Assembly (NCBI RefSeq): GCF_037042905.1
Contig: NC_087251.1
Coordinates: 15,006,001 to 15,070,000 of the forward strand
Origin: Lytechinus pictus
Taxonomy: Eukaryota
Reading direction: 5' to 3'
Length of the DNA stretch: 64,000 nt
Notes under the pieces: model-generated
Databases searched by the model: none
What the model was told of the DNA's origin: nothing
What the model saw: only the letters and a program-made list of their open reading frames with translations
Position numbers and translations under genes: made by a program
Shown: positions 1 to 64,000 of the stretch, in pieces
Layout: the number at the start of each line of letters is the position of its first letter
Numbering within the stretch: position 1 is the stretch's first letter

Positions 1-128
1 GAAAATGAATCATCACATGGTATTGGGTCCAAGGAATCTTTGCCTCCTATTGCGGTCCTTGCAATAACTTTGTTTAAATTCTTCTTTAACATTTTTGTAT
101 TAAACTGAACATGATTACGGAAGGACCG

Positions 129-331
129 CAATAATAATAATAATAATTGGCATTTATATAGCGCTTCATCAATCTACGACTGTTCAAAGCGCTTCAAAAT
201 TATTATTACCCGGTCACTGGAATCATAGCATTCCAAGCAGCCTGTTAGGCGCAAACTTGCTAAACCAACCACAATGACGGTTGTTTCCTACCGGTACCCA
301 ATTAGCACCTGGGTGAGAGTGGCAAAGTGTG
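129..331 (-). mobile_element. SINE 3' fragment with (ATT)n tail
   Basis: The reverse strand ends ...AAGCGCTATATAAATGCCAATTATTATTATT and shares a core (GGTACCCATT...CACCTGGGT) with the SINE at 33062-33334. It is flanked by a ~60-bp direct repeat (61-118 vs 332-393). Confidence 0.6.
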
Positions 332-648
332 GCAATAACTTTGTTTAGTTTTAAATACTTCTTTAACTTTTTTTTATTAAACTGAACATGATTTCGAAAG
401 TTACACTGCACATTTATATTGAAAATATACCTAAAGGAAAACGACCCAAACACTTTAAACATTTAAAAGTAAAGTTCTTCATGCAGTGTTCCAGTCGTAA
501 GTGATAAAAGTAAATAAAAATACTGTGTACATGAAATTAACATTTCTGCATTCAAACAACAAATTAACTACTGGCAACTAGATGTATTACAATTCTATTA
601 TTCTTGCATTTGTCAGTGAACAACAAAAATCAATAATATAATGCTTAC

Positions 649-805
649 ACTCTCCAGGAAAGATGTAGGTATCAATGATTGTCTGAGCAGCATTGAAGAA
701 ATCACCGAACTGAGCCTCCCATATAACCATCAGATTAGGAGTCTCTATGCTCATCCCATACTCGAAACCTAACACAGCTTCTTCTGACAGTGGACTGTTT
801 GCAAC
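649..805 (-). CDS. DHTKD1: DHTKD1 exon 16
   Basis: [56 protein letters not shown]. Confidence 0.95.
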
Positions 806-3800
806 CTAGCCGTAAGTATGAAGGGGGGGGGGGAAAGGGGTTTTAGTTATAGTGGAAACTTTTAACCCAAAGAGGGATACAGCATTTATCAGGTCAGATT
901 TACTCTCTTTATGCTCATAAAATCAGCAATAATCATTATTTTATATTCATTTTTGTAATGAAAAAATAATGGATTTAAAACAAGTTTAATTATTGAAGAA
1001 CAATTGGAACAAAAACTTGCATTTTGCAGTGATTCTGTCATTTCATTGTATTGTCAATTCAGAGGGTGTTATGATCAGCTTATGTTAATTGGCTTTTCAT
1101 CAGGAATGGCACCACATAATGCACATATAATAATTTCATATTTTCAATATATTTTTCTGTTTCTAATCATAATCTATGTTAGGTTACTAGCATTCAAGAT
1201 AAGTAGATTATTAAAATTTACTTTGGTTTCTCCTTTTATTTCTAAAGCTTATTCCTGCAATATAATCCGAGTATCAATATCATATCATTACCTCAAAGAA
1301 ACCTCTTTGTGATTGATCGATGTGGTTGAGTGGTATGTGGATACTGTCATTATCTTGATCAACCAGCATGGCATGACGATGACTGAAGGTACCCCGCCCT
1401 ACATCCTGACCACTTAGTCTCACATTGAATCCTGATTGGGGGGAGGAGGAAGGTAAATATTAGTGAACAAAAACAGTTCAACCAGAATCTCATGATCTTT
1501 TATCAGGGATAGCACTTACAATTTATATAAAAGCCTGGGAATAAACTTTTTTTTAAACAAAGTATATATTATCAATGGCCTAAAATAATCTGAATCACAC
1601 TTGCTTTCCTAGACTAATCTAGCCCAGATCGATAAAGGAAGTGATCCAAATGATCACCTGGGAAAATCTCAAGGACTAAACTTGTGTTATGGATGTGTTA
1701 TGGTTTTTTTGTATTTTTTACCAATCACATAGAGCCAAATCGTTACGTGGTCTTTTATATCTGGACCAAGACAGAAAACCAAACATTGCAAGCTTCAAAG
1801 ACTAGTCCATGAATGACTACAAAATAGAATTCATATTAGGATGCAATCTTTGTTAGGATGTAACTGTGTCCTTTGCAGAAACGTCTATGTATTGAAAAGC
1901 CAGACAGATGTCTACCATTTGCGTTGTGTGAAACATTGACCCCAATGTTCAACACATAAAGGTGCTGCAGATGGTGTAACTACAAACCTTATCCTACACT
2001 TTTGAATATTGCTTCTTCCCTTATGATATAATAACAAAGAGGGTACCATTCTGAAGGGAATTCAAGTTAAATCATTGCTTAATACTGTGGGATTGGAAAG
2101 ATTATCTGACATATTCCGATTTCCATTTTTTTTTTTGGGGGGGGAGTAAATAGCTTTATTCCTACTAGAATAAAACAATACCTTGAACTAGCAATGACCC
2201 AAAAGCCAAACTCTCTGCAGTAGCCCAATCTATAGCAGATCCGTCCTGTACTTTCTTCAATCTTGCATCTACAAAGGTCTTCTTTAGATGCGGGTGTATA
2301 CCCTGTAAAAACAAAAGGTTTAGTGAAAGTTTGGTTGAAAATATTTCTCATACAATTTGGATTTGACAAAACTTACTTCTGCTGCCCTCCTTATCAGTCA
2401 TTTTTATAAAATAATATTGTTATTTCTTTTTATTGGTCACTGAGATAATAAACATATTTTTATATAATCCTTACACCTCTTTTGTAATACTTCCTCAACG
2501 GTATTGTAGTTCTATAAATAGATATAATAAAGTAATAATACTCACAAAATCATTAGGAATTTCTACAGACTTTCCCCCAATGAATTTCAGTAAATCTGTT
2601 TCAACACCTGCAAAACGATATAAGAAAGCAAAAATAAGCACATTAGTTGCATAGTACATGTACACACATACAAGCATATAAATCAAATGCAAGGTTAATT
2701 AAAAATTAATTAAATAGTGTGTACTGGTGGTTTGGTGATGTACTGCTTTGACTATCCCTATTTTAGACCACAATGTCTGTTCTCTAGATAATAAGTTCCC
2801 CGCACAGAAGTCATTTTCAAGAAACACATATATCTATTCGCCTGCAGAAATGCAAAGGCAGTGGCAGAACCCCCTGGTCAAGCACCTGCTCATGCAAGCC
2901 TTGAAAACTTTTCACACTCCAGTTGAAATATAATTTGAGAGCAATATCCGATAGGTTAAATGATTCTATCATCGCAATTTTCAGAGCAAGGGCTTGTTTA
3001 ATAAAGAACTTACAATTAAGGTAACTCTGCAAATTAAATAAATTACCATGGAAACCTTGAACCCTGTCATCAGGGTAGTTTAGCTAAGCCTTATGGGAAA
3101 AGATAATCATGATTTCTTTAAGAGACAGTCCCAGATTACCGAAAACTTATGCAATTTACTTAGTTCTAGTCAAATTGAATACAACAGACATGAGATTCAT
3201 TCTGGGGGCCTCTCATATACACACCTACATGTAGGGGAACTGTTACACCCAGCCACGTGCACAGAGAAAACCTGTAGCCAAATTGAAGCTTGCTATACCT
3301 AGCCTAGCAGATTCTCTAGTATTAAATCAACAATGATTGATTACTTGAGCTCCCTCGCACATGCACAAATAGATGAAATGCATAGAAGATCTATCTGCCT
3401 TGGCATATACAATTTTCTTCACGTAAATCATTAATATATTCCCATAATGATAACTCTATTCCTTCTCCCAGTGTTCTACTTCAACCAATCTCACCTGTAT
3501 CCCATAATGCAATGTGTAATGGAGGAGGATCACATGATGACCATTGACCCTGACGTATGGATTCATAGGCATGGGCGGGGGAGGAGTCTGCTTCTTTCAG
3601 ACATCGATTCCATTCCTGCATCTTCTCTGACACATTTGTGTTAATCTCCTCCTTATTGATGGATCCCTCTTCCTAGAAATGATAAAAATAAAAAAATAGA
3701 TTTCACTTTTCCTTATGTTCAAAGAAAATGTCATTCATCATCATCAAAACTGCCAACCATTGAAAGAGAAAATTAGTAATCTATATCCCCAAAATTATAT

Positions 3801-6800
3801 TTTTCCCATCAAATCTTTTTTCTGAACTACCCCTTTTCTTTTTTTTTTTACCTGTTCACTTTATTCTAATGTCATCTGCTGCCGAAACTACCTTAAGTAG
3901 AGCACATAAACACAAATATCAAGAACTCCATCTTTAACTCACGTATTGAAGTGCACACGCGAGCGCACATGTTAGTGCTTATTTGTTTACATACAACATT
4001 AGTACTTGTATTCCTAAGTTGCTCTTTCCCCTATTTTTCTGATCCTCCCTTTGGCCCCGAATTTGTGCTTTTTGGATGCCTTTGATTCATTTGTATTCCT
4101 GTCATATTTGTCCTAAAAATACTATTTTCTTTCATAATAGCAGCTCTGCATCATCATGCATCTTTATAATCCTCCTAATAATATCATCATCATCATCATC
4201 ATTGCTGTTATTATCATACCAATATGGTAATATATTACAGGTCATAATGCAGTACATCAGTGTGGTAAAATTAGGTCACATGTTGGAAAAGTGACAAGAA
4301 AAAAAAATGTAATCATGAAATGCTAAAAAGGGTGTGCATTGAAAGGCGATTCTTCATAGATATAAATCATGCTTCTGTTATGTAATAGTAGCTGTCTATT
4401 TCCCATTTGGTGTACATTGCACTGCATTTCCAAGTTGACCTTACCTCCTAGGTCAAATTGCACAGTACACTACACAGAGGCTAGGCTTGCAATGAAAAAA
4501 AAATTGAAGATATAAATGTTCTGGCCCACAGTAACAACAATCTGTAAAATTTGCATTTTAATTTGTGATTGTAGCTCAAGAGTGCACGGACCAACCATTT
4601 TGATCAACTTCTACTTACGGCAGCTTTCTGGATGTATGCATCTGGTATGCTGAGCCTTGATCGGATGTTATCATACATGATGGGCTGGGTGAAGGAGGGG
4701 TCGTCAAGCTCGTTATGACCCCAGCGACGGAAACACAGAAAGTCAACCACCACATCTTTCCTGAATTTGTGTCTGTAGCTCACTGCAAGCCTGCAAGCTG
4801 ATAGAACAGCCTGGAATATTGACAATAAAGCATACCCCAGGGATGCAATTATATTACAAAATTATATAGTTGCATTCAAGCGCGGAAACTCATCACACAA
4901 TTAAGACAAAATGGCATATAGACTACCAAAATCCCAACAGAGATGTACATGTATACTTTCAATCATGAAAGTAGAACAATATTGTGAACTAAAATTTAAT
5001 TCAAAATGCTGGTCAAATATGTGGTTTAAAAACAATATGCATCCAATATCACAAAGTTGTTATTTCATTGATTCAATGATATTTTGTCACACAAAAATTT
5101 GTGCTATAAACCAAAATTAACCTTCTTTAGATAGCAACAAAATTTGCATATTGTTAGTTGTTCCTTGGTCAATAAGAATATTAGTCTGTTTTTAGATACC
5201 TCAGGGTCCATGCCATTCACATGGATAACAGGATTTCCATTCATTTTGGCAATGTCACTACAGTATGGAGAAGAGCGCCCTCTCTCTGATGGTGTGGTGA
5301 AGCCAATTTGGTTGTTGACGACTAGATGTATGGATCCACCGACGGCATAGTGAGGAAGGTTGGCCATCGCAAAACATTCAGCAATCACTCCCTGTGGTGT
5401 AATAGAAAGGTAAATAAACATTCTACAAGAATGCTATTTTTCCTTAAATACTTAAAAGAGACTCTTCTCATTTTGAGGGAGGTTTATTTTTCTGGTGGAG
5501 AAATTAAAGAATTGAAACAATTGTTTAGAAAATTTAAAGGAGAAATATATTGATTATGAATATAGCCTTATTATATATCAGTGGAAAGGTAATGATGTGG
5601 AGATTATCATTTGGTCATTCAAAAATAACAAAAGTAATACATAAGGTGGAAATCGCCAATTAAAAAACGCTAAAATGCCTTTCCGAAATAGGCCTCTCAT
5701 CGGTCTCTGAATTGACTCGAATTTGATGACGTGTATGAGTGTTCGAGAGACGTGATTGGCTCTCCCATGTCAAGCTCCACTTGCATGCAAAACCTGTTGC
5801 AAGGCCGAGGGTACGTTTTCTCCACACTGTCACTGAATACTCCGATCATGAAATGAAAGAAAACCCAGAAGTTTATCTAGATTTTGGATTTTCAAATTGA
5901 CGATTTTGAAGATGAAGAGAATGATGAAGTTTCTAGCTCTAGTCAGTGATGTGGATGGAGGTAAATTAGAGGAATTACGACTATGATGATGAGTCGGACA
6001 ATAAAACTTGCATGCCGATTCGCTACCAACTCATGCAGCTGCTATAGTGCTAGCTGCACGTACCGCGGGCCAAAATAAATCCATGAAAATGAATTCCAGC
6101 CTGACCATCCAGACAGAGTCTCTTCCCTCCGTCAATAAAATTTACTCTAAAGAAGGAAAATAAGGATATAACTGTACTTACAAACAAGTGAATATATACG
6201 AACCTGAAGGCAAATCAACTCAACGAATAGCAGCAGACGATATGCAGCGACAATAAACTTTCCGTGGCTGGGATAAATTGTCACTCGTTCTGTTAGATAC
6301 AATTTCTATCTCATTATTTTGACAAAATTACGAAACTCGGGGAATTATTTATCTTTATAAGAATATAGTAACACCTCATATTATTTATAAATTATGATAA
6401 AACCTTTTTTTTTAAGCAAAAAGTTGAGGTAAATTAAAATTAGATGTAAAAGATCATCCCCAACATGCGTAGCCCGTATGTGATTGTAAACAAACCATCA
6501 CAAACACACATTGCTTGCTCGCCTTGGCTGAGAGAGTAGATGCACGTGTTGCACAGCTCTTAATCGGCATTTTGGATGGTTTGTTTACAATCACATACGA
6601 GCTACGCATGTTGGGGATGATCTTTTACATCTAATTTTAATTTACCCCAACTTTTTGCTTCAAAAAAAGGTTTTATCGTAATTTAAAAATAATACGAGGT
6701 GTTACTATATTTTTATATAGATAAATAATTCCCCGAGTTTCGTAATTTTGTCAAAATAATGACGTAGAAATTATATCTTACAGAACGAGTGACAATTTAT

Positions 6801-9800
6801 CCCAGCCACGTGAAGTTTATCGTCGGTGCATATCGTCTGCTGCTATTCGTTGAGTTGATTTGCCTTCAGGTTCGGACATATTCACTTGTTTGTAAGTACA
6901 GTTATATCATTATTTTCCTTCTTTAGAGTACTATTTTATTGACAGAGGGGAGAGACTCTGTCTGGATGGTCAGGCTGGAATTCATTTTCATGGATTTATT
7001 TTGGCCTGCGGTACGTGCAGCTAGCACTAGCAGCTGCATATGATCAGTTGGTAGCGAATCGGCATGCAAGTTGAATTGTCCGACTCATCATCATAGGCGT
7101 AATTCCCCTAATTTACCACCATCCACGTCACTAGAGCTAGAAACTTCATCATCATTCTCTTCATCTTCAAAATCATCAATTTGAAAATCCAAAATCTAGA
7201 TAAACTTCTGGGTTTTCTTTCATTTCGTGATCAAAGTATTCAGTGACAGTGTGGAGAAAACGTACCATCGCAACAGGTTTTGCATGCAAGTGGAGCTTGA
7301 CGTGGGAGAGCCAATCACGTCTCTCGTACACTCATACACGCCATCAAAAAACCCCAATTTCGCGGACGTAATTGTGCCTGTTTGAAGCATTCAGAGAGAG
7401 AACTTTAAACTATCAATTAAGTGAGTTTCATCGGTCTCCATGATAAATGATGTACACCATCGTGTTCTTCTGATTTTCCCCTTTAATTTGATATATAATT
7501 CTTAATTTTTATGATTTTCAATATATTTCTACTTTAATAACAAAATTACTTTTCACTGTTTTTACATTGATAATATTAATTATGCTTTATGGATGAATTA
7601 TCAAATCAATGAAATCTGTCCACAAGGAACTATATGCACATCAACGAACGTAGAGGGCAGCAACACTTTGCAGTATTGCTTTTAGGAAGGTCCACTCCGC
7701 TCAGATTTTGTGACCATTTTCTCCCAGAGCACTTTTTTGGAAGATTGTAGAGTTGATTTTTTTTTTTTGTTCAATTTTACTATTTATTATTGATAATAAG
7801 ACCTCCAAGAAAATATGTTAAATAATATTATTTTAGCATATTTGTATTTTTTAAAAATTTTAAAACAAAAGGTAATCATGATTTTTGTAGTTTACATGGC
7901 AATAAAAATACATAGACTGATGACATTTGTGTTACCGTTCTTCTGCTTAATTTCGCTGCCCCTACCAACTCTACACAAGCTAACACCAGAGCCAAGACCG
8001 TGATGTTCTGGTCTGGCCGCGCCGAAACTTCCCCGGTCACCTGTACCTCGGTGCGCGTACTGCGCTGCGTGAATGATAATGCTGACTGCACTGCACTGGC
8101 ATGATAATCTCGACGCGACTCGACTTAGCTAGATATGGACTTGAAAGATATAGACTTGGTCTGTCATTGATGTGGCACTATGGCGGATGAGCAACGATAA
8201 ATATTCAAGGTTAGAATTTTAATTTTCACTTAGAGTGTAGAATGTAGTCTGAAAATCTAAAATAATTATGCTATATCCACAAATCCAACCCACATTTTGC
8301 AATCCATCAGGCAAGATCGAATACGACCACTAAACAGCAAAGCCAAGTCCCAGACCCAGTCTAACGTTAGACATAATATTAGACAGCAATTATCTGGTTC
8401 ATTATCGAGCTATGTATATTCCGACGGGTCTTGACTTGAGACAAACTATCAAGGGGCGAAGGTCTATGTCACATCTACTTTTTTCATTTCATAATTTTAC
8501 AAAAATTTGTGTTAGCATATGCATGCAGCCCACCGTACCCTACCTCAGCACCGACCGGCCCGGGGCGCCGACGCGGTCATGCCAGCCATGGCGCTTGTAT
8601 AAGAGGCGGTGCTGGATTGTGTAGGCGCATTATGGTGCAGCGAAATTTAGATGAAGACGTATCAACCTCACGTATACTTGTTATCATATTGATATGCAAA
8701 GTCATAAAACTGTTGTCACCACCATGTAATATTTTATGAAAAATACAGGAACAAGTAGTTCATATTTTTAAGCATGATATTTAATGTAAAAACATTTCAA
8801 GCAAAAATAATGATAAAGAGGAAATGAAAATAAATCAACTCTACAATCTACTAAAAAAGTGCTCTGAGAGGTTTTCGGTGGTCACAAAATGACTTGGCTA
8901 AATCCGGGTGAAATTAGCAGACTGGTTTATTTATGACAGAATTTAATCCTGTTTTACTGAAGATGTACAAACAAATTGTGACAATAATTTAGTGATATAT
9001 TATTTTAAGAATTTGGTACATTATTATTTAATTTTTTATATATTTTTTGTTTTCATTGTTTTAATCTACTATTGTCATAATCTATTAGTTTACCTATATT
9101 TTGCTGTCACTCCGTGAGTGTATTGTATCGGATCATGGTTTCGTTGGCATGACTACCAAATTGCTCGCGCACTTCATTTGTATGCGCGTATCGAGTGGAC
9201 CTTCCTAATAGCAACACGCTTGTGTGTTGCTGCCCTCTACGTTCGTTGATGCACATTGTCTATTCTCTGGAAGGTATTCCAGCTTTAATAAAAAACATAT
9301 TTTATGGTTCCAAAAAGGTAATGCATTCTTCATTGATGTTTGTAATCCATGAGGTAACTCATATATATCATCATCTTTAGAACTCCAGAAAGGGTTCAAT
9401 CCAGTACCTAATTATTCACAGTCCAGAGACCTATCCACTACACTCTGACACATACAGTACGACAAAGAAATAAGTGGTTAGGGCCAAATGGTAATGTGAA
9501 GGTATCAATCAATTTTGAAAGCACCCAATTTTTAGTTTCTCATAGAATCAGGTATGATGGTAATTTTTATTTATGTGTCATGGGCAATTTGTTTACCCAC
9601 TCTTTTCACAGTTCACACATAGTCTTTTTAAACCTCATTGGTGTGTTCACACCAATATGCTGTGCACAAGTCAACCAATTTTCATTTCATTACAACAAAC
9701 CACCACATACCTGGGCAACAAAAGCTGCATCACCATGAAGAAGAACGTTCATGACTTTATCGCCATGACAACAATCAGATGAGGGATCAGCAGCATAGTC

Positions 9801-12800
9801 ACCTTCTTGTTTTCTCATCTGGCGCCCTCTAGCTTTACCAATGCCAACAGGTATGTTAGCCTAGAAGAAAACATATGCATGTATCATATTAATTGGTGAA
9901 ATCATATTGTAAAGTTGATTACCAATATAGAGTGCCTCTATCTACTTTATTTAAATGAATTCATTTGGACTTGCTTTTATGTTTAAGATAACTTCTTGTT
10001 AAATCAAATGAATTATGAAATAAAGTATTAATTTTACATACCATAATAGCAGGGCCCACTGGGAGAATAGTTTTCGGAACTGAAGTGTCTACCCTGGGTA
10101 TATATACCGTTATTATTATCATTATTACCATGACCACATAGAATCTTGTTACATTATAAAACCAATTATTTCACAAAAACACGAGGGAAATCCATCAAAT
10201 AAGCTTGAATATGAAAAGGTTTTTTGGGCATAAGAAGAAACTCCATCAATATTCTTAGACATAATTGCTAAATAGAAAGTAGTGAATAAACTCAAATGAA
10301 ATTAGATTGAAGTAAATGGGCTAACAACATAACATTTGTATGATGTACAGCAATATTGATTGCATTTTGTAGAACTTTTTTTTTTTTTAAGTTTGATTTA
10401 AATTAGCAGAGATGGTTAATATGCATAAGTTTATTCCATTTTAAGCAGTGTTCAGTAATAATGCATCTTCTAAAAAAAAAGATTATTAACAAACATGAAT
10501 AATGTATGAATGCTAAATGTCAACTGAATTCAAAATTGCAGATAATAAATCCTCTACGAATCATGAAACAGAAATCCTAAAATTATGATAAGATACTCTT
10601 TTGAACATTTTGAACAAATCTAGCAGTTAAACAGTTATGCCCATATTCTGAACTCGGGTTTAATTCACACTCTGTGGTCAAAAGTTTTGGTTAAACTACG
10701 GATAGCACTCAAATCATTCGTAACTGACTATGAATAAATACTGAAATAATTCTCTTCATCATTAAAACATAAAAATGTACATGTAAGTTTGAATTTTTTA
10801 GCTTCCCATGAGTTTGACACAGAATTAGACCATGGTGTATTAAAGCAAAACCAGACTTCAGGATACAGGCCTTCGCAATTACACATTAACAAAGCACACA
10901 ACTACCACCTATTTTTATTAACAACTTGTCAGACTACAAATGTTAATGAAACACTCTTCGAGGTGAACCTCACTTAGATTACAGAAAAGCACACATCACA
11001 GCAAAGCAACAAAATACAAACTGGATACGAATATTTTCTCTTGTTTGTTCACAGAGACGAGAAATAGGGCCACAGGCAAAATATCTTTTCCCATCGCATC
11101 TTTACCTCAAGATGTGAAGGATTAGGAATGAGAGAGAGATGCAATTCTTTTCCGTCCACATCCAGATCCACGGACGTCCCTGTGTAAACACACAGGAATA
11201 CAGTAGTACAACACAGAAACATTGGAGTGGCCCTAGACCATAACAGAAAAAGGGCTCCCGGTATTCGAAAGGCAATTACAGCTTATCCAAATAAGGTAGT
11301 TTTTCTTCTTTGTTCCAATGTTTGATAGATGAGTGTGAAAGTTATGAAATGTTATTTGTATAGATATATAGTGATTTTATAGCATTCTTAATACCAGGAA
11401 ATTTTAATTGAAACAAAAATGTTCTCTTTTTTTCAAACATAGCTGAAAAATTTTAAGCACAATAATTAATCATCATATCTATGGAAGTTTTTCCACTTTG
11501 ACACATTAACATAAGCAACCGCTTAACCCCTTATGACAAAACATAATGTTTATGAAAACTTAAAACAGAGATGAAACTAATCGACTAATCTGATATTTTT
11601 TTGTCATTTTTTATTTAATACACAGGTCATCCCATTATTTTGGGCACTTTTTCTACTTATGATTAAGGCACAGCCATTGTTTAATCAATATTGACTTGAT
11701 GAAACATTATTATTCATCCATTTGTATTTGCCTTACTGTTTAATTGATTTATTTATGTTTCTCATATTCATGCACTTATTTTGTTAATTTACGCACTTAT
11801 TTTATTAATAAAGTTCTTAGTCCTTATATATTATAGCATACTCTACTTTTGTCATTTTTACCTCATAAATTTATTAATTTCTGCTTGAAGTAGCAGATTT
11901 GGTGTTGTAAACCCTGTAGTTTGCAAAAGACAATTCGTTGAATACATGATTCCTATTAATGCACCATCCTTCAACAAGAGCCAGTAAAACTGTAGGATGA
12001 TTTTGTAATAAATGCATATGAGCCAAAATGAAAAAGAATAATTAACCAAATTAACTTACAGAGATGTGTCGGTATGTCCCCCACACAGTGCAGATGTGGG
12101 GCATACTCTGGGTTGCCCCTGAGTTTCTTCAACATCACCAATGGTGAGAAACCAAGGGGTCCCATTAAAAGATTCAAGCGCCCTCTATGTGGCATGGCAA
12201 GAACAATGTCTTCAACTCCATCTATTTTGAAAGGGGAAAAGTAAAATAAAAATGTGTTAATATGAAAAGCCAAAAGAGTGAATATATTCATTATACTAGT
12301 TAGCTGGTATGATATGCAATTCGTATGGTTTCTTGTTGCTTGTTTTGCTTTCAAACAATAACTTTGAACAGTTTTAATGTAAGACAGTACAAATCAGCAT
12401 TACATTAGTAATTACATATATATGATCATAACTGGTGTAATCATCATCATTACCATAATGCGGTGTAAAAGTAAGCACAGCTGGGGTGTAATTTTCACAG
12501 TTATCAGTGGTAGATCTACAGTGGGAAGGGGCAGATAAAGAGGCTAAAACGTCAAAATGAGGCTGCAGGTAATTGACCCTTGATTTCATCAATGATAATC
12601 AATTAAAAGAAATGGATACCTGAAACAGCTTGAGTAAAAAGTTGATGGAAAAATGCCATCATGCTCTCAGCTCCTTCCCCGCCGTAACGCTTTACAGTCG
12701 CAAACTTGGTGGTCATGAATTGGTCAAAAGCCTGGATAAATAACACAAAACAAAATAAAATACAATTCTTTCTATGTCATAACAGGTGAAAATAACATTT

Positions 12801-15800
12801 TCTGTATTGCAGGGGGGGGGGCTACTTTTCCCAATTCTGTCCATGGCGAATAACATTTTGCATTAAAGAAATAGTAAGTTACAGGGGATTAACCAACTGT
12901 AATCTAAAAGGGATGTTTTTTTTCTTTAATTATGGCCAAATTCCAACTGTCCCCTTTTTATCTTTATTGGATACTCAAAACTACACTTGTGGAATATACA
13001 GAAAAGGATGTTTCACTAAAGTACCTAATGATTTAAGCTTCCATATAACTATATAAAACCAGTGCTGTCATTGTCTATGTAAGAAAAACAGTAAATAAAA
13101 AAAAATAGTAATAATTTACTTAACAAAGCATCTACAGATACCGGGAATAAAAAAATCAATGTGAATTAATTTTTTCTAGTATCCATTCCCAATGATACTC
13201 AAGCTTACAAGCTACATACACCCGAGGATCATTCCAGAAAGGACTTAAAATAAACTTTGCTATCATGTAGAGGAGAATCACCACCTTTGCACGTTAAGAA
13301 CCCACAGCACTATTCAAATAAGAGTAGGGGGAAACCCTGGTGTAGTGGTCCACCTGCATTTCCCAAACCAGTTATCGGGAGGAGAGACCTACGGGTCACA
13401 GTTCTGTGTGCGCGCCCTTGTAGGCGACCCAGATTGGCTGGCTCCTCTAATGCACCTTTGAATATCTTTGACAGATATATGGCACTATACAAATGCTGTG
13501 CATCATCATCATCACCCTGTTTGGCATTCAACATTCAAGAAGACATAGCATTGTCGATCTGGTGCTGCACAGTGGCTGCGGGACCTATGATCGATTGGGC
13601 AAAATGAATTTTTGGAGTACTTCTATTTAAGATTTCTATTTCGAACAATAAAATATGGATTTTCATTTTGTTAATTTTTTCATGATTGAAAAACACATGT
13701 ATGAAACAAGACTAACCTGAGCATCTGCCATCAATTGTGCAATCCTCTGCCGAGTGGCATTAGATACAAACCAATGAGGGCTCTCTTCAGCTTCATTGGA
13801 AAACCATTCTCTCTCTTCACTTGTCTGAAAGTATCACATAAAAAAAAATAGTTACTTCACCAAAGTTTTACAATGAAAGCGAAGACACAGATAATTTTCA
13901 TGTTTATTACTCCTATGAACTCATTTGAAAGTGTCTGCTCTTCAACGGAATGTGGATATCACCATCACTTGCGATGAAATCACTGAGAGTACTGAGGAAT
14001 GTGTCTTACACAGTGGTTTTCTTTCATTTTTTTACTATCATTAGCTACTGAATATTTGCATCTGGCTGACTTAGAGCAAAGTAAAAATCACTGACTTGGC
14101 CCTTAATACAAAACATGTACTTCCTTCAGGTTCTAAAGGTGACTCTGCCGATAACTGTTATCTCTTTGGACCATAGAAATCTGTTTGCCTTGAGGGGGAA
14201 TTCCCTTAGAAGATGTAAATATCACACATTTGACATATATCTAATAGTTTTAATAATTGCTGCAACCACTAACATGACTTATGCAATAGTCAGACTCAGT
14301 GTTTACAAGATAGAAACATGTTATTTTAAACCTGTTGGAGACCTGAGCCCTCATGAACACAGGTTGTGCATAATCACATCACTTGTATAATGAAGAGATG
14401 ATATCAGATATCAAAATCAAACATACATTCCATGTCCATTCATGTCTAATTCAAATCATGAACATAACTTCTTTACCTATCAAAAGCATGTAACTGCCTG
14501 ATAATTCTTATTTCACCTACCAGTAAGTGAGCAAATTCAACAGCAATATTGCCACAGTAAGCCTTCTGTAGATGCTCAATAACCTCTTGAATTGTTCCTT
14601 CCTTTTTTCCAATGTTTACAATACCTACACGTAAAAACAAAAACATGAGAAGGGAAAAACCAAGTTAATACATATAAAAACAGATTTCCTAATCAAGCCA
14701 AAAGTAACACATGCACACCAAAAATATTTTAATAATACATCATGGTAATTGCTGTCGTAGATTTTTCAATTTTAATTTTTTAACATCTACTCTTTCATGA
14801 CAAGAAGCAAAACAGTTGTAAAGAATACATGTTTGTTCAAAATATTTTCCAAATGATTCTGATAGAAAATGTGTCATTGCTGAGAAGTTGACATAACAAG
14901 CATGATCAATCCAAATGTCTGCACCCTGTCTTTAGAGTTACGATTGATCTGATCAATCACAACTATGGACGGCCAGCAAGGTCAACATCTAAAATACGTG
15001 TTTGTTTAAAGTATTTTCCAACTATGATGTATATATTTAGTACTACGTATATTCATGCATTCATTATTTTCTTGAAAATTCACTGTGCTTCTCTTTGTTT
15101 ACAAAGGACATTGTGCAAATTTCCTGTAGAAAAAAATATGACACTGATGGATATCCATAGAGTTATGATTGATTGGATCAATCGTAAGTCTTTGTACGAT
15201 GGGGCCCTGGTCTTTTTTACATGTGCCTGTGTTGGTGATCTCCAGTGTGGTCAATTTTCAGTTTAGATTTCATGATTTCACAAAGTTAGGTTTCTGATCT
15301 ACTATGATATGATGGCAGCTGACCTTGGTTTTACAGACTTTTCCATGAATTCAGAGTTTGCTGCAATTACTTTCCTTTTAATAAAAATTACCTTTAATAA
15401 AAATTGATGCTATTAATGTGTAAAAAAATGAAATTCACCTGTCAAGTTGTACAGTTCACTGTTATCAGATGAGAGTCCATACAGCTGAGGATCTAACTCA
15501 GGCACAGATCTAGAATTCACAAACATGATAATCGAAATAAAAATTAACTTCTATATCACGGTGCTGCAATGCAATGTTATACTCATAATGATCATTAATA
15601 ACTTTACTATCATATCGAACATTACTGGGTATTCATTTGACACCAGTTATAAAGACCACAATAAGGTGATATGTACCCATTTAATAATTATAATACAATG
15701 TCAAGTAGTATTCACAATCAAATATTAACAATACAGACCAAATACCAAATACAGATGTGGAGAGGATGGAAATGAAATATTGGCTGGGGACGACACTTTG

Positions 15801-18624
15801 TAGGACCACTTCCCTGGGACCCTAGTGAATTGGATTGGGGCAATGGGGATAATGTCTGCATTGGACAGCTATTCAGGAAGTCCTGAATTGCTGTCTGGAA
15901 CACATTAAAACTAAATAATTGACAATATCAGTGAGAGTAAATAGCATGGACCCAATATTGTCTATTCATCAACATCAATTTCAGGATATTTTGTTACTAT
16001 CATCATATTGTGCAGCCATACCAAACTGCAAGTATGCTTCATTACAAATTTCAAGTGAAATGGGCAATGCACAAAAGGTAACACAAGGTATTTAATCTGT
16101 CAATTATAATATTTTGTAAAGTAGTTTGTGTTGTACATAAAAAGTGTACCCTCACTGATCATAGACTCCATCAAACTCTGACCACAAAAGAAGCGTTAGT
16201 AGGGTCCTGCTTGGATCACTTCTGTTCCATACATGTATTTATATGAATATCATACGATGCCATTCCAACCCCACCATCTTTCTAAAAATCAACATTATAA
16301 ATTTATATTCAAAGAAAGTCTGCCTTCTATTAGCTTTGTTGTAAAATCATTGTAGAGTCTGTAATACGCACTGGAGTTGCAACAGCCCCAAAGGATCCAG
16401 CGTTGCCCTTTTGTGTCCATGTTCCCTGTAGGCTATTACGAGGCGGAGCAGATTGGCATTCTCAATCCTATTCTGTATTACAGCTTTGTCTGAAAAGAAA
16501 ATTAAGACAATCTGATAAATCAAATTAACCTTAACTCAAAATTTGTGAAAGGGCAGTTGCTAGCTTTCTAGTCTTTACTGTTTTATGAGGGCCTGCTCAA
16601 ACCCCACAATACAAATAAGTCGCAACTCACAAGTCAAAGTTTCCCGAAATTTATCTAGAAACTTCAAGACAATATATTAATCTGGGCTTCAAATCAAATT
16701 TAGAAAATGAAAAATAATACTGCACTGTCTTAATAATACCTGCTAAATCTTCATGACCCGCTATCAAAATATGATTCATGAGAGAGAGAGACAAGAAGCA
16801 ACCCCCCCCCCTCTAGACTGCCAAAAATGAGTGGAGATTAGTTTAGGAAAAGTTCACTTGATCTGTAAACCCCCCCCCCCCCCCCCCATTCAAAATGCCA
16901 AAATAAACATCATTCTATGAATCTCAAAGATCAGAAAATATTATTGGGCCAAAGGCTAAGGCTAAGCCCAAACTTATCCCAGTTTTTCACTGGTACAGCT
17001 ATTAGATATTAACAAGTATACCTAGTACTTGTCAAATATATGAGAATCCTACCTAGGATAAAAAACACAGACTCTAGAGTGATGCAGAGGGGCCTAGGAT
17101 ATTCTTTGCATAGGAAATACAAAGCCTTTGAACACTTGCTTCTGATTGCTCGTGGTCGAGTGGTCAATTACAGTTTTCACTTATTTCAGGGGTGGTATTT
17201 GAGGTAATTTTATCTTTAAAATATTTTGTCTTTTAAAATGAAATTTGTATTCTGAGAGACATTTTATCTCTCTGGTAAAGTTTAAAATTTTATCTGCACT
17301 AAATTTTTATCTTGCATAACTAAACAGAGCAAAGCCCATGTAGACATATCCATCGCGTTTCTAACCATTGTAACGCAGATGATATGCTTGCGCCCATGTT
17401 AATTTGAAGAAAAATTAAAACCTTAAAAAACCTTTTAAATATCAATATAGCGTGGGGTTTATTTCATCTCTGCAATGTTCATTTCAGCAATATTTCTAGG
17501 TTATTTAGCTCCAAGTGTTGAATTGAAAATGAAGAAAAATAATATAATCATCAAGAGCAATAGTACCTTAACATTATTCCTGTAGTCGAATTAGCCTATT
17601 TCATAAGGCTTTTCTTGACCAATATTGTCTTTGAAATGATGCTTGTAATGACGCGATAAAGACATCCCCCCAACAGATGAGAGTATTTTCATTTCTTTAA
17701 AAGAAATCTCTGTAAAGATGCGCTAGCGCATTTAAATTCAATAAATAGACGCAATCTCACTCTTTTGCCACACGTCCTGGCAGAATGGATATTCATTGGT
17801 TAAATAAATGAGAGTGCTACAAAAGTCAAAAGAGCGTTTCTCATTGGATATTGTTTCAATAGTGTACATCTTACACAGATAAAATGAAGATGATATGGTT
17901 CTCAGAATACCAATTTTGAGATATATTTAAGGGTATTTTACGTCACTGATTTTAACAATGATAAAATATTTTATTTCAGCCAAGATGAAATGGATCTTAG
18001 AATTAATACCACACCACTCATTCAATGAACAAGGTTAATATGATACACACCAGGTTTCTTAGCGCTCTACGCTGCACATTTGGATTCCCAGCCTTGATAG
18101 CAAATTATAACATCTTTTTCAGTTGTAACTTGATAATAATATGAACAATAACAATAACATTTAGATTGAACTGTAGATCTAGATCTAATTGACATGAAAT
18201 GGAAATTAGGGCGATGATGAATTTTGACAGAGCCTGAGAGGTCTTCGACTACATGTACGTTACATGTTGTTAGACACTAACTAGACAGTAACACTTTTTT
18301 CTTGACTGCGCGTTGCGGATGCCGGATGGGCATAATTTCATAAATAGCGAATTTGGAATTCGATTCATATTTCATGACATTGGATTCTTAAGGTATTATC
18401 TTCTTACCTGTAAAAATATTCTCCCCCTCTGCTTGTTGCTGAAGGCCTATCAAATTAAGCGGCTGCCAAGCCGATTGTCGAAATCCGTACACATCGCGAC
18501 CAAAATTGTACGAGCGGGATGGTTGGTGTTGTACGGCGGGAACTGCCCCCGCTAAGCGCCGTCCGTATGGCGTTGCCAGCTGCGACAGAATCCTGGCACG
18601 ACTATGTCGAAAGAAACGCAACAT
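649..18624 (-). CDS. DHTKD1: DHTKD1 ortholog, mitochondrial 2-oxoadipate dehydrogenase E1 component; 5' 16 coding exons, 3' end outside the window
   Basis: Manually spliced with GT-AG at every junction and consistent phases. Exons: 18408-18624, 16372-16489, 15439-15509, 14521-14624, 13717-13824, 12620-12731, 12060-12221, 11106-11179, 9711-9860, 5200-5391, 4619-4810, 3495-3672, 2546-2607, 2182-2302, 1292-1431, 649-805 (2158 nt, ~719 codons). Motifs: [12 protein letters not shown] (DHTKD1-type; OGDH has KRFGLEG), [14 protein letters not shown], ThDP motif HGDAAF...[36 protein letters not shown]. The Arg-rich, acid-free N-terminus fits a mitochondrial presequence. Confidence 0.95.
1292..1431 (-). 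CDS. DHTKD1: DHTKD1 exon 15
   Basis: [26 protein letters not shown]...QRGFFE; AG/GT. Confidence 0.95.
2182..2302 (-). CDS. DHTKD1: DHTKD1 exon 14
   Basis: [44 protein letters not shown]. Confidence 0.95.
2546..2607 (-). CDS. DHTKD1: DHTKD1 exon 13
   Basis: [25 protein letters not shown]. Confidence 0.92.
3495..3672 (-). CDS. DHTKD1: DHTKD1 exon 12
   Basis: [21 protein letters not shown]...[23 protein letters not shown]. Confidence 0.88.
4619..4810 (-). CDS. DHTKD1: DHTKD1 exon 11
   Basis: AVLSACRLA...[20 protein letters not shown]...QKAA; AG/GT. Confidence 0.95.
5200..5391 (-). CDS. DHTKD1: DHTKD1 exon 10
   Basis: [33 protein letters not shown]...[12 protein letters not shown]. Confidence 0.95.
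5538..7482. mobile_element. TTAA-flanked non-autonomous element (T2/Kolobok-like) with a long internal palindrome
   Basis: TTAA|AGGAGAAA...TTTTCCCCT|TTAA ends (5534-5537, 7483-7486). Inverted arms 5722-6499 and 6575-7348 with a 75-bp spacer. Confidence 0.75.
7639..9251. mobile_element. Non-autonomous DNA transposon, ~1.6 kb, with perfect 28-bp TIRs
   Basis: CATCAACGAACGTAGAGGGCAGCAACAC at 7639-7666 and its reverse complement at 9224-9251. Subterminal inverted repeats (TAGGAAGGTCCACTC; ~7725-7760 vs ~8832-8866). Flanking direct repeat is CA, or GCAC if the TIR is trimmed by 1 bp. Confidence 0.8.
9711..9860 (-). CDS. DHTKD1: DHTKD1 exon 9
   Basis: [14 protein letters not shown]...[20 protein letters not shown]. 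Confidence 0.95.
10639..10871. mobile_element. Degenerate MITE
   Basis: Imperfect TIRs GCCCATATTCTGAACTC / GACTTCAGGATACAGGC. Confidence 0.4.
11106..11179 (-). CDS. DHTKD1: DHTKD1 exon 8
   Basis: [29 protein letters not shown]. Confidence 0.93.
12060..12221 (-). CDS. DHTKD1: DHTKD1 exon 7
   Basis: [19 protein letters not shown]...[12 protein letters not shown]. Confidence 0.95.
12620..12731 (-). CDS. DHTKD1: DHTKD1 exon 6
   Basis: [41 protein letters not shown]. Confidence 0.95.
13260..13514 (+). mobile_element. SINE body and 3' end with (CAT)n tail
   Basis: GC-rich island with GCACGTTAAGAACCC...AAGAGTAGGGG, resembling a conserved metazoan SINE central domain, ending GGCACTATACAAATGCTGTG(CAT)n. 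Confidence 0.5.
13717..13824 (-). CDS. DHTKD1: DHTKD1 exon 5
   Basis: [40 protein letters not shown]. Confidence 0.9.
14521..14624 (-). CDS. DHTKD1: DHTKD1 exon 4
   Basis: [39 protein letters not shown]. Confidence 0.9.
14921..15210. mobile_element. Palindromic MITE
   Basis: GAGTTACGATTGATCTGATCAATCACAACTATGGA (~14935-14969) is inverted against TCCATAGAGTTATGATTGATTGGATCAATCGTAAGTC (~15154-15190). Confidence 0.55.
15439..15509 (-). CDS. DHTKD1: DHTKD1 exon 3
   Basis: [27 protein letters not shown], phase 2 to 1. Confidence 0.85.
16372..16489 (-). CDS. DHTKD1: DHTKD1 exon 2
   Basis: [43 protein letters not shown] bounded. Confidence 0.9.
17187..18015. mobile_element. Degenerate MITE in DHTKD1 intron 1
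   Basis: GGGGTGGTATT...AATACCACACC ends; internal inverted GTATTCTGAGA / TCTCAGAATAC. Confidence 0.4.
18408..18624 (-). CDS. DHTKD1: DHTKD1 exon 1 (mitochondrial presequence)
   Basis: ATG at 18624, [15 protein letters not shown]...RDVYGFR...NIFT, donor CAG|GTAAGA. Confidence 0.85.
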
Positions 18625-18983
18625 GTTCCGCCTTCCAGTTTCTTTCCTTCTCAAAATTAAACACTATAATGGCAAAATGAAATGTATGATATATGTAGAT
18701 ACAAATTCAGGAATATTCCCAGGGTTTCTCGTTTGATTCCTTGCCAAAATCTTGATGTACTACTAGACTAACTTTAACGTTATTTGTCCCGACCCCTGGC
18801 TTGTTGCAGGCGCCTATGCATCAAAATGTCTAGTCTAGTTAAGTTCTAGACGTAGACGATATTAAACGAATTTATTTGCACCGATATATACGTTCTATTC
18901 CGTGCGTACGCCCAGCCGAGTGTGCGCGCAAAACCGAGAACCTGTACTCCGAGAAAATATCGTCTAGACCAGTTGCTCCGCGG

Positions 18984-19005
18984 TGACGTCAGAGGTCAAA
19001 GGTCA
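18984..19005. promoter_or_regulatory. Consensus CRE (TGACGTCA) adjacent to a perfect DR1 (AGGTCA-A-AGGTCA)
   Basis: TGACGTCA at 18984-18991 and AGGTCAAAGGTCA at 18993-19005, about 360-380 bp upstream of the DHTKD1 ATG. Motif match only; function not shown. Confidence 0.35.
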
Positions 19006-19539
19006 ACGGACGAGTGCTCATGAATATGCATGAGTTACTTGTCAATCTCGCTGCGCCGAACAACAGTGCAACGTTGTTTACGTTTTCAATCGTTATCAGC
19101 TGTGTGCATACATTGTGCACGTGGGATTGATGTAGTAGATCTATGCAGGGACGTGAGCGTCCGTGATCTATGTGATGTGAATACATGTACATGTATCATA
19201 CGACAGTTTGAGATAGTTCAAATAGACATTTCATTGTTGGGAAATTACTGTTACATGCATAATAGTTATTTCACTCTATGTGCATATCTTGGTTAAATCT
19301 GTGGGTATGATGTTACCATCATGATATATGAAAGAAGGTGCTAATGTACCAAATTTCAAACTTCAAAACAATACAGACTAGTTTTTCCACTTTACTCAGA
19401 TGGAATAATTAATATACATGTTTAAATGATATATTTTATATTCTTCTTCATCTACACATGTAATTATATAAAGGCATTTTGTCTTAGTATGGGTATTGAA
19501 AATTCAGACTCATACATGTAATTAAACTCTCATTCTTGT

Positions 19540-20093
19540 CCCGGGGGGCCAGTTCCATTCACGAGTGGATACCATGCGCGACCATGGGGTCTCGAAAAGC
19601 ACCCTAAACACGTAATTTCCATATTCTGAAAATGCACCCCTTAACAAGTATTGGCATGTGAAACCCTACCCTTAACAAGTATTGGAAACAAAACGATACT
19701 CTTGGCAAATATTCCCTGAAATGAACCCCTAAACAAGTACAGGAATGTTTTATTGTTACGGGTCCTTCGGTCGTCGGCTTTACCTAATTTGGTTTAGTAC
19801 GACCCCATCTTCTACACCTCGCGCAAATTGGACTCTAAACACGAAGTGTTGGGGCAAAAAGGACATCCTTTATAAAACATTTTAATTTTGTTTTATCATC
19901 CCCGCAAATTCGACCCTAAACACGTAATTGTCCTAGCGAAATGGATACCCTTTTTTCATTATTTTTGTGTTTTTGACACCCTTATCACGTTACGTACGTA
20001 ACGTGCCCTATCGTGAAAAAGACATCCTTTTTACGTGTTTTTTTGGTCGCGCATGGTATCCACTCATCAATGTAAGTGGCCCCCCCCCCCGGG
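19540..20093. mobile_element. MITE with CCCGGG termini and an 8-bp TSD, nested in the MULE
   Basis: TSD ATTCTTGT at 19532-19539 and 20094-20101; TIR core GAGTGGATACCATGCGCGACC / GGTCGCGCATGGTATCCACTC. Confidence 0.85.
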
Positions 20094-20189
20094 ATTCTTG
20101 TGAATGGATCACATCACGGTACATTTTACTGTGGGCACTTGTAAATATATCATTTTCAAAGTCTTCTTCACATATTTCACTGTCAAAGA

Positions 20190-22352
20190 CATGGGTGTCG
20201 ATCACGGGGGGGGGGGGGGGGGGTGGGGGGATATATCCCCCCTAATATGTCAAGTGGGGGGATGGCCTGTATTATCATCCCATCCAATAATTTAGGGTAG
20301 AAAAATTATAATAATGATGATGAAAAATGAAAAAGTATGATCATGATAATTATAGTGATGATTATAGTATGCCATCAATCAGTTTGTTTCCGTCGCAATG
20401 TGTGTATATTGTTATTAAATAAAAACATTCTTTTCCAGGACTTTAAAACAGATGGGTGGAGGTTCAAGATGACAAAAATTTAAATGTTTATGTATATGAT
20501 ATTTTTAACACATGACATAAAAGGACTCCGATGAACTAAAAACAACTTTTGTTGATAGGGTGTTCTATCCCACCAGGCAGTGGTGAATAAATACATTTTA
20601 ATAAATCAATTAATTCAAAAGGGTGGGAAAATAAACGGGTGGAAAAATAAACGGGAGTAAAAGGGTGGCAAGATAAACAGGGAAAACCCCATGGACGTAA
20701 ATCCCAGAGGGGTAAATTTTGAAAAAGTACAAAAAACTTTTCCCAGATTTACCCCTCCCCACATCCAAGTGCATGATGTTTGTTCCATTTAATCTACAAC
20801 CCTTTTGAATATCACTTCATTTTTGTTATGTAAAATAAGTAAATCGCCAGGGATCGCTGTCATAAAAAGTTATTTGCAATGAGGTCTGACATGAGGCGAA
20901 AGATTTTCGGACATTATTGAGACTACCTGAAATAGATGTTGTTCTATTTCACCTTTTTCTTATTCATTCCCAGAAAATTCAGAGAAAAAGAAAAATACCT
21001 TTGCGTTTCTATAGAGTATAGGCTTATCACTTCATTTATTTGCCTGGTTATACACACTTTACCGATGTATGTCATGGTATTTATATATTAAGTTCGGCAT
21101 TCAGTAACTTGAACAAGAAAATATACCAAAAGCAAGATGTGCACAAAACGAAAGTCACCCCTACTTGTATATCCAAATACCTTGACTTGAACGATAACTT
21201 TTGGTCAATAATATTTTGCAGGAGAGCATTGATGTCCTCATTACCTATCTATGTGGAAATGAGGTGCCTATAGTCATGAAAGAGTGAGCCCACATCAAAT
21301 GCAAAAATTTCACTTTAAAAAAGTCATAATGGTCGTTTGGTGATCAGTAGCTCATATATGGTGCCTTTGTTGTATGCGGTTGGATGTAATTGATATTAAA
21401 ACATTTTATCATGTGACCCCATCAGATACCTCTCATGAAAATATTGAGGTTCAGTGAGCTCAATATAATATGATCATATTTTTACAATTTTTTTAATAAG
21501 TGAAATCAATTGATGGTTTCAGAAAGAATAATCATTCATTCTCTTATAAAGCGGATATGAGGATATGAACATCGGATGTTTTTTTCATGTTATTCTTGTT
21601 ATTGTTATGGACTTGAATAACTAAACTTGATTATTTTTTTCTTATTTTGGCAAAAAGAAATATCTTTTGAGTTTGGAAAGGGATGGCAGTTTTACATTCT
21701 ATATGAGCACACTCATGCGGTACGTAAATTTCATTTTAACACATAATGTACATTAGCTGATATTACACACTGATGGTTCAAGAAAATGTTGGAGAAATAT
21801 CATAACATGACAGTTGAGTTTTGATTGTTTTAATGTTTGTTTTTGTTTCATGCACTTATAAAGTATTTAAAACATGTTAAATTCCAGGGTTAAAATCGTC
21901 TAAGGAATGACGGTAAGCCCGATGGTACACGAGAAGCCACACAGTTTGTAATTTGTGCTAGTCTTATATTTTTTGTCCGAATGTGCATTTTATCATCATG
22001 CATTAAGAAGAAAAAAGATATTGCCAGTCGGGTTAGATTTAAGAGAGAAGTTGTATACATCATGCTCAATAAACATATCACTTTGTACATGGTCCAGACA
22101 ATTTTTGTCATTTTTCTTTCGTATGGGTTTATAATAAGCTTACTTGTAACACAAATTGAATTAAAAAAAATTATATAAGTAAAGTACACTGCAACAATTA
22201 AGCAATTTCCAAGAACACCATGCATATCAACCACTCTCAAATGTCCTAACTTGTAATTTTAGTGGGGGTAATGTTGAAAGATCCCCATCCACAAGAACAT
22301 TTGTGTCAATCACCCCCCCCCCCCCAACCAAGAATACCGATCGACACCCATG
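20190..22352. mobile_element. hAT-type non-autonomous element nested in the MULE
   Basis: TIR CATGGGTGTCGATC / GATCGACACCCATG; 8-bp TSD GTCAAAGA vs GTCAGAGA (1 mismatch). Confidence 0.8.
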
Positions 22353-22812
22353 GTCAGAGAGTATGACAAAAAGGGTTGAGAAGTACATGTACTTTGTACA
22401 GAGCTGTGAAAGGGATAAGGAAAACAGAATAAAAATCATTATTGATTTTTAAAAGTAGATTAATCTCACAAATGTGGATTTTGATGCGTGCATCAGATTT
22501 TGGAAGAAAATCTTTGCAATTGTCCTTGGAACTTTTAGTTTATTTATTTACTTTACATGAACATGTAGATAATGCGTACAATTATTTTTGTTGTTCAGCT
22601 ACATTATTATCTAGCTACATGTAGCCAGGAAATGATATTGCCAATGATGTACATGAAGCCTCTTCGATAAAGACCCTGACCGGTGTAAAACAATCATATA
22701 TTAAAATAAAGGTAATGATTCTTCCAATAGTTAAAAATATTAAATAAAAATCAAAGAAACTACTCCTCCAAAGTACGCTTCGATTGAGCAGCCCCCTGGA
22801 AATGATGACGTC

Positions 22813-22872
22813 CAGTGGCGTACCTAGGATTTTCCACAGGGGGAGCAAAATCGGCCGCCAAAAAATTTGACA

Positions 22873-22907
<35 letters not shown>

Positions 22908-23073
22908 TCGAGTTCATCAGGGGGGCGATAAAGGTCTTCAAGCTGGTCAGGGGGGGGGGGCAAAAAAAGGTCTTTTAAGCTCGTCAGGGGGGGCAGGTAA
23001 ATGTCTTTTGTATGGGTTGTGACTCGTCAGGGGGGGCAGAGTGCCCCCCCTGCCCCCCGTAGGTACGCTAGTG
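22813..23073. mobile_element. hAT-type MITE nested in the MULE
   Basis: CAGTGGCGTACCTA / TAGGTACGCTAGTG ends; perfect TSD ATGACGTC at 22805-22812 and 23074-23081. Confidence 0.85.
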
Positions 23074-24029
23074 ATGACGTCACGTTGTGTCAGGAGGGTT
23101 GTGATTCTGTAGGTTTGTGTACAAAAGCATTGGGTATTTTCTTCCATTTCCATGTTATGAATCCATTTTTTTTTCGTTTTCAGATGAAAATGGCACTCAA
23201 AATTATTCACTGTTCAAATTGTTGTTAACCTACAACTATTCACTACCTTTTTTGTGATTTCTTTGTTTGGCTCTTATTGGGCCTAAATTGCTATGTCAGG
23301 AAAAGTTATTATACATAATCTAAATGCAGATAGAATTGAAATTTGCGCCAAGTAAGCAGGAAATAAATATGGCAAAAACTATAGTTCAAAACGGTAGATT
23401 TCATAAATTCAAGCTTGTGGGTAAAAATATATGTGATATCCCTCTGTGATAGAAGTGAAGAGAATGAAATGCGTTATCTGGAAAGCAAAAAAATCACCCA
23501 GTGTTTCTGTGTACAAACCTATGGAATCACGACGCTTCTTACACAACGTGACGTCACGGTCTCGAGGCAGGTGAAAAGCACAATAAAGCCTATTTTCTAA
23601 GCGGGGTTCGAAGCCCGATAATTGGAATATTCTTAAGCAAAATACTCAGCTGGGAAGCAGTGAAAATTAATATAGCATACCTTGCTGTATTTAGTAGCTT
23701 ATAAGCTTTCGATTGGTATATAATTTATCAATTTCATTTTCGGGTCCGGTCTGGATCTATAAATAAAGGCACCTTTTCTCATTACCTTTGAAATACAGTA
23801 TTTATGAAATATATTTTTGCAGCCATTATGAAAGAGCATTATGTTCAGATCTACATGTACCTTGCCAGTTAATTAAATTGCTAGTAACTATTCCATTGCA
23901 GTGTAACTTTTACATGTAGTTTGCATAGGCGGATCCAGCTTTTGGCGAAAGGGGGGGGGGGAGGGGGACCGCCGAGCGGCGCACATATTTTTGCACTATA
24001 AATGAAAATGTTGAAAAAGGGGTAAAGTC

Positions 24030-24750
24030 AAATTCAATTCAAATTCAAATTCATTTATTTCACTTCCATCAAACAAAAACAAATTGTATACCATATATAA
24101 ACATAAATATTTGTATCCGTTGCAAACAAAATTAATAATACATATGTTGTGAAAAAAAAACACTTAGACGATTTGGGCAACACATTGTAGGTTTTAAATA
24201 TATATACTATTTTTCAATAGAAATTAAATTAAGATGGAAATGGAGGAACCCACTAAAAAGCAATGCTTGTACAATGTGGGCCCCTCAAGATATAGATAAC
24301 ACAACAAATAACAAAATAACAAAGTATAAATACAGATAATCAAATGAGAAAAGAATGAATAAATGAGAGGGAAATACTCACAAAATAAATACAAAGTAAT
24401 CAAAAATATACAGTTTGGTGAAGGACAAAACAACCCGTCCTAAAAATATCTACCCTTCCCACCCCCCCAGAAAAAGAGAAGAAAAAAATAGGGGGAGAAT
24501 GCCCTGAGAAGATTGATGGGTGCTGCTGTACGTAGATAGAACACATGCCGTCGTGGACTCAAGCAAACTGGATTCAATGATGTGTATAAAAGGAGAAAAA
24601 ATATATAAAATAACCTGGAAAGAATATAATGCACGAAAAATGTGATTGATGCCGTTAAACAAATAACCGGTAGGAAGGCGGATAAGCGGAGAGGAGAAAA
24701 TAGAGGAGGGGATAGACACAATAATGAGCACATCTGAGAAGGACTTGTGT
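24030..24750 (-). mobile_element. LINE (CR1/L2-like) 3' UTR fragment
   Basis: Ends in AATAAA plus a (TTTGAA)n-like tail; contains the GGAGGAACCCACTAAAAAGC...GCTTGT motif shared with the LINE 3' end at ~31630-31820. Confidence 0.5.
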
Positions 24751-25476
24751 CAGATTTTTTTTTTTTTTATAAAAAAAGGATAATAATTATTTTATGTTTT
24801 AATTGTAGTTTAAAGTAATGATGACTTGACAGAAGTCTGACCCTGTCAAATGCTCTTTTCAAAATGTATGATTTCCAGTCATGCCATTTTGCATGACCAC
24901 ACGCAGATAATATTTTCGGGGGGGGGGCAAATCTCGAACATATTTTTGAAAAATAAAAATAAAAACGATAGAGTAAACGGACCGAGCTGCTCATGTGGCG
25001 ATTATTTTTTTTTATAAAGTGTAATAAAAGTATTTGGTACACATCTCACATTTGCACATTTTTCATAGTTTTCATGAAATGTTAAGGGAAAAAATGTGTT
25101 TTCACAACAACTGATCGGGAATTCCCCCCCCCCCTTCCCCCTTGCTGCGTACGACCATTCCCTGAAGTCCACTTAAACATATATCATTACAACATAAAAT
25201 ATACATGAATTTAGACATATAATCTTTCTTAGACATATATAGAGAGAGATTGAAAAACTTATTAAAGAAAGAAACAAGCAAAAAGTAACACAAAATCTCG
25301 TGTACTAACCCTTTTATTGCGATGAGGCCGATACTTGTGTATATTAATTGAGATGCAATTTTTTTACTATATATACACAGGGGCGTCGATATTTTTTTCA
25401 CATTGGGGGGGGGGCAAAATCATGAATCAACTTTCCAACGGCGCTCGATCACACAAAACAAACAAACCCACACACA

Positions 25477-25513
<37 letters not shown>

Positions 25514-26159
25514 CTGAATTTTTTTAGTAAACTGACCTGAAAATAGGAAAAAGGTGCCTTTTAAAGACTGTTTGTAGTAACTCATGAGGAGAATACATAT
25601 CTCACTACACAGATAATGCGAGTGCCGAGGGCGAGCTGAAATTTCTTTATATTCTGACCAGAAAGCTTGATATCCTCTGCATTTTGGTACCTATGATTAA
25701 GATGGGTATCTAAAAAAGACAAAACATGCGAGCGCAAAGCGCGAGCTTAAAATTTTGATATTTCGATCTGAAAAAAATGACAGTTTAATGGACGTTTTTA
25801 ATAAAGAACAAGATTATATCCAACAAAAGATTATTGCAAATCGAAGCGGGACTTCTTTTGAGGTTAAGAACTGAGAACGGGACATTCTATTCACCTATTT
25901 AATCATGAAAAGTGTGGGGTTTTGCTACAGAAATGGTGCGAGCGCGAAGAGCGAGCTGAACATTTTTGTATTCCAATCTGAAAAGCGGACAATTTGAGCA
26001 CGATTTTAAACAAAGAACGAGTTGTGTAGCTCAATATCGCTTGCTGATTTCTGTGTAACATTACCATCTTATTTTATTTTTTACATGCGGAATTATTGGA
26101 GGAGGGGGGGGGGCAAAACGATATGTTTGCCCCCCAATTATTTCTATTGGTGGGGCGAA

Positions 26160-26367
26160 GGACTATCTTGGCCCCCTGACGAGCTTGAAAAAAAAGCCTT
26201 GTTTGCCCCCTGACGAGCTTGAAGACCTTTTTTTGTTTTGCTTGTCAATTTTTTTTCCAGGTACGAAGTCCTTTATTTGTGATTGAAGACTTTTTTTTGC
26301 TTGTCAATTTTTTTGGCGGACGGTTTTGCCCCCCCCCCCCCTGTGGAAAATTCTAGGTACGCCACTG
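26160..26367 (-). mobile_element. Second, partial copy of the 22813 hAT-type MITE
   Basis: Ends CCCCTGTGGAAAATTCTAGGTACGCCACTG, the reverse complement of the start at 22813. Confidence 0.65.
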
Positions 26368-26594
26368 TTTAAAGTGCTATACTGTACGTACAAATATGAC
26401 CGACTTGTGAGTTTTGTTTTGGTCATGGTTCTTTAGGATATTTTTTGTTCCAGAGAGAGTTTACTCAGTCCACTTCAATATATGCAAAAGGGAGACAATA
26501 TTACTGTATTCTTGTTCTACTGCAAATTCCAATTATTGTTTGGTCAGCCATATTATGAAAGAACAGTACATTTCAGACCAAACTTGCCAGTTAA

Positions 26595-27189
26595 AGGACA
26601 AGTCCACCCCAACAAGCTGACTTGAATAGATAAAGAAAAATCAAACAAACATAACTCTGAAAATTTCATCAAAATTGGATGTAAAATAATAAAGTTATAA
26701 CAATTTCAAGTTTCGCTTAATTTTTCAAAACAGTTATATGCACATCTTAGTCAGCATGCAAATGAGGGGACCGATGATATCATTCACTTACTATTTCTTT
26801 TGTATTTTATTTTATGAAATATGAAATATTTTGATTTTCTCGTCATTGTCTGTTAACAAAGTTTCAATCCTCCCTGAACACATGTAATTCCATTATTCTA
26901 ACATTTTGTGGTTCGAGCAAAGGGGTACTAATATTGTCGAATTCGTAAAAATTGAAATATTGTATTATTCAAACAAAAACAAAAGAAATAGTGAGTGAGT
27001 GACATCATCGTCTCTCTCATTTGCATATCACCGAGTTGAGTATAGAACTGTTTTGTGAAAAATAAGCCAAATTTTAAAATGTCATATCTTTCTTATTTTA
27101 CATCCGATTTTGATGAAATTTTCACCATCATTCATGTTTGATTTGTCTCTATTTATTCAAATCATTTTTTTCTGGGGTGGACTTGACCT
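26595..27189. mobile_element. TTAA-flanked T2/Kolobok-like MITE nested in the MULE
   Basis: TTAA|AGGACAAGTCCACCCCA...TGGGGTGGACTTGACCT|TTAA; internally palindromic. Confidence 0.85.
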
Positions 27190-29244
27190 TTAATGACTTT
27201 GCCATTATTTTCCTGCTATATATTACTGTCATGCGAACAAAAGAAGCAACTCTGTGGAACAAGTTTATGAGGAACTGTGTAAAATTGTCATTGTCATTTT
27301 ACATGTGGAAATATAGAATTTCTTGCTTTTTAAGTGACTCCATTTAGGAAACTTGGGGCCATGTGACTTCAATTAAACTGGCATCATGAAGAAATTACAT
27401 AATTAACCCAAATCAAGGAAAGTGTCAATTTTGAAGGATATAAAGTTGCTACCCTCTTTCCATATATACCCAGTAGGTATATTCAAGAAGACATCGTGGC
27501 CTCGGAGGAAACTTTCGAGAGCTTTGTTCTGTAGGATCTTCAAAGTCGTTGTTCCCAACTGTTTGGACATATGCAGGATGGAATCTCTGATAGAATGACG
27601 TTAATTTCCCGTCGGCATCACACCATATATGAAAAAAAACGAAGATAAGTGATCAGGACTTGTCTGATTTGGTAAACACGCAAGAAACTGAATTTGGAAA
27701 CCGCGTGCTGTATAATTATGTATAGGCCTACAGTACACAATACAACCAGGGAGTTGGGAGTCTCCCTGATACAACAGCACGGCAGACGGTACAGTACACA
27801 AGTCTATGGCTTATGTTGTGCTGCTTTGTGCGATCCGATTGATTATGTAATCCATATACGATAGTCTACGCTCAAAAACCTTATTGTAGGTATCAGGGGA
27901 AACATACACGATACGATTCATTTATGATGTTTTTGTGTGTTTAATTTGATTTCTTTTATAAATTATTTACAGCAAAAAGTCCTTTCTTAGGTAATTAATA
28001 TTCATTTTATCGGTAGATCACACCATATTTCTCAACCCAGCAATCTTCCCTGCTGTTAACAAAGACTAGCAGCTGAACGGCAGGCGTGTCCACTTTTAAC
28101 GACTTTCCCTCAAAAATCTGAGGGAGTGACGTCACCGCGGAGCAACTGGTCTAGACGATATTTTCTCGGAGTACAGGTTCTCGGTTTTGCGCGCACACTC
28201 GGCTGGGCGTACGCACGGAATAGAACGTATATATCGGTGCAAATAAATTCGTTTAATATCGTCTAGAACTAGACTACAAAATGTCTAAATGCAGTACCGC
28301 TACTACTATGTACTAGCTACTACCTAGCTATATTATACGTATACCGGTAGTTAGTTTCGGATCGGCGTCGGCACCTATTCTCGATTCAATTTCAGAAACT
28401 AATTTCAACGACAGTCGAAATCAATTTTGTGGGACTCATTTTAAAAGCGCTGGAGTATTTTATTATCTTTTGTTCTTAGAAAAAATATGCTTAAATTTCT
28501 ACATTAGACTTTATGTATTTTCAAAACATTATTTGTATTTCATTTAATAAGAAAATAAGTCTTGATTAAAGAAAATCACACGATGGGGGTGTGTTGTGGG
28601 TGTGTCCGAGGCCTACACCCATGCGTACACCCCCCCCCCCCCATGCGAAACACAAGGCCAGCATTGAGAGAAGGATTTAGTGGTCTAATAAGTCGAAAAC
28701 CTTGCTATAAGATCCATGAAAACACAAATCACATGTTCATCAGCTGCATCAGCGCGGGGGGGCAGGGGGCAGTTGCCCCCCATTAATTCAGAAAACTTAA
28801 ATTTTTTACTGAAAATTTTCACAAAATTCACCAAAAGTATGCACCAAAACCTACAATTTCACTTGACACAATGCAAAAAAGTTTATGCATACGCGTGCTG
28901 CCCCCCCCCCCCCCCCCGGTGAAAAGTTTTTGGGTAGGCATTGGTCATATGGCCAGTCATATCAAAGAAAACTGATTAAAAATTATTGCTTTCATTTACA
29001 TTATTCAAAGTAATCCCCTCTTTAAAAAAAAACCTTGCCTTTATTCTGCACCTATTCTCCTTTCTTGCCAAATTATCATTTTATTATTTTTTACATGTCA
29101 ATTTCGCACGCCCGCAGCTCTGTTCCCGTATCCATCATCATGGAGGAAAAACATTATGACGTGCTGAAATAAAGTTTTGCCTCCATGATGAAGGATACAA
29201 TGATGTACGATATTTGCTCATTGCAGCGTAATGGTACACGCACC

Positions 29245-31253
29245 CATGGACCTGGAAAGCGGGGGTGCTCGGGTGCTGCGTGTATTATTTTCCATAGGCA
29301 GCACCCCAAATCAGGTTCCCCCTGTATTTTTTTAAATATGTTATAATGTACATAATTATCACATCCGTCAATCACATATCATTTACTACTGTCTTTCACA
29401 TATTCCAATAACATATATCCCTGGCCCTCCTCAATCAAGCTTCGGCCCTCTGATACAGACATGGTCGCGCGCAATACGTGATAACAGCGTGATAACCATG
29501 CAAACTACTCGATAGCAGAGAGGGACATGGGTGTGGTTCGACTTGAAAATTCCACTGCAGGTTTTATCTCGAATCAAGTGTGCGCGCGCCCGACCGCCGG
29601 TGTTTTGTATATTACAAGTCAGACAATAGAAATCAAATTTCACAGTCTTTTACGCCCTAACCCATGGCCCTCGGAAGTGGGGGTGCTGAAAAACACCCCC
29701 AAAATTTTCTTTGGGGTGCTGCGTGTGTTATTTTCCATAGGTACCTTTTGAAAATCTGTAGGTATGATGAATGACAGAAATGTATTGAAAATAAACGACG
29801 TTTTGTAGAACCCCCCCCCCCCCTACAGAATTTTCCGACATAGTACTTGGAAAGTGTTTAAATTCACCCTTTTTCAGATCGTAATATCAAATATTCTCTG
29901 CTCGCGCTTCGCGCTCGCATTATTGATTTTTATATTAAAAAATGTATTTAGAATGCCCAGATACTAGGTCTGAAGCTAAACACGCACACGCATGTTTATT
30001 CAGATACGCAGCTTGTTTTGGGGGTACTCCGGGCTAAAAATATTTACATCAAATACATTTTATCAAAATAAACTAATTTTATCAAAATCTTATTACATAT
30101 AGTAAAGTTATTTAATTCTAAAGTTTATCAATATTTTGTGAAAACGGTGATATGCATGTCGTCATGAATATTTAGTAGGTGGGTTGATGTCACATCCCCA
30201 CTATCCTTTTTCTTAAGTTATGTTATTACATGGAATCAAAATTGTTTCATTTTTTCATACCAGTGTGAATGATATGTCTCCCTTATAATGAAATAAGTTT
30301 CAGCAAAGAATATCTAATGGACTAATTCAGTTGTCAATTCAATTGTTTCGGTTCTTGAAGGGAAAATATTGAATAAACCCAATTTTATGTAATAAAATAC
30401 GAAAGAACAAGTGGGGATATGGCATCATCAGTTTGCTCCTTGAATATTAATGAAGACATGCCTAAAGCTGTTTCACCGGAATAATGTTAACCTTCAACTG
30501 CAATAACTTTGATATTCCTTGTCTGATTTTGATCAAATCTTCATTCTGTTGTTCGTCTGATATTTTTCTATCTCTTCAAACCATATTACATTCAGTCTGG
30601 AGTACCCCTTTAAACGTGCGTAAATTATAAAGTTTCAGATCTGAATACAAAAAATATTCTGCTCGCGCTTCGAACTCAAATTATAAATGTAGGAAGATAT
30701 CCAATTACCCATCATTTTCTTTATTTACAAAACACGAATGAAATGTCTTGTTTTTAGGTCTGAAATCTCAATTTTGTTTCCGCTCGCGCTTTGCGCTGGC
30801 ATCAATTGTATAGTTATAAATACATATCCTGTTCATGACTAGAAAAGTGCTTAAGATGTCCTGTTTTTAGATCTGAAATCTCATTTTTATTTCCGCTCGC
30901 ATATCAAGTGTACAGTTATTGTCTATCCTGTTCATGATTACAAAAAAGTGCTTAGAATTTCCAGTATTATGTCGGAATGTCAAGTTTTCATCTCGAGCTT
31001 CGCGCTCGCATTATTTGATTGTTGATATATGCATTGTCTTCATAATGGGTAACTGGAAACAGTCCTCATAACAGATCCCTTTCGATCAGGCATGAGCGTA
31101 TATTAAAAATATCTGCTCGCGCTGATCTCGCTCGCAGTTATTATTTGTTATATACGCATCTTGTTCAGGACCACAAACATTGCTCAAAATGTTCAATTTT
31201 CAGGACAAATTACATGAAATTTCCAAAAAAAATTAGCTCGCGCTTCGCGCTCG

Positions 31254-31309
<56 letters not shown>

Positions 31310-31400
31310 ATAAAAGAACAATGGAAAACTCAATTGTATCCCCCCACCTTTGAGGAGAGGTTTCAGCACCCCCACTGAAAAAATCGTTCCCAGGGCCCTG
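29245..31400. mobile_element. hAT-type non-autonomous element, ~2.15 kb
   Basis: Perfect TSD CACGCACC at 29237-29244 and 31401-31408; TIR CATGGACCTGGAAAGCG / CGTTCCCAGGGCCCTG. Contains a duplicated left end at ~29663 and periodic GCTCGCGCTTCGCGCTCGC motifs. Confidence 0.8.
30020..30609. mobile_element. TTAA-type MITE nested in the hAT element
   Basis: GGGGTACTCCGGGCT...AGTCTGGAGTACCCCT|TTAA; left TTAA decayed. Confidence 0.65.
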
Positions 31401-31629
31401 CACGCACCCAACCGTCACAATCATGAACGGGGTGATTTCAATCAACATACATTATTAATGAACAGTTGCCATGGTGCAAACAAATAGTGATAGAATGTTA
31501 CAGAAAACTTTCATCAGTTGTAAAGCAGTTTTTATAACTGAAAATAAACTTCTCATATCGTTAAAGCGCTAGGAGAAGTATGTTAAAGCGATATGCTCTA
31601 TACCAATTAAGTAGGGAACATTATCGTTA

Positions 31630-32840
31630 ATTCAATTCAATTCTTTATTCCATTTCCATTCAAAACATAATACAAAGTGATATAAAGTAATACAAATCAA
31701 GTACAATTTTACAGACGAGCACTCTTACTTCGTAAAACAAAAAACAGTATAATATTGAGCATAAATGGAAATGAGGGGGGTCCACTAAAAAGCAAAGCTT
31801 GTAAAGTGTGGATCCCCCTTGGAAATGAAGAAAATATAATCGACTTATTCATATATCCGTGTATATACAGGAAAGAAAAAAGAGAAGGAACAAAAAGGTC
31901 GAAATCATATTGATGTAAACATAATTACAGAACAAATGCAAAGCTATTCATACAAAGAGGTCTTCGCTGTGAAGGATATGTTGAGCAATAGACAGAAGAA
32001 AAAGCAGAAAGAGAGAGGGAATGACAAGACATAGAAGACAAGACAAAACAAGAGACAGGACAGTACAAGACAAGATAACATAATGAGTATTATTTTTAAA
32101 GAGGAAAAGTCAGAATCGGGGAAGGGCTGACCACAAACCAGCTTGATCTGGTGAAGTAACAAAAAATGATATAACTGAACAATATAAGATGAAAAAAAGA
32201 TTAAAAAAAAAAAATGTAAGGATAATAATCAAGATAATGAATTGTTAGTTCCGTTGCGAAGAATTATAGGAATGAAGCATGATAAGTTTGAGTTTACGTT
32301 TGAATGAATTTAAAGAGACACTGTCTTTAACATTATTAGACATAACAGAGAGTTCCAGAAATTAGGACCGTAATAGGAATGTATGTTTGGCCAGTAAAGT
32401 TCTGAAAAGTGGTATATGAAGTTCGTCAGAGTGTATCGTGGGGTAGTTATGATAAAATTGATTTTTAGGGAACATGGCATCAAAAATATGGGGAAGTGCA
32501 TTATCATTCTAACTATACATGAAGTGCCCTAACTGTAGTAAATACAGGTCTTTGACTTTTAACAGTTTACTTTCTAGAAAAAGTGGGTCCGTATGAGAAC
32601 GGAAAGCTGTACTATAAATAATACAAAGTGTTTTCTTTTGCAAAAGTAACAATTTATCTAATAAATATTAATGGGTATTACCCCCAAATAAGAATCCCGT
32701 AGTTTAAATAAGGCAAAATTAAGGATGAGTAAAGCATGATTAATGATGTGGAGGGAATGCAAAATTGTAGCCTATTAATAATACCTATATTTCGTGAAAT
32801 TATTTTGGATATATTTTCAATATGATTTTTCCAAGAAAGC
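31630..32840 (-). mobile_element. 5'-truncated CR1-like LINE (ORF2 C-terminus and 3' UTR)
   Basis: LSWKNHIENISKIISRNIGIINRL...LYSSLILPYLNYGILIWG, then a decayed ...RSHTDPLFLESKLLKVKDLY...; tail AATAAA(GAATT)n. Confidence 0.8.
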
Positions 32841-33061
32841 CTTGTAAAAATTTCTGCTTTATTCATATTCATCTCCTTGAAACTGGAGCAATCTAAGTCT
32901 TCAGACGCTATTTGTGAATTTTGATTTGATTTTGTAATACAAAATATGTTTCGCAATGTTATCATAATTTCACATTACTTCAACACATAATTGGCAAAAT
33001 GTATGTCATAAGTTATGTTTCTTTCCGTTTTCGTGTGCCTTTGATGCATTAGGGTTTAATA

Positions 33062-33334
33062 ATATAGGATAATATAGGATATTTATATTGCGCACATATC
33101 CACCTTGTTAGGTGTTCAAGGCGCTCCTATATTACCCGGCTAAGCTATGCGTTCATAGCGCACACAGCTTCTTAAGGAATTACTTCCTACCGGTACCCAT
33201 TTACCTCACCTGGGTTGAGTGCAGCACATTGTGGATCAGTTTCTTGCTGAAGGAAATTACGCCATGGCTGGGATTCGAACCCACGACCCTCTGTTTCAAA
33301 GTCCGGAGACTAATCCACTGGGCCACAACGCTCC
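33062..33334 (-). mobile_element. tRNA-derived SINE, near full length
   Basis: The reverse strand begins GGAGCGTTGTGGCCCAGTGG (A box)...GGTTCGAATCC (B box), followed by a non-tRNA body and a simple-repeat tail. Confidence 0.8.
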
Positions 33335-34789
33335 AAAGCTAAAAACATCCTCGGCAAAAATGTCTGACTTCCTACTTTCTCCCAAAGCCTTGTAAAATTT
33401 CTGCTTTATTCATATTTATATCTCCATGAAACTTAGTCAATCCATGTGTCAATGACATTTATTATCATTTTCTATTTCCCTTTTTTTTCTTGTGTTCTGT
33501 TTCTCCCCCCCCCCCTTCCTGCATTCCTCTCTTTTTCTTATCCGTCCCCATCCGCTTCGTTTTTGTAGGTTTCTTTCTTTTATCTTCTATTTTTTTATGT
33601 TCCGAATTCATTCCAATTCATTCAGTTCTGATATAATGTACAGGTATTCACTTTTATTTCATGACTATAAATATCACATGCTCTAACCAGACAGGCAAAT
33701 GATATATTTATTCCAACTTTCAAATACACATTTTCACGAATCACTATTCAATATGTCGGACACAAACTTTGGAATTCTTTATCTAAACATTCACACACAC
33801 TCATTTCTTTCAAACGTAAATATACAATTTCCCATTTTACTCCTTGTGGTATGTTTTTTTTGCCTCCCCTCCCCTTTATTCGTGTTATTCTGTCTTTCTG
33901 CTTTGTATGGTTTTTCATATGTAATTAATGTATTCCATTTATTTTGTCATTGGGGATTGACCCTGATAGATCAATATGGCCTTTGTCAATCCCCTCCACA
34001 TTTTGATTTTCTTATGTTTTTTATTTAATACATTGTAACTATTTAGATTTGTATTGTAATTATCTATGAATGCATTTTGATTGTACCGATGTCTGTATTT
34101 TTATTCAATATGTGGATAATAAATTGACATTCATTGATCCACACTATATTTGTGTCAAAAAGAGTATTACTTGAATGTAGGGTAGAAAGATGGCCTTGTG
34201 TGTTATAGTGGAGTTGAGTAGGTGGGAAAGAAACTTGAAATGGATATATTAAATTCACACTTATACACTATCCCCATCTCCTTTACAGCTGTTTTTAGGG
34301 GCATATGCCAGGGACGCCCCAATGTCCGACAACAATCGTTCATATATCTATGCACTGTGGTTTCACGTGGTTGCCTAGCTCTCAAGCTGATATAGCTCTT
34401 TTTGTTGGTGGGGGTCGGGGTTTGGGGGCGTCTGCCGGAGACACTTCACCACTTGAAATATCTGGCAATGGCCATTCATGTGTCGATAAAGCATTTTGCC
34501 GTTGGTTAACGCGGTAACCTTTCCAGCTGATCAAGCAAAATTGTGGCCCCAGATTGAGGGCGTCTGCCGTTTACGCCCCACCACTAAAGAGTCTAGCAAT
34601 AGTCATTCATGTGTCGTCGTCAACGATGCTTAGCATTTTTTTTTTTTTTGGGGGGGGGGGGGCTAATTTTCGGGCCCCTGGCAATACCGGATGTCCCTCC
34701 CTTTCATTGTATTGTGTGGGGAATCATGTTATTTACACAGTTGTCTACTTTTCCAGCTTCGGTGACACCTACTGGCTCCTGCTCTATAT

Positions 34790-34941
34790 TCCTGCCCGTA
34801 CCCATTTACCTCACCTGGGTTAAGTGTAGCACATTATGCCGTAGATTAATTTCTTGCTCAAGAAAATTACGCCATGGCTGGGCTTTGAACACACAGCCTT
34901 CTGTTTCAAAGTCCGGAGACTAAGTCGCTGGACAAAACGCT
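34790..34941 (-). mobile_element. Diverged partial copy of the same SINE
   Basis: Aligns with 33185-33330 (GTACCCATTTACCTCACCTGGGTT...TTTCAAAGTCCGGAGACTAA). Confidence 0.75.
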
Positions 34942-35375
34942 TTAAAACAAATATAAGGCGGGAGATATGAAATAAAAGTGTTTTTTTTTATTAATTCACA
35001 TTTAGTCGGTCGCCTAATCAAAATAGAACTATTTACTATATTGTTAATAAATCTACTTTTCAAGCATGGAATGGGCTGAATAATTTTCAGTCGGATCCAA
35101 TCACTACAATTGTTTGAAGGAGTTTCTGTATTTATTGTAGATTTAGTCAAAATATTACTTTACAATACATAACATCACATAATAAAGTCCATTACAACGT
35201 GAAAAATTTATAACAGAGGGGTGATAACAGAATTTAGACATTAATACAATATTGCAATCATTAAATAAAGTTATGAGAAAATGCAGAGGCCAACTATTAT
35301 AAGCCAAACAAAAAATGCTTGAGTCATAGCAGCCACACAGGAAACTTGGAAGATAATCGTTCAGATTTTACGTCT

Positions 35376-35533
35376 CAGGGGCCGCGGAAGCGGCGGGCTG
35401 GGGGGTGGGGGGCTTCAGCCCTCCCACTTTTTTCCAAACCGTGTACAAAAACGTAAAAATGACCATATGATTGTGATTTTTTTGCATGGTCAGCCCCCCT
35501 CCCCCACTTTGAAATACCGTTCCGCGGCCCCTG
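35376..35533. mobile_element. hAT-type MITE
   Basis: TIR CAGGGGCCGCGGAA / TTCCGCGGCCCCTG; no TSD visible. Confidence 0.6.
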
Positions 35534-35536
35534 CAA

Positions 35537-35551
35537 TTAGTAGAAGTAGCA

Positions 35552-35597
<46 letters not shown>

Positions 35598-35915
35598 CTG
35601 TAGGGCAATTCCATAAAACAGTAAAATGTTTAGTCCGACCCCTACATGTGGGACCTCCATGAAATTTTCTGTCTCTGATTTCTTGTTCTTTTGACAGTCT
35701 GTAAATGTTCTCAAAGAACCATGTCTTGGTCAGTTTATGAAGTGAATTAAAACTTGAGAAAAATGGGGGTCAGACGTTCAAAAATTGATTACTAGTATTT
35801 TATAGAATTGCCCAGTAGTATAGCAGTCGAATTAGGAGCAGTAGTAGTAGTAGCAGCAACAACACCAGCAGCAGCAGTAGTGGTAGTAGTAGTAGTATAT
35901 AGTAGCAGCAGTAGT
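35537..35915. repeat. (AGT)n/(AGC)n microsatellites
   Basis: Runs at 35537-35597 and ~35815-35915. Confidence 0.85.
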
Positions 35916-36827
35916 TGTATATGATGGCGCTCTTCAATCTCTCCAGATCATACACATCCATGACATAAGTCACTTTCGCAAGTATAGGACTTCGGCTAAG
36001 GAAAGCCCATGTAACGTCGAACCATTTACTACTACCAATTACAATATGGTCCATTATGTCCATTATATAGCACAGTTGCGCTTTATACTTGGTTTCATAT
36101 TATTCCACCGGCTGTTAGGTGACTTCAACATCATTGATTAGTCACACATCATCATTTTAGTAGGTCCTACATGTATTTATCCGGCCCCCTCCTTTTTTTT
36201 TTTTTTTTTTTTTTTTTGCTTTTTGCTCATTACGCCACTGCTTCACCGAATAACAAATTCCATGACAAAGTAAATGAAACACGATTCGTGGAAAACGCCA
36301 GCTAACTAAAACGGTTAGTTGCAACTTAAAAAAATTCACGAATATAATTAGGATTAGTTATTGTCTAAGGTTCGGGTTATTCAATTTCAGTTTTAGGAAC
36401 ATTATGCGTCTCTCTTTTTTATTTTTTGAAGAAAATAAAATATTATGTTCGATAGTTTAAAATACTTTGCATATCTCACAGAGGCCCAACGAATGCTGTT
36501 TGTTTGATTTTTTTTATCATCACCTGATTCGATATTCAAAATCAAACAAAGGAAAATGTATACAGTGGTGCAAAAGTTAGTGAATGCCACCAGAATATGA
36601 ACATATTTAAAGTGTTCAAGTTCTGCCAGGTGATAAAGTATGACATTCAATAAAGTTTGTTTCTCTGGCCTCGTCGAACATATAGTCATGATAGAAGTGT
36701 TGTTGTCTCCGGGTGTTGTCTACATTCACACCAGCATGAAGGAGTGCATTTTGTGGTGGGTTCACCAACCTTTGAGCACAACTGTATGTGTATACATAAT
36801 TTAAAAAAAGAAATATTAAATAACAGT

Positions 36828-37040
36828 AATATTATTATCATATTTATTATTATTTTTATTATTATCATTATTATTTTTATCATAATCATTATTATAATGA
36901 TAATCATCATCATTATTATCATTATTACTATTATTATTATTATCATTATTATTATTATTATTAGTAGTAGTAGTAGTAGTAGTTGTTGTTGTTGTTGTTG
37001 GGTTATAACAATAATGATAATAAGATGAATAATAATAATA
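36828..37040. repeat. Compound (ATT/ATC)n-(AGT)n-(GTT)n microsatellite
   Basis: Directly visible; explains the poly-Ile/Asn ORFs in the track. Confidence 0.9.
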
Positions 37041-38063
37041 GTTTAAATTACACATACCCACTCTTTTTTATTGCATGAGATAATCATATCTCCGAGAAAA
37101 CCTTTTCTAGTTGACTGCTTAACATCATTCTGAATAGCTTACAAAAATCTAACATTTCATTCCAATCTGCTTTCCCCCCCATATTTTTGCCTCAACATGC
37201 CCAATGGGCAATTTTATTTACTATTAAAGAAAACTTTTACTATTCAGAAGTAAGATAACATGAATTATAACAACCAATATTTTCCCATTCATATAATAAA
37301 TGTCACATTTATCTAAATAATATCTTTTCCAATATGCTTGCCAGATGATCCCATGATACATCGAGCGAGAGCGTGTAAATGAGCTTCTTGTGTTGAGTAA
37401 TACAGGTCTAAATAGTTTTGTTCATAGTGCATTTATTGGCATCGGACGATGTCATTGCCGTCAATATCTCAGTGTGAAGGAATCCATTCATAGGAGACAC
37501 AGACATCTTCAATTTTTGATAAAATTTTATTAACGACAGCGCATTCTATTAAGTATGAACTAAATGATTTGAAAGGCCGCCAAAGACATGAAGGAGTGGC
37601 AAAAAGTGACAACGGAACATGATTTATCAAAAGTGTCTTATCGCTCAAGTGCCATTAAAATGGGCATCAGTTCTGCTCTCATGATACTTACAAGAGATGA
37701 CATGAATTCTTAATTATATGATACTGGGGATCAGAAAAAGCAACTCCTTATCTAAGTTTTTCTAGTTAGAACCCTTCTGTAGAAATTAGGTCCATGGTAG
37801 AAACCGTCGATTGGATATATAGCCTACATTAAGTGCAAGTAACCATTTCACATTCTTCTTAGAAATATATAAACGCAGTCAAGAAAATGGTGCCATATCA
37901 AACATTTCTCTTCCATTTTTCGCGGCTTCATCCATGCCAGCGCAGTAGAGAATTGGAGAAAAAAATGTATCCACAAATGCAAACCTCAGATCTCAAACGT
38001 CTTTACCTATTCTCTCTTTCCTTTCCTCTCTTCCCCTCTCCCCTCACCTTCATCTTCTCTTTA

Positions 38064-38457
38064 TACGCATGTTTACACAGTGATTCGGCTCGGGGTTTGA
38101 CACGCGAGCTTTGCTCAACACGGCAATTTTATGCTGTGTAAACGCAATCAGTGTGATCCGCGAACGATGTCGCACACGGCTTTTATGATCCGCCAAATTC
38201 GTAGGTGTCAACCCGCGAGCCGAGCCACACTCGCCTATTATTTCGTGTTTGAAGAGAAAATCATGTCGAACCTGCATGACCTAGGTCAAACACGGCATAT
38301 TGGTATACGTCTATTCTACTTCCGTTCGTGATCTGCGGGCCGTGTCGAAATCACCTTTTTTGTTTCAGTATAAACGCGATCACAGTTGCCCTCTTCGCAG
38401 CGTTCGATCCTGCTTGAGGACTCAAAACTCGAGCCGAGTCGTGTGTAAACACGGTAT
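38064..38457. mobile_element. Palindromic MITE
   Basis: TGTTTACACAGTGATTCGGCTCG...CGAGCCGAGTCGTGTGTAAACA ends. Confidence 0.55.
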
Positions 38458-41400
38458 TAATCACCTAAAATCTACAGTTTTCTTGTTGCTTCAGTTGTTC
38501 GCTGTTTTGTTTGTCTTTGTGTGTAGTGCTTTGTTTTTGTCCTGTTTTCTTGTATGTTTTATCGGAGTTTCTTTCTATTTATTAGTTTTCGTCTTATCTC
38601 GTCCAACTGCCAATTTCTACTTGCACTTTCCTAAACTTAAATCTGCTTAATTTATATACCAGGGATATAATATGTTGTTTCAATTTCCACATAGTTTATA
38701 AGCATATAAAGCTTGACCCCCATTAGTTTTCTTTTAGTATTCAATTTCAATTCAAATATTTATTTCCAAATCATTTAAAAGAATACAATGAGAACAAAAT
38801 TATACGTACATAAAGAGAATATAAACAACAACAAAAACAAAAGCAAAAGTATGAACAGAACATAACCGGAACAAATAGTGGTATTAATGAAATAATAACA
38901 GGCACATAATTTAAAAAATGAGCAAAATAATGAATGGAAATGGGGCATGCACAAAAAAGCTACAAAAAGGCTTGTTAAAACGCGCATAACCAAGATAATC
39001 ATAATATCAATCGCGAGAATAAAATTCGGTATTATGGTATGGATGCGGCAAGTACCAAAGAATAAATATAAATAAGAATCATTATCATTTAAAAAAAGAA
39101 CTTAATCAAACAAACGAAAACGTATTATATTGACCCTTGCTAATTTTAGTGAAGAAATATATATTTTAATCACTTATTTATTGTTGGGATCTCTCATCTC
39201 TCATAAACAAGCTGGGATTTTCAATGGATTCCTTTTTTTCATTTCTGTACTTTATATTTTGCTGTGAAATGCAAATTTAGTTGAAATAAAAAATTAAAAA
39301 ATCACTCAATCAATCCTATTATTTGCTCTGTCCTACTATCAAACTTCTCTTACAAAACTCGGTCAATGAATAGAATAAATTGATTATTTTGGAAGAAACA
39401 GAGTCACACAAAATTAGCTGAATATCAACTCACAAGTTCACGATTTATTTGAACATCAAAAGTGATACTATACACCAAATCCCGGTGCAAATGGGGTGTA
39501 CGATACATGCGTACACCTCGCAAAACCATTGAGGTGCAAGTTAGCTCTTATGCGAGAGTCCGTGTCTGTTGTACACCCATGTACTCTTTTCGTGCACCCC
39601 ACCAGTCTCGCTGATAGACGTATGGTATAGGTAAAGTTGATTTGTGATCGAAGATTACCCGAAATAACAATGCCCTAACGCCACACTTTACCTAAGTGAA
39701 ATGATTTGTTAAATATGTAATATTTATGGGATGATTATTGTTTCAAAAACACATTTGATTACGTATACATTTGGAGAAACAGTAAATAGAGCTATTGAAT
39801 CACAACCATCAGCACAAGTCAAAAAAGAATCGGATCATAGCGGGAAGAATCTTGACTGCAGATAAAACGAGGTGAGTTTGAGTCTCAACTAAGGTAACAA
39901 AAAGTCGATACAGAAAGTGAATGGACCGGAAGTCTCGACAATCTATTTTTAATTGTAGGTGGGGGTACATTATGCACCCTCAGGGGTAGACGTGTACAGA
40001 TGGACACTCCAAACAGGGGTGCACACTGTACACCCCTATTCGGGGTGTACGTGTGCACCGCTATAGGGTACTCGTATAGGGACAAATCTGTGCACCCCTA
40101 GGGGTGTAAAATTGAACCCGTATTTCTTAGTGTGTACTACTACTACTACTACTACTACTACTATAGTCCTTCTATAGAACCATACATTTTACCTTGAAAT
40201 CTTCTACTTTCATAAGTATAAGAATGGTATATATTTTTACATCCTTTATTACATTTAGGGTCAAGCCGGTTGAACGAAAAGTTTGCACAGTTAGCAAGTC
40301 GTTTGAACAAGATTCATGATGGATTAGTACAACGGAGAGTAAACCTTACACAATACATGTACATTGTCAATAGAACATCTTACCGACGGGTGTTAAAATT
40401 GCTATGTGATTATACTAACAAGAACACTTCTAATTGATAATTTCACTGCAGTTGATGATATCGACACTGTGTGGTGTCGGTTCAACACTGACAGTAGATG
40501 TTTGGTGTTCACTTTACACTCTCGGTGGTGATTTAAATGAGTTGCTTATTTAACACCTGACCTTTTTACAGTATTCAATCAAAACATCGCGAAAATCAAG
40601 ACAATAAACGCCTCAGAGAATATTTGAATTTCACCTAATATCGTACATTATCAATCCATTTGTTTGATTTCCATGATAGAGCCCTTCATCCATTTTTAAT
40701 TCCAACTCATCCCTGTGCCACTTGCGACTGCCCAAAGACCGTTAAGATTGGCGTGGTGACAGCAATTATACCACCATCCTCCTTTATACGTCGTTTTCAG
40801 TATCACGATCATAGGTGTAGAATGCTGAGTTGATATGATAGAACAATGCATCACCTTTACAAAGATAATAAAAGGACAATCATCATACTTGAAGCGTAAT
40901 AAAAAAGTATGAAAGATATGTTTTGCTTTGGAGATTACCCATGACACTCTTCATCCATATAGTTGTGGACATATTGGCCCGTATAAGCGATGGTCTAATG
41001 CAACACACCACTAACTATTTCTCCATAAGCGCATGTGTTAAAAATGTGGATTGATAAAACCACTAAAAGATTAAGAGATCTAGAAAATTAAGAGATCATC
41101 AAATATCCTTGATTTTCTGAGAATAAGATAGTATGTTTTCAGTTTTTTTTCTGACGGGGTCTGAAACCCAACATAATCTTTATAGCTGCAGCAAAAGTAA
41201 TGACAGGTATTCTTTGGCAACCAATTAATTCCCCATAAAACACTAAAAGGATCAATACAAATTATAGTGCTTAACTGGACTTATCTGAAGCAGTAATAGT
41301 TCCAAATTATGTTCATGTGATAAAAAGCTCTTACATGTGCATCACTGATTTTGTATGAATTTATTTCTATGAATGACGTCAAAGGTAAAATTCTGTTTAT

Positions 41401-43782
41401 ATCGTATATAATTCATAATTATGTATAATATGTCATTCCCAAATTGCTTTCATGATAAATAAAAATACCCCAATTATCATTCACAGACAGTTACGAATGA
41501 TTTGAGTGTCAAATGAGCTGTTCAATCGAACATGCACTGATGGAGATTTATGCTACATTTGTCGATCTGTAGTTAGACAACTTTAAACCAGAGTTTCGTT
41601 TTAACCAGAGTTCTGAATACCGATCATGAAGACAGGATCGGTATGATGGTATCGGTTTATTTTGATATGGGTATCTGCGAGAGAGGAGTTTGATATATTT
41701 GCATATACTCTACAGAAAATGCCCGTCAAATCACAATGAACAGTTTAGAGGTCATTGTCGAAAATTTGTGGACCAGGACAGCAGATTGTCGTAAGATTTG
41801 GAGATAACGAAAAGTTACAAATATATATGTCGTTTGTCCAGAGTCCAGGACGACACTGCCGTTTTCATACTTTCAACGTTGCAGATAGCTTCTGCTTAGT
41901 TGTTGCGAAAGCCCCTATAATGGGTCTAATTTATGCGCGGTATAATGGTCAAATTATCAACATCATGAGAACGCCCTTCTGTGGGCTAAGTTTTTTAAGA
42001 CGTTTAATGCGTGTCGAGAGGAAAGACATATCGTGGAGGGCTTTCTATTGTCAATTATCCCCGCGTATCTGCATTTTGTTCTTATGCTGTTTTCTTTTCT
42101 CCTTCTTCTTCTTAACCGATTTTGAGAAACTCGTTGACAAAGAATATTTGAGACTGCAGCAAGAATTGACATGCTTTCAGGCCAGTTTTGGATGAACTGA
42201 TGTAGTTGATAATTTTGATAAATACTAACACTGGCCGGAAATAATTATTATACAATAATGACTGGATTTGAGGGAAATATCAAATATACTGCCCGCAACA
42301 GATCCATGATTGACCCTAGTCTTTAGACTACGGCAACATGGTTCTTTAAAGGGCAATATGTTTGATGTTCACCGAAAGAAGAACCGCGCCGCAAATTATC
42401 CAGGCCTACACTGCGTTGTTTCTACTTCAAAAAAAAAAAATCCTGCAACAGAGTCTCGAAAACACCTGTATTCTTACTGTACTGTGTTTTCCCCCTTTTT
42501 AAAACAGATCTGTTCTGTAAAATTGTAGAAAAATTGTAAAAATCTTTCCTATTACAACAATTTGCAGTATAATTTGGTTATTTCTTTCTGTAAAATCTTT
42601 TTTTTTTATTGTTCGTCTTTAAAATATCCTGTTTTTTCTAACAGTATATATAGAGGTTACAAGGTTGAATCGAACTTTCACAAATAATGCCCATGCACAG
42701 TCGAATTTTACACAAAAAATCAATGGGAAAACCCGGAAGAATGAAGTATTAGATAAGTTTTACAAATAGGAAGAGATAATAATCGTCATTATTGTTATCA
42801 TTATTATTATTACCATCATTATCACTTTATACAAAACAAATAATTATACTCATCAGATATTACCGAAAATTAATATTTGGCTATTTAAGTTTACATTTCA
42901 CTCACCTGCAGATCCTCCAACAAAAGTGAGACCTCCGAGGCGATACCGATCACCCTCATTGGCAACACGAAAACCATCATATTTAGCATCCCATTGATTC
43001 CCTTGCAAATCCATCATCTTTATTCGAAGTCTGTATGTTGCCTGGTAAGTGATGCGATGTATGACATCATTACCCAGCCAGAACTCGTTCTCTAAATCAC
43101 CAAAGCCATTCTTGTAAGAAGCCCAATCTTGATAGAAATCCACACTTCCGTCCTGCCGACGTTGAATAACCTAGTATAAAGTCATACATCGATTCCACGA
43201 AATTATGAAGATAATTAATAATTATGTTACTTTGTGAATAAAAGCGGGGCCTGTATTAAAGTAATATATTAAGCTCATGAGAGAGTACCCATGTTCCAAA
43301 TGTTGTAAATATGTCATTAACATTGGGAGAGGGGGAGAATGTGATAATATCACTTTTTTAGAGGAAGAATAGAGGGGAAATACAAAGAATTATAATAAAA
43401 TGGGATAGAACGGGGAAGACATTTCCTACCCCCAATTGACGCAACCAATCAGACAAGGGTTTTGTGATCAAGATCATTTGAGAGAAAAAAAGGATGGGCA
43501 ATTGGTTTATGAAAAAACCCTGTGGCATGTAATTGCAAACGACTTTCGATTCGAATACAATTAAAAATAAAGATTGATTGAGACTCCAAAGCGTTATGAA
43601 ATAAAAATACAATTGCTTTTGGCCTTGAATAATATTACAAACGTAATTTTGGTTTCCTCCTTAACACATTCTATTTAAAGTTATCGTAATTTTCTGTAAC
43701 TTTGGTATGTTATCATATAACCAGAAAAAACTATTTTTACTTCACGGTTTAATTGCGTAAATTTATTATGTTTCATCATTGT

Positions 43783-44910
43783 AGAAACTGCTCTGGTCCA
43801 TGTATCAAATTATATTCTTCGTGCTGTTGATGACAAGAAGGCTTTTTTTCTTCTACTGTTTGATATTTTGTCGGTATTTGATACTGATGATCATAACTTG
43901 CTCTTTGATCGTTTAAAATATTGTGGCATAGGAGGAATGGTTTGCATCTGAATTTTCAGGAGAGATCACAGGTTGGCAAATGTCATCTTCTGTTAAACTC
44001 CTTTCGGAGTGCCCCAAGGCCCAATCCTCGGACCGTTGTTTCTTGCCATCTATTCTAGTCCTCTGGCAAAAATTGTTCATGAACATGGCGTAAACATTCA
44101 TATGTATGCGGACGATACACAATTATATGTTTCGTTTGATCTTACTGACCCTGCTAGTGAGATGTCTGCCAGGCTTCATTTACAAAATACAATAGATGAT
44201 ATGCTATCATGAATGCTAAATAATAAGTTGAAATTAAATGAAAGCAAGACATAGTTGTTGATCATTAGATCTAAATCACATAGTCATAGGACCGCACTAT
44301 ACTGATGACTCATTGGTTAAGGCTTTTTCATCATTTCAAAATCTCGGTGTTGTATTTGACGAAAAATGTCCATGGGTGCACATGTAAGGAAAATATGTCA
44401 ATATATCAGTATACTATTAGGAAGGTCTATGACCATAGGTCTGCTGCTATGCTCCTTTGTACTATCTCGTGTGGATATTGGGTGCTCTTATTTATAATAA
44501 CCTCACGTAATGTCAATAATCTTCAATATGCTCAGAACACAGCTGCCAGGGTTTTAACTGGAACGTCAAAATATCAACACATTTCTCAAATTCTCCAAAA
44601 ATTACATTGGTTGCCAATCCGGAAGTGTATAGAATCTAAAATACTTCTTCTCACTTGGAAAGTATTAAATGATATGGTACCAAAATATCTACAAGACCTT
44701 GTCATGCGTTATACACCAGCTCGTAGCATGAGATCATCACACGAGCATCTTCTTAAGACTTCCAAAACACGATAGGGTGAGCGAGCTTTCTCTTCCGCAG
44801 CCATAGCAGCACCTTCTCTTTGGAATAATTTGCAATTGAATTCAAGAATTATGATTATCATCACTATAGACTTTAAAATCTAAACTGAAGTGTTATCTTT
44901 TCTAACAGTA
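43783..44910 (+). mobile_element. Decayed L2/CR1-clade LINE reverse transcriptase fragment, in intron 5 of the minus FReD gene
   Basis: ETALVHVSN...; [32 protein letters not shown]...LHWLPI; stops and frameshifts present. Confidence 0.85.
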
Positions 44911-47900
44911 TTAGTTCTTGGCACTTTGACACTCATCCAAAGTCCTTCCAAGGACTATGGCAAAATGGAATCTACTACCAGTAGACACACGTGAAGCTAA
45001 ATCGGGTGATGGTTTTAAGACAAGGCTAAACAAAATTCAAATGTCTACTTTCATCCGGGGGGGCACATCATTAATTCAAATTCATCACTAGCCACACACG
45101 CCTGCAGCAATTATATCCCGATTGAGGATCTTGCCTGCAGTAACAGGAAGAAGAAGAAGAAGAAGGCAAACTCTCTCATTCTATCTTTTTCTTGTGCGCC
45201 TCATAATAGAATATTTCTAGATAGATGGCCCCATATAAATGCATATTATTATGATTTCTTACCGTCCACCCACCATCTACATCAAAGCTGCAATAAACAT
45301 CAATACGTTCTTCATCTTCTATGCCAGAACCCAAGCAAATCGTGTATACTCCACTCGTCTTTTCACCTGCATCGTAATGGTCAGAGCAGTCTTTCGGAAG
45401 CTCGTCTGAATTTTGAACGCACATAAGATTGCATCAGTTATTTGATTTAATCGTGTTTTTTCTAAATTGTTTCAAGTGACAATATTGAAATCAATAACAT
45501 CATAAAAAATGTTTTGCATATAACCTAGAATTTTGTGGATTAAATCATCACAACAAAGTGATATCATTTCATTCATTTCATTTTGTTTTCACATCATGCA
45601 TCCATCATCAACAATTTCGTAATACATAATTTATAGGAGGTAAATAGTTTGAGTTTCAGTTTAAATTTATTATGATATTGATAATTATGGGTATATAGAT
45701 TCCTGGTATACATGTAGGATTGTAGTTATACAAAGTAATAAAAATTTAACATAACACAAACATTATCATAAAAACAAAGAGATTACAAAACCACGTTTAA
45801 ATATATCTACAAAGTTAAGAATAATACGTTAAGAATTAATATCGTTTACATGAATCGTAAAGTAGAATAAATCAAATCAAAATCATATAAGACTGATCAC
45901 GCCTTTAACATAAATACAATGATATGAGAAATTTATGTTTTTATAAAAAGATAGCACTTTTAGTCAAATGGTCGGTAAAGTTTATCAGCCCCTAAATGAA
46001 AACACTTTTAGAACCTTTATATTATCAACATTATATCGTTATCATAAATTTCGAGTTGTATCGACTATCGAAAAATTTAAGTGCAATAAGAAACTTATGT
46101 GTTGATACCAAGATGATAATACTGTTCAAATGTCTATAAATCTTGTGGTAAAGTGTAAATAAGCTATCAGCCGGCTCAGCCCCTTCCCGAAAAGACATTT
46201 AGATTCTTTAGATTATTATTGTTATTATCATTAATTATGATTATGAGTTCTAGTTGTATTGAGTGATGAATGTTTGGTTATTACCTTTGCATGCATTTCC
46301 AGTAGTACTAGGCGGACATACGTGACATTCATATCCATCATATGTTTCCACACAGGACTCTCCTTGCAGACAAGGATTAGACAAACAATCTATGTGGAAA
46401 TAACCGGGGGGGAATAACAAGTTAAACGTGTCAAATCAATCAACAATTTACCTGGACGCCATCAGTAGCGGCAAAGTCTCTGCGACGTTTTCTCCCGATG
46501 ACCATCAGTATGGCCATATATGCATAATTTCCTTCATAAAGTGGGAGGGGGCACGTGGTAGTATGGGCGCAAAGAAACTTATCTAATCACAGGTTGTTGT
46601 TTTTTTGCATTTCGTAATTTAAAATGAATCTGCTGCACTAATAAACTTGCATAAAATACAAGGTTTGAAACTTTCGAGGGGGGTAACCCTTCCCCTCCTT
46701 GGCCTTATTGCTAAGACCAGCAGACCTCAGAAATGTTAGTTTCAGCATGTTGTGGCGACTTTTATGTGGAAACTTGCTTGAGGGAATAGATAATGTATTA
46801 CAAACTCAGCGAATAAATCAAACACATTGCGCTTGATATTATTCGACTCCCCAGAAATATCAAAGACAGCACGGAGGCGCCTTGAAAGGACTCCATGACC
46901 AATTGGTCTCTGAATCACAAAATTACCAATATATTGCAAAACTGCAACAGCTTATAAAGGTTATTGCCCCATGCGAACATTGTTCAAAAGATGTGATCAG
47001 TAACCAATAATATATATTTTTTTTTTGTAAGTGATCATTAAAAATGCACAGGCACTGGTCACTGTATAGACTGAATGCCAGTGAAATATTTCCTATTTGA
47101 AACATGTTAAATGTGCTTCTTCTCAATATCTTTTTTGTTGGGCGATCGGTATAATTAAATATTTTTCCACACAAAGTATATATAAATTTATTTTGAGGGA
47201 ATTTATATCACACGATATGGAGGAACTGCTCCTCACAAATGAAAACTTTAAACAAATTCATAACCAACTTATTTTTGTCGAACGTTCACCAATGTTTTTC
47301 TGTAATTTGTCTGCTTTAATATAAACCAATGTATCGTCAGGGTGAAATACTCGTTAAAGTGAAAAGCAGAAAATTGTAGACTCGAGCCTGAATTTTTTTT
47401 CTCTCTATGTTAATGATTTTCTATTCCTTGTTGAAGCTTATGAAAATAAGAAAAACAACCTTTGTAAATTGCACACATCACCTGTGGGCGAACACATTGC
47501 AAATTGACCCCTTTCTGCACAAAATTTGGATCAATCATACATAATGGTTATACACGGGTAAGATACCTGGTAAAGAGCAAATTAATTGCATTGCAATTCC
47601 TTTCATCTCGGGACGACCAGCCAATTGATGATCGGAGGGTAATCTCTTCGGAACCAGTTTGATGACGTCATCAGAAACTGGTACATGCGTATGAGGACAA
47701 GACATGGCCATCTCGGGACAAATGACATCATTTTCCGCCAGTACTGAATTAAATGTAATACGATTTAAAGAATAAAAACAGCTATTTTGTTACAATGAAT
47801 GAACGAGACAATGATGAAACATATTGTTGGTGCTCGCTCTGATTTTACAAGTAAAGCATGTACATAAATCCTTACATTCTTTTTCAAATAACTGGGTAAA

Positions 47901-49020
47901 TAACACCCTCCGCATTTATTTTAAATCATATGCTAGTGTTATCTGTTTCAAGATTATAATTGAATTCGTTTTTAGTTTAAATTTTGTAAGAATAGACCAG
48001 TAATTGTTATTCATTGCTTTGTTGTTACTTTTATTGACATTATTATCTTCATTTTTATTTTTATAATTATTATTTCTTTATCATCATTACTATTCTATGA
48101 TTATTATCCTAATTATCATGGTTGTTATAGTTTTTGTTTATCCATACTGTTTGACCTCATTTAAGAAATAACAAATTTTGAAAAGTAAGATTTAATCGAA
48201 ACTTACGCTTCCATTTACCATTTGATAATCAGACTGCAGTTTCAGTAAATGTTAGAGGTATTTGGGAGGAATCAAAATGGAATACACTTTAATTTCACGT
48301 ATTTTATGGATAGCGTCTAGCTGGAAACATTGGATTTGGTATGCTGACATTAAAAATATTAATTCTTAAAGTTGTGAATTCAAATTATTTGATACAAAGT
48401 AATTTTTTAGGATTCAAATCTTACCCAGAATTTTACTGATCATTTACCAAAGAGGTTCTGGATTTATTTCAAATGTTAAGAATCGAACAATTAAATTGTT
48501 TTTCCTCGCCCTGGCCCATTATAAACTACCGTAGAAACGCAATTTTGATCACTTTCTGCAGCGAGACGGGGGATATTGCCCCGACCAGAAATTATTCATT
48601 TTAACAATAATTGCTCTTAAAATTTGCAAAGGATTCCACACAATAATTGTAATGGATCATTCGAATTTCAATTTAAGAAAGTCATTCAAATTCAAATTTG
48701 TATATATTCATTCCTAACAGAAAATAATACTAAATCGTTACAAAGTTTACATTTCATAGCACAACTGAAAATTAACAGAAAACAATTTTTTATTGATAAT
48801 TAAATTTGTAATACACGCTTTACCCCATCGTCGATACTTACTTTTTTTTCATTCGTCCAGGTCAATAAAAATCTCTGCTCACCATCATGGTTCTAACAAA
48901 CCAATCGCAACTTATCATATACATGCATGGGCCTTCACTCTCATTTTTTTAATAATATAAATACATGATAAAAGATACAAATGTTGGTAATAAGGTCCTA
49001 GCAAAGAAAAAACTAAAAAG

Positions 49021-50080
49021 AACAAGTGGAATGCCTCTGGCCGTCTCACCTGCATCACGCGATTCAATATAGCAGCAGTGCTGATTTTGAAAACTACTAT
49101 AACTCGCACAAGATGTTCAGTGATACTTGGTTACTCTTATTTCCACGTTTTATGAACTAGACCCATACACTTATAGAGATATGATGGTAATTCAACAAAT
49201 ACCCCCAACGTGGCCAAAGTTCATTGACCTTACATGACCTTTGACCTTGATCATGTGACCTGAAACTCGCACAGGATGTTCAGTGATACTTGATTACTCT
49301 TATGTCCAAGTTTCAAGAGAAAGATCCATCAACTTTCCAAGTTATGATGGTAATTCAACAGATACCCCCATTATGGCCAAAGTTCATTGACCTTTGACCT
49401 TGGTCATGTGACCTAAAATGCGCAAAGGATGTTCAGTGATACTTCATTACTCTTATGTCCAAGTTTTATGAACTAGACCAACACACTTTCAAAGTTATGG
49501 CGGTAATTCAACAAATACCCCAATTCGACCAAAGTTCATTGACCCTAAATGACCTTTGACCTTGATCATGTGACCTGAAACTTGCACAGGATGTTCAGTA
49601 ATACTTGATTACTATTATGTCCAAGTTTCATGAATCAGATCCATAAACTTTTAAAGTTATGATGGTAAATCTACAGATACCCCCAATTCGGCCAAAGTTC
49701 ATTGACCCTAAATGACCATTGACCTTGGTCATGTGACGTGAAACTCATGCAGGATGTTCAGTGATACTTGATTAACCTTATGTATAAGTTTCATGAACTA
49801 GGTCCATATATTTTCTAAGTTATGATGACATTTCAAAAACTTAACCTTAGGTTAAGATTTTGATGTTGATTCCCCCAACATGGTCTAAGTTCATTGACCC
49901 TAAATGACCATTGACCATGGTCATGTGACATGAAACTCAGGCAGGATGTTCAGTAATACTTGATTAACCTTATGGCCAAGTTTCATGAACTAGGTCCATA
50001 TACTTTCTAAGTTATGCTGTCATTTCAAAAACTTAACCTCAGGTTAAGATTTGGTGTTGACGCCGCCGCCGCCGCCGCCG

Positions 50081-50117
<37 letters not shown>

Positions 50118-50166
50118 CGGAAAAGCGGCGCCTATAGTCTCACTCTGCTATGCAGGTGAGACAAAA
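49021..50166 (-). mobile_element. Helentron-associated (HINE/DINE-1-like) non-autonomous element with internal tandem repeats
   Basis: Subterminal inverted repeats GTCTCACCTGCAT (49043-49055) / ATGCAGGTGAGAC (50150-50162); (GCC)n microsatellite 50061-50117; about six 153-192-bp tandem units (GATGTTCAG at 49112, 49275, 49428, 49590, 49753, 49945); A/T-run insertion site. Confidence 0.65.
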
Positions 50167-50919
50167 ATGCTTAAAAGCGCTTACCTCCATTCAAAATGTA
50201 GCTCATGATGAGAACAGACGTCAAGCCGTACTGTGCCTGCAAACAATGTAAAAGATAGGTGAAAATGTGGCGGCTCTAATTTCCCATTCCCGATGGTGAA
50301 AAGTTTATATTCCCCTCCAAAAAAAATGATGAAACAGATTTATTTGAACACATTCCTTGTTTGGGGAAATCGAAATTTATCTAGACGGCTTTTTTTTTAT
50401 TGGGGGGGGGGGGGTCCGGGATTTTCCATCCCCTGTATAGAGAGAATCTTTTACAAACACAATCAATTGTGATTTTTGACAATGCTTTAACCTGTCGATA
50501 GAAGACAATTTGATCTTTTCTGTCAGTACAGTAAGTTAGAAAAAAATTAGACCCAAAAATAATAATCTCAAATCAACAACAACAAAAAAGAAACTGACAC
50601 ACAAAAATTCTCAATTTCAAAATGCTATATTTGCCTTTGCCAATTAAGTAAATGCCCTTGTGGACCTACCATTTTAATAGATGCTTAGATCTCGTCGACT
50701 TAATTAGAAGTAATGATTAGCTCACAAACAGTGCGTATCGTTGATTTTAATTTTGTTAAGGATTACAGGCATAATAATAGTGCCGTACCCATGCGCCCTT
50801 GAATGTTTTTGAAGGCTATACAGTCGATGGAAAAGCAAGGTATGAACTCCATGGTATGAATAACGCAGGTTATTATAATTCATTATGAATGATTTTCAGG
50901 GACAAAAACAACAGTAATG

Positions 50920-51240
50920 ATAATATCCTCATATTTCTAAGGGTAGCCACTTCAACTTTGAGTTTTGAAAATTGTTCTCCCAGCGGGCACTGCTTAAAAA
51001 GATGATAATATTATTACCCCGGCTCTTAATTGCATGGTTATGGGCCCGAATTCACAAAGGTGGACTCTGCAGAATCCACGGATTTTAGAATCCGTGGATT
51101 CATCCGTGGATTTTGCAGAATCCACCTTTGTGAATTCGGGCCACGCTCAAGCATTCGAGGAATTTGTTTCTACCGTGTACCCATTTACTACTACACTGGG
51201 ATGGAGAGTGGCAAATGTAGATAATTACCTTGCCAATAGC
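50920..51240 (-). mobile_element. SINE fragment interrupted by a mini-MITE
   Basis: Shares the TTATTACCCCGG...GTACCCATTTAC...GAGAGTGGCAAA core with the SINEs at 129-331 and 33062-33334. Confidence 0.5.
51043..51142. mobile_element. 100-bp hairpin mini-MITE
   Basis: GGCCCGAATTCACAAAGGTGGA / TCCACCTTTGTGAATTCGGGCC, with an almost fully palindromic interior. Confidence 0.75.
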
Positions 51241-51719
51241 TCCGTGTTCAAGCGCCAGTGTCTGACACATTGTCCTTTGCAGAACTAATCTCTTTCGTTC
51301 ATTTTTTACCTATATGCTTATCGCATAAAGCCAGTTGTACAAAATAAAACTGACAAAGAAAATATTTGTTTTTACTTTCATTTGCATGATTTAAGGTGAT
51401 ACGCACCCCCCCCCCTTTCTTGCCAATTTATAAGTATGTAACCTCATCAATGCCACACCCTTGCACATCTCTTTAGAGAGAAAACGTTATGCCAGTATAT
51501 ACATTGCCCCCTTTTCGGCCGTATAGTACATCCAACCTTCACAACTATTAGCAATTTAATGCAATCAACATACAATATTGATTAAAATTTACCATGGTGT
51601 AACCAATGAATTGTTATGAATAAGGTATAAATCAAGGGCATACAGCAAAGCCATGAAAACACAGAGAAAATAACAGATAAAAAATAAATTTCATATCACC
51701 CCCATAACAATAGACTTAT

Positions 51720-52220
51720 TCAAAACGTTTTTAAGTTTCGGATCAGAATATCAAAAATTTTCTGCTCGTGATTCGCGCTCACATTATTAATGTAGGAAAA
51801 TACCCAATTACCCATCCTTTTCCTGATTTACCAAACATGAATAGAGTGTCCCGTTTATAGGTCTGAAATCTCAATTTTGTTTCCGCTCGCTTCAATAGTA
51901 ATACCTATCCTGTTCATGATTAAAAAAGTGCTTAGAATGTCCAGTTTTTTTTTGTGTCAAAAATTTTCAGCTCGCGCTTTGCGCTCGCATCATTTAATTG
52001 TTGAAATATGTATCGTCTTAATGGATAACTGCAAATAGTTCTTATAGCAAGTCCCTTTTCGATCAGACCAGAACGTAGGTTATATCCAAAAAAATTGTTA
52101 CATACGCATCTTGTTCAGGCTCGCAAACATTGCTCAAAATGTTCAATTTTCAGGACAAAATACATGTCCAAAAATGTCCGAAAATTTTAGCTCGTGCTTT
52201 GCACTCGCACTATTTAATTG
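51720..52220 (+). repeat. Interspersed repeat homologous to 30630-31260
   Basis: Shared CCAATTACCCATC, GGTCTGAAATCTCAATTTTGTTTCCGCTCGC and CAAACATTGCTCAAAATGTTCAATTTTCAGGACAAA segments. Confidence 0.75.
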
Positions 52221-52289
52221 TACACACACACACCCTCACACTCACACACACATATATATATACATATATAAAGTTACTTAAGTTACTAA

Positions 52290-53355
52290 TTATAGTCCCA
52301 TATCACTTTTACCACGTTTATCAAATATATTGGAAAATTGTGTATAAACGATTGGATTCTTTTTTATCAGTACATAAAATTCTTACGTCAGCGCAATTTG
52401 GCGTTAGAAAAAATATCGCTACTGATTATGCAATAGGTAAACTTCTTGATAATGTTGTAAACTCTCTTTCCAAAAGCAATCATATAATCGCTTTAATCAT
52501 GGACCAAAGTAAGGCCTTCGACACTATTGACAATAACATTTTACTCCATAAATCAGATAATTACGGAATACTGGGAGTTGCTTGGTCTTGGATTTAAAGC
52601 TATATATAAAATCGACAACATTTCATTATATTGATGATGCTTAATCTCCTTTGTCTTCTATTAATTGTGGAGTACCACAGGGTTTTATTCTAGGACCTTT
52701 ACTGTTTTCCTCAATTCTTTCATTTATTTTACATGCTGATGATACGAGAATTTTGTTATCTCACACAAATATATATAGATGAATTAATTAATATAATGAA
52801 TTTGGAATTTAAAAAAATGTTTCCTCGTGGTTTAAATGTAACAATTTATCTTTAAACAGAAGCAAAACTCATTTTATTCATTTTCAAACTACTTATAGGA
52901 ATGAAAATTTTCCACGAAACATTTCAATTGATAATATACCTACTGATAAAAGAGAACATGTAAAATTCCTTGGCGTTACAATAGACAAACATTTATCATG
53001 GAACCAGCATGTGACCAATATCTCAAAATATTTTCTGTTAGAGCATTCCCTGTTTATGATATACAATGCATTGGTTCTACCATATAACAATTGTTGCAAC
53101 CTTATCTGGGGAAACTGTGGTAAAACCAAACTCGACCATCTATTTTTATTTCAAAAGAAAGCTTTTAGAATCTGTAAATAATATCAGCATATCTATCATA
53201 CCCTGATCCTCTTTTTCATCGTTTAAAAACATATGAGAATATGACATATAATTACAATACTAGTAGCTATTTTTATGTTTAAATATCATTACAAAATGCT
53301 TCCCCCGTGTTTACCGATATCTTTCATATAATAACAAATTGCATTTATACCCAAC
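52290..53355 (+). mobile_element. Decayed CR1-like LINE reverse transcriptase fragment
   Basis: KIVYKRL...QFGVRKN...DQSKAFDTIDNNILLHK; GVPQGFILGPLLF; HADDT; frameshifted. Confidence 0.85.
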
Positions 53356-53880
53356 ACTGTCACTTCCGTGCTAAATACACTTACACGGAAACATAGACAA
53401 TATAATGATTGACGTTCTGTAAACCGGTATGTTTATATTATCTATTACTTAATCTCCCCAACTAAAATGTTCTTTTATTATTTAACCATATGTTTTGCAT
53501 TTTCTTTGCCAAATAAAAATAAAAATATATGTATGGAGAGGGGGTGAAAAGAGGGGAAAACACTGTAGACAGAGAGGAACATTCACGAAAAACAATTCTC
53601 CAGATATGGGGTCGATGCAAGTCAAAAAATGAAATGTAATTTTAAATTCTGAACAGCAAATGCAGTCACATGTCTTGACGGATACAATCATACTGTTTAT
53701 CATTATTCCTGATAATTCATGTATCGTTTTAACCATGTGTGGGGTCCCCTTGAGACCCCTTTTATATATAAAAACAAGTGTTAGAGATCTGTGATGAATA
53801 TTTTATTTTGCTTACATTAGGTTAATATTAAGTCTATTTCAAGGGGTTTTATGAAGTTTATGACTGTCCATTATTCTCAC

Positions 53881-54130
53881 CAGTGGCGGATCTGGGGGGG
53901 GGGGGGCACAGCCGGCCCATAATCAAAATTTTTAAGGTAAATATACCCCCCCCCCCCTTGAAAGTGAGGACCTTTTTTGTTTTTTGGGGGGGTTGCTTGT
54001 CATATTTTCCACGGACGAAATTATCTTCAAATCTAGGTGAAAACCTTCTTTTCTTTTTTTTTGCTTGTCAAATTTTCGTCGGGAAAATGTTCACCCCCCC
54101 CCCCTTTGGAAAATATTGGATCCGCCTTTG
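53881..54130. mobile_element. hAT-type MITE
   Basis: CAGTGGCGGATC / GGATCCGCCTTTG ends; decayed 8-bp TSD ATTCTCAC vs ATGCTCCC. Confidence 0.6.
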
Positions 54131-54716
54131 ATGCTCCCCCATTGCAGTCGTAATGGCTTCGCTTTATGTCCCTGCTCTACTCATGTTATTTACATTACTA
54201 TTTGTTTGCACCATGGTAACTTTTCAATTGTATTAATGATGATGTATGTTGACTGAAATAAAAACCATTCATAGTTCTGACAGTTGGCTTACATGTACCA
54301 TACCGCTATACTGCTATTATCAGCAATATATTTGTACCAAACTGGAATAACGCATTCCCTCTATCATGATGGAACAAAACTGCAGGGTTGTGGCATTGAT
54401 GTGAATATAAAATGGATGTGTAGAAATAAATTGACAAGAAAGGAGAATAATGGCATTGTGGTCCTTGAAAGATTATTCAAATAGGTCAAGGATAAAAGTT
54501 GATAATAATATAGCCTCCCTTTGTCTATACATGACTTTGTAGAGAGCACCTCCCTCGTCATTCGCCTTAAAAACTTAATTAAAAGGGCGCATGTGCATCA
54601 TGGCTTTACTCAATGTACCGAATCGACGATAAACACTTTCATACATTTTGGATAATTGGGTAAGCCTATAGCGCGATCTAATCATCATCTAAATTAATCG
54701 ACAGACAAGATCGAAC

Positions 54717-57700
54717 ATGGTAGGCCTGGACATTTCCTTAACTGGTAGAAGCATAGTATTTTGAGATTGTGAATTTTTGTGTTTTTTATTCAATTTGTTC
54801 TTGTTGTTGTTGTTGTTGAATTGAGTTCAACTGTTCAATAAATAACTATCTGGACAAAAATTGATTATCGCTTATGTTGAAATATCGTCAAAGATCACTA
54901 TTCATTGCATAATGATGTACGATGATTCTCTTTCTAAGATATATCCTTCGTAAAGTGCCCCTCCCTAAAATAAAGTTAAGATAAATGTCTTTTTTTTCAA
55001 AATTTTTGATGATTTCAAATAAATCTATTTCATCGTTTTTTTTTAATTAAAAGCTTTCACTGATTAGTAATAAGAAGTTGAAAGCCGCCTTATTTTCCTC
55101 TTTCTGTCATTTTTTTCAGGCACATTACAGCTTGTTGTTGGTTCTCATCATGAGTTATGTATTGAATGGAGGTAAGCATTTGTTTTCTTTGTAGTTAATC
55201 TCTAATATCATATTTTTTATGTATGTACTGTCTTTAAGTCCTAAGAAACATTTTAAGGTGTGTGCATGTATTTGACAAAAACTTGAAAAAAAAAAAAATG
55301 ATGGAACGTAGTGATATGTTACTACGTGGATTATGGATAAGAGTATACACCCTTAAGACGTGTATAACAAATTATTGTCGTTAAAATAAAGCAAAATTAT
55401 AATGTATGTTTTCCTACCTTATTTATTTGTTAATTTTCAGTCATGCTATTAAATATAAACTATGTTAGGATTTCGTAATATGTTTTGTGGAAGATAAATA
55501 AATACGAGTTTGAATTTAGATGATTTTCTTTAATTTAAATTCAAATGATACTGTACAAATATTTGTGATATTTGCGCAACAAAATAGGTTATTGTATTGA
55601 ATAACTTCTTGGGGGTAATATGATGCACCTTGTTTTGCCAGGGAGTTGGATAGAGGGGACGTGTAAGGTGGATGGGGTGGGCTCGGCTCGAGGTGATGGG
55701 AGGTAATAAAATTATTATTGATGGCTTCTATTCCTATAATTATCTGTTTGTATGTATTTTGGAGAAAAAAATCTGTCTCGACTGATTAACACTCGAAAAT
55801 AGAAGGAATATGAAAACAAGTATTAGTATGGTGTGATTACACATATAGTTTACACTTATTATTTTTATTATTATTATTTTAAGGTCATGTGATATGGAGT
55901 TCAACGTAATACCTGAGTTAATAAATGGTCGATGTATTATGATATACTTTATAAGAGTGATTTTGAGATAATACAGAAGGGGTTAATTAAGAAAATAACA
56001 TGAAATATCACTTAAGCGCTTCAATAAGATAGTTATCGTCAAGTATGTTATGAGTTGTCATTGTGTCTGATATTTTGTTGAAGAGTTATTATTGATATTG
56101 CTATGTCATTTTGTCCATGTAAAACAATTTTACGTTATTGAAAAATAAAAATCACTAAATACAAAAAAGTAACAGATTTAAAATAAATCCAAATCGACCG
56201 CACGTATAGTTCATTCAAACTTTGAATTTACATGTAGTTTTGATTCTAAGTACATGAAGTATTTACTTTAGTATCAAATGGCGGTCTCTTGCGTTCATTA
56301 AGTATTATTAGTAGTATTATCATTAATAAGTTAAGATTATACTCACATCATTATTTTGTATATTCGTTATGTATTGTGACTATATTGTTTGTTTCATGAA
56401 TTATTGTGTACGTTACATAAAATTATGTAACATTGATATTGTGTTATTTGAATGCAGAAATAAAAGCAAACAAACAAACGAATTAGTTGATATTCAATAT
56501 TCAAGCTTTTAGTTTGAATCTCTAAGCTTGCAACTAATGTTATATATTTACATACGAATCCATTGTTTTCGACTGGAAAATAACCACAACTGAATTAGAT
56601 TTAGCTACATCCATGAAATGTAGAGTGTTTCCATTTATGATTCATACTGAAACTGAAGTCTCATCAACTGGAAGTGAAATTTTGCATCATATTCTAGTTT
56701 TCAGAATAGATATTTTCTTCAAACAGGCCAAACAATAATGAATAACAACTACATCAAATTGATAATGATGGTAAATAATTGATGATGATTAAAGAAATAT
56801 AGATAAATATAATAATGTCAATAAGAGTAATAATTAATTATACATCATAATTTCAGTAATGGGTCTATTCTTACAAATTTTAATCAAAAACTAATTTAAA
56901 CTATAAGCCTAGAATAAATATATACCAAGAACTTGCATGAGGGAAGAAAATATTGTGAACTGCTTTCACACAAACAAAGTAAAGAACAAAAAATACCCTT
57001 TCATTTCTGAACAGATTCAATGTTTTATCAACATAATACTTGTAAAGTCACAGCACAAATGATATATGTTTCATCGTTGTCTCCTTCATTCATTGTAAAA
57101 AAATACCAGTTCTTAAGATTTAAATCACATTACATTTAATTCAGTACTGGCGGATAATGATGTCGTTTGCCCCGAGATGGCCATGTCTTGTCCTCAAACG
57201 CATGTACCAGATTTTGATGAAGTCATCAAAATGGTTCCGAAGAGATTACCCTCCGATCATCAATTGGCAGGTCGTCCCGAGTTGAGAGGAATTGATACGA
57301 ATTTGATTTGCTCAATACCAGGTACCTTACCCCCCTCTCCCGTGATGGAACGCTACATTATAAATTGCTTAAATTAAAATTGCCTTACTGGAGAGCTTTA
57401 AGGTATTCACTTCACGTGTTATGTACCTTCCTCTCCCCCATTAAGTCTTACATAGCTTACCTTATGATTTAGATTTTTTGCAGGAGTTTCTGCATTTATT
57501 GTAAAGTCAAAATGAATTAACAATGCATAAACATAATCGTAGTATGACATTAAAGTACATTGCAATGTGACAAATTTATAACAGTGTCATAATAAAATTT
57601 AGACATGAATAAAATTTAAGGATAAGACAAAACTATATAAGCAAAATAAATGCTTGAGTAATAGCAGCCAAAAGGGAAAAGGGTTTCATGGATTAAAATC

Positions 57701-60700
57701 TATCAATTCAGAAATGAAGAAAAGCTTCGTAACATTTATGTATATCGTGTGTGGCAAAATAGCCAATTGTGACTGATTGCCAAGCAAATGGATTGTCCAA
57801 TCCAAGGAGAAAAACAAAACACATTTAAAGTAGGGTATCTCACCGCATGACTTCGCACCTATACAGTCAGTGACCAGTACTTGTGACTATGCATTTAAAA
57901 CTTTCACTTTCAAAATAAAAAAAAATGCTGATAATTGGTCACTGGTCACACATTTTGAATAATACTTTCATGCAGCAATTATCTTTATTAGCTTTTTGAC
58001 GATGTATTGATACATTCCTGATACAGAAAGTCAGAGACCAGTTAGGCAGGATATTTTTTATTCCTCAAGGAAATTTCAGCATAAAAATCCCCACCACATG
58101 CTGAGACTAACGCTTGCTGATCTTAGAAATACCCAGCAAGAGGAAGAGTTGCCCCCTCCCCAATAAAGATCATGCATATGACCGTGCTTATGGTCATGAA
58201 GAAAATATCACGAAGACGTTGTCTTGACTGATAAAATGAAACAGAGATTAATCGTAGGTAATATTAGTTTCATTTAACACGATTTATTTATAATTTTTCA
58301 CATAGATTGTTTGTCTAATCCTTGTCTGCAAGGAGAGTCCTGTGTGGAAACATATGATGGATATGAATGTCACGTATGTCCACCCTGTACTACTGGAAAT
58401 GCATGCAAAGGTAATTACCCAATAAGGCCAATAGTAATCGCTCAATACAACTGGAACTCATAGTGATAATTACTGATAATAATCTAAAGAATCTAAAAGT
58501 ATTTCCGGGAAGGGGCTGATAGCCTATTTACACTTTCCAACAACGGTTATCGAAATTTGAACAGTAATATCATATTGGTATCAAAACATGAGTTTTATCT
58601 TCCAAGTCTTATTAGTCTAATATGTTCATATTTCTGTCGTTGTGTTTAGGAATCAGTTTCAACAAGCATTTTTGCTATACCTTCCGTTTCCTATAAACAA
58701 TGTTTAAGCTTATCTGAACTTAACTTTGTAGATACATTTTGTACACAGTCTTGGATTCGTCCTCTGTGTGTGTATTTTTGTTATTCGTACAATCAAACTC
58801 TATGTATTCTGTTTCATGATTACAGGCATACAATGCATTGTATAAACATAAAAACTACTTATGTTAGTAATGAATTTGAACTAAAACTCAAACTATTTAT
58901 TGTCTATTTCGCAGAGTACGAATTTATTTATGAGGTATGCATGTGAATTTTGTTGGAAGTGGGAAAATAAAATAAAAACTAAATTAAATGAATAATTCTA
59001 CACTATTTTAAATGTATTTTCGTTATAGATGTCAATGATTTCAATATTATCAGTTGAACATATTTACACATTAATAAAATAACTGATACAATCTTTTATA
59101 CCTTCAAAATTCAGACGAGCTTCCGAAAGACTGCTCTGACCATTACGATGCAGGTGAAAGGACGAGTGGAATATTCACTATTTGCTTGGGTTCTCACACA
59201 GAAGATGAAGAACGTATTGATGTTTATTGCAACTTGGATGGAGGTGATGGATGGGTGGTGAGAAACCTTGAATTTTCATATAAATTAATGCAATAAACAA
59301 TAATTTGAAGAAAAAAATACGTATTACTTCAATAATGCTTATTTTCTGGAATCTTTAAGAGAGTTTTGAAAATTTTGAATCGATCTTTAAATTGCAAGTA
59401 TCTTTATTTTTTATTTGTGATTCGAATCAGAAGTAGTTTGAATTTACAGGCTCAAGGTATATACCCTTTTAGTTTAATAATTTCCCATCCTTATGATCCC
59501 CTGCAAAAACCCAATTTTTCTGATTGAAAATAGGGGAGGGGGATTCTTTTCCTCTTTTTAATCTCTTCTATCACTTTCCCCTGTAATCCCTCCCCCTCTA
59601 AAATCATGAAAACGTAAAATCGTGCACTTTCTGGCAATGTTTTGGGATGGAAGTGGGGCTCCCCTTTCCACACACACACACACACACAAACACACACTCT
59701 CAATTATAAATAATATCTTTTCAGGAGAATGTGGGCACTTTCTCTATTATTAGCATATTCTATTACGCCACACGCAACGCCGGTCCTGCTATTATCAATT
59801 ATTTATTTGTCTTTCTTTATAATTTAGTAATTTATTCGAAATAATATTTATTCATTCTAGGTCATTCAACGTCGGCAGGATGGAAGTGTGGATTTCTATA
59901 AAGATTGGGCTTCCTACAAGAATGGCTTTGGTGATATAGAGAACGAGTTCTGGCTGGGTAATGATATCATTCATCGCATCACATACCAGGCAACATACAG
60001 ACTTCGATTAGAGATGGTGGATTTGCAAGGCAATCATTGGGATGCCAAATATGACAATTTTCGTGTTGGAAGTGAGATTGAGCTGTATCGCCTCGGTGCT
60101 CTCACTTTTACTGGAGGATCTGCAGGTGAATACAAAAACTGTGATGTAATTATCCCAACTCAAATAGCAAAATATTAGTCTTCTGTAATATAATAATATT
60201 CTATGGTTATAGTATACCTGTTGTATGATGATGGTGGTGATGATGATGATTTCATTTCATTTAATTTATTTCATTTTCAGCAAAATATAAATCAAATAAA
60301 TACAATCATAACAAGTCAACATCATAAAAAAATATACAAATTATTAAATCAACTTGAAAAAGACATGTTATAAGAAAGTTACATACAAAATAATCATGGG
60401 TAAAGGATTTGTGATTTATAATTTGTGAAAATGGAGGATCCCACTAAAAACCATAGCTTGTATATTGTGGGCTCCTCAAAATATGACAAACGAGAAATAA
60501 ATTTTATATATACAAATGATGTATAAAATATATGATGATGATAATGATGATAATGATGATGATTTTGATTATGGGTATCAATCATTGAGGGATAGGGAAT
60601 ATGTCCCCTTCAATATTTCAGGTGGGGCGGATGTTATTATCCCCAAATAATATAATTAATTATGTACAAAGCATGATCGTCATGATAATGAAGAGTACAT

Positions 60701-61425
60701 GATGGCCATGGTTGTATGACCATGATGACCATCATTTTTTTTATCGGAATTGTTTTTATGTGTATTGTTATTTAATAAAAGCATTCCTTTCAGGTTTTGT
60801 TAGAAACAGATGAATGGATAAGGAAAAAAAATCCAGGAAAAATAGAACAATATATTCATATGTATGTTTTATTATTTTGCCTATATTAAGATAACCCCTC
60901 TCAGCAACCAAGCGCATGCCGCAGTGTGTCCCATTATTTATTTTACAACCCTTTTTACTGTCTGCCATTTCATTTTGGCTAGTATTCTTAATCCCATTTT
61001 ATGATGCAATATAAGTGGAAATCATAGTAAAGAAATGAGAATTAAAATTTAAAGGATCATATAAAGGGAAATGACCCCGAAAGCCACCAAGAGTCTTCAA
61101 AGTGAATGATATTCATTTTAAAAAAATCAGCTCGCGCTTCGCACTCGTATTATTGTTCTAGTTTTGTACGGCCATGTTTATATTGTTTTGTTATCTTTGT
61201 ATAGGTGATGCATTGTTCTATCATGTCAACTCAGCATTCTACACCTATGATCGTGATACTGGAAATGGCTGCGCCACGGCGTATAAAGGAGGATGGTGGT
61301 ATCATAACTGTCACCACGCCAACCTCAACGGTCTTTGGTCATTTGCAAGTGGCACAGGGATGGCTTGGAATTCGAAATATATGAAGGGCTCTATCATGGA
61401 AATAAAAAAAATGGACTCGGAGTGA
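54717..61425 (+). CDS. Secreted EGF + fibrinogen C-terminal domain (FReD, ficolin/angiopoietin-like) protein, 321 aa, apparently intact
   Basis: Exons 54717-54719 (ATG only, donor GTAGGC), 55120-55171 (signal peptide [17 protein letters not shown]), 57145-57321, 58306-58410 ([29 protein letters not shown]...C), 59115-59257 (PKDC...VYC...GW), 59861-60125 ([24 protein letters not shown]...EFWLGN) and 61205-61425 ([15 protein letters not shown], stop TGA). All junctions GT-AG; 966 nt in frame. The first two exons are supported by conservation with the paralog. Confidence 0.88.
60250..60520 (-). mobile_element. LINE 3' UTR fragment in intron 6 of the plus FReD gene
   Basis: GGAGGATCCCACTAAAAACCATAGCTTGT motif and (TGAAA)n tail, as at ~24240 and ~31770. 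Confidence 0.5.
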
Positions 61426-62500
61426 TTAACCATTGATTGACACAAAAAACTGTATTCAACATCTATGGATATACAATATTAGTTGATGTTCAGATACTCT
61501 CTAATACTTTTATTGTCTTAGTGGTTTGGCGATTAAAAAAAAAACAAGGTTCTGATTAAACGCTGTAAAAAGTCCGGTTTTCAATATGCAACTCCAAGCA
61601 GGTGGTGCAACGTCAAACATATCAAAGGGTATTTCAGGAAGGGATATTTGATTTTATACTTGTAGACTTTTATTTTTTACGGCAACGAGGATAATAATAT
61701 TACCTTCGAATTTAGCTTTTTGGAGCTGCAAGATGAATTATCTCATCAAGTATAAAATATCCTGTTAATGTATCTGGTCTTCTATTTTTCAGTTTAACAA
61801 CCGTACCGATACTAAATCTTACCATTTTCTTTTTAAAAAGAGTTGGTAACTGCAAACTCCTAGTTCAACTTGACCCTAATTGAAAATATTGATGTTTAAG
61901 AGTTAAAGATAAAGCCTATGATCATTTTGCGTTCAAAATCATATAATACACTTCTCTGATGAACATAATTATCTATATAGCTCTATATCTAAATGTGAGC
62001 TTTATGACAAAGTAACCCAAATCATTTCTTATTAGTCATTTAAGGACGTTCCACAGTTAAAATGAAGTCCATGTCATTTTCACCAAATTTTGCAGAGAGT
62101 TACTTTGGTATCTATGCATTATGAAAATGCAAAAAATAACATAGGTTCATGTGCTTATTTTTTTTCTACGGGTCTTCAAAGTCACCGTATTTGAATGATA
62201 TGCAATCTTGCGCAATCAAGAGAATTATGCCTCTCTTAGACCTCACGAATTCACCAAATGAGTTTAAATCATCTTTACTCAGTGAATACCGCATCAAACT
62301 TCATCAAATTCTCAAGATATATAACAAAGTGTATACCAAAGTAAGAGAAGGTCTTTTAATTGGTAAAACTATACCTATTTGGAGTCAACAGCGCCCTCAT
62401 TTGGCAAGGATGATGCAAAAACTCGGAAAAAAAACAAATCTTCAAAGACGTGAATCTACTCAAAAATTAAAAAGTATTTTGTAAGCTGCACTTTTTTCAA

Positions 62501-63584
62501 AATCCATGTCATTTTTATCAAATTCGGCTAAACTGTAGAGGAATGCATATCAAAGGTGTAGCGAAGTTAAAAATATGAGGTCCATGTGCTCGTTTTTTAA
62601 CTGTGAGTGTCCAAAATGAGGCGAGTTGGCATGAAAATCGCCCAAAATGCGTCCAAAACGTGCAAAAGTCTAATAATGCCGTCTAAAATGCGAATGATTC
62701 CGTAGTTTTGCCCCAAAACATTCAAAATCCATGTCATTTTCATCATACTCTCCATATTTGTAGAATAATTTATTCTAAAGACATTAAAATCTTAAAAATA
62801 TGGGGTCCATCTGCTCGTTTTCAAACTATGAGTGTCCAAAGTGATGCGAGTTGGCTTGAAAATCGCCTAAAAAGCACCGAAAACATGCAAAAGTCTCTTA
62901 ATACCCTCTAAAATGCAAATGGTTCCATATTTCGCTCCCAAACATTCAAAATCCATGTCATTTTCATCATACTCTCTAGATTTGTAGAGTAATATATTCT
63001 AAAAGCATTAAAATATTAAAAATATGGGGTCCATGTGCTTGTTTTTAAACTATCAGTGTCCAAAATGCTGCGAGTTGGCTTGAATATTTTGAAATCCACC
63101 TAAAATGCGCCGAAAACGTGCAAAAGTCTAGTATCGTCTAAAAGCGAATAGTTCAGTAGTTTTGCTCCCAAACATTAAAAATCAATGCCATTTTCATCAT
63201 ACTCTCTAGATTTTCAGAAGAATATATTCTGATGACGTTAAATTATTAAAAACATGGGGTCCATCTGCTCGTTTTTAAGCTATCAGTGTGTAAACTGTTG
63301 CGAGTTGGCTTGAAACAGCCCAAAATGCGCCGAAAACAAGTAAGTCTGATAATACCGTCCAAAATGTCTAAAATATGAATGGTTCCTTAGTCCTGCTCCC
63401 AAACATTAATAATCCATGTCATTTTCATCATACTCTCTAGATTTACAGAGGAATATATTTTGATGACGTTAAAATATTAAAAACATGGGGTCCATGTGCT
63501 CGTTTTTAAGCTATCAGTGTCTAAACTGTTGCGAGTTGGCTTGAAACAGCCCAAAATGCGCCGAAAACAAGTAAAAGTCTGATA
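62501..63584. repeat. Tandem repeat, ~225-231-bp unit, ~4.7 copies
   Basis: AATCCATGTCATTTT-like anchors at 62501, 62726, 62950, 63180 and 63411; recurring GGGGTCCATGTGCTCG and GCGAGTTGGCTTGAA. Confidence 0.9.
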
Positions 63585-64000
63585 AAACAAAAATCAACAA
63601 GTAAATTGAAATGTAACAATATAAGCTAGAATTGTATATTGATTTCCTTTTCACTTTTCGAATATATTATTGTTATTCTTTCTTCATTTTCTCTTTGACA
63701 GTTCTCCTGCTACTCATGAACGCACTGTATATACCATATACCTATCTAATATTATATAACTGTAATATGTAAATATACCTATATGGCTCTAGAATAACTT
63801 TACCTTCATATCACTTGTTGATGTTTGAATAAATCGTGAACTTTTTGTTAATGTTCAGTAAGTTGCATTAACCGGTTCCGCCTAAATTAATCAAGCTCCC
63901 ATCCATTGACCAATAAGTAGTTTGTTGGGGAGGTGTGGTATAGTATAGGAGCATGGGTTGTCATTGTGGTATGGTAAGACAGAGAGCAAAATGTAGGAGA

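What the first reader, a model, noticed from the sequence alone, without database searches (positions are those of the whole stretch)
18822..28285. 9.4-kb Mutator-like composite transposon in the DHTKD1 promoter: fresh ends, old and heavily nested interior
Seen: perfect 9-bp TSD CAAAATGTC; 139-bp TIR cores that are identical; a left end only 206 bp upstream of the DHTKD1 ATG; at least five nested elements inside (one with a mutated TSD); and no transposase. Established: 9-bp TSDs, long TIRs and a preference for gene 5' regions typify MULEs, and non-autonomous cargo-carrying Pack-MULEs are well known in plants but little described in animals. Inference: an old, TE-laden element was recently mobilised as one unit, or its TIRs are being homogenised. 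Either way it displaced the original DHTKD1 upstream region (now after 28285) by 9.4 kb.
Basis: partly seen in the sequence, partly recalled or inferred. Interest (0 to 1): 0.8.

Follow-up and report, generated by a model that had tools for sequence, protein, structure and literature searches.

The report
Gutted AcademH transposon at DHTKD1 start
A real 9.4-kb jumping element sits just upstream of the metabolic gene DHTKD1; its end sequence and a broken scrap of a DNA-unwinding (RecQ-like) gene make it most likely a gene-less copy of the known AcademH type rather than a Mutator element, and its two arms were likely copied one from the other.

Summary
The structure is real: perfect 9-bp TSD, identical 139-bp TIR cores, 206 bp from the likely DHTKD1 ATG, at least five nested repeats. 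The Mutator label fails. The tips read TAGTCTAG, like published Academ consensuses (11 of 12 seen start TAG) and unlike MULEs (0 of 28). A 9-bp TSD plus a helicase points to AcademH, so this is a non-autonomous derivative. Other copies end at the same base at other loci; no empty site was seen. Three side features: the left end is 11 bp longer than the right; both arms share letters that no sampled copy carries, which suggests arm-to-arm copying; one RNA contig of the host gene starts 6 nt inside the element. The scan found AcademH relics and long/short ends before, on other DNA of this and other genomes. Verdict: new member of a known kind, modest interest.

The parts
18408..18624 (-). Likely DHTKD1 coding exon 1 (ATG at 18624, donor at 18408)
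   Evidence: Translation; RNA contigs of runs X1 and X2 match with 0 differences up to 18408 and then leave the sequence; downstream exon 5107-5433 matches DHTKD1
18822..18830 (+). Left 9-bp TSD
18831..18852 (+). Long left tip (22 nt before the core), starts TAGTCTAG, folds a 6-bp hairpin
18853..18991 (+). Left 139-bp TIR core, itself bounded by an inverted motif pair; CpG-rich
19540..20093 (.). Nested high-copy MITE, perfect 8-bp TSD
   Evidence: read depth
20190..22352 (.). Nested TIR element, 8-bp TSD with one mismatch; holds a further insert near 20577-21465 that other copies skip
22813..23073 (.). Nested MITE, perfect 8-bp TSD; skipped in related sequences (joint 22795>23072)
24025..24832 (.). 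Nested insert with 5-bp flanking repeat; skipped in related sequences (joint 24024>24833)
26595..27189 (.). Nested very high-copy TTAA-flanked MITE with old arms (105 matches in 130 bases)
27466..27618 (-). Broken 5' relic of a RecQ-like helicase gene, pointing inward: candidate ATG 27618, stop at codon 6, homology 27591-27466 ending in motif I (PTGY); nothing further
28127..28265 (-). Right 139-bp TIR core, identical to the left
28266..28276 (-). Short right tip (11 nt before the core); other copies leave the sequence at 28276-28278
28277..28285 (+). Right 9-bp TSD
28286..28450 (.). CpG-rich host DNA, inferred to be the displaced upstream half of the DHTKD1 promoter region
   Evidence: CpG o/e 1.74; adjacency inferred from the TSD, no empty-site read seen

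Best explanation
This is a TIR element with a 9-bp TSD, TAG tips and a broken RecQ-like helicase scrap, most likely an internally deleted, non-autonomous AcademH transposon that was likely moved by enzymes from an intact copy elsewhere. Shown: the ends, the TSD, the helicase relic, nested repeats, and the same terminus at other loci. Inferred steps: (1) an ancestral AcademH lost its transposase and all but about 45 helicase codons; (2) MITEs and other repeats filled the neutral interior; (3) a transposase supplied in trans paired the short (11-nt) and long (22-nt) ends, cut the unit out and inserted it with a 9-bp stagger into the CpG-rich DHTKD1 5' region; (4) at some time in this copy's lineage one arm core was copied onto the other; (5) the host gene is still transcribed from the filled allele, with its 5' end at or near the left tip.
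For: AcademH makes 9-10-bp TSDs and is the helicase-coding Academ lineage (PMC10045372 passage; PMC10799480 passage). Termini: 11 of 12 Academ consensuses seen start TAG, 2 exactly TAGTCTAG; 0 of 28 MULE consensuses do. Relic: best hit XP_041453184.1, a RecQ-like protein of Lytechinus variegatus, 64% over 42 aa, E 5.9e-8; 5 of 6 hits carry Pfam DEAD. That protein is no closer to any human RecQ (E 1e-10 to 3e-5) than to bacterial RecQ (1e-13), so it is unlikely to be a cellular orthologue. Other loci: loose ends at 28276-28278 in 9 reads of X24, 6 contigs of X1 and 6 of X9 (14 of 33 rows shown). Arm copying: at 28164 all covering records of 4 runs, and at 28139 those of 3 runs, differ from the window, yet both arms of this copy carry the window's letter. 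Seven private changes in 283 subterminal bases predict 6.9 arm differences, 0 seen (P 0.001; 0.06 at the lower 95% rate). Filled allele: an X1 contig runs from 18836 to the donor at 18408 with 0 differences.
Against: No transposase piece was found (30 interior frames against Pfam; one frame in the Atlas), so the link to AcademH rests on TSD, tips and a 44-aa relic. The defining paper (Kojima 2020) was not held. The Academ consensuses seen are labelled Academ-1, not AcademH. No labelled AcademH helicase was available for a tree. RecQ helicases also occur in KolobokH. TSDs of other copies could not be read, and no empty site was seen (no coverage at 28304-28351). The arm-copying count rests on one contig each from two runs, with 24 table rows hidden. 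The 5'-end evidence is one contig with 6 nt inside the element; the X2 contig starts at 18779, outside it.
Confidence: 0.85

Rival explanations
1. Mutator-like Pack-MULE that captured a RecQ-like gene fragment.
For: 9-bp TSD, long TIR and position at a gene 5' end. Animal Pack-MULEs exist (Ssk-FB4 in Drosophila; PMC8277862 passages).
Against: 27 of 28 animal MULE consensuses seen start with G and none with TAG; the tip matches Academ. No MuDR piece was found. The relic's nearest named relative is unlikely to be a cellular RecQ orthologue.
Confidence: 0.04
2. An Academ-superfamily non-autonomous element of another lineage that picked up a helicase scrap from a different transposon (a Pack-TIR of TE cargo).
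For: The interior is a patchwork; only 44 codons remain; no transposase ties the ends to the helicase.
Against: The relic sits about 0.5 kb inside the right arm, points inward and starts near the protein's first residue, as a native gene would. Other copies hold the same right-hand segment contiguously at about 97% identity. AcademX makes 3-4-bp TSDs.
Confidence: 0.07
3. Not one unit: two short TIR elements or an assembly or polishing artefact frame unrelated DNA, and the identical arms are artificial.
For: No single read or contig spans the element. The middle (20236-25372) has higher depth than the ends in X24 and X8, so it is partly a separate repeat family. No empty site was seen.
Against: One TSD pair brackets the whole unit, with chance about 7e-6. 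Each end has a single outward tip. An X1 contig independently reads the left junction. Collapse or polishing would be expected to pull arms toward the family's common letters, not private ones (inference).
Confidence: 0.04

Closest known systems
AcademH lineage of Academ DNA transposons (Kojima 2020, Mob DNA 11:15; not held, known here from passages in PMC10045372 and PMC10799480)
   Same: 9-bp TSD; helicase of the DEAD/RecQ type; TAG tips as in Academ consensuses of PMC10294476 supplement 31.
   Different: No transposase; helicase reduced to a broken 44-codon relic; most of the interior is nested repeats. Long/short ends and arm homogenisation did not turn up in my literature searches (listings only).
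MULE / Pack-MULE and animal Pack-TIRs (PMC8277862)
   Same: 9-bp TSD, long TIR, cargo between ends, site at a gene 5' end.
   Different: Tips start TAG, not G; no MuDR relic; the cargo identified is other repeats, not a host gene. Pack-TIR cargo has a median of 224 bp.
KolobokH (PMC9587614)
   Same: DNA transposon with a RecQ helicase.
   Different: Reported from fungi only; Kolobok TSD is TTAA (recalled), here 9 bp.
RAG/Transib 12/23-type unequal ends (recalled; lead from note e1-7787493)
   Same: Tip motif and inner core separated by spacers that differ by about one helical turn (11 against 22 nt).
   Different: Only one element measured here; no biochemical evidence; 9-bp rather than 5-bp TSD (recalled).

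Membership tests
AcademH (non-autonomous derivative) | 9-10-bp TSD | tested here: met
   Perfect 9-bp TSD; criterion from PMC10045372 passage
AcademH (non-autonomous derivative) | Academ-type terminus (TAG...) | tested here: met
   Both tips TAGTCTAG; 11 of 12 Academ consensuses seen (of 100) start TAG, 2 TAGTCTAG, 3 TAGTCCAG. These are Academ-1-labelled, so the test is at superfamily level
AcademH (non-autonomous derivative) | RecQ-like SF2 helicase gene inside the TIRs | tested here: met
   As a broken 5' relic only: 27466-27597, E 5.9e-8 to a RecQ-like protein; no further exon with 13 homologues
AcademH (non-autonomous derivative) | Academ-type DDE transposase (in the element or in an autonomous partner) | tested here: inconclusive
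   None in 30 interior frames by Pfam; PMC5751038 says Academ transposases lacked a Pfam match in 2017; no genome held to look for a partner
AcademH (non-autonomous derivative) | Other copies, each with its own 9-10-bp TSD | tested here: inconclusive
   Same terminus with other flanks in 3 of 4 runs; paired flanks not readable
AcademH (non-autonomous derivative) | Helicase groups with labelled AcademH helicases in a tree | not testable with these tools
   No labelled AcademH protein available; relic is 44 aa
MULE / Pack-MULE | About 9-bp TSD and long TIR | tested here: met
MULE / Pack-MULE | MULE-type G-starting terminus | tested here: not met
   27 of 28 MULE consensuses seen (of 38) start with G, none TAG; this element starts TAG
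MULE / Pack-MULE | MuDR transposase or relic | tested here: not met
   No transposase family among 30 interior frames
MULE / Pack-MULE | Captured host gene fragment | tested here: inconclusive
   None recognised; about 2.8 kb of interior is unassigned and no genome was held to trace it
KolobokH | TTAA target duplication (recalled) | tested here: not met
   TSD is a 9-mer

The most novel reading that the evidence does not exclude
AcademH transposition pairs a one-turn and a two-turn end (11/22 nt, a RAG-like rule) and rebuilds one arm core from the other, possibly with its RecQ-like helicase, so gutted, repeat-laden copies keep matched ends and stay mobile for long times; landing at gene starts, the CpG-rich TIR tip can take over as the start site, as at DHTKD1 here.
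Probability: 0.15. Interest if true: 0.72.

Novelty: new member of a known kind. Interest (0 to 1): 0.33.

Why it matters
As a single locus it is a good example of a little-studied transposon group and a caution: 9-bp TSD plus long TIR does not mean Mutator in marine invertebrates. It offers a natural test of a promoter cut in two by 9.4 kb while the gene appears still transcribed. If unequal ends and arm-to-arm copying prove general for AcademH, they would give the unexplained helicase a testable role and mean that TIR identity cannot be used to date these insertions.

Tried and rejected
No whole genome is held, so the genome-wide copy search could not be run. The 44-aa relic found nothing by Pfam, word-indexed homology search or PDB sequence search (only chance hits); the exhaustive phmmer search found it (one of its 6 hits, P0003, is an unrelated beta-helix protein). 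A 27-base TIR pattern had 0 matches in metagenome contigs and the helicase alignment gave no confirmed locus (142 candidates). No Rfam match in 18300-28700. The Cys-rich frame 19024-19293 has no credible relative. No RNA holder was listed as such; I used the laid reads instead. Horizontal transfer was considered because run X8 covers the element but not the host flanks; rejected as unsupported, since low coverage of a multi-copy repeat gives the same pattern. I first read the 11 extra bases at the left tip as decay; note e1-7787493 suggested a long/short rule, and the offsets 22 and 11 fit, but decay is not excluded from one copy. I also considered an intron after motif I; no next exon was found and contigs of X1 and X8 cross that place without a gap. 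The 5722-7348 foldback element is not Academ-ended, so it gave no second test. Supplements 1-12 and 25 of PMC10294476 held no Academ entry; the supplements of Kojima 2020, which would bear on AcademH termini, could not be seen.
Full report
Observation. The element runs from 18831 to 28276 between two exact copies of CAAAATGTC. A 9-base match at two fixed places has a chance near 7e-6, and no other TAG-ended pair in the window has similar arms. The arms share an identical 139-bp core, 18853-18991 and 28127-28265. The left TIR begins 206 bases from the ATG at 18624. The gene is DHTKD1 by a downstream exon (E 4e-26 to human DHTKD1, 4e-17 to OGDH). Exon 1 is assigned indirectly: two RNA contigs match the window without a difference up to the donor at 18408 and then leave it; the rest of those contigs was not displayed. 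Both host flanks are CpG-rich (o/e 1.08 and 1.74 against 0.70 for the window), which fits an insertion into a promoter region. Five nested elements have flanking repeats, and related sequences in public runs skip three inner stretches (joints 20576>21466, 22795>23072, 24024>24833). About 2.8 kb of the interior is not assigned to a nested repeat in my partition.

The minus strand at 27597-27466 reads as the start of a RecQ-like helicase up to motif I. An exhaustive phmmer search gave 6 hits; 5 carry Pfam DEAD and the best is XP_041453184.1, named RecQ-like in Lytechinus variegatus, 64% identical over 42 residues, E 5.9e-8. Longer relatives come from echinoderms, corals, sponges and molluscs, and the three I printed start right at the helicase core. 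The best hit is no nearer to any human RecQ than to bacterial RecQ, so it is unlikely to be a cellular orthologue; a transposon origin is my inference. With 13 homologues as queries no further helicase exon was found. The relic has a stop at codon 6 of its candidate start and loses homology after PTGY. Contigs of X1 and X8 cross that break without a gap, so other copies are broken there too.

Classification. PMC10045372 states that AcademH makes 9-10-bp TSDs and encodes a helicase, while AcademX makes 3-4-bp TSDs (passages); PMC10799480 lists DEAD and Helicase_C for AcademH (passages). The defining paper, Kojima 2020, was not held and I saw nothing of it. In supplement 31 of PMC10294476 I saw the first bases of 12 of 100 Academ and 28 of 38 MULE-MuDR consensuses: 11 of 12 Academ start TAG, two of them TAGTCTAG as here, while 27 of 28 MULEs start with G and none with TAG. 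Repbase classes non-autonomous elements by TSD length and termini (PMC4455052 passages). KolobokH also carries RecQ but is reported from fungi only (PMC9587614 passages). No transposase turned up in 30 interior frames, chosen from the 187 frames; the test is weak, as PMC5751038 notes that Academ transposases lacked Pfam matches (passages). I file it as a non-autonomous AcademH derivative, about 85%.

Other copies. Laid on the right end, 9 reads of X24, 6 contigs of X1 and 6 of X9 leave the sequence at 28276-28278 into other flanks, and one X1 contig carries the left-end interior next to the core (14 of 33 rows shown). So the terminus is exact and occurs at other loci. Paired TSDs could not be read. 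No record covered 28304-28351 and no empty site was seen. An X2 contig bridges two nested junctions at 26331-26650 with 2 differences and 2 gap letters, and another covers 27168-28156 at about 97%. If these come from another locus, part of the cargo predates transposition and the unit moved loaded; an allele of this locus is not excluded. The middle of the element (20236-23971) shows strand-biased RNA at depth 13-58 against about 1 at the ends, so it belongs to a more abundant repeat transcribed elsewhere.

The ends. The core motif begins 22 nt from the left tip and 11 nt from the right tip, a difference of one helical turn. Earlier notes of this scan (unchecked) report the same for other Academ elements; my measurement is one more case and cannot exclude two small duplications in this copy. 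A search for Academ, asymmetric, TIRs and Transib found 0 papers. The arms are not simply young. At 28164 every covering record of four runs reads C and at 28139 those of three runs read T or A, while this copy has T and G, mirrored in the left arm. In the adjoining 283 bases, 7 sites show X1 and X8 agreeing against the window; at that rate independent arms should differ at about 7 sites, and none do (P 0.001, or 0.06 at the lower 95% rate). One arm was therefore likely copied onto the other in this copy or its donor. This rests on one contig per run, with 24 rows hidden, and does not date the insertion. Searches on TIR homogenisation gave listings only, none read, so I do not claim it is unreported.

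Effect on DHTKD1. An X1 contig runs from 18836, six bases inside the element, through the TSD to the exon 1 donor with no difference (one end letter unaligned); the X2 contig starts at 18779. An empty allele would match only two of those six bases, so X1 likely carries the insertion and still transcribes the gene. Whether the TIR acts as promoter is untested.

Mechanism and verdict. Shown: ends, TSD, relic, nesting, other loci. Inferred: internal deletion, filling by repeats, cut-and-paste by enzymes supplied in trans, arm copying, promoter displacement. Rivals: Pack-MULE 4%, another Academ lineage with borrowed helicase scrap 7%, not one unit or artefact 4%. Cargo-bearing TIR elements are already described in animals (370 Pack-TIRs, and a Drosophila Pack-MULE; PMC8277862 passages). 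The scan noted several similar AcademH relics on other pieces of this genome and nothing near this window. It is a new member of a known kind; interest 0.33, carried by the arm copying, the unequal ends and the position at a gene start.

Noticed in passing
window 40655-50348 against 55014-61415: Inverted, diverged duplication (75-86% in seven blocks) of a multi-exon gene with Fibrinogen_C exons at 42901-43170 (-) and 59861-60175 (+); each side has a nearby tandem array (49097-50060, 62496-63588).
   Followed up: partly
window 5722-7348: 1.6-kb foldback element (arms about 90% alike over most of its length) in a DHTKD1 intron; ends are not TAG-type.
   Followed up: partly
window 18992-19032: Just inside the left arm: a GGTCAA direct repeat and the near-palindrome TCATGAATATGCATGA, which look like transcription-factor sites (nuclear-receptor and octamer-like; recalled); also present in another copy in part (loose end).
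   Followed up: no
window 20236-23971: Strand-biased RNA from related repeat copies (first mate on +, depth 13-58 in X24) over a stretch with no recognised ORF.
   Followed up: no
window 23819-23870 and 26546-26594: A diverged repeat of about 50 bases in two unassigned parts of the interior; may be an old internal duplication.
   Followed up: partly
window 52079-52594 and 44290-44772: LINE-like reverse-transcriptase relics; the first has a weak RVT_1 hit below the cut-off, the second none.
   Followed up: no
loose ends at 28276-28278: Flanks of other copies in RNA runs contain CpG dinucleotides, which would fit insertion near gene starts, but RNA data are biased toward such sites and most rows are mixed consensuses.
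   Followed up: no
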